In this document: one piece after another, positions 1-64,000 of the stretch
How positions within the stretch are numbered: position 1 is the stretch's first letter
Layout: each line of letters opens with the position of its first letter
Source: Oculina patagonica
Taxonomy: Eukaryota
Assembly: GCF_052425735.1 (NCBI RefSeq)
Contig: NC_135768.1
Location: forward strand, 3,224,001 to 3,288,000
Reading direction: 5' to 3'
DNA length: 64,000 nucleotides
Notes under the pieces: generated by a model
What the model saw: the letters and a program-made list of their open reading frames with translations, nothing else
Databases searched by the model: none
Told to the model about the DNA's origin: nothing
Position numbers and translations under genes: made by a program

Positions 1-220
1 TCCCCTTGTGGTTTGAAAGATCTGTGAGGAAATTAAAAAAAGAAAACCATCTATCACCCAATTTGTTCGCCGTGTAGCTTTTATAGATCAGGCATCACCA
101 TAACATATTAGCTTTGAACAAACATTTTGCTTGTCGCTAACCTTCTCTATCGCTAATGTGAGGTAGTTCAAACGACTCATTCGCAAGCCCTGTTCTGTCA
201 TAAGGCTCATTCTTGGCCAT
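1..220 (-). CDS. 5' end of an unidentified gene running out of the window (putative exons 220-142 and 21-<1)
   Basis: ATG at 220 opens MAKNEPYDRTGLANESFELPHISDRE. GTTAG donor at 141 (phase 1), pyrimidine tract + CAG acceptor, and frame continues DLSNHKG. No recognisable domain. Confidence 0.35.
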
Positions 221-1312
221 AGCCCCTCCGCGAGGCGAAGGAAGAACACAACATTGAATGTTTCCCATCTTTGGGAGATATCTCATGTGCTATAACAAGG
301 CGACGTCCGCACAAACGCGACTTCACACCACAAAGTCAACAGCTACATTACGAGAAGTTCTCCATGCGTAGCTTCAAAGACTTCTTTAAGGAACATCGGA
401 TTCTCCACATTGTCTCAGTTTAGCAATTTCCTTTGCCAAGACGTTTTCCAGATATTAGAAGATCGAGTTTGGATACCTCGGTACAAGCGAACAACAAACA
501 GACTCAATCAAATGGTCCTAAATTTTGATTGGTCAAGGCAGAAAATTACGTCATGGCTTGATCATATATGGCGAAAATTCTGGATTGGTCTGGGACTTTT
601 TTTCTGCCTGGGAAAAAAAGATAACAAAAAAATTTACCCACGCTTTTAAAACCTTTAACAATAGACACTGATTAATCAAGGTATTGAGCATGTTTTGAAT
701 CGTGTCATTAATCAATAAATGACAGATTTAAAAATATTTCATTTTTTGATAAAATTGTTATTTTTAGATCTTTTATCTCAATTTTTTGGCTTTTCTCAGA
801 TTTCATTTTTTATCCTTTTTGGAGACCCTATAAACTGCAATTATTTAAAGGTTAACAAGCTTATGTTTGACACTGCGTTCTTGAAAAATTAAAATCAACA
901 ATATTAAAGTTTAAAAAAACCTGTAATATAAACAGACTTAAAAAATAATTTTAGTAATAGAAGTAACCAAGAAACCATGGTAATTGATGTAATAAAGTTA
1001 TAAGCTTACTTTAATATTCTTTCAATATTCTCATATTTATTGTTATTATTTGGGGGGGTATTATAGCAAGTGGTTTACAGCAAGATTTTCTTTCAGTAGG
1101 AGCCTTTGCATATAGGAAGAGTCTGGTAATTTCAGGAAATAATGCAGGCACTGTACAGCGGTTTGTATATTGCACGAGAAGTACTGGGTTCTACTTAGCA
1201 ACCTTCCCTTGACAACCACAAAGAAGGGGCCATATTTACAAATCTTCCCGTTTGCACACGAGCCACAGCAATTTTAACAACGATTTAACAGGCAAAAAAC
1301 GTTTTCGCCACG

Positions 1313-4300
1313 ATGTATGATGACGACGACGAACCAGAAGGTCCAAAGAGTTCATTTACAACTTATCTATCCGAAGGAAATGTGCATTTTAATCAGGGAG
1401 AATACAAGAAAGCTCTTGATAGCTATTCGCAGGTAAACGAATCTCTATACGAACGAGTGATCTTAATATTCCTTGAACGAAAAAAGGCTCATAAGTTTGT
1501 TAGATTTATCATTGTACTTGTGCATGTAGAAGTTTTGTTTCTTTATTGTCAATTCTTGAAATTCCAACAGTACTTTCAAGGAAATAACCCCAGAAGTGTT
1601 GAAAGCTTTAATATCCATGTACCATATCACATGTAAAAGCTAACATACAATTTTATGTATACATAAGCGTATGTAGCTAGCCTTTTCTTGTTGATAATGC
1701 ATCGAAGTCGGTTTTAACTGTAAACTGTTATAACTGGTGGTATGTCTTTCCCTGACTTTTGAAAAATTTGTCAATGGATCATTGAAGGTTTGCTGATTGA
1801 CAGTTTATAACTATTTGACACTATTGCAAGTTTGATTAAAAAAAAATAGATAAAACTTTTTACGTATCACATGGCACTGCTAATTAAATTGAGTGCTGTC
1901 AACAACTCCATTTTGTAATAGCCCAAAACTGGAGAAAAAAGTAAATAGCCTCTCCATGGGTATTTCGAAGACAGGAAGATCACCGCAAAAAACGAAGATC
2001 TCCCGATTGAAGCAAAGATCTGAAATTGACCAAAATTTGTGTGATCAATTAATTTGAACACTCAAAAATTAAACTGTCAAAACTCGTAAACATTACAGAA
2101 AGTATCTGTAATCCTGAATTTTGGCATTTGACCACATTTCACAAAAAAAACTAAGATAAAATTAAGACCTGCTTAAAAAAAATGAAGATTTGCAAAAAAA
2201 GCGGAGAAAATGAAGACCCTGGGTACCCATAGAGAGGCTCAGTAGTTCTCACCTGATTTAACCACACAAAATGCATCAAATATCTAAAAAATATTCCACA
2301 AAATCACCCGAAATCTGCCGGAGATTTGGTGACCTGTAGGGAGACCAGGATATTTGGTTTGTGTCTGGAAATTGGATAATTTAGGAGGGTTAGCGTAGAT
2401 CTTTATACTGTAGAAAAAATCTAAAGTGAAAGTGTTGGATGAAAAAAATATATCTTCTAAAATAATATCAGAAGCTGGCATGTAAATGAAATGGGTGCCT
2501 CTTTATTTTTTCTTAGTGTTCACAGGATAGCTATAATTAAACCTTTATGTTTTTGTTCATAGGCACTAGAGTTACAGCCAGGATACAAAGTTTGCCTTGT
2601 TCAGCGATCAAAATGCTACTTAAGGCTGGGTGACCCTGATGCAGCACTGAGAGATGCTGAGGAATCACTTGCTGAAGATAAAGAATATAACAAGGTTTGA
2701 AAATATCTTTTTCATCTGAGGTGATCATGACATGAAATTTATTAATTTATTTATTTAATCATGTGTCTTGCCTGATGGGCATAGGCCGGGGCAATCTGTC
2801 TGAACACAAATATTATACTAACAGTGCAACCTCGATATAACGAACCTCTATATAACGAAGTCCTCGATATAACGAACAACATTCTTTGTCCCAGTAATAG
2901 TAAAATGTATGAGAAAGTACCTCGATATAACAAAACCTTGTTATAGCGAACACATTATGCCAGTCCCTTGGCCCTTCATTATATGGAGGTTACACTGCAA
3001 TTTGAAAACAAGCAAGTAAACTTAGGCAAGCATGTGACTGCCTTGGCAAGCAGAATTTGAGAGTCACTTCTTCAAAGGGTTGTTGCAAGGATTCTTTCTT
3101 TCCGTAGCCTGCTAACGTCATTTTTCTTTTGCAACTAATTTGTAGGGACTTTACCAGAAAGCAGAAGCGCTTTATTCCAAGGGTGACTTTGAATATGCCC
3201 TGTTATATTATCATCGTGGATACAAGCTGCGAAACGACCAGGAGGAGTTTAAGCTTGGTATTCAGAAGGCTCAAGAAGCCATTGACAATGCCATTGGAAG
3301 TAAGAGCTGCTTTCACTCATTACTGACAATGTTGTTTGTTGGTTGAAAATGTCTGTACCAGAGATACCACCGATGTCAAAAGCCAAAATTTGTAAAGTGA
3401 AATATGAAGTTAAACTAGAATATTTTCTGGAGGGATGGGGAGGGGGAGGGGTGAGGTCAAGTCAATAACGTTCCATGGGGAAAGTATGGATATGTTGCAG
3501 TTAATTTTTTATCTCAGTTAATTTTAAATTTTACCTAGTTATCTTTTTTCTAACTAGTTAAATAATAGGGTTAGGGTTAGAGTATGGGTTGGAGTCATAT
3601 ATTTTTAAAAAATAGTGGTTCATCCAACATTTCCTACATGGCAAAGTGGTAAGGGGTTGGACAACAAATCCAGAGGTCGAGTTCAAATCCAGTGCAGGTT
3701 AGTAAAAAGAAAAAAAATAGATGATAGTACTTAGGGCAGGGGGATAATGTTAATAGCAGATAGTAGGGGAGGAGGGGTGTTAGTAAAGATGGGGGGGGGG
3801 GTAATAAGACATCAAGGGAGGGGAGGTGTATTGCTTTTTCTACTTATTAACCTAGTATATAAAAAAAACTAGTTAGAAAAAAATTAACTGATATCAAAAA
3901 TTAACTGCAACAGATATTTTATGGAACAACAACTGACACATTTTGGCAAAAAAGCTGTTTTAATTTATTGACTCATATGCTTGAATTTGATTTGCTGTAA
4001 TTTTAGTGCTGGAATGTGTGGAATAGCCAGATATTTCCTGAAAATGTACTGTTCTCTATTCAATTTACATTCTCTCATAAAACATGACTGAGATAATGTT
4101 GACCATGCTTTCTTTTTAGGTAAGGCCAAGGTTAAACTGGAAAACAAGGGAGACTTGTCATTTTTTGCAAAACAAGATGAAGCTGTGAGTATATTTTTTA
4201 TATTTATTTTTTCTAACATTTATTTATTAGAAAATTTAAATTTGACTTTTCTTTTTTGAACCCTGTTTCCCTTATGCAATAATTTTGTAGACCTGGAGTA

Positions 4301-7300
4301 TAAAACCTCTCACCCCACCCAGTATGATATTGGTTAATACATGTATTTTTAATGGAGTAGCTCGATCAACTCCTTGTGAAGATTATATAAATGAAATAAA
4401 TTTTACAACTTTTGTAACTTGACCAATTTCAATCTTCTGCAGAAAAAGACAACAAAGGGCTACAGCAAACCAACCACTCAGGCAGCAAGAAATCAACAAC
4501 AGGCAGCGAACAGAGGAAAAAACACTAAAAGTCCAGTTAAATCTGAAAAGACTGTCAAGAAGGTGAGTTTACTTAATCAACTGCTACAAATATTTCTCAA
4601 TTTGTTATCAAAGGGTACATGTAGTTAAATCCAAGGGATACTTCACCTCGCAAAACATTCATTTCTCAACCAAAATATCAGACAAATTTGTATTTTTAAT
4701 TTCTGTCACTGTTTTTTGTTTTTCTTGTTTCTGTTTCCTTGTTTCTTGCTTGTTACTGTTTTTGTTATCAATCTGCCGTATAGTGTTTACTATATAATTT
4801 ATGTTCAGTCCTTGCACTACTAAGTACACTTTAAGTATTATTAAATATCTCAGACATCATTTCTTCTATTTTTGTGCAGCTCTTAGGAGAATTATATGCT
4901 GACAAGAAGTACCTTGAAAAACTTATGGATGACCAAGGTAAAATCACTAATTTTATTGATAAAAAAATCGTTAAAGGAAATAAAAATAGTGAAAGGCGTT
5001 ATCATCTAAAAGTTGCATCCTGTGACCTTGGCCAAGATTAACAGCAAAGTTGAGTTTAATCTTGGAATTCATGAATAAGTGCTCTACAAAATGTTAGCTA
5101 CTCTTTAGGCCTATTTTTTAACATCATTTTGGGCTGTTGTTTATATAAACACTACCTCGTAGTACTTAACAAAAACTTTTATTTTCTTTTGTGTAGATTT
5201 TATACATGGTAATAGCAGCAAGCCAATTTATGATCTAGTACAAGATGGCCTGAATTATTTAGACACAAGGATTGAATTTTGGAGACAGCAAGAACCATTG
5301 TATGCTCGCAAGAACAAGAAACTGCCTCCTAGGAAACCCCCACAAAAACAACTTCCCGCTGACACAACAAAGTTCATTTTAAGATCACTGGAGGAAATAG
5401 ATCAGGCGTTGGCCGATGGCGATCCTGAGAGCAGTTTAAACAAGGCACAAGCAACATTAAAAACTGTTCAGTCATTAGGAGCAGAAAGTGTCCCAAACAA
5501 AGCTGAAGTTGTCGGCAATTTATACTCTTGCATCGGAAATGCCCATCTTGAAATGGAAAATTATGAAGAAGCTTTGAAATACCATGAGAAGGATCTGAAG
5601 GCTGCTAAAAAGCTGTAAGTACACATTCTGGTACAGATGTAGTCGTAGTTTGGCACAACCCATGTAGTTGACTTGAAGGTATCAATAATTGTTCACTAGA
5701 AATTTTATTAACTCTGGCCTTCAAGTGATTATCTCTGAACAAGGTACATGTATTTAAATTTTGGATCTTGCTCCACATCTTATGGACTTTTTGATTATCT
5801 GATGCATCAAGGTTCTAAATACATGTGGTTTATGCCTCTCAGTACTGTAGTAAAGTGAGATCTGCTTCGAATTCAGCTAGCTCTTTCTTGAGTCTTACAG
5901 TAATAACATATTTGAAATAAGGGTCTTAGCAACTCTCATATATTAAAGGGACTGTGTCACGGCTAAGTTAATTTTATGTTATTAAATTTTGCCAAACACC
6001 CGCTATGAAACTAAATGTTTGCAAAGAAATAAATTTTATGATTCTAAATGACAAAACCATAGCTTCACTGCAGCTAAACGTGTTTTCCGGCGTTATAATT
6101 TAAAGTTACAAGCAAACTAGATTAACTTTGAAAACTGTTCCGCCGGATCACTTTTCAAAAACCCATATCGCAATCCGTTTCAATCTTTGTCACTTTTGGC
6201 CATCCGTACCTTCTTTTGCATTTGGTGTGTTATTTAAATATTCCTTCACTGTTTTAAGATGTTATTTTATATATTTAAACGAATTTGATGGTCATTTCCT
6301 ATGCCTAAGTTTGGCTAAAATCTGTGACACGGTCCCTGTAACACATAGTCCAATCCCTGAACTCTCTCCTCCACGCACCCTTTATGGAAACCCATAGAGA
6401 GAGAGTGAAGGATAACTTGCATGCGTATGCACCAGTTTTTCCCCCTAAATCGGGGGGCAAAACATATTTTGCAGTTTTTTCAAAAACATGCATGCGTGCC
6501 AAACATATGATGCCACACTCCTTGCTTCTGATTGGTTCATTCCGAGCATGCGCATGCAAGTTATCCTGGACTCTTTCTTTGGGCACCTGGGTTCAACCCT
6601 AGAAAGGGCAGGTGGAAGAGAGAGTTTAGGGACTGGACTAATTAACACAGTGAATTACACACACCTGAAGTATTCTTCTCAATTCTCCTCATAAGTGAAA
6701 GCAAAGAAGCCAAATCACGAGCTCTAGACAACCTTGGAAGACTGTACGCTAAGATGGGAGAGTACACTAAAGCTATCGATGCCTGGATAGAGAAACTTCC
6801 ACTCAGTAAATCAGTTCTCGAAAGCACATGGCTCTACCATGAGATTGGTAGGTGTCATTTAGAACTCAAGTACTATCAGGATGCCAAGGAGTTTGGACAA
6901 AAGTCATTGGCTGCGGCAGAGCAGGCAGATGATAAGGTGTGGCAGCTTAACGCAACTGTTCTTGAGGCTCAAGCAGAAGGTAAGCCAAGTACCATAGGCC
7001 TGCAATGTGTGCAATGAGCAAACACCTCTATATTCTTATGCATGCATTACATGCCAATAATGCTAGTATGATAGGTCTGCAATATGTGCAAAGGGCTATA
7101 GCCTACATAGGTCTCTGTACACATTGCATGCCTTTAATGCTAGTATGATAGATCTGATATGTATGCAAAGAGCTTCAGCTTTTTATCTCTCTGCACCTAT
7201 TGCTTGCCTATAATGCTGGTATGATAGGTCTGCAATGTATCCAAAGGGGTACAGCTACATAGCTCTCTGTACACATTGCTTACTTTTTATGCTATTATCC

Positions 7301-9189
7301 CTCTGTACACACTGCACACTACAGTGTATAGTGCTAGGTAATTTAGTAAACTGACTAAGTTCTTAAAATGGCCTTGCTCACCATATGGTTCTCCTGAAGC
7401 TCAGTGGATACAGTTCTGCCTGATGTTTGGTAGATCATGGGGATAAATTCCATGGGGGGACTCAGATTTTTCTTTGTCCCACATTTGTGACATAACCATT
7501 ACAGGGCTTGAGACTAACTTTTTAACTCACTGGTTTACTGGCTAGTGACATGTCAGATTTTACTAGCCAACAGTTATTTTTCACTAGTCAGGTATATTGA
7601 TTTCTATCAAGAACAGTTGACTTTTCCGAGTTTTTCACTAGCCAAATGGCTAGTAGGAATGCTAAACCTGGTAGCCAAAACCTAAATTTTAGTAGCCTTT
7701 GGCTAGTTGGCTACCATTAGTCTCGAGCCCTGCATTAGCAAGTGAAAAGACAAGAACAGAGCTTTTGATCATATAAATTTTAAAATAAATGTTAACTTTC
7801 TTTTCTTCATAATTTACAGTAAAACTTGGTGATCTTCAAGATGCCTTACAGTCCTTTGAAAAAGCTTTAGAACTGGCGAAAATCCTGGAGGATGAAGCTG
7901 CAGAAAAGGCTATATCTAAAGCCATTAATGATGTAAACGACAGAATTGCACAAGGTGAGTAGGTTGCTATGGAAGTGTCATGTTTACATTGTGCTGCTGA
8001 GCAAACAATGGGTTCAGTCACTAGTTGTCAAAGGCCAGATTGTGACATTTCTAAGCTAACATGTATTAGTGTTCTCAATACCATTTTCATCATCTATAGT
8101 AGTTTGGTATGTAGCAGTAACAAGGTGTCACATGGCCAATAGGCCATCTTTACTGAAAAGGCCTAGCTAAACTAGAAAACACTGTTGCAGAAACATTGTT
8201 CCTTGTCATGTTTCGTAGGTGGCTTAATTAGCAGGAAGTAAGGAAAATGTTTTGCTGCCCAGGTGGCTAAATGAGGAAACAATGTTCAGGGAACAAAGTG
8301 TATCGTGGTGGCAAAACTGAGCAACATATGGTTTGGAAGGAAAATTTGTGTCCATGAAGCAAAAATGTCTTTGACCTGAGGAAAAAACATATTCATGTTT
8401 CCAAGAAGCAAAATTTGTTTCTGTGATATGTTTCCCACGCAGGTTAACTTAGAAACATTTTCCTCTGCAACAGTGTTATGGCAACAATGTTTCCAAGTTT
8501 AGCCAGGCCTTTACTGGCATAACACTTACTAGTGGCATCCCCCACAGGAGCTCAACTGAGATTGTATATACATGTAGCTCGAAATTTTTTCCCCAACAGC
8601 GTGCGCTCTTATTGTCTAATGCGACGTCACATGACGAGGTCCCGCCAAAAGTCTCTGAGTGGGCATTGAGATTCTTGGGAAACAAAATTGACTGTTTCTC
8701 TCAGGAGCAGTCATAAAGTGTATAATTTTAAACATCACTGCGTGTAGCATAAAGCTTTGATGCCACCTGTGTGTCTGAGCACAAATAATATTATTATTGC
8801 TTCCTTCATTTACAAAAATCCGGCCCTATGCCCACTTAAGGCTTTGGCCACAAGTCAGTCATTTACAAAACATGGTTTCTTTTACAGGTGTCAAATCTGG
8901 AGAGGACAGTGCAGGAGACGAACAAGGAGATACAGAGGAAAACAAAGGGGCAGAAGATGAAGAAAGCAAAGAAACAGAGACAGAGACTACAAAAGAAACA
9001 GGAGAGGAGGAAGGAGTGAAAGAAACCTCAAGCGAGGAAAACAGAGAAGAAGTCAAGGAAAATGAGGCGGAGGAAGAAAGTGCGAAAAAAGATGTTGAGG
9101 AACAAGGGGAGGAGGGAGCAGAAGAATCTAATGAAGCATCAAAAGATGTTGAACCGCCAAGCGAAGAAGATGGCGTGAAGGAACAATAA
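1313..9189 (+). CDS. TTC25: Tetratricopeptide repeat protein 25 / outer dynein arm docking complex subunit 4, ~595 aa. Exons 1313-1432, 2563-2694, 3146-3299, 4120-4184, 4443-4562, 4880-4937, 5197-5614, 6696-6979, 7820-7954, 8888-9189
   Basis: All introns GT-AG with continuous frame (1788 nt). TTC25-type segments: GLYQKAEALYSKGDFEYALLYYHRGYKLR, KLENKGDLSF, LLGELYADKKYLEKL, FWRQQEP, KSRALDNLGR, TWLYHEIGRC. Confidence 0.92.
2822..2997. mobile_element. Tc1/mariner-like MITE (CAGTG..CACTG ends, internal TATAACGAA repeats)
   Basis: Terminal inverted repeats cagtgcaacctc / gaggttacactg. Related to the element at 54826-55626. Confidence 0.7.
3493..3912. mobile_element. Non-autonomous TIR element (TG..CA ends, GATA target duplication)
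   Basis: TIR tgttgcagttaattttt / aaaaattaactgcaaca, with gata on both flanks. Confidence 0.7.
5947..6337. mobile_element. TTAA-targeting (Kolobok-like) MITE
   Basis: ttaa|agggactgtgtcac ... gtgacacggtccct|gtaa. Confidence 0.65.
6346..6640. mobile_element. MITE with long TIRs (TAGTCC ends), same family as 50518-51186
   Basis: tagtccaatccctgaactctctc ... gagagagtttagggactggacta, with a degenerate 9-bp flank duplication. Confidence 0.75.
6990..7290. repeat. Degenerate ~75-bp tandem repeat (about 4 copies) in TTC25 intron 8
   Basis: Recurring atgctagtatgataggtctgcaat...ctctgtacacattgc units. Confidence 0.7.
7502..7732. mobile_element. CAGGG-terminated MITE with 5-bp TSD
   Basis: catta|cagggcttgagactaa ... 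ttagtctcgagccctg|catta. Confidence 0.75.
8161..8509. mobile_element. GGCC-terminated MITE (PIF/Harbinger-like)
   Basis: ggcctagctaaact..aaaca ... tgtttccaagtttagccaggcc inverted termini. Confidence 0.6.
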
Positions 9190-10690
9190 ATTACTGACGT
9201 TTTATATTTTAATGGCTGTATATATCAATTAGTATAAATTAGGTTCTTTCTTGACACATCAACTTTTGTTTTTATCTAATTGTTGCAAAATATAACTGCT
9301 TGATTCTAAAAACCTTGTTCAACTGCGCTAGTGCTTTATATTTTATGTGTAGATTTTGAAGCAGGAGGGACAGACAACTCTGTTTACAGTGCAAGACTTT
9401 TATTTTCCTTAAAAGAGAATGTACATTGTAATGTTAAGTGTAATAAAGGTTAATAACTAAGGATGTTTGCAGTGTATAAAAGATTTACTATTTCCACCAA
9501 CTAGTGTTACCCTGGCCCCAGTTGTTCAAACAGTGGATAATGCTAGTAGGTTTATTTGATAGTTATCCACTGTAGATATCGATTTATCCAGTGGATAGCA
9601 TTATCCACCCTTTCAACAACTGGAGCAGGACTCAGATAACAAACAACTGGAAAAATATGAACTTGGCCATTCCACCAGAAAAGACACTGAGTGAACTTTG
9701 TTTTGTAAGCAAGTTAATTGAAATAGATCTGGACTGTAGTATAGTGTCAAAGAAAGGTGGAAAACTGAAGGTTATGAAAAGACCTTCTAGCGGGTAAAAG
9801 CAGAAAAAAAAATATTAATACTCTTCAAAAAGAAATTTTGAGGGAGATGCCTTTCAACATCCCTTTGTCTTTATTTTTATACCTTTATCAAAAAACATGT
9901 CTGTTTTGACATCAATAAGGATGAAACTGTAGTCTCCTTCACAATCACTGTTTGAATTGTCATGCAACACCCGTCTGCTAACTTAGTGCAGAGAAACATG
10001 GCAAGACAATTTAAATCATGGCTGTGTGGAAAACTGCTGAAAAATCTCAAAATTTACAGCTGTAAAATCTGCTGGGCTTGCTGTTTTCAGACTTGTTCTA
10101 CTGCTTGTCATCCAGGAACAGACTACACGTCTAGTTACATAAGACATGAGCTGGAGAGGCATCAACCAGAGGAGCTCACACATACCCGTTTAACTCAAAA
10201 TCTATGTTTTATTGCTCCACTACCTGCTATGCACCCCAAGTGTCAATAGAGGAGAGATAAATGGGTTATTGACCAAGCATGAGGTTGAGATTGCGGGATA
10301 TTGACCAAGTTCTTTTGTTGCTTGTTTATGGACTGAGACAAAGCTGAGTTCCATAAACATGCAAAAAAAGAACAAGGTTGGCAAATTACATGATGGCATC
10401 AATTGACTACAACTACTAGAATCCTTCACTTTTTCTTTTTATCCTTCTAATTAGAACAGTTGTTTTTTTAACCCCACTGTGGATTCAAATTTAAATAATA
10501 AAGGAAAGGCTAGATGAATTCTGGTAGTTGTAGTCAAATGACGACATTGTGCAAATGTGCTATAAAGGATTTCATATAGATGGACAATAAAGTCACAAAT
10601 TTAGAAATGAAATTTTGCCCGCTCACAGAGCCAGCCATATGATAAATTGAGTTATGAGTACATGTGATGTATAAATAAATTTTGGAGCTC

Positions 10691-13195
10691 CTAATCAGAT
10701 GGTACTATATGCACAATAATTCCTGAGAACAAGATTGTTACTATTCCTTTGTAAGCCATTCTTGGTACTCCTGCCTTAAAGTCATTCATTGCGCCAAGTT
10801 GTTTTGCTACAACTTGAAAGTTCTGTGGAGAAGAGTAATGAACCTGCACCTCAAGTGCAAACACATTCTTGTTTGTTAATTGCTCTACAGTAACGAGCGG
10901 CAATGAGTGCACACGTTCAACAAACTTTTCATCATAGTTATCTTTCAATAAATAAGAAAGGTCTGTTTTTGTAAAAGGATGCTTCTTGTCATTCAGCTTG
11001 ATAAATTTCAAATGTTGATCAAAAAATTGCCCACGGCTCACGCCTTCTCTGCCAAATGTTCTTGTGCGTGGGATTTCTGGGCGTATACATGCCCTGTCTT
11101 TACGTTGTGGCTCTTCCCTCATCCAATCATCCCAAAATCCCAGAGGCCATTTTGGTTTGAGTTCTTCCCAAAGAGACTTGCGTATCATCCATCCAAGACC
11201 AGGGAAAAAGTCAGTTCTATAGAGAACGTCATTTCTTTTTACCATTCCTTCTTTGCCGTTGTCATTCCAAGCTGAGACACACCATAACGAAGGATCCCTG
11301 TCCAGCAGGGGCTTTGTTGCAGTGAAATACTCATAAAAGTCTGGTGCTACAAAGGGGCAAAAAAATATAATTTTCAACTGCATGTGAACTCTGTCATAAT
11401 CAATGCAGCTTAGAAAGGTTAGTGGTACATATTTTTCAGTTGATTTCATGAAAAGGGGTCTTGGGCTGGACAATGTTACTAACGGATGGTGAGTGGAAGA
11501 AAAGCCTTCTCTTGGAAACCATCCCCGCATAATGTCCCTGGATTACCTTATTGTTACTTATTTTCGAGAATTTCAAAAAATTGCGAAATTAAAGACCCGT
11601 GAAAATTTCTTCAAACGTTTTCTAATGTATTTTTTATGTTAATTACGTATTTTTGGCCAAATCGCAAAAATAAAGTACAGCGAAATATGCCCGTTCCATT
11701 TTCGCAAAATTAAGTTCCTGCGTAAATAAGTAACAATAAGGTATCAGTTTGATTAAACAGCTGGTAATCCGAAGCCCTTTTAAAGTAAACGCATACCAAT
11801 CTGAATACCCTATTTAAATATGATGGAACTAGAAGCCAGTAAAATATCCTCTTGGGCAAACCAAGTCTCAATCCTTTGATTACAATTACAGTGGTAAACC
11901 TCTCTGCCAGAGTCACCCTGGTGTAGAAATAGCTGGCCATCAAAGAGGGGTGGCTATTGTAATATAATGATGTGTCTAAGAGGTTTAAGTGTATGGATTG
12001 ACAAATGGAGGAAGAATTCTAGTTGATTGATATTAAACAAAGGGGCTGATAACATGGTGAATTTCAGTCCGGGCTGAAACTTCCAGTCCGAGCGATAGGC
12101 TGGAAATTTGTTGTGATTACATGGTGAATTTCAGCCAAGGTTAATTTTGCTGCATTGAAAGCACCAATGTGCATCCCAAGCTCACCTTTCAGCCCAGGTT
12201 GAAATCTGAATGCAATTACACAAGGTTTTTCAGCCTGTTTGCTGTTTACAGCCCTGTTTCACAAACTGGGCTGGAAATTTCAGCCCAGGCTTAAATTCAG
12301 CTTGGGATGAAACATTCTTCATGTCAATACAAACGTCTTTGAAATCTCAGCCAAGTTAGCTGGGCTGATATTTGTCATGTAATCAGCCCCCAACTAGATA
12401 TCTAGTATTTCTGTTCCTGGCTGAGTCAGTCTAGTCCTCTAACCCTCGGAACTTACCAATATCCAAGTCATCTTCAACAATCAAGACAGTGTCATAACCC
12501 ATGGTATCAAAAGCTTGTCCTAAAGCCCATTTGTAATGACGACTGATTTTATAGTACCCCATCATAGAGCGCATGTTGGAAGGAACACCTTGTACTTCTG
12601 ACAGGTCTGGTTGTTGAATAAGCAAAACCTGAGATCCGTACGATCTAATCACTTCTGCTGTTGGCTCATGACCGCAGTCCTGACTCACAATAATGGGGAA
12701 TTGTTTAGCTGAAGGACGATATTGTAAAAGAAGATCTAAACATCGTTTAACAGTTGGTCTGTTACAAGCTATAACAAGCACTGCAGCTACAAAATCGCTT
12801 GTTGCTGTTTTTGTTGAGATCGCATCTTTCTTAGAAGAGGTAACAGTTTTTGTTTCCTCTGATTTCTGTTCTCCTTCTTTCAAGCCAATGTTTTCGTTAA
12901 TAATTGAATCAACTCTTGGTACTAAAGGTACAAAACTAGGTTTAGAGACATCCGATTTTGCGGGTTTGTTTTTCAATTTTTGAACTGCGTCAGCAATATC
13001 ACGTAACTTCGACTTTGGTCCAGCTCTGACATTTGCTAAATATCTCTCTGAGAGTTCCTTTAGCCTCGCCTCCTCGAGCTCGGAGATGGAAGTCTTGTTG
13101 ATGAAGCGGTAGAGAAGAACACAGTTTCCAAGGACAAACACACATACGGCTGCGATAATCCACCATCCTTGTTTTGTTATAAAAACCACTTTCAT
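10691..13195 (-). CDS. MGAT1: Alpha-1,3-mannosyl-glycoprotein 2-beta-N-acetylglucosaminyltransferase (GnT-I), 464 aa. Exons 13195-12457 and 11346-10691
   Basis: N-terminal TM anchor. GT13 motifs VLVIACNR, IIVSQDC, YYKISRHYKWAL, EDDLD|APDF, CVSAWNDNG, RTDFFPGLGW, FWDDW. GTAAG/TAG phase-1 intron; 1395 nt total. Confidence 0.95.
11544..11743. mobile_element. MITE with TACCTTATT termini
   Basis: taccttattgttactta ... taagtaacaataaggta. Confidence 0.65.
12042..12390. mobile_element. MITE (GGGGCTGA termini, internal ttcagcccgggctgaaa-like repeats)
   Basis: ggggctgataacatg ... catgtaatcagcccc. Confidence 0.65.
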
Positions 13196-13644
13196 TGCGA
13201 CAGGGAATTGACGGATAAGTCAAAAATATACAGCAAATTATCCATTAAAAGAACGTTTGCGCGTGGGGCGCCATGTTCCTTTGGTGCTTGACACGTAGCA
13301 ACAACACAGCTGCCGATCAGCGTAATCGAAAATGGTCGGAAATAATCGGAGGTACTCGGGCTGGCGGTACTGTCTCCCGACCCCAGGGGTGTCTAATACA
13401 ATTGCACCAAAAAAAAGGTTTTTTGCGCGATGAAAAGTTGAAAATCGAATTCAGAAAATGACTGGAAGACGATCATACATGGAAGACGATTCTCCAAACA
13501 CTAACCTTTCCAAACCGACCAATCTTGGCACGCAGGTGATGACAAACAAATATCCTCTGCCTACTCCCCTAACGCACCTCTATCAGTACTGATTCTTCCC
13601 ACCCCACCCTCGTAACCTTCATATGACACCTGCTAGAATACAAA

Positions 13645-16028
13645 ATGGCGTCGTTACTAAAGATTGCAGCTTTCTTTGGGATTTGCTCAGCACTTCTAGC
13701 TGTTTTAATTGCCTGGTACATGAAGGAGAACTTCGATCCTGAAACTGTGCGAGGTAAAAAGGTGGTAATTTGTGGAGCGTCTACAGGAATTGGAGAGGAA
13801 CTGGCTTATCAGTACTCCAAACTTGGCGCCCAACTTTTGCTCGTTGCTAGGAGAGAAGAGGTGCTAAAAAAAGTCGTAGCCCGTTGTGGTGAATTAGGCG
13901 CGGAATCTGCTAACTACGTTGTCGCTGATCTGTCTTCTTTGGAGGCTGCAAAGCATTTAGCTGCAGTAAGTGTACTACAAGTATAGTAGTGGCAAGTGCC
14001 CATCTTAGCTAGTGTTCTGAGACGGGGAAGGGGGCGGCAGGGGGGCAGGAGGATAGTGAGGCGGGGGCATGATGCGGGATAAATCGGTAAAAATTGAATT
14101 TTTTTTGCAATATTGCATAATATGTTCAAGAAATAGCCCAAAGAGACAGGAACCATTTAAGAAAACAGCCAGAAGGTCTGACACTTGTAATGTATCAGTG
14201 TTCACAAATTTGTGAAGCCCTGACTGGTGGGGGCATTTGACCGTCTAAACAGGGCCGTAACCAGACCTTTGTCATAGACGAGGCAAGAACTTACTAGGGG
14301 GTTCTGGGGGCATGCCCTCCAAAAACTTTTGACATCTAGAAGCTCTGTAACTCTTTCAGACACATTTTTCATGACGCCTTTCTTAAGAAAACTTAATCTT
14401 GTTCAACTGCGGTTTATTTTGCCAACAAACTATATTTTGTTTTTAATTTTCGGCCAAAATCTAAATGAGGCAAGTGCCTCGTCTTGCCTCTTGCTAGTTA
14501 CGGCCCTGCTAAACTGCTGACATAGCAGGGAATTTGACCAAAGTTTTACGAAAAAGTCAAATGCCCGGGTGTTTGCCCAGGGGGGGGGGGGGGGCATGGG
14601 CAGTTTTGGAATTGACTGATACATTATTTACCTTTGCTGACTTCATGTTGATAATCAACTGCAAGAGGTCCATTGGCTGTTAGGATTGTAATTGACATTG
14701 CCTGTGGCATTGGCAACTTCAGAGTGTACATTTTCTGCCCTCTGACGACTAAGAAACTACCCAAAAAGCACCATGAAGCAGGATTGTTTGGACTGCCTAG
14801 CTATGCTTTGTCACAAATAGATTACAGACACACTGGATGCTGTTAAGATTGCAAAGAGGTCAATTACGCAAAAGACATTTTGGGAAATATAAGTAGGGGT
14901 ATGCACCCCCCTGGCCCCAGGAGAGGTGACGCTTGGCTTAATGTATGGCAAGTCTCCCACTCACGTTTCAAAATGCTCTGCCTCCTCTGTTGTAGAAATA
15001 GCTGATGTTAACGGGGGGTGAACAAATTATTTGATGGAACTGATATTATGCATTCGAGCCTAGTGGCCATCAGGCTGGAGTATATCCTGGTTAAGTAGCA
15101 TTCTACTCCCCCCTGGATGGGATGTTAGTCCATCAAAGGGTTGCTCCCCAGGATTAATTTGCCGGTACCCATTATATACACCTGGGTGGAGAGAGGCATT
15201 ATGAAAGTGAAGTGTCTTGCCCAAGAACACAACACAATGACCCCAGGCCAGGACTCAAACTTTGACCGCTCCACCTCATCTCCTACAATGATGATAGGTG
15301 GAAAACAATAAACTGTTATACATAATTGGACACAAGCAGAGAACCAATCAGTCATTAGTTATTTTTTCCACCAGTTCCTAGTAAAAATAAAACCTTCTTG
15401 TCCCCATAATAACTGAAATAATGTTGTATTTATGCAGGAGGTGAAGGAACTATTTGATGGACCCGATATACTAATCCTCAATCATGTATTGCCGTATTAT
15501 GGATTATGGAATGAGAACAGTGATCTCACCAAGGTCCCTCATCTGTTTGCTGTCAACACCATCAGTTACATAAACATTGCCACCTTACTGCTACCTGACC
15601 TTCGGAAAACCAATGGCAGCATTGTAGTCGTGTCATCATTTGTAGGAGTTGTCCCCATCCCAAGGACCACACCCTACTGTGGAAATAAGCATGCACTACA
15701 TGGATTTTTTGACGCAATGCGGATGGATTTGGCACTGCAAGGACACAAGGAAGTCGCCATAACATTGTGTATTTTAGGAAGTATAGACACAATGAATGCT
15801 CGTGTTATGACCAAAGGTCTTCCAGTTGACAAGTCTGTTAAGCGTGAGTCTGTTGATGAATGTTCTATTGCCATGATCAAGGGAGTAGCTCTAAGAAAAC
15901 GTCAAATGTATTTCCCTTGGTACTTAAGTATTGTAGAAACAGCACATTTCTTTTTCCCAAATTTTGTGGAGAGCTTAATTCAAGTTGCAACTAATGAAAA
16001 ACCTCTTGATGACATGTGGAAATGGTGA
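13645..16028 (+). CDS. HSD11B1L: Hydroxysteroid 11-beta-dehydrogenase 1-like SDR, copy A, 303 aa. Exons 13645-13965, 15438-16028
   Basis: N-terminal TM followed by ENFDPE. Rossmann motif [23 protein letters not shown], catalytic YCGNK, ALHGFF, ITLCILG. Phase-0 GT-AG intron. Confidence 0.85.
14188..14627. mobile_element. TAATGTATCAGT-terminated element with a nested CAGGG MITE (14250-14508, TSD ctaaa)
   Basis: Outer taatgtatcagt / actgatacatta. Inner ctaaa|cagggccgtaac..gttacggccctg|ctaaa. Confidence 0.65.
15056..15275 (-). mobile_element. tRNA-derived SINE (Nin/Deu-domain-like core)
   Basis: Core ggtacccat..tacacctgggtggagagagg..aagtgtcttgcccaagaacacaac, shared with 23422-23694 and 30534-31322. 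Confidence 0.7.
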
Positions 16029-16663
16029 AATTTGATTTCAGTCGTGATGCCCATGTCTTCCTTCACTGTTTTATACTGTAACACTTATAATAAAAAGTGT
16101 ATTTGGCAGACAAGCATGCCTGTGTTGAAGAATCACATTAGTAGAATCAGGGGTGTCAGATGGTAAATCTAAGACTTTGTGAGACAGTGATGTAAATGTG
16201 TTGAGCGGTCGAACGTGCGTGGATTCTCTAGAGAGTGTGTGAGCCAATCGCGAGTATATTATTGTTGTCCTTAGATATAAGGCTCTCTATTATGTATTCA
16301 AAGTGTAGTGTGATCTAGTGTGTGAAATGGCTCTGTAACGGATGAGCACATAAAATTTACTGTTTGTTTTTCATCGAGTCTCTGGTGACTCTACAAGTAA
16401 GACTGATATCTTTTCTGCCAGCCCGAGACCTTTTCAGCCTTGAAAACGAAATCGAGAATCCAAGGCATCAAAGAAAAAATTGAGGCCACAAGACCCCTGA
16501 AATTTAGCTAAAATTTTGTGTAACATGCATTTTGTGAAGGACCATTCACCACCCCTAGAATCACTCATAACAGTTATGTTACAGGAGGGTAGCAAAGGGT
16601 TACTGCATGACATGTCAAAGGGGCAAAAATTAGACCGTGAGGTGTGAAAATAGCTAGAAAAGA

Positions 16664-17092
16664 TACCTTATTACATAAAATTTTGGCAACACTTTAATTT
16701 AGCGATATTAGCGATTTTTTCAAAAAATCGCTAAATTAAAATGCACCAAAATTAAGTGTCGCTAAATTTAAATCATCGCTTAATTAAAATGAGTATTATA
16801 TGAAATTCCTCCATCTGGTCCGTTTCACACGATCATGTTATTTTACGGTAGATTATGACATGTATCGGATGAGATAAACGATTAATAATTTTTTTAACAT
16901 GTTCTATTGTCATCGCAAAAGTTTTGAATACCTTACCTTAATGCGCAAAAAAGTTTCAGCTTGTGAAATCGCTAAAATTAAGTGACTTATGTTGCAAAAT
17001 TTACGAAAAATCGCTAAATTAATGTGTCGCTAAATACGGATTTTTCAAAATCGCTAAATTAACGTGACGCCAAAATTTCATGTAATAAGGTA
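16664..17092. mobile_element. MITE (taccttattacat.. / ..atgtaataaggta), same family as 29400-29856
   Basis: TIRs and internal tcgctaaatt repeats. Confidence 0.75.
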
Positions 17093-17300
17093 CCTGATTT
17101 ATGAATTGTGCTGTTACAAGTACCGGTATATGTGACATGTGAATTTGGTTCAAATTTGTGCCTGAAATGGGATCACCCCCTTCTTCCCCTTTGCTGCCCT
17201 CCTACAGCAGTTGATTCTAATTTCTCAAGAATCTTGACACCTCACAAAGTGATTTTTAATAGTCTAATGTTGTACCTTTTACAGAGGTCACAGTATTTAA

Positions 17301-17756
17301 AGTGCACCTAACCCCCGAAACAATACTTTCAAAATTGATTGTACATGAGTTAGAGAGTTGAATGGTTAAATATTTCTTCATCTCAATGTTGCGTTTTTAA
17401 GTTATGAAGGTTTATTTTTCCAATATGTTAATGAGTATGACGTCTACCCAGGCTTTTAAGCATACTTGTTTTGCTTATATCATTATTTACTCGCCATTAC
17501 CAGACACCAAATTTACAATCAAAATTGTGGAAATTGCGAGTATTATGATAATGCCGTTTAAATACTGCTTGTGTGAACCAGTCAAAATCTGTATATTGAA
17601 TGAAGACTGGGTAGACGTCATACTCATTAACATATTGGAAACATAAACCTTCATAACTTAAAAACGCAACATTGAGATGAAGAAATATTTAACCATTCAA
17701 CTCTCTAACTCATGTACAATCAATTTTGAAAGTATTGTTTCGGGGTTAGGTGCACT
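17301..17756. mobile_element. Young TTAA MITE with ~120-bp near-perfect TIRs
   Basis: ttaa|agtgcacctaacccccgaaacaatactttc ... gaaagtattgtttcggggttaggtgcact|ttaa. Confidence 0.85.
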
Positions 17757-18480
17757 TTAAAGTTATTTTTCTGAATACTTTTAAATTGAAGGAAACCTCA
17801 AAAGAATAGTTTTCTAACATAGAAAAACAACAAAGGAGTAATAAAAATGCAAAAATAGCCAAGGATCAGGTTTCAACTGATGATGATTAAGATGTACTTT
17901 GAATGACAAACATGAAAAAATTGCCAGTTTTTTCATGATTGGCCCCAAGAGAAACAGTGACTTTGTTTTCCAAATACCATTGACAAAATTCATTATTTCC
18001 CATGGGGCCAGTTGTTAACTGTTTTATTACCCCCCCCCCCTCCCCCGGCTAACTAGACTTCACTCATTGTGTGTCCTCGTGTGAAGTAATTTCCTCATGC
18101 ACTCAAAAGAATTGTTCGCCCACTTCACTGATCCTTAGGACAATGACAGACTACCTGTTATACCCCAACTGAAAAAGACACTATTGTCACCTTTCCTGTG
18201 ATTGCCTAAAAACTGAAAATGACATGATGGGAACAGTTTTATGGAGGTCCTGGAGGTCACACATTATTTTTGAAAAACACTTTTGAGTACAATTTAAATA
18301 CTTTTATTGCGGTTTTTCAGTGAAATGCGAACTCTGAAATTCAAAATCCATCGTTTTAGGCTGCCGTCAATTATCATAATTATTATGGTGACAGCCAACA
18401 AACAATAAAAAACTGAAACAAACAATTAAATGGATGGAAATCTACCAATCACAACTGACAGACTTGACCTTTTAACCCAT

Positions 18481-18514
<34 letters not shown>

Positions 18515-19026
18515 AAGATAATTGATGGCAGCAAAAAGCGTACACCGTTGGTCAAGGATTGAATTTCAGAGTTCACATTTCACTGAAAACTGCAATTACA
18601 TGACAGTTTTCCTTACTCTTTTTATAGACTTTATACCTCAAGACATCCCTTCCTTTTTGTATACCTCCAGCCTGAACAACAGTGAACAAGGTACTCCTTT
18701 TGGGTGGAGCCTCCCTGTATCGTCAACTATAGGGTCTGGGAGTCCATGCCTCTATGAGACTGAGATATCTTCAAGTCAAATTAAATTTTTCATGTAGAAA
18801 TTATTTTGCATACCAACATGTTTAAAACAAAAAATAAAAACTTAGTTTTTCTCCGCAATCTTGAACCACTTTGCATTCATTTGCTGTTTCTTACTGGTTT
18901 CAATATGCATGTCATGATCATATGCAGTTCCAAGGTTAGTGAGGCTTGTCCTTGGGAGTTGTACATTTTTGAGGTGACAAGCGTTCAATCATTTGCCTTG
19001 AAGGCTTTTCAAATAGAGCCATCCCT

Positions 19027-19093
19027 TAGCCTGAATTTCAGACATCCCTCTGGGGAGTAGGCGACCACAGAGGGATGTCTGAAATTCAGGCTA
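19027..19093. mobile_element. 67-bp hairpin micro-MITE (TAGCCTG ends)
   Basis: tagcctgaatttcagacatccctctg / cagagggatgtctgaaattcaggcta, with flanking gccatccc duplication. Relative at 44429-44517. Confidence 0.7.
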
Positions 19094-19145
19094 GCCATCC
19101 CCAAGTTATGGTTCCTGCTACTGGCAATAATAAAAGGGTTTGAAT

Positions 19146-19499
19146 CCCCGGTGGGGGGGGGGGGTACTCAAAAAAGGTTTATACGGGGAGGCTCTGCCCC
19201 GAGGTCCAACCCCTTACCCTTTTATATACCATTTCGTATATACCATCCCTTTCATATACCTTTTATTGAAAAAAAAAGTACCCCTTTCATATACCTACAC
19301 TACATGTACTTAAAACAGGACGTATACTTGACATTTTTATGTAGCGCTTAATAAATTAAGACGATACAGCCATTAGTTACTTCTTTTCGAAATATGCCCT
19401 ACCCTTTTATATACCTGAAGTTCGAAAAAGGTACTCCTTTCGGGCGGAGCCTCCCCGTATAGGCCATTATAGGGAGTACCCCCCCCCCCCCCCCCCGGG
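19146..19499. mobile_element. CCCGGG-terminated non-autonomous element
   Basis: ccccgg..gggtactc / gagtaccc..ccggg termini, with tttgaat duplicated on the flanks. Confidence 0.65.
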
Positions 19500-19818
19500 T
19501 TTGAATCAAGCTCACAAAATGGAAATCAAGCAGTACACATCTGGTCAAGTGTGTTCAGTTCGCCAATCTGATTGGTTGATGAACAGCTAATCTCGTACCC
19601 AGATCTTCTCAACCCTCGAGAAGATCTGGGTACGAGATTTAATCAAGCCTACATGAAGCATTTTTTATCAGATTATTAGAAAACTAAATTTTCATGTCTA
19701 ACTTCCGTAGCTAAAAGTCACAACTGCCGCTACATACTCCCCCGAGTTTTCTTTTGTGCCTGGGGCACGAGGAACAAGTGGCCCTGGGGACACATGATTT
19801 GATTGGCTAGATCTTTAA

Positions 19819-21786
<1,968 letters not shown>

Positions 21787-22911
21787 AATTTTATTTCATA
21801 TTTGTAAAACCCATGTTCTTGATTTTACTAAAGACTACTAAGTAATATATCAAACACGAGAGGGAGTGTTTTATCTCATTTCCAAACACTGAGAAGAGAG
21901 TTGAAAATACGACATGCTGCAAAGTATTTTTGATGAACTTCGAGGTGTTTGTAAATTTAATGATCAGGTGTTTGATATATCTTCTCAATCAAAACTAAAA
22001 CTACAGAGAAAATGGAGACAAAATTTTAAAAATCTATGCTAATCAATATTACATAAATTATCCAAACCACCATCAATGGTTCTGTTTCCCTTTGCTTTAA
22101 CTTGATAAATTATTAATGAGTTTGAGAATATATTACCCGGTAATCTAATTTCTTACTGTAAATTTTCATAAATTTTTATACTCTTATTTGTAGAGGCAAT
22201 ATAATAACAATTAACTACTCATAATAACTGATAATTGAGCAGTTACACAAGTTAAACCCCAGTTTTTGTCCAATTTCTTAGAAAACTACCAAAAAAAAAT
22301 CGAAAAAAGCTCTGGGCTTGTATTTGCTCAACCCCCTGTTTGGGGAGTGCTAATATATATATGGGGGGGGGGGGGTTTCAGATGGAACTTTGTTTTTCAA
22401 AAATGTTTGGGTCTATAGTTTGAAAGGATATTGCACAGAAAATATTTGTGTATACATGAAAGAATACCACCACAGGCAGACCACCTTATGTGTTCGTGGT
22501 CAATATTGTTGACATGAGACGAACAAAAGAAATTTTGAAATCTGTAAGGTTTACTGAAATAAAGCTCTGGAAATTACATATCTAAATTACTTTTCGCTCT
22601 AAATATCTCAATAAAGTTTAATGAAACATTTATCGACTCGTGTTGTATTTCTCCGCCTGCACGGGCCTTCCACATGTAAAAACTCTCTAAACATACTAAA
22701 CATAACAAATGAAGATGAAACTTAATGAGCGTTACTGCAGGTCTTGTAATCTACAAAACAAGCTCTACAATAGGGGCCTTATAATCAGAAAAGTTAAATA
22801 TAAGCCCATGGGCTTCTATATTTGGAGAGCTTACCATTGGAAGGATTTTTGCATCTGAGAATTGGGGGGAGGGGGGGGGGGCTTATGTTTTGAATTTTAC
22901 AATATACTAGT

Positions 22912-23399
22912 ACAGTTGAAGCTCTCTTTACGGACATTCTCGTAAGCGGACATCTCTACTTATGGCCACCTTGTTTGAAACCCCTTTTAACTCCCGTACA
23001 AGCTCTGTATATTTACATTCTGGTAAGCCAACATTCCCGTAAGTGGCCGTGGACACTTGCAGAGATTACAACTTGGACATTTTCTTTGTTTTTAAGCTCC
23101 CGTAAGCGGACACCCAAAGAAAATCCTATTAAAACCTCTGTATCTTGTTTTTATTAATCAATTTCACATCGCTGTTCTTCACAATGATTTTACAGTAATT
23201 ACAGTACCATATTTCAGTGTTTGTTTGTCTTAATCCACGCCCCTCTGGTTATTGTTAGCTGGGCAAGCTCCTGCAAGCGGCCATCTATCTCCTACAGCTC
23301 TAGTGGCCGCTTACGAGGGCCATTCTCGTAAGTGGCCAGTTCCCGTTATGGACACTTTTTTCGCGTCCCGACGGTGTCCGCTTATGAGAGCTTCGACTG
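22912..23399. mobile_element. Tc1/mariner-like MITE, TA TSD
   Basis: ta|cagttgaagctctc ... gagagcttcgactg|ta, with internal cgtaagcggac repeats. Confidence 0.7.
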
Positions 23400-23421
23400 T
23401 ATTACGTCCTAAGGAAGCCTC

Positions 23422-23694
23422 AAGCCATAAGGCCCATACTGCCAGAGCTTATTCCAGTTTTTGTAGCAATAAGAAGCTAGGAACATTTCTACACACCCCA
23501 TCTATCGCAGGTACCCCCCTCCCCCCCCCAGCGTTATTTCACCAGTACCCATTTATACACCTGGGTGGAGAAGGACACTATGAGAGTAAAGTGTCTTGCC
23601 CAAGAACACAACTACAGTGACCACAGCCAGGGCTCAAACCCAGACCGCTCCATCTAGAGTCCGGTACACTAACCATAAGGCCACTGCACCTCCC
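23422..23694 (-). mobile_element. tRNA-derived SINE, near full length
   Basis: Minus-strand head with A/B-box-like motifs (tggccttatggttag; ggtttgagccc) plus the conserved core. Confidence 0.7.
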
Positions 23695-23739
23695 ATGATC
23701 ACAGGGATACAAATTGATTATTCAAACTTCTGCAAATTA

Positions 23740-24020
23740 GAGCGGTTTTCACTTGAGTGTCGAAAGTAAATTGCGTTTGCTTTGGTTTTGCATTACTACG
23801 CTTAGTGATTGGCTTAAAAATCTCGCGCCACTTTCTCAGCCAATCAGAAGTAAAACCAAAACCAATCGTGACTCGCTCGCGCACGTTTTCCCGCGCTTTC
23901 TGCCAGCTACATGTATTTGCTTCGAATTTTGATTGGTTCACTGGATTGTCTGTGTCCTTTGTGATTGGCCAAAGTAATTACTTTGGTTTTGGTTTTACGA
24001 CACTCAATTGAAAACTGCTC
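23740..24020. mobile_element. 281-bp CCAAT-rich MITE, copy 1
   Basis: ta|gagcggttttca ... tgaaaactgctc|ta. Near-identical copies at 45900, 52118 and 56409. Confidence 0.85.
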
Positions 24021-24146
24021 TATGAGCTAATTAATTATGCAGTGAAAATAGCCATCTACCCTTAAACCTCGGTAAGCAGAGCTTTAAATTGTTGTATTGT
24101 AACATTGCTTAGAAGTCCTGTTAATGTCTGTGAATTCCTTTAAAAC

Positions 24147-25616
24147 TTAAACCACATTTTCATCATCTGGGTCACCAAACAGTAAAGGCACAGCACCTTC
24201 CCTAGGCTGTTCTGGTCTACGCACATGTCGACGATCCTTCCATACCATCAGAACAGCATACATACAAACTGTAATAGCTATGGCAGAACCGATGACCAAT
24301 GCAATAATTTCACCAGTATTTAGCCAACCTTGATGTGTTTTCGATGCTGGGGGAGCTTTGAGTAGATGGGCAATGCGATCAAGTGAGCCGTTGTTCGGTA
24401 AAGGATCTATGTCTAGTAAATGACAAATCAACGGGTAGATATCTACCATATCAATTGGACCAGACTTGTAACCTTTTTTAAAAGCTGGGCCTTGCGCCAT
24501 GAAGAAAGGATGCATTTGAGGCCCAGACGGAAGCCAGCCGTGAGCTCCTCTTGTTTTGGTGACTGTTAACCCCTTAGAGACATTTTTGATATCATCTGAA
24601 ATGCCTGCAATCCAACCCTCATCCATGATCACAATAATTTCAGGTACATGAATGTTGTGTTTAAAATGAAGTTCTTCAGGTAGTTCCTCTTTGCGGTACA
24701 CATGTAGGTGCGGGTATTGTTTTTCAGCTTTCTTTAAGCTCTCATAAGCACTTGTTATGTTCGTGGCATCCATGAGAAAGTAAGGGCCTGCATATGTCCA
24801 CAGGGTATAATCTTGTTTAGGTGGTAAAAATTCGTCAAAATTGATAACCGTGTTTGAATTAAAAGCCCCTGTCCCGTGATCTGCCGTTATAATTAAATTA
24901 ACTTTGTCCAGTAATTCTTCTTTGTGCAATTGCTGCAGTAGGTACCCTGTGATTTCATTATCCTTCCTGATTTCTTCTGTTACATTTACTGAATCTGGAC
25001 CACAACAATGACCGGCCTCGTCCGGAGAGTCAAAATACAAAGTGACAAAAGAAGGTGGGTTGGGTTTCTTGAGCCATTCTATGATCAAATCGACACGCTT
25101 TATCCATGGCATAGTTGTATTAAAACGATCAACAAAAGGCTTTCCATAATGCAATCCTCTTGGGTTAAACGACGGTTCGTAGCCCTTATATGTGACGTCG
25201 TAGCCTGGCCAATAACACATTCCACTTTTTTCGCCTTGTTTCACGCTGGTCACCCATAGTGGTTCAGCAAATGTGTTCCACCATTTGGAATCATTTGTTT
25301 GCATGGTGAAGGTATCATTTGAGATTGGGTCGTACATCGAGTTTGATATTATACCGTGGCTTTCAGGATAAAGCCCTGTTACAATGGTGTAATGATTAGG
25401 AAATGTTACCGTTGGGAAAACGTTCATTACATATTTAGCTTGTACTCCTTCTTTGATGACGACGTCGAAATGGTCTGTCTTGGTTCGATTCATTTTGAGA
25501 TAATCCCATCGAAAGCCATCAAACGACACCAAGATTACAGTGTCTTTCCGCTTGGCATTAGCGAGTAAGAACGCACAGAGGAACAAAGTACCAAGCAAAA
25601 TCTTTGGAAGGACCAT
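24147..25616 (-). CDS. Ectonucleotide pyrophosphatase/phosphodiesterase (ENPP4/5-like), intronless, 489 aa, type I membrane protein
   Basis: Signal peptide MVLPKILLGTLFLCAFLLANA; SFDGFRWDY; catalytic Thr in PTVTFPNHYTIVTGLYPESHGI; PDEAGH; TADHG; GAHGW; C-terminal TM. True start taken at aaaATGG (25616), not at the ORF-track start. Confidence 0.9.
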   Translation of the reverse strand: MVLPKILLGTLFLCAFLLANAKRKDTVILVSFDGFRWDYLKMNRTKTDHFDVVIKEGVQAKYVMNVFPTVTFPNHYTIVTGLYPESHGIISNSMYDPISNDTFTMQTNDSKWWNTFAEPLWVTSVKQGEKSGMCYWPGYDVTYKGYEPSFNPRGLHYGKPFVDRFNTTMPWIKRVDLIIEWLKKPNPPSFVTLYFDSPDEAGHCCGPDSVNVTEEIRKDNEITGYLLQQLHKEELLDKVNLIITADHGTGAFNSNTVINFDEFLPPKQDYTLWTYAGPYFLMDATNITSAYESLKKAEKQYPHLHVYRKEELPEELHFKHNIHVPEIIVIMDEGWIAGISDDIKNVSKGLTVTKTRGAHGWLPSGPQMHPFFMAQGPAFKKGYKSGPIDMVDIYPLICHLLDIDPLPNNGSLDRIAHLLKAPPASKTHQGWLNTGEIIALVIGSAIAITVCMYAVLMVWKDRRHVRRPEQPREGAVPLLFGDPDDENVV

Positions 25617-25847
25617 TTTGATCGAAATAATAAAAATTATAAAGGTATAAAAAAACAAAAAAACAAAATCACCTGTTCCGTGTGAGCTCCAAATGGGAAT
25701 ATTTATAATCTGTATGATCACGTGATGTGATGGTATGACGGTGACCTGGGTACTAGTCACCTTCTCTTCCACGTGCAACTTGCGTTCTTGCAAGAAGCTC
25801 ATGTTTTGTTTTAGTTTTGATCGCCAAATTATCTCGCTTTGTTAGCC
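25617..25847. promoter_or_regulatory. Compact bidirectional promoter ENPP/NOP58 with two canonical E-boxes
   Basis: Only 231 nt between the start codons. CACGTG at 25719-25724 and 25770-25775. Confidence 0.7.
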
Positions 25848-28800
25848 ATGTTGGTGCTATTCGAAACGCCAGCAGGATATGCAATTTTCAAGGTAAGTTC
25901 CTTGTCGTTTAGTAGACAAAAAATGCTTTATTTTTGTTGCTTTGAAGCCGTATATTCTTGTGTTGTTTAAGGTTGCAATCGATCGTCTTCACAAACTAAA
26001 CCAAAACTTTGCCTAAATTTTCAGCTCCTAGATGAGAAGAAACTACAGAAGATCGATAACCTTTATAAGGATTTCGAGACACCAGATGCTGCAAGTAAAG
26101 TGTGAGTTTTCATGATCGATGTTATATAAAGCATCAGGTTCGATTGTGTTACAACATTAAAGCTGATTTCCAGTCCGTACTGCGCAGACTCGGGGTTTGT
26201 TTTCGTTTTTGTTTTGAATTCGCTGAAACGTTACACTTCGTTGACAGCATACATGAAGTTTTTTAGTCCGCCATTACAGTTCGCTTCGTTCAAGAATTTC
26301 CGATGAGCTGAAACGTCGGTTTGAAATAGCGTCAAGGTTCTTCTACTTGTTATTATTTGTTCTGCAAGGATATCTGGCGTTAATAATGAAGAAACGGGTA
26401 AGTTTGTCATGTAATTTTTAGTTTTGCTTTGTTTGTGAGGCTCACATAAACATTGCAGCCGAGATTGCGCAGTACGGACTGTAATTCATCTTTAATTTGC
26501 ATGCCCGGGTTGCATGCCTTTTGAAGTGATCAGTAATGTACATGTTGTGATTCAATTGCGACTAAATGTAATTTGTGTTTTACAGAGTTAAACTGAAGCA
26601 TTTTGAAAAGTTCAATGACACTACTGAAGCATTGGCAGGTTTGTTATTCTTGAGTTGTTCACAGTAAACAGTGAATGTTTACGTTTTGTTAGCCAGTATG
26701 ATGTTGAGGTCAGCCGCAACATCATAGACAAAGACAAAGCGCCATTGTCGTATAATGTTTTACACTTGCTTTGTAAGGCAACCTTTCATGAAAGAATTAT
26801 TGTATATATTTGGTTTGATTGTAAAGAGGTAATGCACTAGACATGATTAGACCACCCACCCAGTCCACAAGGTGTTATCAAATCTGTAACATCATCATCA
26901 TCATCATCGTCATCATGTAAAGGCTCAGAATCGTAATCTATTTTTCTTTCTTATATTTTACCCTCAGCTGCAACAGCAACTGTGGAAGGGAAAATGAGCA
27001 AGAGCCTTAAAAAGGTTCTTAAGAAAATTGTAGCCAAGGACATTCATCAAGAATTGGCTGTTGCTGATGCCAAGCTGGGTGGCGTAATCAAGGTGAGGAA
27101 CCTTATGTGAACACAGGGTCCAAAATTTTGCAGTCCCCATGTTTTCAGTGGTTTTATCTGACTTCACCGTGGGCGCATAGCGTAAGAACATGCTTTCCTT
27201 TCGCCATTGGAATGTCAAGTTTCCACTGTAAATCTTCGAAAACTTTTTGCAGTCAGAAGAAGTTGAAAGTGCAAAAGAATTCATTTAAGGTTTTGATATA
27301 TTGGGGCTTCCAAGTCAGAAGAAGTTGGTCCTTCTACGCTTACTAAAAACCTTCTTTACTTACAAGTTTACTACCAGATGATGTTGACGATATTTGCAGT
27401 AAACCTCGGTCGGCAATCCTGTTGTGTGCAGTCTTGAAACAAAGAGAGCTTTCTATGTAACAAAAACTCCTTTTCAAAGAAAAGCACAAGCTACCACAAT
27501 AATTTACACAATAAGCTACACAATAATTTAATGTCTTTGTAGGTAGGAGACTCTGAGTCTTGTGATCATTCACAAGTAGGAATAAAGTTCAAAGGGAAGA
27601 AGTGTTTTTAAACACTTTGTGCTTTCGTCTATCACTGATTTTCTCATCTGGCGACCAAAAAAAAGTTTAGTCGCCACTTGGTGCTCGCATAAAAAAGTGG
27701 TTGTAAATTTGTTAATCATTACAAAATTTTTGCAAAGGCAAAATTTCTGCAAAGATACAAACTCATTTTCTAACCATAGTTTATGCAACCCTCAACTTTG
27801 TTTGAATTTCAGGAGAAGCTTAGTTTGAACTGTGTGTCCAGTTCTGCTGTTCAGGAGCTCATGCGAGGCATTAGACTGCAGCTAAACAGCCTTATCACAG
27901 GTAAACAATAAATAATCATTCTTTGTTATATGATCGTGTTCGACATCTGTGCTGACGTCACTAGCCACTGATCTTATATTGAACCCTATGTTATTCAGTT
28001 GTTTACAAAGTTCTTTTTGACCCAAACTGCCATCTGATTCAGAAGGTTTTTGTACAGGGTTTGTATATACCTGACAGAAAATCCTTGAATTTGGAAATCA
28101 GAATTCAATGTCCTGGAAAGTGAATTTAAGAGAATTTGGTACTTAAAAATTCTTTGCAGTTTTTGTTGTCTTGATTGTTGATTGTTTCCATTTTCGGTTG
28201 CAGGTCTTCCTAATAAAGAAATGAGTGCAATGGCTTTAGGATTAGCTCACAGGTGTGTACACATTCAAATGGGTGATGATATTCAGGGGAAGGGGGAAAG
28301 GGGGCAACCAGAAAAAAAAATATATATTTTCATCTTGGAATTGAAGAGTTCTAGCATCTTTACGTGAAGGTGTTTACTCTCCAATAATGTGGACAACTAT
28401 TGGCTGGCAAAATGCCTGATGTATAGTTGCATTGTTATCTTTTTCCAGCTTGTCACGTTATAAACTCAAGTTCAGTCCAGACAAGGTGGATACCATGATT
28501 GTGCAGGCAATATCTTTACTTGATGACTTGGACAAAGAACTGAACAACTACATCATGCGCTGTCGTGAGTGGTATGGCTGGCATTTTCCTGAGCTGGGCA
28601 AGATAGTCACTGACAACTTAGCTTATGCCAAGACTGTCAAAACTATGGGTAGGTGAATTATTTTGTCATTGAGTTCACTGACCAACATCAAATTTCTCCT
28701 CAATTGCAATACTTAATCAAGAGAAAAGGTTAAGAGAATTAATAAAATGATCACCAAAGGGAAATTGCTATGATCCTTTAACAAATTCTCCCAACTTATA

Positions 28801-31526
28801 CTATGAGGAAATGTATGAGGATCAGTGAGGAGAATTTGTACGTGGATATTGAGGCTAAAAAGGTAAAAAAAAAACTACAGTGAATATTGTATATTGAGTC
28901 AACAGCATGCTAAATTCCTAGCTCATATTTTTTAATCAGAGAAGTGGTTGAAGACAATATTAAGATCTCAAGTTGTAGCAGGACCAACTTATACCATGGC
29001 ACAGTCAAATGCAGCACATGTGACAGACTATGCCCCCCCGTATGAAGTAGATTTTACAACCATCAAAGAAAATGCAGACCAAGATAAACAATTAAGGATG
29101 CTACGTGTCTGCCGTTAGACTTTACGAGCACAGTCATTAGAAAGCAGTATTTTTCTTCAGTAGATAAAAGACAAAAGTTTCTCTCAAAGTTGTGCATAAG
29201 GCACATTAGGCCATTTTATTGAGCTGTGAACTGTTGTGTCACTTTCATCATTTACATCTTTTCAGGCACTCGTTTGAATGCTGATAAAACTGATCTGTCA
29301 GAGATCCTACCTGAGGAAGTTGAAGAGGAGGTGAAAGCTGCTGCTGAGATTTCCATGGGAACTGAAGTACATCATGTGTAACGTAGCAACATGGAAAACT
29401 ACCTTATAACATGAAATTTTTGCGACACGTTAATTTCGCGATTTTGAGGTGCACATATTTTGCGACACTTAAATTTCGCGATTTTGCGAAAAATATTGTA
29501 TTTTGAATCACTTTTAATTAATTTCTCGTTTTTGAGTGAGACGCAATTTACATTTTCTGAGCAATATATTTTGACATGCCTTTGAATTATATAAAACGAC
29601 TTCATCAAAGGAACAATAACGTCAAAATTAACAAAAACACAGGAGAGGACTTTTTCTCAATACAGCAGTTCTCAGAATGTCTACAAGTGACGACAACATC
29701 CATTTACATTGATTACTGACATATGCGAGTCACTTAATATTCGCGTCATGTTATGTTCACGACACCTTTTGTTCGCGTCACTTTAATTTTGCGATTTTTT
29801 TAGAATCGCGAAATTCGCGAAATTAAAGTGTCGCGAAAATTTCATGTAATAAGGTAGTCAATTATTGGTAACGGACTGTAACAGGGTAAACAATATCCTT
29901 TAAGATACAGCACACAATCTTGCTCTTCTGTAGGGGAGCATAGAGTGTCCACCGTGACTCTTCACTGATGTGCAATTTTCTTGTAATTTTCTTGGCCTTT
30001 AGCCAAGACAGGTTCTTTGCTTCCAACTCTTCTAGTGTATAGCACCTTCATGACTGCTTAGGTCAACCCCTCTTCCTGTACCCCTGGGTGTTCCATTCAA
30101 GGTTAATATCAAGGTTCCATTCTAGTGATGTTCATAGGTTTTCAGAGTGTGTGTCCAATTCACTTCCACTTTCTCCTGTCGATGGTGTCTTCTGTGTGAC
30201 TTTGACCAGTTATCTTTCAGAGAAGCGCACTCTGTAATAATTTAGAAAGCTTAAAGAGCCTTTTACACCTATGTAGCTGTTGGTGTTGTACACAAAAATG
30301 ATTTTCATTAATGCTTGTGACTGTATTTCTTCTGTTTTCAGATTTCTGATGAAGACATTAATAACATCATCTACCTCTGTGATCAGGTACTGAATCTGAG
30401 TCCTTTGCCAAGGATTGTCTATTCCTTAGTTTACATTGTGGACCTTGTAGCTTGTCAGTACAGATAGTTTGTAATTATAATAAGGTTGGTTTTTCAGTTT
30501 TCCACGAGGCGACACAAGTTAAACTTTGTATTCGAGCCTAGTGACCCATTAAGCTAGAGCATATCCTGGTTTGCATGGCATGAAGCGACTAGGAGTATTT
30601 CTACTCCCCCCTGGATGGGATGCTAGTTCATTGCAGGGTTACCCCCTCATTAAATTTGCCAGTACCCATTTGTACACCTCACTTGAAGTCATTCTGTTAT
30701 CATCAGAATTTGCATCCGACCAGTTGGCGTCTATTGTTTATTGATAACAATAGAACTGATGCAAACCGACGACTTCTCATTGGTCAGTTTTTGATTGCGA
30801 GTTCTTCTTGAGCTATAAAAAAGAGCGCTACCTCTGCTAGCTTCAGGTCATAACCCGCTCTCAACAACATGAGCACAGAACTAAAAGCAACTGACGAAGG
30901 GAACGACTCTTTTTCGTTTCCGAAACCGGTCTTGCTAATAGAAAAACAGTTCTTTTTAGAACTCTATGGCCACCAATTATGACGATAAAATCGTTGCCAT
31001 CTCGCATTCACAAGAAATAAAAAAGCTCAAACATAAAACCTCCAACTGTTACCTATCGAAGGACAAGTCTCTTACTTGGAGCGAAATTTCCTTCACACAT
31101 TTAACAACAACACAAAGGAGTTATATACGGTAAGGGTTGAGTGACAATATTATGAGACTTTTTTTTTTTTTTGTAAAAGCGAATCAACAAAACTAGAAAT
31201 TAGTTCTGTTGGACCACCGCTAGTGAAGTGTCTTCCCAAGAACACAACACAGTGACTGTTTCCAGGCTCAAACCCAGACCACTAAATTTAAACACCAGCA
31301 GACTAGCCATAAGACCACCACATCTTTCCTTATTACTTTGCCAACACCTTTCTTTGCCTATTTTCAGGTGATTGAAATCACTGATTACCGTGCCCAGCTT
31401 TATGATTACCTGAAGAATCGCATGACGGCCATTGCTCCAAACTTGACTGTTTTGGTAGGAGAGCTTGTCGGAGCCAGACTCATTGCCCATGCAGGTTAGT
31501 TTCTCATCATCATCCTCATCATTATC

Positions 31527-31566
<40 letters not shown>

Positions 31567-34500
31567 GCGTCATCATGTTATTAGCATTTTAGAATTAAAG
31601 GTTTAAAGCAATAACATGATGGTAGGGTGAGGAGACCACCAAGAAACCACCAGGCTTAAAGGGGAGGCCACTTCACTTCAGTATGTTAGTAGTTTAGTTG
31701 TGGATTCCCAGATAGGTCAATTCAGACTCATTTCACTAAATACTGCACAGTGTCAAGTCATTTTTAACAGACAAGTATTGAATAGGATATTGTATTTCCT
31801 TAAAGCTGCAACTATTCTTATATTGCAACTTAAGTGTGTCTCCTTCAACAGGGTCACTTCTAAACTTGGCCAAGCATCCATCCTCAACAGTACAAATATT
31901 AGGAGCTGAAAAGGCTTTGTTCAGGTTAGCAGAAATTTATACTCAATTAAAAAATACCCGGTATGCTGTGATTCCTTTCTTGTTTTTTTTTTTTTTTCAA
32001 TAATCACCTATTTATTCATTGAAGGCAGTAGTCTGATTGCCAATGCTCAGTTTTTAATGGCTGGAACATTTTTACGGTTTTTCAATCACTTTATTTTAGC
32101 CTTGTAACTTTTCTACGCTTTTTTATAAAAGGCGTGACATTATAGTACAGAAAAAATTGCGTGTAAGAACCTACTAGTTTGACAAAACTGGTTCTTGTCT
32201 TATGGGGTACTTATTGACAGTTTAGGCTTAGTAGGTTCTTAATCAGGTTCCTTATACAGAGTAGACATTGTTGTTGATTATCAGAAAATAGTATAAAATC
32301 TGGTCTGTTCTTCATTATAAATATTTATTAATGTACCCATGTTGCCAAAAGTCCAACAACATACTGTATATACCCCAGTAACATTACCTTTCTGGTTTTT
32401 GGTAAAAAATATATATAAATTAAATAGTTAAACCCTACATGTAAGAACCTGTAGGAATTTGTTTGGCTAAACAGGTTCTTATATTTTGGGGTATTATAAA
32501 AGCAAATTTCTGCCAGAAGGTTCTTAAAGGCCTAGGTTCTTACACGCGGGTTTTTACTGTATGCATAGCATCATTGAAAATCTCACAAGAGACAATAGCA
32601 AATCAATTTTCTTTTTACTTTTTTAACAGGGCACTCAAGACAAAGCATGACACGCCAAAATATGGTCTGATCTTCCATGCATCTCTAGTGGGTCAAACGA
32701 CACCAAAGCACAAAGGAAAGGTCTGTAAAGCCTCATGAAAAATTACATGATTTGATTGTAAGGATATGTAGACGGCATTGCTTTATAAATTTGTTTGGTT
32801 TTAAATGCAGTTTGGAGTAATTTTTTTCCATGTGATAACAAATTTCCTTTAATCAGGTATCCTGCACTGCCACTGTGGCATTTATTTCTAGGATTGAACC
32901 AAGTTTTGTTTAATGAGTACTAATATTTGACAGAATTTTGCATGTTTTGGTTAAGACGGATTCCGCTGAAAGTTTGAGCAATATACTCAGCAGGATAACA
33001 TTTTCTATACTATTTAAAAGATCTTACTGAAATTCATTTGTGTTAGTGACCCCGTAATTGTATTTTAAAGCATTCACGAGAAAATTAAAGTTAAACATCG
33101 TAAAATTGTTTAAAACGTGCGCCATTTTGTTTTGAACTGGCGTGAAACGTTCCTTTTTAGCTGAAATACTGGCAACTTCAAAGCCATTTTTCTCTCGCGG
33201 GGTCAGCTTGAGTGCTTAAGTTTTGGCAGATTTTTGTTATCTGTACTCAAACCGTTACAACTATGTTATGAGATCTATTTGGTACCTTTATTTTTGCCAA
33301 GCACTACCACGAATGTTCAGATTGTTTTAAATACCCAAAAACATCCCTACTTAAATAAAAAAAATACTTGCTAAATTTTCCTACCCCCCAAAAAAATGCC
33401 GGAATCGAAAATTTCGAACCCAATAAAATCCTTCGATCATCCCCGTCACTTAAAATCCCGAGTACCCCCCTGGGGATGGGGTAAAGGGGTGAAAGCCAAC
33501 GGGACATGGGAAAAGAAGGGGCAGAATGTAGGGATTCCCCAGGTGGCTGCGTTTTTCTGTGAATAAAGTACAATCAAACATGTTTTGCTGTTGATTTTTG
33601 AGAGGTTAATTTTTGATCTAGGGATTTTTTGGGGTCTTGAATTTTTCCCCCATTCGTTCATCTCCGTCATTTGAAATCCTGAATACCCCCTGGGACTCCA
33701 TCCCATAATGAAGTTAACTGAGGCCAGAAGGCAGATCAAGGACAGGATCCCTTCCACTTATACTTTTTTCCCTGCTACTTACACAAAAAGCCTACCCTTG
33801 TAATTTTAATGTCTGAACTGTTTTTGACAGATCTCCAGAATGTTAGCTGCCAAAACCTCCCTTGCTGCTCGAGTGGATGCCTTGGGTGAGGACAGTGGAA
33901 CAGCCATGGGCATCGAGAACAGAGCAAAGCTTGAAATGAGGCTGAAATCACTAGAAGAAAATCAGGTGCGTTAGTGACCCTCACCACCAGTTGCATGCTT
34001 TCCCATACTTGGCGCAGGGGACATTTTTCTGCAGTTCACACCAGTGACTTGTTTTCCTGTGCTTGTCTCAACACCGTTTCCTGTTTCACCACACTTGGCA
34101 CAGTTTGCATGCATGCTGCTGCCTTGAGCTCTCATTGGCATATTACACTATTTTTACTTGTTATTTGACAAATTGGTAGTCGTAACAAAACTGCTGTACA
34201 GGGCATGAAATTAACTTTTTTTAACATTAGCCACTTGGCTTCTAAATATTTTAGAGTGGTAGCCAAGTCCAAAAATTTTGGTTGCCAAAAAATAAATAAA
34301 AAAAACAAAACATTTTTACTCTGACATTTTACTAGATAGAACCTCTAGAATGCATTATTTTCACCTTATTTGCATTCATCATTGACTAAGTTTCAGGGAT
34401 TGATTGCCAGACTGGAACATCAGTGGCACTGGCGCCTGTCTTAGGCACAATTTCGTGCCCTACCGTAACATATTAAAGTGAGTGTTAATTTGATTTTTTT

Positions 34501-36767
34501 TTTCAGTTGAGACGAATCAGTGGAACTGGCAAGGCCAAAGCACGAGTGGACAAGTATGAAAACAAAAGGTATCAGCAGAAACAATAATTTTTATAACCTA
34601 TTTTTCACTTTTCCCTGCTCTACAGTAATTTAATATTTGAGGGCCACAAGTTTATAATTGTTTTTCACTTTTTACATGCTTCCCTCTTTGAAAAAGACTC
34701 CACTTCACTTCAAAATGAATGCTGGCAAGAAAAAAAACCCTTCCACCCCTACAAATATAATTTATGGCCGTTATGGGTACTGATCAGTTATTACCTGGTG
34801 ATGGTAATCACAGTCACTAAACAAATGTTGTCAGTGTGGAAATTTTGCCGGTCGGTCATCAGACATCTTTAAAGCTGAGAATGATTTGCGCATGCGAAGG
34901 TAGCTGTCTGTTTTATCAGGCTAGAACAGTGCCCTGTATGATTGTTTTTGTGTCATTTATGATGGCTAGTGCAGTTACTTACATTTTGTTTTTTCCTTGC
35001 TAACTTATTCACCAGTGTTGTGATGTCGTACAATCCTGCTGCTGACTCAACAATCGCCACACCAGGCAAGAAGAGAAAGAGATCTGAGGAAAATGGAGAA
35101 GATGCAACACCAGGTGACAGCGTCCCAGTTACACCGAGCACACCAGCCACAGAGGAAGGTCTGTGGCCTCGCACACTGTGCTTTAATTTTGAAACAAACT
35201 AATGTTGCTGCCAAAAGGCTTAGGTTGCAAAGCGTCTGTGGTTGAGACCAGGTTAAGCTTCGAAATAATAATAAAAAAAATAATGATATTAATTAAATAA
35301 AAAAGTCAAAGATTTTTCTCTGTTCCAGGCATTTGGTTAGATTGGGAGCAGTGGGAAAAACGGGATTAGCAGGACACAGCCCTACCCTTAATAATTTTTG
35401 CTTATTTTTTTTTTTTTGAAGCCCTGAATTTTTTTTTTTCAGGCTTCTTTATTCCAATTGCTTAAATTGGCAATTCACTGCAATGATCATTTATCACTTT
35501 CATATCCATCCGCAGTTCATATATGAATTATTTCATATACATTACATCATTTCACTCCTCTTACGGGTAAAATATGAACTCACAATTGACCTCGCTCCCA
35601 ATGTGTGGCTTCAATAGCTCAGTTGGTAGAGCATCGCACCGGTATCACGGAGGTCACGGGTTCGAATCCCGTTGAGGCCCTGAATTGTTTTTCAGGCTTC
35701 TTTATTCCAATTGCTTAAATTGGGAATTCCCTGCGATGATCATTTATCACTTTCTTACTGTTTTTTGCGTAGCTTCCCAACTAGCCAAACAACTGGAACA
35801 GGCAACCTTCGTCTAAAAGACTATGCTTGGTTTACATTAGAGTCATTGTTGAAATCATCAAATTGCAGACAGTTATAAGTGACGCTTATCATACTGCAAT
35901 GGCCTTATATGCCTACTGGCAGCCGCACGATGAGTCATGATGATGATGATGACCATACTGCAGATAAACTTAGTTTTGGCTGCTTTCTTATGTCTGTGGC
36001 CTTGTAAGAACAACCCTAGAAGGGTGCAAAGAAATTACTGGTGTGTCCTTTGCTTTTAGCAAAATACTCTGTTTCCACGAGGAAAAGCGGGTTTAAAATA
36101 GAACAAGTAGAATTACTTTTGTTCATGCTGGAGAGATGGTCTCTTTTTGTATTCACTATTCTCTTGTTTCTATCTTTACCTGCGTAACTGTTCAAATTTT
36201 TATCATCTATAATTTTAGATGAAAGAGAAACGCCAGCAAAGAAATCCAAGAAGGAAAAGAAGAAAAAGAAGAAGAAGGACGAGGAAGTTGAACAATCTGA
36301 CGAGGAACAAATGGACACTTCTGCTGTGGTAAGGAATAGACCTTATCATTGTTTTCAACACCGTGATGTTTTTGCTTGTCACGCAATCTTTCGTGAGATT
36401 ACGTGACCCAGACTGGGCTGGCTGTAGCTGTACCAAAATTCATCTCCAAAAAAGAAACCCAAAATTTGGCAAATATGCACATGTGTGGATTTTTTGTCAC
36501 AATAACTAATTACGTAAGTAGAAAAACACTAGTAACAAAAATCTGAGAAAAAGATAGAGATAGATTTAAATCGACAAAGTTGGTAAAAATAGGCTTTTTT
36601 TTCAAAAATCAAAATGTGTCGTCCGTTTATCAACGTGATTAGTTGTGAAAAAGTTAGTAAAAAAATAAGAGACATTCTTATTTATTTTCCTGCAGACTCC
36701 AAAAAGTGAAGAAAAGAAGAAAAAGAAAAAGAAGAAGAAGGAAAAGAAGGACGAAGACTCGGATTAA
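25848..36767 (+). CDS. NOP58: Nucleolar protein 58, ~531 aa. Exons 25848-25892, 26025-26101, 26586-26638, 26968-27092, 27813-27900, 28204-28252, 28449-28648, 29266-29366, 30342-30386, 31368-31494, 31852-31924, 32630-32720, 33831-33965, 34507-34568, 35016-35158, 36219-36328, 36696-36767
   Basis: [15 protein letters not shown] start; [50 protein letters not shown]; [26 protein letters not shown]; KKE/D-rich tail. All GT-AG, 1596 nt in frame. AATAAA at ~36802. Confidence 0.96.
26161..26491. mobile_element. TTAA MITE in NOP58 intron 2
   Basis: ttaa|agctgatttccagtccgtactgcgca ... tgcgcagtacggactgtaattcatct|ttaa. Confidence 0.75.
29400..29856. mobile_element. MITE (taccttat..catgaaattt termini)
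   Basis: Inverted termini; same family as 16664-17092. Confidence 0.75.
29920..30234 (-). mobile_element. Decayed 3' end of an RTE-clade LINE
   Basis: Minus-strand translation ...[28 protein letters not shown]...[12 protein letters not shown] resembles the RTE ORF2 C-terminus, with stop codons. Confidence 0.65.
30680..31221 (+). mobile_element. Penelope-like pseudo-LTR fragment carrying a hammerhead motif
   Basis: ATTGG box (~30780), TATAAAA (~30815), then a hammerhead (30886-30936) and a short ATG-initiated ORF. Target deletion rather than TSD. Confidence 0.55.
30886..30936 (+). ncRNA. Minimal type I hammerhead ribozyme motif
   Basis: agcaa-CTGACGA-a-gggaacga/tcgtttcc (stem II)-GAAA-ccgg-TC-ttgct. 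Stem I agcaa/ttgct, palindromic stem III ACCGGT, GUC cleavage triplet. Confidence 0.8.
31504..31576. repeat. (CAT)n microsatellite
   Basis: Direct observation; a shorter one lies at ~26889-26915. Confidence 0.9.
32147..32558. mobile_element. Tc1-like MITE, TA TSD
   Basis: ta|cagaaaaaattgcgtgtaagaaccta ... taggttcttacacgcgggtttttactg|ta. Confidence 0.7.
34199..34462. mobile_element. CAGGG-terminated MITE
   Basis: cagggcatgaaatt ... aatttcgtgcccta; flanks ctgta / ccgta. Confidence 0.6.
35417..35754 (+). mobile_element. Terminally redundant retroelement with an internal tRNA-like module (35607-35680)
   Basis: ~80-nt direct repeats at both ends; cloverleaf with A/B boxes in the middle. Confidence 0.7.
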
Positions 36768-38283
36768 CACAACAACTATAATTTCTGTTTTATTTGTTTG
36801 CAATAAATTCACACAACTTGTTTCTCTTTTCTTATTTTTGCTGCCATCCTTGACACAGTCGCCCTGCCTTTGCTCTTCTTTGACTAAAGTAGTGTTTCAG
36901 GTCCACAAAATAGCTGGGACTAAAAATTTCGGGGCAAAAAACTTACAGAAATAAATAGAGGCAAACGTTCCTTACAGACACCCACACAGCGTGCAATGAA
37001 GTACATGTCCGATAGCCCGGGACTAGCCTGACGAGCAGCAAGAAAAATTTTTGGGATCACTTTCTTGGGGAGCTTGGAAGCCAGGCTTGATTTGGTAGCC
37101 GAGCCTTCTCACAATATGAGCTCATTTACAGACAACAGCGAAATTATTCAGGGAAAATTTTTGGGAAAATTTTCCATATTTATAAGGAGCTTTTGGGCTA
37201 GTGAAAATGACTTTCGGGCCAGTACGCCCCTGGCAGACTCGTTTCCAGTCGCTCCCGAAGCGGTTTCGACTAGAACGCATTCAGCTTTCCCCTCAATTAT
37301 TATAAAGCCCCGGAACCCTCGCCTCATTCCGCTCCAGTCTTTTATCCAAAAAATATACGAGGGGGGGGGGGGGGGGGGTGAAAACAATATGAAATAATAT
37401 TATTGGAGTGTATTTTATCGCCTTAAGGAGCAAATGAGTAGGGACTGGGAACGAGTTTGTGCCCCTGGTTACAGCTTGCCAAAAGGATCAGTTGGAAAAT
37501 TCAATTTCTTTGTACCCCGCCCACAGTTGACTCGATCCGAAAGATACTTCTCTACCTCTGTTATACGCACTCCTTCATAGTATAGGGTCTCTTCCCTGTC
37601 CCTTTTGTATCCCCTAAAAGAGGCTTCACTTTTCTTGTTTCTCGTTCCAGAGGGATTTTTTTTGAAGCCGCCATCTGATAGCGGCTTCAAAGACGAAAAT
37701 ACGGTGGGGGGGAGGGGAGGGGGGGAGAGAAAACGAAATAGGGAAAAAACTGGCGAGGAGGAAAGAAAACAATAGCGAAGCGCGCAAGTGACGTCATGAC
37801 TCCGACGAACAAACCGGAATTGCGAACGATTATCTTAAAACACTTTGTTTCTCCCTCAAACACTATTTTAAAATGAGAACTTCGCCCAGATTCGGCGTCT
37901 CCAATGAGTCTGCGCAAATCATTTCCGGCTCCGGTACATAACGCCATTCACTTGTGAAATTTATAACAGCGAACCAACAGGAAAATCACTGGTATTTAGG
38001 ACCATCTAAATATTTTGTTATAAGATTTTCTTGCCAAGTTACAGTTCTTTTCAAACGGAATTTTTCGTTTTATAAATGTGCAAAATATTTCGTGACAGTT
38101 GATCAGCGGTATCTGCCTTTCCGTCACGCAACAATCAATATGGTAATTTGTATGGCTTTTGTGTGCTCGCTTTCGTTTGCTTCAGTTCTCGTCTCAAGAG
38201 CCCGTCTCAAGAGGCAGTTCTGATTCACCACTCGAACGTAAAAGATTACGTTCCAGTCTTCCAAAAATTAGCAGCCCTCTAAA

Positions 38284-41200
38284 ATGATTACAACATGGCA
38301 TCAACTCGCTCCTTTTCTACGTCGAACTGCCGCCGTCTGCAATCCAAGAAATGTTTTTCCAGCCGCTAACTGCGTGTTGAGGAGCCGGCTGAACTCAAAT
38401 CAGAGGTAATTGACAATTATGAGCCATAAATTTCTCTATGTGCCGTGTACGATCTTTAATGAGCTCCGAGCAGAGATGCTCAAGTATCAAGTCGAGATAT
38501 TAGTTCCGGCTTGCGAATAATCCATACGATTTTCCTTTTTTTTTCAGAGTTTACACGAGTAGCTAGCGACTGCGTAACATTTGTTTACGAAATGAACCAT
38601 TTAAAATCAGTAGTCACACAACAGAATTTACGATTTTTGCGATCAGTATTAGGTAAATGTTGTAAGCGATCGAGGTTCAGTAGACCAGTTCCGAAATAGA
38701 TCAGGTGGGAACTCAACAATTTCTGAAAAAAATCCAATTGGTATTTGTAGAGGTGCGAGTTGCTGCACGGGTGTTTCCCGAGACTTACACATTTTTACAT
38801 GTATAATTTGAAGAAAAAAAACAGCCGCTTTTAAGCTTTTCTGTATATTTATTTCATAAATACAAGGCTTCATGATGGAATACAGAAACCAGAAATATTT
38901 CAGGGAAAAATTGGGCGTGTATTTTGGAAGAAAACAGCCAAAGTGGTTGCGTGACATTTCATCGATTGGCCAATCTTGGCTCTACCAGCGGAATAATCAT
39001 AAAACAAAAGAAATGACTCCTCCAAGCAACATATTGTGGTCTCTTTGTTTCTTCAACAAAGCCTTAAAGCTAAATTTGAATTTGTAATCGAGGGAGGGGA
39101 CTCTTTGGCCCCGAAATTTTTGTTTCGAGCTGGAACCTGGAACCTGGAATCTGAAATTTTGGAGCTGAAACGCCGAATTTCGTCACACTTTTCTGTTAGT
39201 CAGCAAAGCACGCGGACTAATTCTCGTCTTCCCGGGTGTAGGGACACGGACCATTATTTTTTCTAGCGGTGGGGGTGGGGGGACGATCTTTCTGGGCAAT
39301 AGATATTTCCTACATCTTCAGCCTTCAGGTGGTGCAACACTTTTTTTCGGCTTGCTTAATTTTTTCCTCCTGGCTCCCCTTGCACGATTTTCTTCAGCCG
39401 CCAGGAGCCATGGGCTCCGCGGCCGCTTTCTGTGCAGGATTTTTTTTTGAAAATTGCCCCCACCCCTTTAAAAAAGTAATGGTCCGTCCCTTCCGCGACC
39501 CTTATTACAAAATGAAAATGATATTTTAACATTTTCAATATTTTCTTCTGAAAGTGAAACTATAACCAATTTACTTTCTTTCTGTACAGTGCCTCGTTTA
39601 CGACTGAGAGGAAGGTAAGATTGCTTGCTTGGTTCAGACTAAACTAGAAGCGATTACATTTACGCGCGCATATGTCGTCTTTCTTTTCTCTGGCAATATA
39701 TTTTTTTTTGGAGGGCGAGGTTAGTCAATTTTCTGGGCAAGATATTCTTCAGGTTGTACAAGATTTTTATTTTTTCCCCTCGTGGCTCCTCTTGCACGAT
39801 TTTTTCAGCCGTTTTTTGTAAGGAAATTTTTTTTGGGAAATTGCATTTGATAGTTGCAAAGTTGACTGCTTACTGCCTCGCGTACCTCAAGAAAATTGAA
39901 GCTTTTGTGATATCTCGTAGCACATTCTCTAAACTATGTGCAACAGATTTGATTGCGTGACCAACCACACCCCACGTGACCAGAATTTTCAAAGAAATTG
40001 AGGGCCTCTTCATATGATCCCGGTTGACCGGGCTGGCCCAGTTACCGAGATCTCGGCTCACTCCTATTTTCTTTGTAAGATTTTTGATGTGTTCATATGA
40101 GAAGGCGGGCCAGCCCGTTTACCGATATCTCGGTTTCTGCAAACGAGATATCGGCAACCGGGAAGAAAATTTCCCCATATGAACACTCCAGCCCGGCCGC
40201 CGGGACGCAACTTTTTTTGAAAAAATAGCTTCCCTTTCGTAACTGGGCGGTCAAAATGGCATAATTTTGCCTTGTATCTATTTCCACTTTAGAAATATGC
40301 GAATTAGCTCTATAAGTAAAGTTACAAGGGTCGATAAAGCTACGATAGTCGCAAAAGATACAACTTTATGGGCCTCTTCACATGAGCCCGGTTTACGGGC
40401 TGTCTCAGTTACCAGGACAGATTTTGACCTCTGTTCATATGGAAAATTTTAGCCCGGTTGACGGGGATAAAATTCAAGAAACGAAGGCAAAATGGCGACA
40501 CATAAAGTTGCATCTTTCGCGACTATCGTAGCTTTATTGACCCTTGTAACTTTATTAATAAAGCTAATTCGCATATTTCTGAAGTGGAAATAGATACAAG
40601 GCAAAATTAAACCATTTGGACCACCCAGTTACGAAAGGGAAGCTATTTTCTCAAAAAAAGTTGCGTCCCGGCGACCGGGCTGGAGCGTTCATATGGGAAA
40701 ATATTCTTCCCGGTTGTCGAGATCTCGGTTGCAGAAACCGAGATATCGGTAACCGGGCTGGCCCACCTTTTCATATGAACACATCCAAAATTTTACAAGA
40801 AAATAGGAGTGAACCAAGATCTCGGTAACTGGGCCAGCCCGGTCAACCGGGATCATATGAAGAGGCCCTATGTGTCGCAATTTTGGTTTCGTTTCTTGAA
40901 TGTTATCCCCATCAACCGGGCTAAAATTTTCCATATGAACAGACGTCAAGCTCTGTCCTGGTAACCGAGACAGCCCGTTTACCGGGCTCATGTGAAGAGG
41001 CCCTTAGAAGTCTGAATAATACTTATTTTTCTCGAGGGATAATTAGTATTGATCACATGAATAAACTGAACAGTAGAATGGTTTAACTAATAGCGGGTGG
41101 AACTTCAAACTATCGTCACAGCTTTTTTTTTGACACCTCTATCTGCTTGATAAATGATCACAAATTGATCAGAGACTTTTAGACAAGTGGTGGCTCCTAA

Positions 41201-44200
41201 AAGAGCCGTTGTTTATTGGCGGGAAAACCGCCTCACTTCATGTTGCTGGTGTACTTGGACACAGCCTTGGTTCCTTCACTGATAGCGTGTTTGGCGAGTT
41301 CACCGGGGAGAAGCAGCCTGACGGCGGTCTGAATCTCACGGGAACCGATCGTCATTCTCTTCGCGTACTTTGCCAGGCGCGAGGCTTCGTTCGCAATACG
41401 CTCAAAGATGTCGTTGACGAACGAATTCATGATGCCCATGGCTTTGCTAGAAATACCAGAGTCGGGATGAACTTGCTTCAATACTTTGTAAATAAAGTAT
41501 CCATAACTTCTTTGCTTCCTCTTTACCTTTCTTTTCGTCTTAACGCCAACAGCACTAGTACTCGGCTTCGCCTTGCTAGCTTTCTTCTCGCCTTTTTTCC
41601 CGGCTACTTTTGGCGCCATAATTCGACCTTGTAGTTTACAGGAGCCTAACTTGTTTCCTCAATCAACCGAAAGAAAGAATTTATAAATTATAATTTTGTT
41701 ACACTTCTTTGTAATTTATAGCATAATCTGGAGCATATCAAATTTCACAAGGATCGAAATTTTCGCTTTCCGATTGGTTATATACTTTCGATCACGCATT
41801 CCTAAAGGTCACAGGTCAGCGCCTAAGTTTTGATTGGCGGATTTCGATCCCTTTCCACTGTAAAGAATTTCAGGTGTTTGCACGTTTGAACGACGAATCA
41901 AACGATGAAATAAGAGTTTGTACAATTCTCGACAAAAATTTATTCAAATAAGGGAAAATAATACTTGCAGACACCGAGAATGCTCATTTCCTACACTGAA
42001 CACGAGTGCAGTGGGGGAAAAAATGCCACTTTTTGGCAAAATCTTGTTGAAGTTGAAGCAGTCGAATTGTTTCAGAAGGCAGTCAGATATTCGCCTTTGC
42101 CATCACTGGTATTTCTTCCCCTACTGTTGCTGGTGTATCACGACAATGAAAACAAAAGAACCGGCATTATTTCGTTCAAAAAATTGAACAAGGAAATTGA
42201 AGACATTTTCCATACCCTGTTTGACAGCCGCTGTCTGGTCCGTCACGCAACGCCTCTCCGCTGTTGCGTGACAGCCCAAATCAGTTGCAGGGCGGCCCAG
42301 AGAAGGTTTCTGTGTTTTGACCCTCATTTTCCAGTTCTGGTAACTCTCTTGTGACGGAGCGAAGGTCAAACTGGACTGGCGCTTTTCGGGGTGCAAAATT
42401 CTTAGGGATGTACCATGATGTAGGGGGGGGGGGGGGCGGGGGCCGGGGGGGAGGAGAATTTTTTTTCTGCATTGGTAATTGCAAGTATTATATTACTATT
42501 ACAACTTTCTGCAAGATGTTTGTAATTTTTTGTACAATCCATGTTTCCAGGTGGGGCTTGCTTGAATTTTTTTTCCGTGCTTACTTGTCATAGTGCACCA
42601 GTTTTTTCTCCTAATTTTCTTCTACCAGAATTTGTTAGTAATTGCCGAATCCCCCAGCCCCCTAAAAAAATGCTTCGTTTCTTATTGAAACTAGAGAACG
42701 TTTTTTTTGTTTATTTCATTTCATCCAAGTCACACATTCCACTTGTCATTTTAAAACCGCTTTTCTTCGTATGTCATTTCCTTTTTTCATAGAACGGTTC
42801 TGTTCTAGACCGTTTGAATGCCGGTGACGTACTTGTTGGTGATGGAGGGATGACCTTCTGTTTGGAGAAGCGTGGATATGTAAAAGCAGGACCTTATAGC
42901 CCTGAGTGTACAGTGGAAAGTCCGGAGGCTGGTAAGAATTAGCTCAATTGGTATTTGCTCCATACGGCGGTTTCATTGCTAGCTCTGATTGGTTCACTGT
43001 GATGTTTAGGCGCGTTGCGATTGGTCAGCTAGATGCGACGAGGCTGGTGATGATGATGGTCTGGGACCGAGTAGCGATGCTCTCACAACTTGCAAAGCGA
43101 TCAATTCACAGATTTAATTCAACAGGCAATCTTTTCCCGCGAAATGGAAGCTGCTATGTCGTGGAATCACTTATTATAAAGGAGTTCAATTCTCTTAACT
43201 AAAAATCTAAAAGCAGCTGTTTAAATCCGAAAATTTCGTCATCGTCGTGTAGTTTTAAGAACGCAGAATTTTGTGATACCGTGCTACTTTTCAGTGCTGA
43301 AATGCAAATGTTTGTACCACGATTTTCAACTGGCCCACATGGGGATTGTTAATGAAGTAAAACGAAGAAAGACCAAGTCAACAAACAACTTCGAAACAAT
43401 AGAGCAAGAACAATAGCTCCGACTAGCGCGGGAATATTCATCGCCACGTTTTCATTACCATTCCCGTGATGGTTTTATTTCATAACAAACACCACATATT
43501 GACACCAAGAACCTTTCCGGAGAAATTTTCACTGCTTTAAAGACAAAACTTAGAAAGTCTTTTTTATTACTACATATATAAAAAAATCGAACTCTCTCAC
43601 TGGTCCCATGTTGTTATTGTTTTGGCAAGTTCACAAAGAAAGGAGCTGCTCATGCGCCTTAGAGACATCTGCTGACTACCGCCCCGATGATTGCTTTGCA
43701 AGTTGTGAGAGCATCGCTCAGATTTCATATAAGAGAATGTATGGGAAGTTGCTTCCCCCCCCCCCCCCCCCGTGCCCTCTTATTCATGCTCAGTTAAAAT
43801 AAGATATGGAATATTATTGCTCAGCGGTCTAATAAGCCAAGCTGGAACGGCTTGGCTTGGGGTCACAGTGTTGCATGACCCACGCGAATTTTTTGTCAGG
43901 GTGGGTGGGTGGGCCGATCCTTCCTTCACTGCTCCGCTGGCTAAAACTAAGTACGAAAGGAGTGTTGTTGTGCACCAACTTATTATTTATAGCGTTTCTA
44001 CGCCCTCGTGTAGACGGTACCTCGTGGGATGTGACATTTTCACGTGTTTTATTTTCGCAAATCATTACGAGTATTATGAATAGAATTTAGAAAACCGCTT
44101 GTTGTTTTGGCTCATTGCTTAGACTGTAATTTTTCATTTCAGTCCGCCAGGTTCATCGAGAATTTCTTCGAGCAGGAGCAGACATCATTCAAGCTTTTAC

Positions 44201-47200
44201 GTTTTCCATGGATGATAACGTTATTGACGAGCAGGTATTTGAAGATGAATTTTTTCAACAATGACACGAGCATGGGACAATAAGTCTATTTACAAAACCA
44301 TTCTTGAATCTATCTGAGTTTATTTCTTCTTTATTTCTTATTTTGAGTTTATTTCTGGGTATGACAGACTGTCACGTACCAACTCGCCCAGGGTGAACGA
44401 TAAGTAAAATACGAGGTTGACTGTAGTATAGCCTGCGTGGCCGGCGTTCATAGCGTCATTGCAGGCCTCCCTCTTCCTCCTTCTCCTTCTTCCTTTGAAC
44501 GCCGGCCACGCAGGCTAACTGTAGTTCTCTCTTTAAATCCGTTGTAGCTTCAAGGTTGAGAATTGTCGAATAAAAAAACGCTTGTTCCGCTAACAGCTCC
44601 TAATGGCTTCATTTTCTGTTCCTCTCGTTGACAGAACGAAGAAATTAACCAGGCCGCGTGCGACTTGGCTAAGGGCGTGGCTCAAGAGGGAGGGGTGTAC
44701 TCTGCAGGCTCTATCTGCCAAACAGCAAAACTTTACACGCAGGGAGTTGGAAAGGAACAAATACAGAAACGGTTCGAGCAACAGATCGAGATATTTCTCA
44801 GGAATGATTTGGATTTACTGATTGCTGAGGTAAGCTAAGGACAATTTTATAAAAAAAGAACCTTTATACGTTTGAATCACTTTTATATCATTTGTTTTCT
44901 CTCGTTTTCGCCCCTTTACCATATTTCCCTTTGAAGCATGTGGGTATAAAGGTCACATTTTGTCATTAAAGAGATTATTTACGTTCTTCTTCAACGGCAA
45001 ACGGCAAAATCTCAGCTTACCGTTGATTTTGTGAATGTTTCTTCAATAAATCCTTAGTGAAAAGCATTTAAAACATTTGAACGTCACAAACGCGAAACTT
45101 TTTCACCTTGGAACGGCAGCTGCAGGATTTAAGCCTTTTGCAGGAAAACGCACAAACGCAAAGCCTAATCACTCTGTTGCATTATGGAGGGATATTTAGT
45201 AAAAAACTTGTGCACTGTACTTGCAAATAAGGCTTGTGTTTTTTTCCATTAAAAAACTCTCTAGATAATTAAAAAACGCCAACTCTAGTGAAATTGTATC
45301 TTTCTCTGCAAAAGCGGGGTACAGATAATTTTTATGTTTTAAGTAGTCGAATAAATCGAACGGGGGTCCACCTCTGCTTATACAATGAGTAGTATTGCTG
45401 TATTTACTCACCCCCCCCCCCCTCCCCTTAGTTCTTTGAGTACGGAGAGGAAGCTGAATGGGTGGTGGAGGTGATGAAGAGCACAGGGAAACCAACTGCT
45501 ATTACGATGAGTATTGGTCCTGCTGGGGACAGTAACAACGTGCCGACAGGAGAATGTGCTTTGAAACTGGCGAGGGCAGGTAATTTTATCTTTCTATTGC
45601 TTTCCCGTCAACCCACCAGCGCGTATTGCTTTATCTGCTGTCTACCGCCTGACTGCTTTATAGATGTTGATTGCTCGATTTGAAACGAACCCATTAAAAC
45701 GCTGTGTAAAAGATGTCAAACAACAGGGCCGTACCTAGGATTGTTTGTCTGTGGGGGCAAACTCCGCTAATCAAACACTATGTTAGAAATTTAGTTTTCC
45801 TGGCAGGGGCAACTGCCCCCCCCCCCCCCCCCCCCCGCTAGGTACGGATCTGAATATTAATTAAAAGAGAACACTACCAAGTGGAGATTACAATTGTTAG
45901 AGCAGTTTTCAATTGAGTGACGTGAAACCAAAACCAAAGTTATCACTCTTAGCCAATCACAAAGAACACAGACAACCCAGTGAACTAATCAAAACTCGAA
46001 GCAAATACATGTAGCCGGCACGAAGCGCGGGAAAACGTGCGCGAGCGAGTCACGATTGGTTTTGGTTTTACTCCTGATTGGCTGAGAAAGTGGCGCGAGA
46101 TTTTTTAGCCAATCACTAAACGTAGTTATGCAAAACCAAAGCAAACGCAATTAACTTTCGACACTCAAGTGAAAACCGCTCTATGCACCAATCACTGCAA
46201 CTATTACCTCCTATTGTTTACGTAGCATTGCAATGCGCATCCTTAAGGTCATTGCCCCGAAATGGAACTGAACATAGATTTTTAACCAACTTTTGCCTCT
46301 AGTTGATTACCTTAAGAAGACATAAATTTTGAAATAAAAAAATAGGGTCACATTCGTGTAGAAGCAGGAAGACCTTGTACATACCATTTAATTCCTTAAA
46401 AATTCCCGTGTAAGTACTAGCACAGTACACGTCTCCAGTGATAGTTTCTTTTTCAAACAAAGAAATTGATCTGTTTTCATTTGACAGAAAGAATTTGATC
46501 GCTTCACTCAAATTATAAGAAAAAAAGATAGGTCACCCGCATAGAAAAAAGCAGCTACTTTGTTTATGTGCGCGCGTTAACAATCTCGCCCCCAGAGGCC
46601 CGCGATCCTTCTGGTCTGCGCCAGTTTCCCGGTAGGTACGTTATGTATATCAAGTAAGTAGAGTATATGGTAAATCAAGCTGGCACGGTTGGTTAAATAA
46701 TATATTGGGGACATAATAGTTCCCCATACATAACGTACCTACCAGTTTCCCGACCGCTGGTCAAGGGCAACGCAAAATTTCAAACCCCCAAAAATCCTTC
46801 GATCATCCCCGTCATTGACAAGTCGGAGTACCCCCCTGGGTTCGGGTTATGGGTTTTGGGTCATCCACGTCACTTGAAATTCCGAGTACCCCCTTAGGGT
46901 CACGGATCAAAACAGCTGCTTGTTCCACTAACTAAATATTCTTTTCTTTCCTCGTCAGGTGCTGACATCATTGGAGTGAACTGCAAGTTTGATCCTGCCA
47001 CTTCAATGGAAGCTCTTCGCTTAATGAAAGAAGCAATGGACAAAGAAGGACATCACCCTCATCTGATGCTACAGCCTGTCGGTTACCACACACCAGACGC
47101 TGGAAGGACTGGGTTCCAGAGTTTGCCTGAGTTACCTTTTGGTAATATTTCGCTTCATTCTGTGTTAGCTGTCTGTAACAGGTCGTAACGCGCGCTCTGA

Positions 47201-49950
47201 TTGGCCAGTTGGGTTGGTATTATAACTTGCGTTCTGATTGATCGTCTGAGTATTTCAATTATCTGTAGTCTCACTGGACATATCTGAGATTTGCCTCGAA
47301 ACATTCGGGCAGCATCAAAGAAACATTCGGGAAGCTTCCAAGAAAACTTTCATTTTGTTTGCTGCTTCTCAATTCCTTGTTCCAATTCACTCACACGATA
47401 CGCTTATTTTTATTCTTTTTCTTGTAGCTTTGGAGCCTCGTACACTTACTCGATGGGACGTTCATAAGTACGCTCGGCGGGCCTATGACATGGGAGTGAG
47501 GTATATCGGAGGCTGCTGTGGCTTTGAACCATACCACATCCGGGCTATTGCAGAGGAGGTATGAGAATACCTTATTATAGGAAATTAACGCTTGTGTTAA
47601 TTAAGGTATTTGAAATTAACGCGACTTAAATTAACGCGAATTGAAGAAAAATTACTTCCCAATAAAGGAAATTAACGCGAAAGAGGGGGTAAAATTTCAA
47701 AATGAAGGAAATTAACGCGACGTACACAACTGGTACAAGTTTATTTCAACACTTGCAGACGAAAAATCTTAAACGCAAACAATGTTCGTGGTACTTTTCC
47801 CACTTTGAGCGTTCTTCGCAGTATCAATGATAGTGGCAGATAAAACAATGCTTTTTCCTTGGAGTCAAGAACTTCTGGACTGCAACGAGAAATTGGGGCC
47901 AAAATAATGGAAATTAACGTCATGGAAATTAACGCTCCACTAAATTAACGGTGCGGAAATTAACGTTAACTAAAATTAACGCGACTTAAATTAACGCGAA
48001 TGTTTAAAATTCGCGTTAATTTCATGACGCAGGTCTACCAAGTCTGTACCAAAGACGTCTACAAAACATTGCCATTCTAATGTATAAAGTAAAACACGGA
48101 CTTGTGCCCACTTATATAACAGAAATATTTAATACAGCCCCGAAACGATATAATCTGAGGAACGCTGATTTTAATATTCCACGTTTTCGCACAGTACATT
48201 ATGGAAAACATTCTTTACGATATTTCGGGCCTTATCTATGGAGCAAACTAGACCACAGTGATAGAGAAAAACATAATGTCACGAGTTTTAAAAACAGTAT
48301 TGGGAGAAAAGACCTCACCCGTCTTATACAAACTGAGTGTAAATGTGACATATGCAGCTAGCCGATATACATTTTTAAATTTTTAATTTTTAACTCTTAA
48401 CTGCAATTTTTATCTTTCACCTACTTTTATGATAAAATTTTATATTCTATTGTAATTTATTTATTTATTAATCTATGTAGTACGATTCTTCAGTTTTTCT
48501 TCTTCTTAGAATTTAAGTGTAAATATTTTAACTTTAAATAGCTTAGATATATAATAATGTAAATAGTGTCCACAATTAGTTTTTTTAAGCTAAATACTTC
48601 AGACACTTTAATAAAGTATTTCATTCATTCACTACACTCAATTGAAAACTGCTCTATCAGGAAATAAATTGGTTTTACGGCTGATGTTAGGAGTGTCAGC
48701 ATTTCGTGAGTAGAGTATTGGAACCTGGCGAATCTTTCAATGTTAGCATTCTCCATTTGTTCAAAGAATTTCGTTGTTGAAAAAGGGCTCTACTAATTTT
48801 GTCTTGAAAGAGAAGCGGTTAAAATAATTATCTTTAATCTTGTCGTGTCTGCCAGTTAAGATTCTCTTAGTAAGTAGCTAGTGGGAAATTGAAGATATCG
48901 GTACGCTTTACAAAAGAAATACTCAGTATACTATAATGTATTATTATCTAATGTATTCTAATTTATCTAATCTATTTGTCATCAGCTTGTCCTGGGGCGT
49001 GGTTTTCTTCCTGCAGCAAGTCAAAAACATGAACTGTATAAATTATAATGTATTCAAATTTATTTGTCTTTAGCTTGCACCGGAGCGTGGTTTTCTTCCA
49101 GAAGCAAGTAAAAAACACGAACCCTGGGGAGAATCGTTAAAACATCACGCAAAGGACTGGATGAGACGCAGGTAAGGAGTCTTAAATGACAGAGAAGACA
49201 TTTTTTTATTTTGTCAACATTCAACTTGTTGAGTTTCTATAGAGAGAAAAGAGAGATTTTTCCAAGCAATTTTCCAATGTTATGTCACTGTGCGTTTGCT
49301 TTGCATTTTGCTCTTCGCACCTGCTCTAACCAATAGAAGACATGGTATTATAGCTTTGCGTTAAGCCACGTTTCGCGCTTGGTAACGGATACAAACATGC
49401 TACTGACTACCTGGTTTTGTTTAATATTTGGCCTGTAAGCCACGTACAGAAATATTTCCTGCCGCTGGGGGATCCACGAGTTTGTTGAGCCAATGATACA
49501 CGGTTCAAAATTTGTTGAGCAGCAAATGTTTCGACTGCTTTTCAACACATGTTGAACTGTGTATCATGTGATGTTGAATGTTAAAATATGCCATTCAACA
49601 TGTTAAACGTTGTTGAACGGAATGTTAAACCGTGTATCATTGGCTTTAAAGGGAGGATTTAAGTGCAAACGACAAAAATGTGACATCCGTATAAAGGCGG
49701 CGGCCATGCTGGTAATTGAATTCACTTTTTATCTCAAAGGCTGATTGATTGTGTTGACTAAAATTGCAACTCTCTTGTCCTCCAATATGGTTTATCGTCA
49801 AAACTTTATGTTAAAGTTCAATGACGGAAACTAATAAAGGGTTAATGTATTTTTGTACGCAGGGCAAATCGAGCTTACTGGGAGAACCTGGAGCCTGCTT
49901 CTGGTCGTCCTTATTCCTCCGCGTTTAGCAAGTTTGACGGACCTGCTTGA
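38284..49950 (+). CDS. BHMT: Betaine-homocysteine S-methyltransferase-like protein A, ~406 aa. Exons 38284-38405, 39590-39614, 42793-42931, 44143-44234, 44635-44829, 45432-45579, 46959-47141, 47428-47558, 49074-49171, 49863-49950
   Basis: [26 protein letters not shown], Zn ligands GVNC and [36 protein letters not shown]. Exons 3-10 are high confidence. Exons 1-2 are inferred from splice signals and exact phase fit (2 then 0). Confidence 0.88.
40002..41003. mobile_element. GGGCC-terminated (Harbinger-like) MITE with an inverted copy of the same family nested inside (40370-40868, TSD tat)
   Basis: Four gggcctcttca/tgaagaggccc termini; inner copy flanked by tat. Confidence 0.8.
41192..41207 (-). 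terminator. Histone mRNA 3' stem-loop
   Basis: Minus strand aac-GGCTCT-TTTA-GGAGCC-acca, 25 nt after the H2B stop codon. Confidence 0.85.
41233..41619 (-). CDS. H2B: Histone H2B (divergent variant), 128 aa, intronless
   Basis: [57 protein letters not shown] (~41715) and CCAAT boxes (~41775, ~41835) upstream on the minus strand. Confidence 0.95.
45900..46181. mobile_element. 281-bp CCAAT-rich MITE, copy 2 (opposite orientation)
   Basis: Reverse complement of 23740-24020. Confidence 0.85.
47568..48025. mobile_element. MITE with aaattaacgcg internal repeats; right end disrupted by a LINE
   Basis: taccttattataggaaattaacgc ... gcgttaatttc. Confidence 0.6.
48030..48631 (+). mobile_element. 5'-truncated CR1/L2-group LINE (ORF2 C-terminus + 3' UTR)
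   Basis: [43 protein letters not shown]; ends aataaa + (cattc/attc) short tandem tail. Confidence 0.75.
48986..49048 (+). pseudogene. Partial tandem duplicate of BHMT-A exon 9 with its own acceptor
   Basis: cag|[20 protein letters not shown] versus the true exon [18 protein letters not shown]. Upstream intron sequence is also duplicated. Confidence 0.75.
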
Positions 49951-50517
49951 TGACGTCACACAGCATAGAAATGTTACAATAAGCATTCATTGACCAAGAG
50001 TCATTAAAATTACTTATCAGGATATATGTTATATAGTATCCATAAGGACTTCATATGTTGCAATATATAGCTTTTTAAATATAGCTTTTTTATATATTTT
50101 CGTTCAAAAAGAGCTATGGTTTCCACTGACTCTTTTTTAATTTCTTGTCCTAACGCATTGAATTGAACTAGTCGTTAACTTCAGCAATCTTTTATTCATC
50201 AGTCATAAAAGTACATTTGCGTGAACTCATTCTTCGTGTATGCGTCTTGGTGATATTTTTAACCGGAAAATAACGACTACACAAAGTATTTCATAGCAGG
50301 AGGCGCAGTGGCCTAATGGTTAGTGCGTTCGACACCGGATTGAGTATTATACTTCTTGGCGTCACACACAAAAACTGGCCATGTTGCCCCAAAAAACGAC
50401 CTTAGTAAGCATACTCATAATTGAATAAAGAAAGATGGAGACATCTTTCTTATACCTATAATTATTCCGGAAATCATTTAAACGCACTGGAATTAATTTT
50501 ATTCTCCAGTGCAGTTT

Positions 50518-51186
50518 TAGTCCAGTCCCTGAACTCTCTCTTCCGCGCGCCCTTTATAGGGGTCGAACCCAGGCGCGAAATTTACGACCAATTCACCACT
50601 GATGAAGGGCTAAGCCCGAAACGTTTGGTTTATAATGAACTTTTTGGCACTTACAATACACTTTTTTTCGCGCGAAGAGAGAGTCCAGGATAACTTGCAT
50701 GCGCATGCGCCAGCTTTTTCCCCCAAAATTGGGGGAAAAACCATATTTGGCAGCCTTTTTGAAAACGCGCGCGCACAGATGACGAGCTCAACTACGCGAC
50801 CGTGTACTAAAGCAGGTTCACCGCAATAACTTAAAAAAACCTAGCTTTGCAGTCAGTGTCTGCTAAAAGCTAACGGCCAAAACAAAAATCGCTATCCGTC
50901 AACTATTCCTAGTATTTTATAGCTGTTATTGAATTGATTTTGGATGCAATCGAGCACAGCTTTTTTCTTGCATTTATTCGCGCGCTTGGTCGCGTAGTTG
51001 AATTCGTCATTTGAACGAGCATTTTTAACCTAGCGCGCGCGTCTCAAGCAAGTGACGCCACACTCCTCACTTTTGATTGGTTCGTTCTGAGCATGCGCAT
51101 GTAAGTTATCCTGGACTCTCTCTTCGCGCTCCGGGATTCAACCCCTATAAAGGGCGCGCGAAAGAGAGAGTTCAGGGACTGGACTA
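50518..51186. mobile_element. Long-TIR MITE with 9-bp TSD (Mutator-like)
   Basis: gtgcagttt|tagtccagtccctgaactc ... gagttcagggactggacta|gtgcagttt. Confidence 0.85.
50595..50629 (+). ncRNA. Minimal type I hammerhead ribozyme motif in a 90-nt insertion (50580-50669)
   Basis: acca-CTGATGA-a-gggc-taa-gccc-GAAA-cg-TT-tggt. Insertion flanked by a gcgcgaa duplication inside the MITE left TIR. Confidence 0.75.
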
Positions 51187-52002
51187 GTGCAGTTTATGAT
51201 CTTCAATATTAGAACACTTATAGCTGCATCCAATAATAAAGTTATTTGATATTTCACAGAATTTTGTGTACAAAATAACGAAATTACAAAAAATATAACG
51301 TCTTCTTCAACGAGCAGTCAATTTTTATTTCCACATTCTTTATTTATTTCTATTTTTTGGGTGGGACGTCATGCTTTCATCTTCAGACGTAAACTGTCCA
51401 CAGCCCTCTATTTTTCGTCTTTTTTCGATGAGCGCGCGGTGAGAACGGCGAGAGAACTGGACGCCAGCGCAAAACGGAAGACGCAAGGGGGTGGGGGCTG
51501 GTTCAGGGCGAGAATGACGCGATAATAAATCAGTCATCAAAAAAATAAACAAAACAAGTGATTCTGAATCATAATCAGAATATGAGGAGAACAGCTATGA
51601 TGATTTTATTGGTCGTTTCCGATAAAAAAGTTAAGCAATATCAATTGTTGAATTAACACAAAGCACTGTACGTATTCTTCATATTAAAGACCAAAACATT
51701 GGGGAACATAAGTGGGGTGGGGCGGGGGGTGTCTTGTTTCTGAACGAGGGGTAGGGTGATAGTAAACTTTTCTTCTGTAGGGGGGAAGGGGTAAAAATCT
51801 TATTTTTTTGCTATCTCTATCCTTCTCGTCCCCGTTTCTCTTGAAAAGAGCTTCTTTTTGAAGAGTTCGTTTGTAAAAAACTAATTAGTTTTTTTTTTTC
51901 TTAATTAGAGTTTTGAAGAGATTGTTATTATGAACCAGTTCATTCTTAGTGAAAAAGCTGTACCTTTTTATTTCTTTCATTTCTTCACAATTACACTGTA
52001 GT

Positions 52003-52497
52003 ATAGTGTAGCAGCTATCGTAAGCTTGTACTTCTACTGGTCCTCTAGTGTAGCAATTGCTATTGCTTTGGGGGACTAGGGACATGGGGGGGTTCCTGTT
52101 GTTATGGGGGTGTTCTAGAGCGGTTTTCACTTGAGTGTCGAAAGTTAATTGCGTTTGCTTTGTTTTTGCATTGCTACGCTTAGTGATTGGCCTCAAAATC
52201 TCGCGCCACTTTCTCAGCCAATCAGAACTAAAACCAAAACCAATCGTGACTCGCTCGCGCACGTTTTCCCGCGCTTCGTGCCGGCTACATGTATTTGCTT
52301 TGAGTTTTGATTGGTTCACTGGATTGTCTGTGTCCTTTGTGATTGGCCAGAGTAATTACTTTGGTTTTGGTTTTACGACACTCAATTGAAAACTGCTCTA
52401 GTGTAGCAGCTCTCGTAAGCTTGTAATTCTACTGGTCCTCTAGTGTAGCAGTTACTATTGTTTTGGGTGGGGGGACTAGGGACATGGTTCCTGTTGT
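52003..52497. repeat. Two-copy ~105-bp tandem duplication separated by MITE copy 3
   Basis: tagtgtagcagct..cgtaagcttgta.ttctactggtcctctagtgtagca..ggggactagggacatgg occurs twice. Confidence 0.7.
52118..52398. mobile_element. 281-bp CCAAT-rich MITE, copy 3
   Basis: Near-identical to 23740-24020. Confidence 0.85.
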
Positions 52498-52807
52498 TTG
52501 TTCTATTGTTTTCTCGAAGGGTAGCGAGCCATTCATGTGAGACCTTGCTAGAGCTGCTACCCGATCCAGTTTGTCCAGCGTCAATATTTTCCGGGTGAGG
52601 GTAGTCCTGAAAAAGGCTGAAGTGGGCGACCCACGATTCGCTTGACTAAGATAACATTTCAAAAGGAGACAATATTTCTCTTCTGAAAGTAAAGAAAACA
52701 CCAAACGATAACGAAAGGGATTGGAATACAAAATCTATGGCGTAATTTACAGTGAAAGAACGTCAGAATGCAAGATGGCGACTGTTTATTGTACTACGTT
52801 TTCAGGC

Positions 52808-55800
52808 TCATTGTTGTTGGCCCAGTCCTCCCGGTCCACTGAATGAAGGGCAAAATGGACGACCGCTGGCTGGTTTTAGATTCTCCCAGTAGGCTCGATT
52901 AGCTCTAAAAAAGGAAATCAAACAAGTGTTACAGTTAACAAGGCAAGCAATAAACGGTTTAAAGTATTTGTTATTTGCAGAAAAGCGAATGAATGACTTC
53001 TTATTGTGAACAAACCTCTGAAATTGAAGCAGTTTTGACTAAGTATCGGCTGCTACCCTCGGTGGAACAGTGTTCACTATTCATGCATAAAACTATTTGA
53101 AATCTGCTATTTTTCCAAGCAATGATTAAACAGCAACTTTATTCTAAGTTTGAAAATGTGACCAAATATGCTTTCCCCTCAATGTCGAGGAAGGAAGTTG
53201 CGACCATCTGAGTAAGCGCCTGGAACTGTTCCGTGAGATTTTTTTTTTGACGAACTTGAGAGATACTGCAAGATGATTTTTTCTTTGACCATAGTGAGTC
53301 AACTCACTGTGCTTTGACCATCAGAATGAGGGCTAACGGACCTCCCCCCAGTCTCACCTTGCTCGGACTTCAGCTACCGAGTGGTGTTTGAGTGCCTCAC
53401 CCCAGGGACTATGCTTGTCGCTCGCGGGTGGAAATCTGCCTCGCTCTGGGGCAAGCTGAAAATAAAAAAACATTTCTCGTTCTCAAAAACAAAAGCAGAT
53501 GCATGAAAGCTAGACGAGTTATTGCTGCCACTAACATGTCATGTAAGCATTGGAATTTGGTTGAAGACATTCTCGAGCCGGTTGTGTTTGTACTAAAACA
53601 ATTAGACTAATTGCCCTCTTTTTCTATGAGCGATAGTGAACTCTGATGCGCCTCATTGATTATATAATATTCGCTCATAAAAAAAACTCGGGCTCGTAGT
53701 CCAATACCGTAGAATTCCGGTTATAAGCCCTGGGCTTATACAACTTCGTAAGGGGTTTTGGATGGGCTTATAAGCGGAGGGGCTTATATCCGGGAGGGCT
53801 TATATTAAAGTGGAATAAAAAAACCGTTTCGAAACGAGCCATGGGAGTGTTGATCGAAATACGTTTTTAGGTTAAGACCACATAATAAAGCAACATTTAG
53901 CCCTGTTCAGTATCGTCATTCAGTAGAGGGGGGCTTTTATCCGGGGGGGGGGTTTATAACCGGATGTATTTTTTTGTTTTAAGGTAGATGGGCCTATAAC
54001 CGGGGGGGCTTATAAGCGGAGGGGCTTATAACCGGAATTTTACGGTATTTAATTAGCAGTTCTACCTCCTCTGCGACAGCCCGGATGTGGTATGGTTCAA
54101 AACCACAGCAGCCGCCGATATATCTGACTCCCATTTCATAGGCCCGCCGAGCGTACTTATGAACATCCCAGCGAGTTAGTGTACGAGGCTCCAGGGCTAA
54201 ACAAGCGAATAATAAATACAATATCAATAGAATGCCTGCTTCTGTCGAGGGCCTTCCCGAAGATCTTTGAAGGCGCTCCAAACACTTCAGGAAGTGCTTC
54301 GCCAAAGTACTTTCACGAGTACTTCTAATTTCTCTTCTAAAATCGGGGAATTCGGGTAAAATAAAGTCATTTATATATAGCTTTTCTTTTCTCACATTGT
54401 TTCGAGATTACATACATTTCTTAAATTTGTCAGTTAGGCGTGAGAGACTTGAGCAGACGTGAGATCCACACAGCGGTCAAACGCAGCGTGCGTGCGCAGT
54501 TCATGTGTAATTGCCGCCAAAATTTTCCATACAAAGTCATAAATTTTCCGTAAACTTTTGCTTTAAAGCCAAAAGTTAACGCCGTCCCTGGAAAGTTAAG
54601 GTCTATACGCCGCTTATGGATTGGAAATTTGATAATTCATCTCCACTGAGTGTCCCAGCTTGAACTGTTCTTTCACCGTACATTCTTTAACAATTTCTTG
54701 CAAAAGTTTGCCTACTTTCGAGTCAAAAGTTCGAGGCGGCAAAGACCGGATGTGACGTCAATTTTTGCGTTTGACCGCTGTGAACGTGAGATCGAAGTTT
54801 CGACCCGCAGGCGCCAAGAGAGGTACAGCGGAACCTCGATTTAACGAAGTGCCAAGGGACTGATGAAATTTGTTCTTTATTTCGAGGGTTCGTTATATTG
54901 AAAACCTCGATATAACGAATTTGCGGAAAAACAACCAAAATGTTCGTTATATCGAGGTATAGTGAAGAAATTATTCAACATGACACGAGCGTGGGACAAA
55001 GAAAAAATCTGAGTCCCCGACGGGAATCGAACCCATGGCCTCCCAGATACCGGTTGGGCGCTCTAACCAAATGAGCTACGAGAGACTCGTTGTGAGCTGG
55101 GCCATTTACTAGGTTGATATGTGACACGCGTCCTGCATACTGCTAGGATCAGCAATGTCGAAATCATCAAATGTGTAGTAAATAATAAAGATGGAAAATT
55201 TCAAGCTCGGTGATAAATAGTGAAGAAATTATTCAACATCACAACGAGTCTCTCGTAGCTCAGTTGGTTAGAGCGCCCAACCGGTATCTGGGAGGCCATG
55301 GGTTCGATTCCCGTCGGGGACTCAGATTTTTTCTTTGTCCCACGCTCGTGTCATGTTGAATAATTTCTTCTCTATTTATCACCGAGCTAGAAATTTTCCA
55401 TCTTTATTATTTACTATCGAGGTATAGTTAATCAATTTTTAAGAATTTTCATCCTTGTTGGTCTGTTCGGCATTCATCATCTTAAAATCGAGAAACATTT
55501 TACGTTTGGGCTTCTGGATTGTGTTCGTTATATCGAGCCCTGTTCTATACATTTTGCGGTAACTTTGGCCGGGCTGAAGAATATCGTTCGTTAAACCGAG
55601 GACTTCGTTAAAAAGAGGTTCCACTGTAGCAGGTATGGTAAGGAATTTTATCGTCTGATATTGCACGTCCAAGATTATACGCGGTTCGCGCTTCGAACAC
55701 GAACTCGAACTCCCCTTCTCCTTTCCCTTTAAACGCCAGCCACGCAGGCTAACCACAATTAGTTTTGGCCAATGAAAAAAACAGTGAATAACTACAACGG

Positions 55801-58800
55801 TTGACATTTAGCATGCAAGGGCTGGGACTTCACAGCTATCGACTTAGGGCTTCCAGTCTAGTTGTTACAGACAAATACGTCGTATGCTAAGAAGCAGTTA
55901 CTAACATAGCTGAGTACCCCCCTGGGACACCCCCCCCCCCCAGCTTAACCCGTGGGATGCGGCTGTGGGGGGAAAGGGAACTCACCGAGCGGGTTTTCTG
56001 GTAAATATTGAAATCCATAAATCCCGGTATCTGGAGTATGGTAACAAACTGGTTGTACCATCAGATGAGGTTTGAGTCCTTCTTTGTCTAACGCCTCTTT
56101 CATTAAACCAATGGTCTGTAAACTCTGATCCGGATCAAAGTTACAGTTGACACCAATGATATCAGCTCCTTTATGATAAAACAAACAAACGTCAACACAT
56201 GAGCTTGGCCTTGCCTCTTGGAACAATCAATGCCTTCTTACAACGTAACGTAAGGTAACCTGCGTTGCAAACGAACTAAACCCAGGATTTTTCTACACGT
56301 CCGGCTGCAACGCAGTCAAAACGTAAGGCAATGTGGCCTCATTTTGCGTCATGTGACGTAACGAAACGTGTTTTCGTTTCTAGTTCCGATTGGATCGTTA
56401 TTGCATTAGAGCGGTTTTCACTTGAGTGTCGAAAGTAAATTGCGTTTGCTTTGGTTTTGCATTACTACGCTTAGTGATTGGCTTAAAAATCTCGCGCCAA
56501 TTTCTTAGCCAATCAGAACTAAAACCAAAACCAATCGTGACTCGCTCGCGCACGTTTTCCCGCGCTTCGTGCCAGCTACATGTATTTGCTTCGAGTTTTG
56601 ATTGGTTCACTGGATTGTCTGTGTCCTCTGTGATTGGCCGGAGTAATTACTTTGGTTTTGGTTTTACGACACTCAATTGAAAACTGCTCTATATGTGTTA
56701 AAATGTATCTATACTAGGGATAGTGTACACTAAATCTGCCCCCGCTGTTAATCCGTTTGTTTTTTCAGCTCAGCCGTTACGTAAGTCAATTCTTTCGCTT
56801 GATATTTTGGCTCTTCTGTTTGTTAAATTGATTGAAAATCAATTGGCCTAACTGCATGCGCAGAATACCCTGCCACTCCGTCCACACCTCAGTCACCAAA
56901 ATATCACATGGTTTTTGGCTTTCTCTTCTTGCGATTCATGTGATTTAAATCAAACCTTCAGGATGAACTGTTGAAGCCAAGTGAATACGCAAAACAAAGG
57001 AAATTAGGCAAAAATTCAGAAAGATAAATGATCACGTAAATTTAATTACAAGAACGCCACTGTAACCGCGTTACAACAATTTGCCGTGTTTTGCTGTATT
57101 GAGGGATCTCAGTGAAGATAAACTTTAGCAACACCAAATTGTTTTTAAAACTAGTATTTAAGCCCAACTGTTTTACAGCGCGACGCGTCATACCGTGGCC
57201 ACCCAACAAACCTTTTTTTATGTATACAAGTGTTTTATCATGATATCCGCGACTATATGTTTGACGAACACGCCGCCTTGCAAAGTTGAATACGATCAAA
57301 TGGATACTTGTTACATCGTATTTATTAACAAAACGCAGTGAAAACGTAAAATATTACCAGATGACACTTGTAAAAAACTTTGTTGGGTGGCCACGGTAAG
57401 GCGCGTCGTACTGTAAAATGTACACCTAATTGCAAAAAGGTTGTCATAGAAAAAGGAAAAAAGAAAAAGTCAAATAGGAATAAATTAAGCGCATGCATGA
57501 AATTTATTCGGACAAATGGCCTCAAAATGCCTCAAAATACGAATAAATCAATTTATCTTGTTACAGCAAAACATTTTGGACTAAAAGTGTGCGATAAAAA
57601 CTCGCAATTTTTCTGTAATTGCAATAAGTCATGAAACTACGCTAATTAATTCCTATTTACCTTTTTTCTTTTTTCTATTTTTCTATGACAACGTTATTGC
57701 AATTAGGTGTATCTATATTATAGCTATCAGGGTCACAAGCAGATCGCCCGGCCAAGAGTGTACTACGTTTCGCTCCGTTTTCATAATAACGGTTGGGAGA
57801 AATTGGCCTATTCACGCTCACAAATGCTGATAGGGTTAAACAAAACAGTATATAAACACTTGAAAAATCTCGTTCCCAAGGCTTTTCCCTTAGTAATCTG
57901 GCCTGGGAACGAAACTGACACTATTTTATTGATTTTCATGGACTCGGCATCGTTCTAAAAGCACTCACAATTTTTTTAGAATATAAGTATAAAATCCAAA
58001 ATCCGCCATGCAGAAACGCTGCTACGTCACATGTAACCCAGCCCTCTCATTAGAATAAGGTGCGTCTGTCTCCCGAATTGTTTCATGATCTGCTTCCACT
58101 TTAAGTAAGCTACAACGAAATGCCTCACAGTACCTGCCCTTGCTAGTCTCACGGCACATTCTCCAGGTGGCACACCTTTCTTATCACCCTGTGGCCCAAT
58201 ACACATTGTAACAGCTGTTGGTTTGCCTGTGGACTTCAACACTTCCGCTACCCATTCAGCTTCCTCTACGTGTGCAAAGAACTGAGGGGAGAGGAGAGAG
58301 TGAGTGCCTGAGAAATTTAATTTTTATGGGGGTAGGGGTAAGTATAGCAAAGTGTCCGTGGTGTCTTCAGCAGACAAGGTAATCGTAATCGAACAAAAAT
58401 AATTGCTTTGAAAGAACAGAGAAAATTCACAGGACTCTCAACTGTTAGAGTTAGCAAGGACACAGGAATGACGTATACAAAAAAACTTTCTTCCGCTCTC
58501 ATTGTTTGTCACTTTCTTGGCAATCAGATCAGTGTGAACAATTACTTAGTTTTTTGAAGCATTAATTCCTCCGTAATAAAATATGAACCAAAAAGCAGAT
58601 TCCAAAACTGAAATAGGACTCAACTCACCTCAGCAATAATCAAATCAACATTATTCTGGAGGAAAATCTCAATTTGTTCTCTAAACTTTTTCGTCACAGC
58701 GTCTTTTCCAGCACCTTGTAAATACAGGGAAGCAGTCTGACAGATGGATCCAGCAAAATACACCCCTCCCTCCTGAGCCACGCCCTTTGCAAGGTCACAT

Positions 58801-58823
58801 GCCGCCTGGTTTATTTTTACGGT
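52808..58823 (-). CDS. BHMT: BHMT-like protein B, 3' six exons: 58823-58629, 58281-58134, 56168-55986, 54196-54066, 53455-53358, 52904-52808. 5' exons not found in the window
   Basis: Exon sizes 195/148/183/131/98 identical to copy [47 protein letters not shown]. No stops or frameshifts. Confidence 0.88.
53707..54045. mobile_element. Tc1-like MITE (ccgta..tacgg ends, ggggcttata repeats)
   Basis: ta|ccgtagaattccggttataagccc ... gggcttataaccggaattttacgg|ta. Confidence 0.75.
54826..55626. mobile_element. Tc1-like MITE hosting a nested tRNA-cored element
   Basis: ta|cagcggaacctc ... gaggttccactg|ta. Confidence 0.75.
54964..55414. mobile_element. Inverted-dimer retroelement with two tRNA-like modules (55013-55090 minus, 55246-55323 plus)
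   Basis: 14-bp duplication tatcgaggtatagt on the flanks; two near-perfect inverted copies. A degraded relative lies at ~7365-7495. Confidence 0.75.
56409..56689. mobile_element. 281-bp CCAAT-rich MITE, copy 4
   Basis: Near-identical to 23740-24020. Confidence 0.85.
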
Positions 58824-60761
58824 CTGAAAGAGAGTTCTGTCGGCATTGATCTCAAATAAAAGTCACTAAATAACCATTAACACTTGAAAAATATAAAACG
58901 TAACAAACGAAAAAGCCAAAACCATGTGTTATAACATCATAAAATTAATGGAAAAAGCATTTACAGGGAAATAGCAAGCGGCTTGATTTCGAAAAAGCAC
59001 CCCTTTTGTGTACATGTACCCTTTATTGGAAAAAGATACCCCTTTCATATAACTATACCACATGACATTTTACTTAAAACAGGAAATCTTTCTTGCCATT
59101 TTTATGTAGCGCTTAATAAATTAAGACAACAGAGCCATAAGGTGTGTCTTTTTAAATATCTTAATGACAGATTTCCCGTCCCTTTCATATACCTAAACTT
59201 GTAAGAGCGAAGGCACAGATTTTTGAAGCAAACCTTGTCCACGGTCAAAAATAAAACCCTCCTTTATTTTTAATTTTTAAACAGGTTTAAGTGAGTTTTT
59301 AAAGGTTTCGGGGTTTATTTTTCAAAATACCGCCGACTTTCGGAAATATTTGAGAAAATCGATTTCGCACTATTGAAGGCTAAAAATAGCCGAATTAAAT
59401 AGCAAAATTAAGCATTCGCAAAAACGTTCTCGCGTTGTTGATAGAAGTTATATCATCGAGAATTAGAAACATATACTTAAAGTTGAAGAATAAATCAATG
59501 TTTTTATGCCTGTGTTTCGGTTTTAGATTATACTTTTCACAGCGAAAGTAACGCTCTTTGATGACAATTTTATAACTGCTTTAGTAAATACAGTTTCACC
59601 TCATAATAACAAGATTACTTTTCGATATGTGGCCATTCTTTAATCGGCTTCATTTTATGGCTATAAAATGCCCAAAGACTCTTCTTTATCTACATATAAA
59701 AATTGGTTCGGGTTTTTAAGCGAGCGCGTTTTAAAACGCCATCAAAATATGGGTAATTTAACTAAAATTTGAACTAATTTGCATATCACCGTTTTGATGA
59801 CATGTTACATGTAACAGCCGCATTCGCGTAAAAGCTGCAAACTCTGGTTTTCCTTAAATTTGTGCTTAACACTAAATTAAACTTGAAATCCTTTTCTATC
59901 CCTACTGAAAGGATCACTTACCTTTTATATTGCTGCGGTAGATACAGCAAAAGCGGCGAAAGGAGCGTTTGACTTATAAACAGTAGAGACTCACAGATGC
60001 CACATTTCATTCTCTACAAAAATTTACGATCTATAATTACATTTTCTTGAATCTGAACAAGATCATATTTTACGCAGCCATGAATTTCTTTTAATATCTT
60101 CGCGTACTTACCCGAAATTAGCTGCAAGGGACTAAAAGGCCAGTGTTACGATTTGTTTGAGTATTACGTGACGATTCAGATAAAGTTGTAACGCATGACC
60201 GGCAAATGGAATTTCAAGAATGTTTTGTTGTTGACGGGTAGTTTATTATTTTTATTTCTTTTTTTGGGAGTGAAAATATCTTTAAATAGTTAGAGCTATT
60301 TATATTTTTAAATTGCTATTATTTATATTTCTTATAAGTTTTCATTTTATTTTATAACTTTTTTTAAATTAGATTTTAGGTAAACCAGGCAGGGCCCCTA
60401 CGCTAGCCGCTGAACGTGCCACCCTCGATCAAGCTACAAGCCGTATTCAGTGCAGACGCGTGTGCGGATAGCTCACTATATTGATAATAAATTAGTAAAA
60501 TAAACTAAATCTCCCCGATAAACATTGAAAATTTCACATAAAAGCCAAAAAATCCGTTGCCCACGAACACTTCTGTCGCACAAAATTTGCGCACTACAAC
60601 ACCTGTGTAAACATCCAAATTAAATTATGAAATCTAATTATAAACTTACAGAAAATATCACGAAATTTTAATTTCGGAATTGAAGTATGTTTGGTTAAGT
60701 GTCAAATTTTAAGCATACAGAATTTATAGAAAACACCTTTGCATCCATACAACAAAAACCT

Positions 60762-60940
60762 TTGTAAGAAGATAAAAAAAGCGTTCTCTGGTAAAATATT
60801 TAAAAATTATAAGCTTTCGACAGCCAGACTGCTGTCTTCGACGGATAAAAAGGAAGTAGAAGACAAAGACAGCAGTCTGGCTGTCGAAAGCTTATAATTT
60901 TTAAATATTTAACCAGAGAACGCTTTTTATCTTCTTACAA
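60762..60940. repeat. ~75-bp-arm inverted repeat containing partial hammerhead-like elements
   Basis: Arms 60762-60838 and 60866-60940, each with acagc-agtctg-gctgt-cGAAAgctt. Confidence 0.75.
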
Positions 60941-61263
60941 TGAATCCTGGTATCGGATCTTCAATATTTTTATAAAAACCTTTTTGCTGGCATTTGAGAA
61001 TGAATACAAAAAAAGTTGAAGAATGGGGCGGTGAGCAGTGGGTGGTGAGTGGATTATACTGGATCCGTGCTCGGCCTGTAAGCAAACTCTGAAAGTAGAC
61101 AATGTTTGAAAATACTTTTGAATCACTGTTTGAATTTTAAAAAATACCCTCCTTCTTTCTCATGGGCAGAGATTTTCCTTTTCAGTTCGTGCTACTGGTC
61201 AGTTGCAAGTAAGACTCACGACATGTCAGTATAATGCGTGACGCTTATGCCAAGGTAAAAGGA

Positions 61264-61265
<2 letters not shown>

Positions 61266-61299
<34 letters not shown>
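61266..61299. repeat. (GT)n microsatellite followed by poly-G
   Basis: Direct observation. Confidence 0.95.
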
Positions 61300-61301
<2 letters not shown>

Positions 61302-62246
61302 GGGGGGGGGGTGGAGGGGGGGAGCAGTACGAGTGAAATGAACATCAAGGTATTTTTATACGCGTTTCACTTTTTTCAGTGGGAAACAATGGAGGGCAGC
61401 GCTTGTTCGTTTCTCGCCATTGTTGGCGGTCGCTGCGGTTATGATTCAAAAGATAGGACAAAGTCAGTAGAAATAGTTCCTTTGCTCACCTGTCATCGAG
61501 ATATATCAGGACACAAGTCAGCCTTTTCTATTATCGGCCGGAAGTAAAAAAAAAAACAAATCAGAAGTTCGTCGAACGTTGCTTTCAAAAGCTAGGCATG
61601 CTCAGTGCAAGCAGAAGTCCGATATTTTCGGACTTCGTTTCACAACTTTCCATGGTCGCTCGTTTCCCGACCGCTTGTCAAGAGAAACGAATCCTTTGCG
61701 TACCCTTGATTTACATCACCCCTTTAGACAAATTTGTGGCCATAGTTTAAGTGTCTTGGTATTGCAGGAGAAAATAAGTATTCTCTATGCGGAATTTGTT
61801 CTTGCTGCAGCATTTGTTACCTTTTACCAATCTTTTTCGCAAATAACACTTCAATACTTATTTGTCATGTCAATACCGTTACTAGAAATCGGTTGAACGG
61901 CACATGTTTAAACAGATTTGACTGTTATGTTCTAAGTCAAAAAAAAATTCTGCAACGTCGCGTAGGTAAAAGCGTGAAACCAGCAGCTGAAATCAATTGC
62001 ATTTAATTTTCACAGGCGTTTGTTCTAACTGTCGTAAGCTTCTTGTAGATGCTGAAAACAAGGCGGCAGTTTTGCAAATGGAAAACATGTCGTTGGTAAG
62101 TGTGAACCATCTCTTGTAATGTACCACTTCAATAGCCGGGTTATAAAAAAATTGCTTCTACTTATTGCTTGAGTCACTAAAAGCTATCAAGATTAGCCTC
62201 AGGCGTTGGATATGAGATTGCGCGTAGCGCTGAGTTGGCTATAACG

Positions 62247-62280
<34 letters not shown>

Positions 62281-62452
62281 TTTTTTTAAAATTGCCCAAA
62301 GAATTGCAATATTAGAGCTCTCCAGCTGTTTCCGTTGACGCGTATCGGCTACCATATTTTGTGGTCCATGGTATTTGAGCTCATATACCATTGCCTGTTA
62401 ACTAATCAAAACTCAGGAGCTGCAATATACCATTGCTAGTTTTTAATAATAG

Positions 62453-63045
62453 GTGGTATTGAGTAGGTTTAAATTTAATTATTCGTTACAGAACACCTCT
62501 ATTGGCGTTGCACCAGTGGCTCGAAGTACGCCAGCGTCTCTGTGTTATCCTTCCAACGTCCAGACGCCAGGGGGGAGCTTGTATTGCCCTTCAGACACTA
62601 GCGTTGACGTCACACCTGATTCCCACAGCAGGGGGCCTACGCGCGAAGAGTTTACACCGCTGAACAAACTGAACGAATTCTTAGAAAGCAGGGATGTCAG
62701 TCCAGTCAGGCATACTGTTACTATTCCATGGAATGCGGAAGCTAGTGAAAGAACGCGTCGTCGCCATCTTCGCAAGGCACAACAGGCAGCTGGTGCTGTT
62801 TTAGATGAGGTAGCACCAAATCAACCAGGCGAGTTCTGGCACTCGCTTGTTCCATCGTTGAACAAGCAATTCTCAAGTGACAGCGAAAGCGAGGATGAAG
62901 ATTTGGATAACGTACTCATGAATGCCCTAACAGAGTGCTACAGTAATGCAAGCACCTGGGATACCCGACGACACATACTATCGATAATGGTAGACAAGGT
63001 CACTTTCCGAACTCTGAAAAAGTGGATCCCTGGTCTTACTCGTGT
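62453..63045 (+). pseudogene. Truncated transposase-like ORF fragment
   Basis: LNEFLESRDVSPVR..ASERTRRRHLRKA..LTECYSNASTWDTRRHILSIM..WIPGLTR resembles, from memory, the N-terminal part of invertebrate DDE transposases. It lies between the long TIRs and no catalytic domain follows. Confidence 0.5.
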
Positions 63046-64000
63046 CACAACACCAGACGTGATCTTGAATTTGAGAAAAAATGTACCAAGATCGGTAACC
63101 ACAGGCAAAAAAGCCATCTGAGGGGAACACATTATTGTGCTATGAATCCCTCTTACCAAGTGCAGATACTAAAATCTTTTAACAGTTTGCTGATATTAAA
63201 AGTTGAATGTGCCAACCCAGGGAACATCCTGCCAGGAATATTTTCCAGCCCACTGTACAAGCATGAATTTTTTTTTGGACCACTGTCCTGTGCAGGAATT
63301 TTTTTTCTTGCACGCATGCGCTTGCGGAATATATATTTTTTCAATATCACCCATCCCCCCCCCCCTCAAAAGTAAAATGGTTGGCCCCTAATGTCCTCAC
63401 ACGAGCAGTGAATAATGAGGCCAATTTGCCTCCCTCCCGATCCCACCCCACCCCCCCCCCCCTCCCTCAAAAAAGAGATATAGGCTGCTCACGTCTCACG
63501 TTATTCCCTTTCCCGGCTGCCTAGCAGAAATTCTAAAAAGGACGAACGTAATTCCGTGAAGTATTTTGTGCTTTTGAAGATATTACTTCATCGGTATGCG
63601 TTACAATCTTCCATAACATAAAAAGCATCACGCATAACGCAAACTGTCGTGACCTTTGCCCGTATGTTTTTTTAACTAATTCAGTGTAGCTGCTACGTTA
63701 CGCTCTGCTAACAAATTTATCAGATGGACAAGAACTGGACTCTATGCTTACAGGTATGTCATCGTTTTCAAGTGTAAAGAAATGTTTAACGCAAAAATTT
63801 TAACCAAAACCAGAGTTTTCGGTTCTTGCGTGAATGCGGTTAACATGGCATCAAAACGGTAATATGCAAATTAGTTCAAATTTCAGTTAAATTACCCATA
63901 TTTCGCTGGCGTTTTGAAATGCGCTTGCTGCAAAACCCAAACTAATTTTTATATGTAGTTAAAGAAGAGTCTTTGGGCTTTTTATAGCCATAAAATGAAG

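Follow-up and report, generated by a model that had tools for sequence, protein, structure and literature searches.

A candidate mitochondrial presequence encoded by two 5' exons of a BHMT-family gene in the coral Oculina patagonica

The BHMT-A gene of Oculina patagonica raises the question of whether two exons at its 5' end direct a homocysteine methyltransferase into mitochondria. In animals, BHMT-type homocysteine remethylation is regarded as a reaction of the cytosol, and the oxidation of choline to betaine and the breakdown of dimethylglycine and sarcosine are mitochondrial. A first-pass annotation of the 64,000-nucleotide stretch of contig NC_135768.1 analysed here (the window, from whose first letter all positions are counted) had proposed that two hidden 5' exons splice in frame to the first conserved exon and supply a mitochondrial targeting presequence. 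The structure and expression of the gene, the identity of the enzyme, the properties of the leader and its distribution in other corals are considered in turn.

BHMT-A is an expressed gene of 10 exons

Alignment by tblastn, together with splice-site reading, resolves BHMT-A into 10 exons with a 406-aa spliced ORF (Table 1). The coding part of exon 1 is 122 nt long, begins in the context taaaATGa and ends in phase 2 at the donor AG/GTAATT (a slash within letters marks a splice or cleavage point); the microexon lies between the acceptor ttctgtacag/ and the donor AAG/GTAAGA; and the first conserved exon follows the acceptor ttttttcatag/. The three exons splice together in frame. Because a TAG codon stands directly before 42793, the conserved exon requires an upstream coding exon.

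Logan assembled contigs from four public RNA runs (X1-X4), belonging to four studies, were mapped on 37500-43100. The joint 38405/39590 is carried by contigs of three runs (X2, X3 and X4) and the joint 39614/42793 by contigs of all four, each with GT..AG borders, and both junctions of the first-pass model are thus present in RNA. No competing joint into 42793 occurs among the RNA contigs of the four runs in this interval, and a single 5' splice pattern is seen. Candidate alternative first exons between the H2B gene and 42793 were listed, but the RNA contigs use none of them; a first exon downstream of H2B, which the first-pass annotation had named as the arrangement at odds with its model, does not appear in those of the four runs. 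The contigs extend back to 38192 (X2 record 9 spans 38192-38403, and X3 record 17 spans 38203-38346), and the BHMT-A mRNA is taken to start near 38190, with translation from 38284. An ATG scan found no ATG in the observed 5' UTR (38192-38283), and an in-frame TAG lies at 38269, 15 nt upstream of 38284; the ATG at 38284 is therefore the first that the observed transcript contains. Exon 1 is single-copy in the Oculina genome, which means that no retrocopy there accounts for the joined form. These results show that BHMT-A is an expressed, 10-exon gene in which 49 residues are added before the position at which cytosolic BHMTs start.

The two 5' exons and their in-frame splicing to the proposed peptide are thus borne out by sequence, by RNA joints and by relatives (see below). 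They are not hidden, because the spliced ORF matches model P0161, publicly available for O. patagonica (KAL9957818.1 / XP_078345621.1), without any difference, and the exons already stand within the GenBank/RefSeq models; what is new here is the reading of the N-terminus and its evolutionary pattern. The first-pass annotation had also suggested that an out-of-frame ATG at 38295 could act as a leaky-scanning sink. The 24-codon out-of-frame ORF exists, but such a role finds no support: the ATG arises from an A-ending codon followed by Trp5 (TGG), as a by-product of coding, and has no counterpart in Desmophyllum. It must also be missing in P0164 and P0290, since their residue 4 is Asn and Asn codons never end in A.

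Table 1. Positions of BHMT-A and of the elements within its second intron, counted from the first letter of the window.
Feature	Position	Strand	Details
BHMT-A observed 5' UTR of exon 1 (minimum extent)	38192-38283	+	RNA contigs, ATG/stop scan
BHMT-A exon 1, coding part	38284-38405	+	residues 1-40 and 2 nt of codon 41; holds LAPFL at 8-12
BHMT-A microexon	39590-39614	+	25 nt; residues 41-49 (SASFTTERK); phase 0 restored; GT..AG joints on both sides
Nested inverted-repeat element	40001-41006		arms of 303, 138 and 73 nt; in intron 2, outside the mRNA
Histone H2B gene	41168-41619	-	CDS 41233-41619; 3' stem-loop 41168-41212; nested antisense in BHMT-A intron 2
First conserved BHMT exon	42793-42931	+	residues 50-95 and 1 nt; aligns with human BHMT from about residue 10-11
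BHMT-A remaining seven coding exons	44143-49950	+	44143-44234, 44635-44829, 45432-45579, 46959-47141, 47428-47558, 49074-49171, 49863-49950 (last includes the stop); tblastn with P0014 and splice-site reading

Identity of the enzyme

Judged from its sequence, the product of BHMT-A is a zinc-type homocysteine S-methyltransferase of the BHMT family. The homocysteine S-methyltransferase domain (PF02574) scores 154.9 bits against a cut-off of 22 over residues 63-346, and residues 51-404 align to residues 11-372 of human BHMT with an E value of about 5e-142 (4.8e-142). C249, C331 and C332 do not vary across 18 sequences and align with the GVNC and GGCCG segments of human BHMT, in which we take the zinc-binding Cys triad to be C217, C299 and C300. 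The PF02574 domain, the invariant GDGG motif and the three zinc Cys columns are common to the coral enzyme and the vertebrate BHMTs of solved structure (human 1LT7/1LT8, 4M3P and 8D45; rat 1UMY).

On the other hand, the two ends of the protein differ from those of vertebrate BHMT. The solved human and rat enzymes align from their residue 10-11 to coral residue 50-51; cytosolic BHMT thus has a short N-terminus of about 10 aa, whereas 49-50 residues precede the aligned region in the coral enzyme, giving about 40 extra N-terminal residues on two extra exons. The coral enzyme ends at about human residue 372-374, without the last 32 or so BHMT residues. A shortened C-terminus is also found in BHMT2, the S-methylmethionine-homocysteine methyltransferase of the same family, which has a short N-terminus and is cytosolic, and RefSeq automatically names the Pocillopora and Montipora orthologues 'BHMT2-like'. 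Betaine (EC 2.1.1.5) is a putative methyl donor of the coral enzyme.

Vertebrate BHMT is cytosolic, whereas the coral protein is predicted to be mitochondrial. SHMT1/SHMT2 and MTHFD1/MTHFD2 are compartment-specific paralogue pairs in which the paralogue with an N-terminal presequence acts in mitochondria, and BHMT-A would work likewise if its predicted localisation holds. The literature searched contained no homocysteine methyltransferase in such a cytosolic/mitochondrial pair, and we know of none; it also yielded nothing relevant on BHMT in mitochondria or on a presequence of coral BHMT.

Properties and predicted function of the leader

The Oculina leader comprises 49 residues, and its basic, acid-free portion is the coding part of exon 1. 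Recounting agrees with the first-pass figures of five Arg and zero Asp or Glu in residues 1-46, the first acidic residue being E47; at the Asp+Glu frequency of the mature protein, the chance of finding no acidic residue in 46 positions is 7e-4. The leaders of eight robust-coral orthologues are 47-50 aa long, with 6-9 Arg+Lys, 0-2 Asp+Glu and 16-27% Ser+Thr, and the first acidic residue stands at 46-48 in six of eight orthologue leaders. Acidic residues inside the leader are Asp23 in Desmophyllum, Glu33 in P0290 and Glu11 in Montipora foliosa. All eight robust-coral leaders have LxPFL or LFSFL at residues 8-12, which fits, as a pattern match only, the TOM20-type phi-x-x-phi-phi motif. Oculina and its relatives show RLNS at 35, and Pocillopora shows RSAS at 39, as motifs of the processing-peptidase type with Arg at -2 or -3; these conform to an R-x/x-S pattern at 35 or 39 in the orthologue leaders and are again pattern matches only. 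Short patterns of this kind may occur by chance.

All computed features except amphipathicity are in keeping with a mitochondrial matrix-targeting presequence, which the leader resembles. Mitochondrial targeting of BHMT-A is well supported in silico, and we put its probability at roughly 0.7. The first 35-40 residues would act as a cleavable matrix-targeting presequence, and its positive, acid-free segment with LxPFL may be recognised by the TOM/TIM23 import route. The matrix processing peptidase would cut near R35-L36/N37, and the predicted mature enzyme would retain about 10-13 residues before the conserved fold, roughly the tail length of cytosolic BHMT. Remethylation of homocysteine to methionine by BHMT-A would then take place within the mitochondrion.

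The extension could instead be translated as a disordered tail, regulatory or neutral, that has no targeting role and leaves the enzyme in the cytosol. The leader sits N-terminal to and outside the folded domain; AlphaFold2 assigns neither a helix nor other secondary structure to residues 1-46, with pLDDT under 50, and the fold begins near residue 50, where (50-51) the BHMT homology also begins. The peak helical hydrophobic moment, 0.58-0.73, is not above that of same-residue shuffles (p 0.17-0.54). In addition, the leader evolves fast (35-67% identity between species vs 82-87% for the enzyme), four of five exon 1 variants in the RNA contigs change a residue, including R22G, and the Acropora gene survives the loss of the leader. 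Such tails are normally acid-rich, however, whereas acidic residues are nearly excluded from about 46 positions in most orthologues, with the low chance value given above for Oculina and an enrichment in Arg. The frame, length and start codon of the leader are also constant across families, with in-frame stops just upstream, and the Montipora leader has the same character in a different sequence. We consider a tail of this kind unlikely. The absence of an amphipathicity excess over shuffles and of an AlphaFold2 helix, the residues Asp23, Glu33 and Glu11, and the residue-changing variants do count against the mitochondrial reading.

Still less probable is a leader that sends the enzyme elsewhere, for instance into the secretory pathway or the peroxisome, or to two compartments at once. 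Ambiguous signals at the N-terminus often lead to dual targeting, and in one lineage of Pocillopora the microexon contains an internal Met, which gene callers choose as the start. But the maximum Kyte-Doolittle mean over 12 residues stays below 1 in the orthologue leaders, so that a hydrophobic signal-peptide core or anchor is absent; no PTS2-type pattern is seen in the leader by eye; and only the one 5' splice pattern occurs in the RNA contigs. Moreover, the next in-frame ATG after 38284 in Oculina encodes M69, within the conserved GDGG region, and a shorter functional isoform is therefore unlikely in this species. It is very improbable that the 5' exons are essentially untranslated and the long ORF a 5' UTR accident, with the functional protein starting elsewhere, as the non-coding homologous exon 1 of Acropora might suggest, given that 38284 is the first ATG and has A at -3, that at least eight orthologues have an open ORF of unvarying length, that no in-frame ATG precedes M69 and that a stop codon stands directly before 42793.

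Distribution of the leader among corals

The layout of exon 1, 25-nt microexon and first conserved exon is also found in the genes of Desmophyllum (L011) and Pocillopora verrucosa (L012), in the latter with NOP58 upstream; among the many BHMT-like genes of the Oculina genome, only BHMT-A has exon 1. Desmophyllum also contains an intronless processed pseudogene (L001:16554-17124) in which exons 1 to 5 are joined, with 81% DNA identity; its reading frame is broken by a stop at codon 5 and also by a frameshift. On sequence grounds, this is an independent record of the joined mRNA in a relative.

The RefSeq models of Montipora have an unrelated-looking, Arg-rich leader with a classical R-3 pattern (RFY/S at 23). 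Comparison of Montipora with the robust corals indicates that the presequence-like character persists where the sequence does not. The Acropora orthologue (P0165/P0298; transcripts L013-L015) retains all three elements of this layout in its transcript, but exon 1 is non-coding with in-frame stops, the microexon is 26 nt long and carries the start codon (MDPK), and there is no leader. A weak match at L007:2102-2182 (E 0.17) was dropped as the Acropora exon 1, because the transcripts locate the true exon at L007:6763-6946. The leader thus appears to be ancestral to stony corals (robust corals and Montipora) and lost in Acropora, where exon 1 would have turned untranslated and a new ATG arisen in the microexon. 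That Acropora does without the leader, and that the Montipora support comes from gene models only, counts against the mitochondrial reading.

When the robust-coral and Montipora leaders were searched by tblastn against 10 kb of sequence preceding the loci of Acropora type (L007, L008) and of Porites (L009), only chance-level matches were obtained. The leader alone (P0164 residues 1-50) returned only the query from a set of 5.8 billion proteins, which is uninformative on distribution because too few 5-residue words are in common. The other BHMT-type models found with complete N-termini (other corals, anemone and vertebrates) have short N-termini. In some of the fish, ray and brachiopod models of BHMT the N-terminus is longer, but it is acidic, contains the canonical Met inside and is not presequence-like. 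Proteins of 362 aa beginning with MTDTKKG were considered as a short cytosolic isoform and rejected as an ORF-calling artefact, the contig frame being open from the upstream ATG.

There is an even chance that stony corals ancestrally ran BHMT-type remethylation in mitochondria, beside betaine synthesis and dimethylglycine breakdown, and that the Acropora enzyme returned to the cytosol. Homocysteine is not, to our knowledge, made in mammalian mitochondria, and the substrate of a mitochondrial BHMT would therefore need a supply route, which counts against the mitochondrial reading. If that reading is true, one has to ask by what means homocysteine enters the matrix, and a mitochondrial supply route not known in animals is implied. 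Betaine pools in corals are very high (PMC7240134), and a BHMT-type enzyme in mitochondria would also change how their fluxes of methyl groups, betaine and methionine are divided between compartments. Acropora has lost the leader, and Montipora and the robust corals have kept it, so that a comparative test is readily at hand, and Montipora and Acropora would form a natural pair for the effect of a compartment change.

Regarding the content of intron 2, many RNA contigs match the inverted-repeat element, with variants. The histone stem-loop is the sole match in an Rfam scan of 36500-43200, and the H2B gene is nested in the same intron in Desmophyllum too.

Structure and transcription of the BHMT-A 5' exons

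The BHMT-A reading frame opens on two short exons, whose coordinates in the first-pass annotation proved exact and which join in frame to the first conserved exon, yielding the same peptide as before. Guided by P0014, a coral protein of the BHMT family taken from publicly available transcript assemblies, seven more exons were placed, with a stop at 49950 and a product of 406 aa. Since the codon directly before 42793 is TAG, the exon beginning there is unable to start a protein alone. The 5' exons had also been called hidden; in fact, the product is identical to P0161, the public model 'hypothetical protein ACROYT_G034766 [Oculina patagonica]' (KAL9957818.1, XP_078345621.1), and both therefore already belong to public gene models. 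Further BHMT-like copies lie elsewhere in the same genome (529 Mb), beyond the window.

Coordinates of BHMT-A, neighbouring features and the Acropora-type locus (L007; all others are window positions)
Feature	Position	Strand	Details
BHMT-A exon 1, coding part	38284-38405	+	122 nt; ATG context taaaATGa; followed by GTAATT
BHMT-A microexon	39590-39614	+	25 nt; polypyrimidine/AG acceptor, GTAAGA donor
BHMT-A first conserved exon	begins 42793	+	preceded by ttttttcatag
Inverted-repeat element	40001-41006		nested in BHMT-A intron 2; arms 303, 138 and 73 nt, 91-97% complementary
Histone H2B gene and histone 3' stem-loop	41168-41619	-	nested antisense in BHMT-A intron 2
BHMT-B, second BHMT-like gene	52838-58853	-	adjoins BHMT-A
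Acropora-type exon 1	L007:6763-6946		untranslated, in-frame stops; transcript mapping (L013-L015)
Acropora-type microexon	L007:9504-9531		26 nt, holds ATG; transcript mapping (L013-L015)
Acropora-type conserved exon	L007:10047-10190		transcript mapping (L013-L015)

Logan contigs from four public runs (four studies), presumed rather than known to be RNA, were placed on 37500-43100. The 38405/39590 junction is present in three of the four runs and the 39614/42793 junction in all four, each with GT..AG ends. These contigs contain no other joint into 42793, and the candidates between H2B and 42793 for an alternative first exon, raised earlier as a competing start, are unused in them. The sole other source of intron-skipping contigs would be a retrocopy, yet exon 1 is present only once in this genome; the contigs thus support splicing. 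At the 5' side the BHMT-A contigs reach 38192. Between that point and 38284 they show no ATG, and the TAG at 38269 is in frame, so position 38284 is the first start codon. The structure of the BHMT-A mRNA and its start codon are established.

The earlier suggestion that an ATG at 38295 acts as a leaky-scanning sink holds only in that this ATG exists and opens 24 codons; no role for it is apparent. It arises because an A-ending codon precedes the conserved Trp5 codon. It is present in Oculina and Pocillopora and absent in Desmophyllum, and it must be absent wherever residue 4 is Asn.

Within exon 1, the RNA contigs carry five variants at 38300-38350, four residue-changing (H6R, A9S, R22G, N23Y) and one silent, which fits relaxed constraint on the encoded segment or runs from a sister taxon. 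In intron 1, one contig of run X1 (426 nt, depth 20) and contigs of run X2 are wholly intronic at 38549-38963, and may represent precursor RNA that is not yet spliced, or else a distinct transcript or element.

Conservation in stony corals and probable loss in Acropora

A search with the first conserved exon (46 residues) against 1.84 billion representatives led to P0003, a 123-aa Desmophyllum pertusum model whose leader-like N-terminus continues directly into BHMT. Residues 4-123 are intronless on their own contig (L001; MU826862.1), where the spliced BHMT-A cDNA matches 16554-17078 at 81% identity from 3 nt ahead of the ATG and the translated match extends to 17124. Codon 5 of this copy is a stop, and its reading frame shifts further on; the copy is 5'-complete and annotated within the 123-aa model. 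L001:16554-17124 is a processed pseudogene of the BHMT-A orthologue. It preserves the splicing of a germ-line mRNA in Desmophyllum, whose exons 1 to 5 were joined in just the proposed way.

In the intact genes of Desmophyllum (P0270, locus L011) and Pocillopora verrucosa (P0271, locus L012), exon 1, microexon and conserved exon follow one another as in BHMT-A, with NOP58 upstream in the latter. The same N-terminal extension is found in the transcript-derived ORFs P0163, P0164, P0166, P0280 and P0290. The 362-aa forms beginning 'MTDTKKG' were rejected as an ORF-calling artefact, because the frame in their contig is already open from an ATG further upstream.

Among complex corals, a 44-residue leader is predicted by the 401-aa RefSeq gene models for Montipora capricornis and M. 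foliosa. Its microexon part, SALFSTDSK, is recognisably homologous; its exon-1 part differs in sequence, yet is Arg-rich and acid-poor, with RFY|S, a classical Arg -3 pattern. Acropora proteins begin MDPKK, and the Acropora-type transcripts fall in three blocks of the genomic locus. This arrangement suggests that Acropora is a natural case of leader loss. The simplest reading is that the leader is ancestral in stony corals and was lost in Acropora as exon 1 decayed and a new start codon arose; the Montipora gene models and the standard coral phylogeny are the grounds for this polarity.

Character and predicted destination of the leader

Exon 1 and the microexon encode a 49-residue leader. Among eight orthologues it spans 47-50 aa with 6-9 Arg+Lys, 0-2 Asp+Glu and 16-27% Ser+Thr; every one of them reads LxPFL (or LFSFL) at residues 8-12, an Arg-x|x-Ser pattern occurs at residue 35 or 39, and the first acidic residue stands at 46-48 in six. 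If acidic residues were as frequent as in the mature part (Asp+Glu 0.146), 46 positions free of them would occur with a probability of 7e-4. The AlphaFold2 model shows no secondary structure for residues 1-46, where pLDDT is under 50, and its barrel starts near residue 50; the leader is a fast-evolving appendage outside the fold whose composition is kept. Residue 10-11 of solved human and rat BHMT aligns to residue 50-51 of BHMT-A, and if cleavage fell near residue 36-41, the remaining N-terminal tail would be about as long as is usual.

Judged from sequence, the leader probably directs BHMT-A to mitochondria (probability about 0.7). It would be a matrix-targeting presequence, entering by TOM/TIM23 and removed by a processing peptidase, and the enzyme would act in mitochondria. 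Such a location would fit the established mitochondrial siting of choline oxidation to betaine and of the dimethylglycine and sarcosine dehydrogenases.

The case for a presequence is weakened by the helical hydrophobic moment, which is not above that of shuffled leaders, and by a single acidic residue inside the leader in a few orthologues. That the leader is a disordered tail with no targeting role is conceivable but unlikely. Dispatch to another destination, or to two, appears less likely still; the eight leaders contain no hydrophobic stretch capable of serving as a signal peptide. Finally, identity between Oculina and the others is 35-67% in the leader and 82-87% in the enzyme. Even so, each species preserves the start codon along with the frame and length, and has an in-frame stop 6-30 nt ahead of the ATG; an untranslated leader is very improbable.

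Compared with BHMT, the BHMT-A protein lacks the last ~32 residues; its orthologues carry the automatic name BHMT2-like. Full-text searches on BHMT, combined with coral, with mitochondria, and with mitochondrial targeting or TargetP, yielded no account of a BHMT that bears a presequence or is mitochondrial, and two coral papers treating BHMT (PMC7240134, PMC5557254) do not discuss the location of the enzyme. The BHMT-A gene model is already known; what is new is how its N-terminus is read, that stony corals conserve it and that Acropora appears to have lost it.

Neighbouring and nested features

The H2B stem-loop corresponds to Rfam RF00032 (30.5 bits, under the gathering score of 34). H2B nesting is repeated in Desmophyllum intron 2 (L011:5053-5319, minus strand) and is not found in Pocillopora verrucosa, where intron 2 measures some 325 bp. 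In the window H2B, RNA contigs cover only the conserved core (41244-41310) and bear variants, and so probably derive from other H2B copies. Many RNA contigs match the inverted-repeat element at depths of hundreds, again with variants, and related copies are therefore transcribed somewhere in the genome. For BHMT-B, the first two conserved exons have no match as far as 64000, where the window ends, and its public model P0168 (317 aa) opens with unrelated residues; the gene may thus be truncated, or its 5' exons may lie beyond the window.

The microexon is flanked by two similar repeat fragments (39240-39480 and 39690-39840), and contigs of runs X2 and X3 connect 39274 to 39729 via 10-12 other letters, probably reflecting other copies of this repeat. 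At 37770-37806, all four runs have several contigs (depth 150-210) that match a segment of ~35 nt with TGACGTCA, but whose flanks are unlike the window and unlike one another; the segment may be a repeated motif of promoter-like or mobile-element type. The G-rich run at 42420-42450 reaches contig depths of 4,000-33,000, most likely a poly-G sequencing artefact and not expression.

What the first reader, a model, noticed from the sequence alone, without database searches (positions are those of the whole stretch)
42793..49950. BHMT-like enzymes with the betaine pocket rewritten: candidate SMM/DMSP-type methyltransferases
Seen: Zn ligands (GVNC, GGCC) and the GDGG / AE homocysteine-binding motifs are intact. 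Positions equivalent to human BHMT W44, Y77 and Y160 (betaine-binding) read GPYSPE, FTFS and AEFF in copy A; copy B also has AEFF. The F267 equivalent is L (A) or N (B). The loop after FTF is 9 aa shorter ([22 protein letters not shown]), and both proteins stop shortly after ASGRP, lacking the C-terminal helix. Known (human sequences recalled, not aligned computationally): mammalian BHMT2, an S-methylmethionine-using enzyme, has Ser at this position, the same 9-aa deletion, ICQT and the C-terminal truncation. BHMT also accepts thetins, and corals are rich in DMSP and diverse betaines. Inference: convergent or ancient BHMT2-like enzymes that use a sulfonium or other non-glycine-betaine donor. 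With the presequence, this would be a possible undescribed mitochondrial route linking DMSP/SMM to methionine.
Basis: partly seen in the sequence, partly recalled or inferred. Interest (0 to 1): 0.8.

Follow-up and report, generated by a model that had tools for sequence, protein, structure and literature searches.

The report
Coral BHMT genes converged on BHMT2
Two neighbouring stony-coral genes encode zinc homocysteine methyltransferases of the BHMT family whose methyl-donor pocket, loop and tail changed independently in the same way as in mammalian BHMT2, so they may not use glycine betaine as coral studies assume.

Summary
Copy A (+ strand, ten exons, 38284-49951) splices to a 406-aa protein identical to an annotated Oculina patagonica protein. 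Copy B (- strand, 52808-58840) is its convergent neighbour. Zn ligands and homocysteine-binding residues are intact. Y77 is Ser, Y160 is Phe, F267 is Leu or Asn, the loop is 9 residues shorter, and the C-terminal helix is missing. An alignment with tool-fetched mammalian BHMT2 confirms the recalled resemblance.

RNA contigs from four runs splice 44234|44635 directly, so no microexon restores the loop.

Corrections:
- The likeness to BHMT2 is convergent. The coral proteins form their own clade, and an AU test rejects a joint clade (p 6e-7).
- W44 to Tyr is peculiar to this species' copy A; most coral relatives keep Trp.
- ICQT also occurs in canonical invertebrate BHMTs.
- Copy B's first ~94 residues are not encoded in the window.

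Of 174 sites near-invariant in canonical BHMTs, 13 changed in both corals and BHMT2, against 3.5 expected (P 5e-7).

A searched sea-anemone canonical BHMT recovered no named stony-coral orthologue.

The donor is untested. A sulfonium donor (SMM, DMSHB or DMSP) is a reasonable inference. Continued betaine use remains a serious rival.

The parts
38284..38405 (+). Copy A exon 1: start codon and most of the basic N-terminal extension (residues 1-40)
   Evidence: tblastn of P0161 residues 1-40 is 100% identical here. The frame was read, and the spliced product equals P0161. The donor position was adjusted by hand to GT.
39590..39614 (+). Copy A exon 2: 25-nt microexon encoding SASFTTERK
   Evidence: Exact peptide match. 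An RNA contig carries 221 nt upstream of 42791, which equals 25 + 122 + 74 nt of 5' UTR.
42793..42931 (+). Copy A exon 3: GDGG (D26 G27 G28 equivalents) and GPYSPE (W44 replaced by Tyr)
   Evidence: Sequence. The junction 42931|44143 is seen in RNA contigs of three runs.
44143..44234 (+). Copy A exon 4: FTFS (Y77 replaced by Ser) and the first half of the shortened loop
   Evidence: Sequence. The junction 44234|44635 is seen in four RNA runs with no letters between.
44635..44829 (+). Copy A exon 5: [14 protein letters not shown], ...LLIAE (E159 equivalent)
45432..45579 (+). Copy A exon 6: begins FF (Y160 replaced by Phe)
46959..47141 (+). Copy A exon 7: GVNCK (Zn ligand C217 equivalent; H218 replaced by Lys) and [10 protein letters not shown] (F267 replaced by Leu)
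47428..47558 (+). Copy A exon 8: GGCCG (Zn ligands C299 and C300 equivalents)
   Evidence: The junction 47141|47428 is in four RNA runs.
49074..49171 (+). Copy A exon 9: start of the dimerization-arm region
49863..49951 (+). Copy A exon 10: [17 protein letters not shown] and stop; no C-terminal helix
58629..58840 (-). Copy B: first homologous exon (from ...[13 protein letters not shown] to ...IIAE)
58132..58281 (-). Copy B exon beginning FF (AEFF)
55985..56171 (-). Copy B exon with GVNCN and ...LPENPL (N at F267)
54063..54202 (-). Copy B exon with GGCCG
53356..53455 (-). Copy B penultimate coding exon
52808..52907 (-). Copy B last coding exon: [20 protein letters not shown] and stop
59921..60010 (-). 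First exon of copy B as annotated in the public record; not homologous to any BHMT N-terminus
   Evidence: P0168 residues 1-30 map here, and the alignment shows no similarity to relatives.

Best explanation
Shown:
- Both genes belong to a stony-coral branch of the BHMT family (Pfam PF02574).
- The branch split long ago into type A (copy A: basic N-terminal extension, loop 9 residues shorter) and type B (copy B: no extension in full-length relatives, loop 5 residues shorter).
- Copy A is transcribed and correctly spliced. Related transcripts differ from it mostly by synonymous changes. It keeps the three zinc cysteines and the homocysteine-binding residues, and its model has the BHMT barrel.
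- The residues and loop that hold the methyl donor in BHMT changed at the same otherwise invariant positions as in mammalian BHMT2, and the tail is cut at the same place. This happened independently.

Inferred:
- These are active zinc enzymes that methylate homocysteine to methionine.
- They have largely given up glycine betaine as donor.
- They take a longer or more reactive donor, most probably a sulfonium compound available in corals: S-methylmethionine, the DMSP precursor DMSHB, or DMSP itself.
- Lacking the C-terminal helix, they are unlikely to form the BHMT tetramer.
- Type A is probably imported into mitochondria.
For: Identity and expression:
- The spliced window sequence equals P0161.
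- PF02574 covers residues 63-346 at 155 bits.
- The best solved relatives are human and rat BHMT (E 5e-142).
- The AF2 model has mean pLDDT 82.5, with TM 0.86-0.93 and rmsd 1.7-2.3 A to BHMT chains.
- RNA contigs in four runs carry the exact junctions.
- 17 synonymous against 4 nonsynonymous differences in related transcripts.
- Copy B's exons are held by RNA runs at 0.27-0.37 of sampled words, where exons make up 0.51 of the stretch.

Catalytic core: D26, G27, G28, F76, E159, C217, C299 and C300 are kept in every coral sequence that covers them.

Donor pocket: Y77 is S in 16 of 17, Y160 is F in 17 of 18, P126 is A or S, H218 is K (type A) or mostly R (type B), F29 is M, and F267 is non-aromatic. 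All of these are invariant or nearly so in 16 canonical BHMTs.

Convergence: 13 shared changed sites against 3.5 expected (P 4.6e-7). Without the loop-adjacent sites it is 9 against 2.5 (P 8.8e-5).

Independent origin.

Literature:
- BHMT2 uses SMM, cannot use betaine and is monomeric. Deleting residues 86-94 from human BHMT leaves Zn and Hcy binding but no activity with betaine (PMC4516251, the latter cited there as unpublished).
- W44, F76, Y77, Y160, F261 and F267 line the substrate site, and mutations of D26, Y77 and E159 deplete activity (PMC9713302).
- A bacterial PF02574 enzyme makes methionine from DMSP or betaine in vitro (PMC12366255).
- Corals make DMSP by way of DMSHB (PMC9135737).

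Ancient A/B split: both types occur in Acropora, Montipora or Porites and in Oculina or Desmophyllum.
Against: - No enzyme assay exists, so the donor is pure inference.
- In Acropora millepora the two BHMT homologues rise together with DMGDH and SARDH under low salinity, which the authors read as betaine breakdown (PMC5557254).
- If stony corals have no canonical BHMT, as one search suggests, these would be the host's only candidates for that step.
- Most coral sequences keep W44.
- Type B lost only 5 loop residues, and fish BHMTs with a 7-residue loop are taken to be normal (PMC4516251).
- Y160 to Phe is not shared with BHMT2. It removes the residue reported to coordinate zinc in the resting enzyme (PMC9713302), so activity could be lowered.
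- Shared changed sites could reflect shared relaxation of the betaine site rather than a shared new donor.
- Positions 259-267 are variable within type B.
- Corals are not known to make SMM.
- Copy B's N-terminal third was not seen.
Confidence: 0.5

Rival explanations
1. They are still betaine-homocysteine methyltransferases. This is simply the fast-evolving stony-coral version of BHMT, holding glycine betaine with a differently built pocket and feeding dimethylglycine to DMGDH.
For: - They are the closest and apparently the only BHMT relatives in named stony corals.
- They are co-induced with DMGDH, SARDH and betaine-aldehyde dehydrogenase in hypo-osmotic stress (PMC5557254).
- Corals hold much glycine betaine (PMC7240134).
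- W44, F76 and F261 are kept in most sequences.
- An AU test does not reject a common clade with sea-anemone canonical BHMT (p 0.13).
Against: - Y77 and Y160, invariant in 16 canonical enzymes, are both lost.
- The loop whose deletion abolishes betaine use in the human enzyme is shortened (PMC4516251).
- The changed sites coincide with those of BHMT2, which cannot use betaine.
Confidence: 0.3
2. They use another nitrogen betaine found in corals (for example proline betaine, alanine betaine or taurine betaine) rather than a sulfonium compound.
For: The pocket is remodelled and probably enlarged (Y77 to Ser, shorter loop).
Against: - No BHMT-family enzyme with such a donor came up in the papers read.
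- The loss of both tyrosine hydroxyls fits a more reactive sulfonium donor better. This is inference.
- The convergence is with an SMM enzyme.
Confidence: 0.1
3. They are catalytically dead or decaying copies kept for a non-enzymatic role or not at all.
For: - Y160, reported as a zinc ligand of the resting enzyme, is Phe.
- Positions 259-267 vary within type B.
- Copy B lacks its N-terminal exons in the window, and its public model starts with an unrelated exon.
Against: - All zinc cysteines and Hcy-binding residues are invariant across 18 coral sequences.
- Both types appear to have been retained since before the split of the two main stony-coral groups, as judged from named taxa.
- 17 synonymous against 4 nonsynonymous differences.
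- Copy A is correctly spliced and expressed.
- The new residues S77, F160, M29 and K218 are themselves conserved.
Confidence: 0.05
4. They are ancient orthologues of BHMT2, a lineage older than the cnidarian-bilaterian split.
For: Shared Ser77, the 9-residue gap and the C-terminal truncation.
Against: - BHMT2 nests within mammalian BHMT with full support.
- A joint clade is rejected (lnL difference 60.4, p-AU 6e-7).
- PMC4516251 dates the BHMT/BHMT2 duplication to the root of mammals.
- Marsupial BHMT2 and the platypus sequence still have Phe at position 77, and the platypus sequence keeps the C-terminal helix.
Confidence: 0.01

Closest known systems
Mammalian BHMT2 (S-methylmethionine-homocysteine S-methyltransferase)
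   Same: - Zinc and homocysteine sites are kept.
- Ser at position 77 (eutherians).
- 9 residues missing from the loop after FTF.
- Pro126 lost.
- His218 replaced by a basic residue.
- Phe267 lost.
- The protein ends within two residues of the same point, without linker and C-terminal helix.
   Different: - Independent origin.
- Only 55-58% identical.
- Corals also change Y160 to F, F29 to M, A78 to M and D263, which BHMT2 keeps.
- BHMT2 changes G28 to S and P43 to L, which corals keep.
- Type A has an N-terminal extension.
- The donor of the coral enzymes is unknown.
Canonical BHMT (human 1LT8/4M3P/8D45, rat 1UMY; sea-anemone orthologues)
   Same: - Best sequence and fold match: 56-58% identity, TM 0.86-0.93.
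- Same barrel, same zinc cysteines and same Hcy-binding residues.
- The dimerization-arm region is present.
   Different: - Y77, Y160, H218, P126 and F267 are replaced.
- The loop is 9 (A) or 5 (B) residues shorter.
- No C-terminal tetramerization helix.
- HTKPWVRARA is altered ([10 protein letters not shown] in copy A; E replaces W342 in 11 of 12 type B).
- Type A has a presequence-like extension.
Bacterial Bmt of Phaeobacter inhibens and E. coli MmuM / plant HMT (PF02574)
   Same: Same Pfam family and zinc chemistry. They are precedents for sulfonium donors (DMSP for Bmt, SMM for MmuM) in this fold (PMC12366255).
   Different: Only about 20% identical to copy A in the fold alignment (MmuM 5DMM/5DMN). 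They lack the BHMT dimerization arm, and their donor sites are built differently.

Membership tests
Pfam PF02574 homocysteine S-methyltransferase | Significant match to the family profile over the whole domain | tested here: met
   P0161 scores 154.9 bits (cut-off 22) over profile positions 1-283 of 283. P0168 scores 108.3 bits over profile positions 68-282 only.
Pfam PF02574 homocysteine S-methyltransferase | Three cysteine zinc ligands (C217, C299, C300 in BHMT numbering) | tested here: met
   Present in copies A and B and in all 18 coral sequences.
Pfam PF02574 homocysteine S-methyltransferase | Homocysteine-binding residues D26, G27, G28 and E159 | tested here: met
   Copy A has all four. 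For copy B only E159 could be seen, because the exon with D26-G28 is not in the window.
Canonical BHMT (betaine-homocysteine S-methyltransferase, EC 2.1.1.5) | Donor-site residues W44, Y77, Y160 and F267 | tested here: not met
   Copy A reads Y, S, F, L. Copy B reads F at 160 and N at 267. All four are invariant in 16 canonical sequences.
Canonical BHMT (betaine-homocysteine S-methyltransferase, EC 2.1.1.5) | Full-length loop L2 including residues 86-94 | tested here: not met
   9 residues are missing in type A and 5 in type B. RNA contigs exclude a missed microexon.
Canonical BHMT (betaine-homocysteine S-methyltransferase, EC 2.1.1.5) | C-terminal linker and helix (residues 371-406) for the tetramer | tested here: not met
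   Both copies stop at the equivalent of about residue 374-378.
Canonical BHMT (betaine-homocysteine S-methyltransferase, EC 2.1.1.5) | Methyl transfer from glycine betaine | not testable with these tools
   Needs an enzyme assay.
BHMT2 (SMM-homocysteine S-methyltransferase) | Descent from the mammalian BHMT/BHMT2 duplication | tested here: not met
   BHMT2 nests in mammalian BHMT (100/100). The coral clade is separate (97/95). The AU test rejects a joint clade (p 6e-7).
BHMT2 (SMM-homocysteine S-methyltransferase) | Loss of Tyr77, deletion of 86-94 and loss of the C-terminal helix | tested here: met
   Same states in type A. Type B has a shorter deletion.
BHMT2 (SMM-homocysteine S-methyltransferase) | Use of S-methylmethionine and not betaine | not testable with these tools
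   Needs an enzyme assay.

The most novel reading that the evidence does not exclude
Stony corals replaced canonical BHMT with two old paralogues that draw methyl groups from sulfonium osmolytes. Type A would work inside mitochondria as a DMSP-, DMSHB- or SMM-homocysteine methyltransferase. That would be an animal-encoded route that demethylates the DMSP pool and regenerates methionine. The host step 'betaine to dimethylglycine' drawn in coral metabolic maps would then not be carried out by these genes.
Probability: 0.2. Interest if true: 0.8.

Novelty: new variant of a known kind. Interest (0 to 1): 0.6.

Why it matters
Coral studies place these genes on metabolic maps as betaine-homocysteine methyltransferase and read their induction as glycine betaine breakdown (PMC5557254, PMC7240134). 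The sequence gives reason to doubt that assignment. The betaine-holding residues and loop are gone, in the pattern of the one family member known not to use betaine. No named stony coral showed a canonical BHMT in the search made here.

If the donor is a sulfonium compound, the coral host would have its own link between the large DMSP pool and the methionine cycle. With type A, that link may sit in mitochondria.

Whatever the donor, this is a clean case of parallel evolution. Two lineages separated since before bilaterians changed the same invariant sites, the same loop and the same tail. That gives structural biologists a second, independent data set on what sets donor choice in this fold.

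In the papers searched here I found no description of this. NCBI's automatic name for one Oculina paralogue, 'BHMT2-like', is the only hint.

Tried and rejected
1. Microexon in intron 44235-44634. Rejected: contigs of four RNA runs join the two exons with contiguous record coordinates. Reading through the donor hits a stop.
2. Copy B's N-terminal exons. tblastn at E up to 50 with six relatives over 58800-64000 found nothing. The best hit (60553-60606, E about 1) does not continue as the GDGG exon and is chance.
3. Fetching DNA beyond the window via P0168 failed, because the protein is not on record in that index.
4. Primary papers were not held: Szegedi 2008, Gonzalez 2003 and Pajares 2006. 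Statements on BHMT2 and on mutagenesis are therefore cited second-hand from PMC4516251, PMC9713302 and PMC3871600. My recollection that Y77F abolishes activity (Castro et al. 2004) is from memory only.
5. The protein Atlas search gave only generic PF02574 clusters.
6. The representative search with one 44-aa exon returned mostly fragments. Only a few full-length proteins were usable.
7. Placing the coral clade relative to sea anemones failed. Deep nodes are weak and the coral stem is long. A cnidarian clade is neither recovered nor rejected.
8. Rfam found no RNA family in the strongly covered intron stretch 45800-46200, which is a repeat with inverted ends.
Full report
**What is there**

The window is eukaryotic, about 40% G+C, with no N. 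The finding's coordinates (42793-49950) cover eight of the ten exons of one gene on the + strand.

tblastn with exon peptides found a second, convergently oriented copy on the - strand at about 52.8-58.8 kb.

A search of 1.84 billion representatives with the GGCC exon, followed by a search with a full-length hit, returned two Oculina patagonica proteins.
- P0161 (406 aa) is exactly the product of copy A spliced from the window.
- P0168 (317 aa) is exactly copy B as annotated.

Copy A has two further 5' exons, 38284-38405 and a 25-nt microexon at 39590-39614. A histone H2B gene sits antisense in the long intron before 42793.

**Check of the observation**

For numbering I used a 407-aa mink BHMT1 that carries W44, Y77, E159/Y160, C217 and C299/C300 at the human positions.

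Copy A has:
- D26, G27, G28, F76, E159, F261 and the three zinc cysteines;
- Y at position 44, S at 77, F at 160, K at 218 and L at 267.

HMMER against human BHMT chains aligns residues 51-404 to 11-372 (E 5e-142). The loop after FTF has nine gap positions, and nothing matches the C-terminal helix.

Copy B shows AEFF, GVNCN, N at 267 and GGCCG, and stops 15 residues after ASGRP.

- Eutherian BHMT2 has FTFS, the same nine-residue gap and GICQTS.
- It ends at SKPDA, two residues before the end of copy A.

**Microexon**

Contigs of four RNA runs, from three organism labels and four studies, carry these junctions:
- 44234|44635, 45579|46959 and 47141|47428 in all four runs;
- 42931|44143 and 44829|45432 in three of them.

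In the longest records the coordinates run on without extra letters across the 44235-44634 intron. Transcript-derived orthologues from other species have the same short loop.

The four-residue difference in loop length between type A and type B lies at the start of the exon after this intron. It is an exon-boundary difference, not a skipped exon.

**What the family looks like**

Named relatives at 70-83% identity all come from stony corals: Porites, Montipora, Acropora, Oculina and Desmophyllum. They fall into two well-supported groups.
- Type A (100/100): the nine-residue gap, the ending SKFDGPA and, in four species, a 45-50-residue N-terminal extension.
- Type B (98/92): a five-residue gap and a short N-terminus in its full-length members.

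Both types occur in Acropora, Montipora or Porites on one side and in Oculina or Desmophyllum on the other. From my own knowledge of coral taxonomy, these genera belong to the two main stony-coral groups, so I infer that the split is old. Oculina has at least a third gene, P0159, which NCBI's pipeline named 'BHMT2-like'.

A search with the canonical BHMT of the sea anemone Actinia found anemone orthologues at 82-84% identity. It found no named stony-coral protein among the best 120 hits, all of which were at or above about 67% identity. This suggests, but does not prove, that stony corals lack a canonical BHMT.

**Convergent, not ancient**

In the maximum-likelihood tree, BHMT2 nests inside mammalian BHMT (100/100). 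The coral clade stands apart on a long stem (97/95).
- Holding corals and BHMT2 together costs 60.4 log-likelihood units (p-AU 6e-7).
- Holding corals with sea-anemone BHMT is not rejected (p 0.13).

This agrees with the published dating of the BHMT/BHMT2 duplication to the root of mammals (PMC4516251).

**How strong is the convergence**

Among 174 positions that are invariant or nearly so in 16 canonical BHMTs:
- 29 are changed in at least 80% of coral sequences;
- 21 are changed in at least 80% of BHMT2 sequences;
- 13 are changed in both, against 3.5 expected (hypergeometric P 4.6e-7).

Leaving out four sites next to the deletion, the overlap is 9 against 2.5 (P 8.8e-5).

The shared sites are V30, Y77, K82, L83, N85, R86, P126, L129, G195, H218, Q259, I262 and F267. 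Of these, Y77 and F267 are named substrate-site residues, H218 is next to the zinc ligand C217, and 82-86 lie in loop L2. A cryo-EM paper that summarises the crystal structures lists D26, G27, G28, W44, F76, Y77, E159, Y160, F261 and F267 as the substrate site (PMC9713302).

Several new residues are themselves conserved in corals: S77 in 16 of 17, F160 in 17 of 18, M29, A126, and K218 in all type A. That argues for a new constraint rather than decay. By contrast, positions 259-267 vary within type B.

- W44 is kept in most coral sequences and in BHMT2. The Tyr is a peculiarity of Oculina copy A and three type-B sequences.
- BHMT2 keeps Y160.
- ICQT or VCQT also occurs in canonical invertebrate enzymes.

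**Is it a working gene**

- PF02574 matches the full domain of copy A.
- The AlphaFold model is confident in the barrel (mean pLDDT 82.5; 239 residues at 90 or above). It superposes on human and rat BHMT with TM 0.86-0.93. The N-terminal 46 residues are modelled as disordered.
- Among the best-supported differences between the window and related transcripts, 17 are synonymous and 4 are not.
- Copy B's exons are held by many RNA runs at about the share expected for exons alone.
- Copy B's first ~94 residues (GDGG, W44, FTFS) are not encoded anywhere in the 5.1 kb up to the window's end. The public model starts with an unrelated exon. The missing exons may lie beyond the window or may be lost.

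**Mechanism**

Shown: a zinc-cysteine site and a homocysteine site of the BHMT type, a remodelled donor site, and no tetramerization helix.

Established knowledge, taken from papers:
- BHMT2 uses S-methylmethionine, cannot use betaine and is monomeric.
- Removing residues 86-94 from human BHMT leaves zinc and homocysteine binding but no activity with betaine (PMC4516251, citing Szegedi 2008 and unpublished work).
- Tyr77 contributes to the betaine site, and its mutation depletes activity (PMC3871600, PMC9713302).

Inference: the coral enzymes still methylate homocysteine but have largely given up glycine betaine for a longer or more reactive donor.

Candidate donors present in corals are DMSP and its precursor DMSHB. 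Corals use the transamination pathway (PMC9135737). SMM from bacteria or food is a further candidate. A bacterial enzyme of the same Pfam family makes methionine from DMSP in vitro (PMC12366255).

Type A's extension carries 7-10 basic residues and one acidic residue, is rich in Ser and Thr, and is conserved in four species. This fits a mitochondrial presequence, but no predictor was available.

**Rivals**

The serious rival is that these remain betaine enzymes.
- They are the only BHMT relatives seen in stony corals.
- The two Acropora homologues rise together with DMGDH and SARDH under low salinity (PMC5557254).

I give this rival 0.3. Other nitrogen betaines as donors get 0.1, dead enzymes 0.05, and ancient BHMT2 orthology about 0.01. 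The main reading, including the donor shift, gets 0.5. The part that is shown (a functional coral-specific BHMT branch convergent with BHMT2) I hold at about 0.9.

**Novelty**

The genes are annotated, and one carries an automatic 'BHMT2-like' name. The papers I could search treat coral BHMT as a betaine enzyme, and none mentions the rewritten pocket. This is a new variant of a known kind. It is of real interest for coral sulfur and one-carbon metabolism and as a case of parallel evolution, but the key functional claim is untested.

No N runs were met.

The scan's earlier notes on this window (s1-291735, 5' exons; s1-291844, nested H2B) agree with what I saw.

Noticed in passing
window 41233-41619 (-): An intact 128-aa histone H2B open reading frame lies antisense inside the long intron of copy A, between the 25-nt microexon and exon 3.
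   Followed up: no
window 48966-49034 and 49054-49122: An 88-bp tandem duplication (83% identity) copies the acceptor site and the first ~49 nt of copy A exon 9. If spliced in, the upstream copy would read [17 protein letters not shown] and soon hit a stop. Its use was not tested.
   Followed up: partly
window 45897-46184: A repeat with inverted ends (MITE-like) sits in copy A intron 6. RNA contig depth there is 10^4 to 10^5, a thousand-fold above the exons, with many loose ends at both borders. There is no Rfam match.
   Followed up: partly
window 55016-55082 (-) and 55252-55318 (+): Two tRNA-like matches (Rfam RF00005, 39 and 41 bits) lie in inverted orientation inside an intron of copy B. 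They may be tRNA-derived repeats.
   Followed up: no
window 47580-48010: The intron after copy A exon 8 holds many copies of a short 'GGAAATTAACGCG'-like unit in both orientations, with high RNA contig depth.
   Followed up: no
window 58841-64000 (-): Copy B has no detectable exons for its first ~94 residues in the 5.1 kb up to the window's end. The public gene model (P0168) starts instead with an unrelated exon at 59921-60010.
   Followed up: partly
protein P0245 (platypus, named BHMT): It groups with BHMT2 and has the 9-residue loop deletion and Phe77, but keeps the full C-terminal helix. This looks like an intermediate state in BHMT2 evolution.
   Followed up: no
protein P0130 (406 aa, source unknown): A canonical-type BHMT (W44, Y77, Y160, full loop) with a short basic N-terminal extension (MRMLQKTVAKRLFTSAAPKK). 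This may be another case of organelle targeting in the family.
   Followed up: no
protein P0159 (Oculina patagonica, elsewhere in the genome): A third Oculina paralogue of type B, 76% identical to copy B. NCBI's pipeline named it 'S-methylmethionine--homocysteine S-methyltransferase BHMT2-like'.
   Followed up: partly
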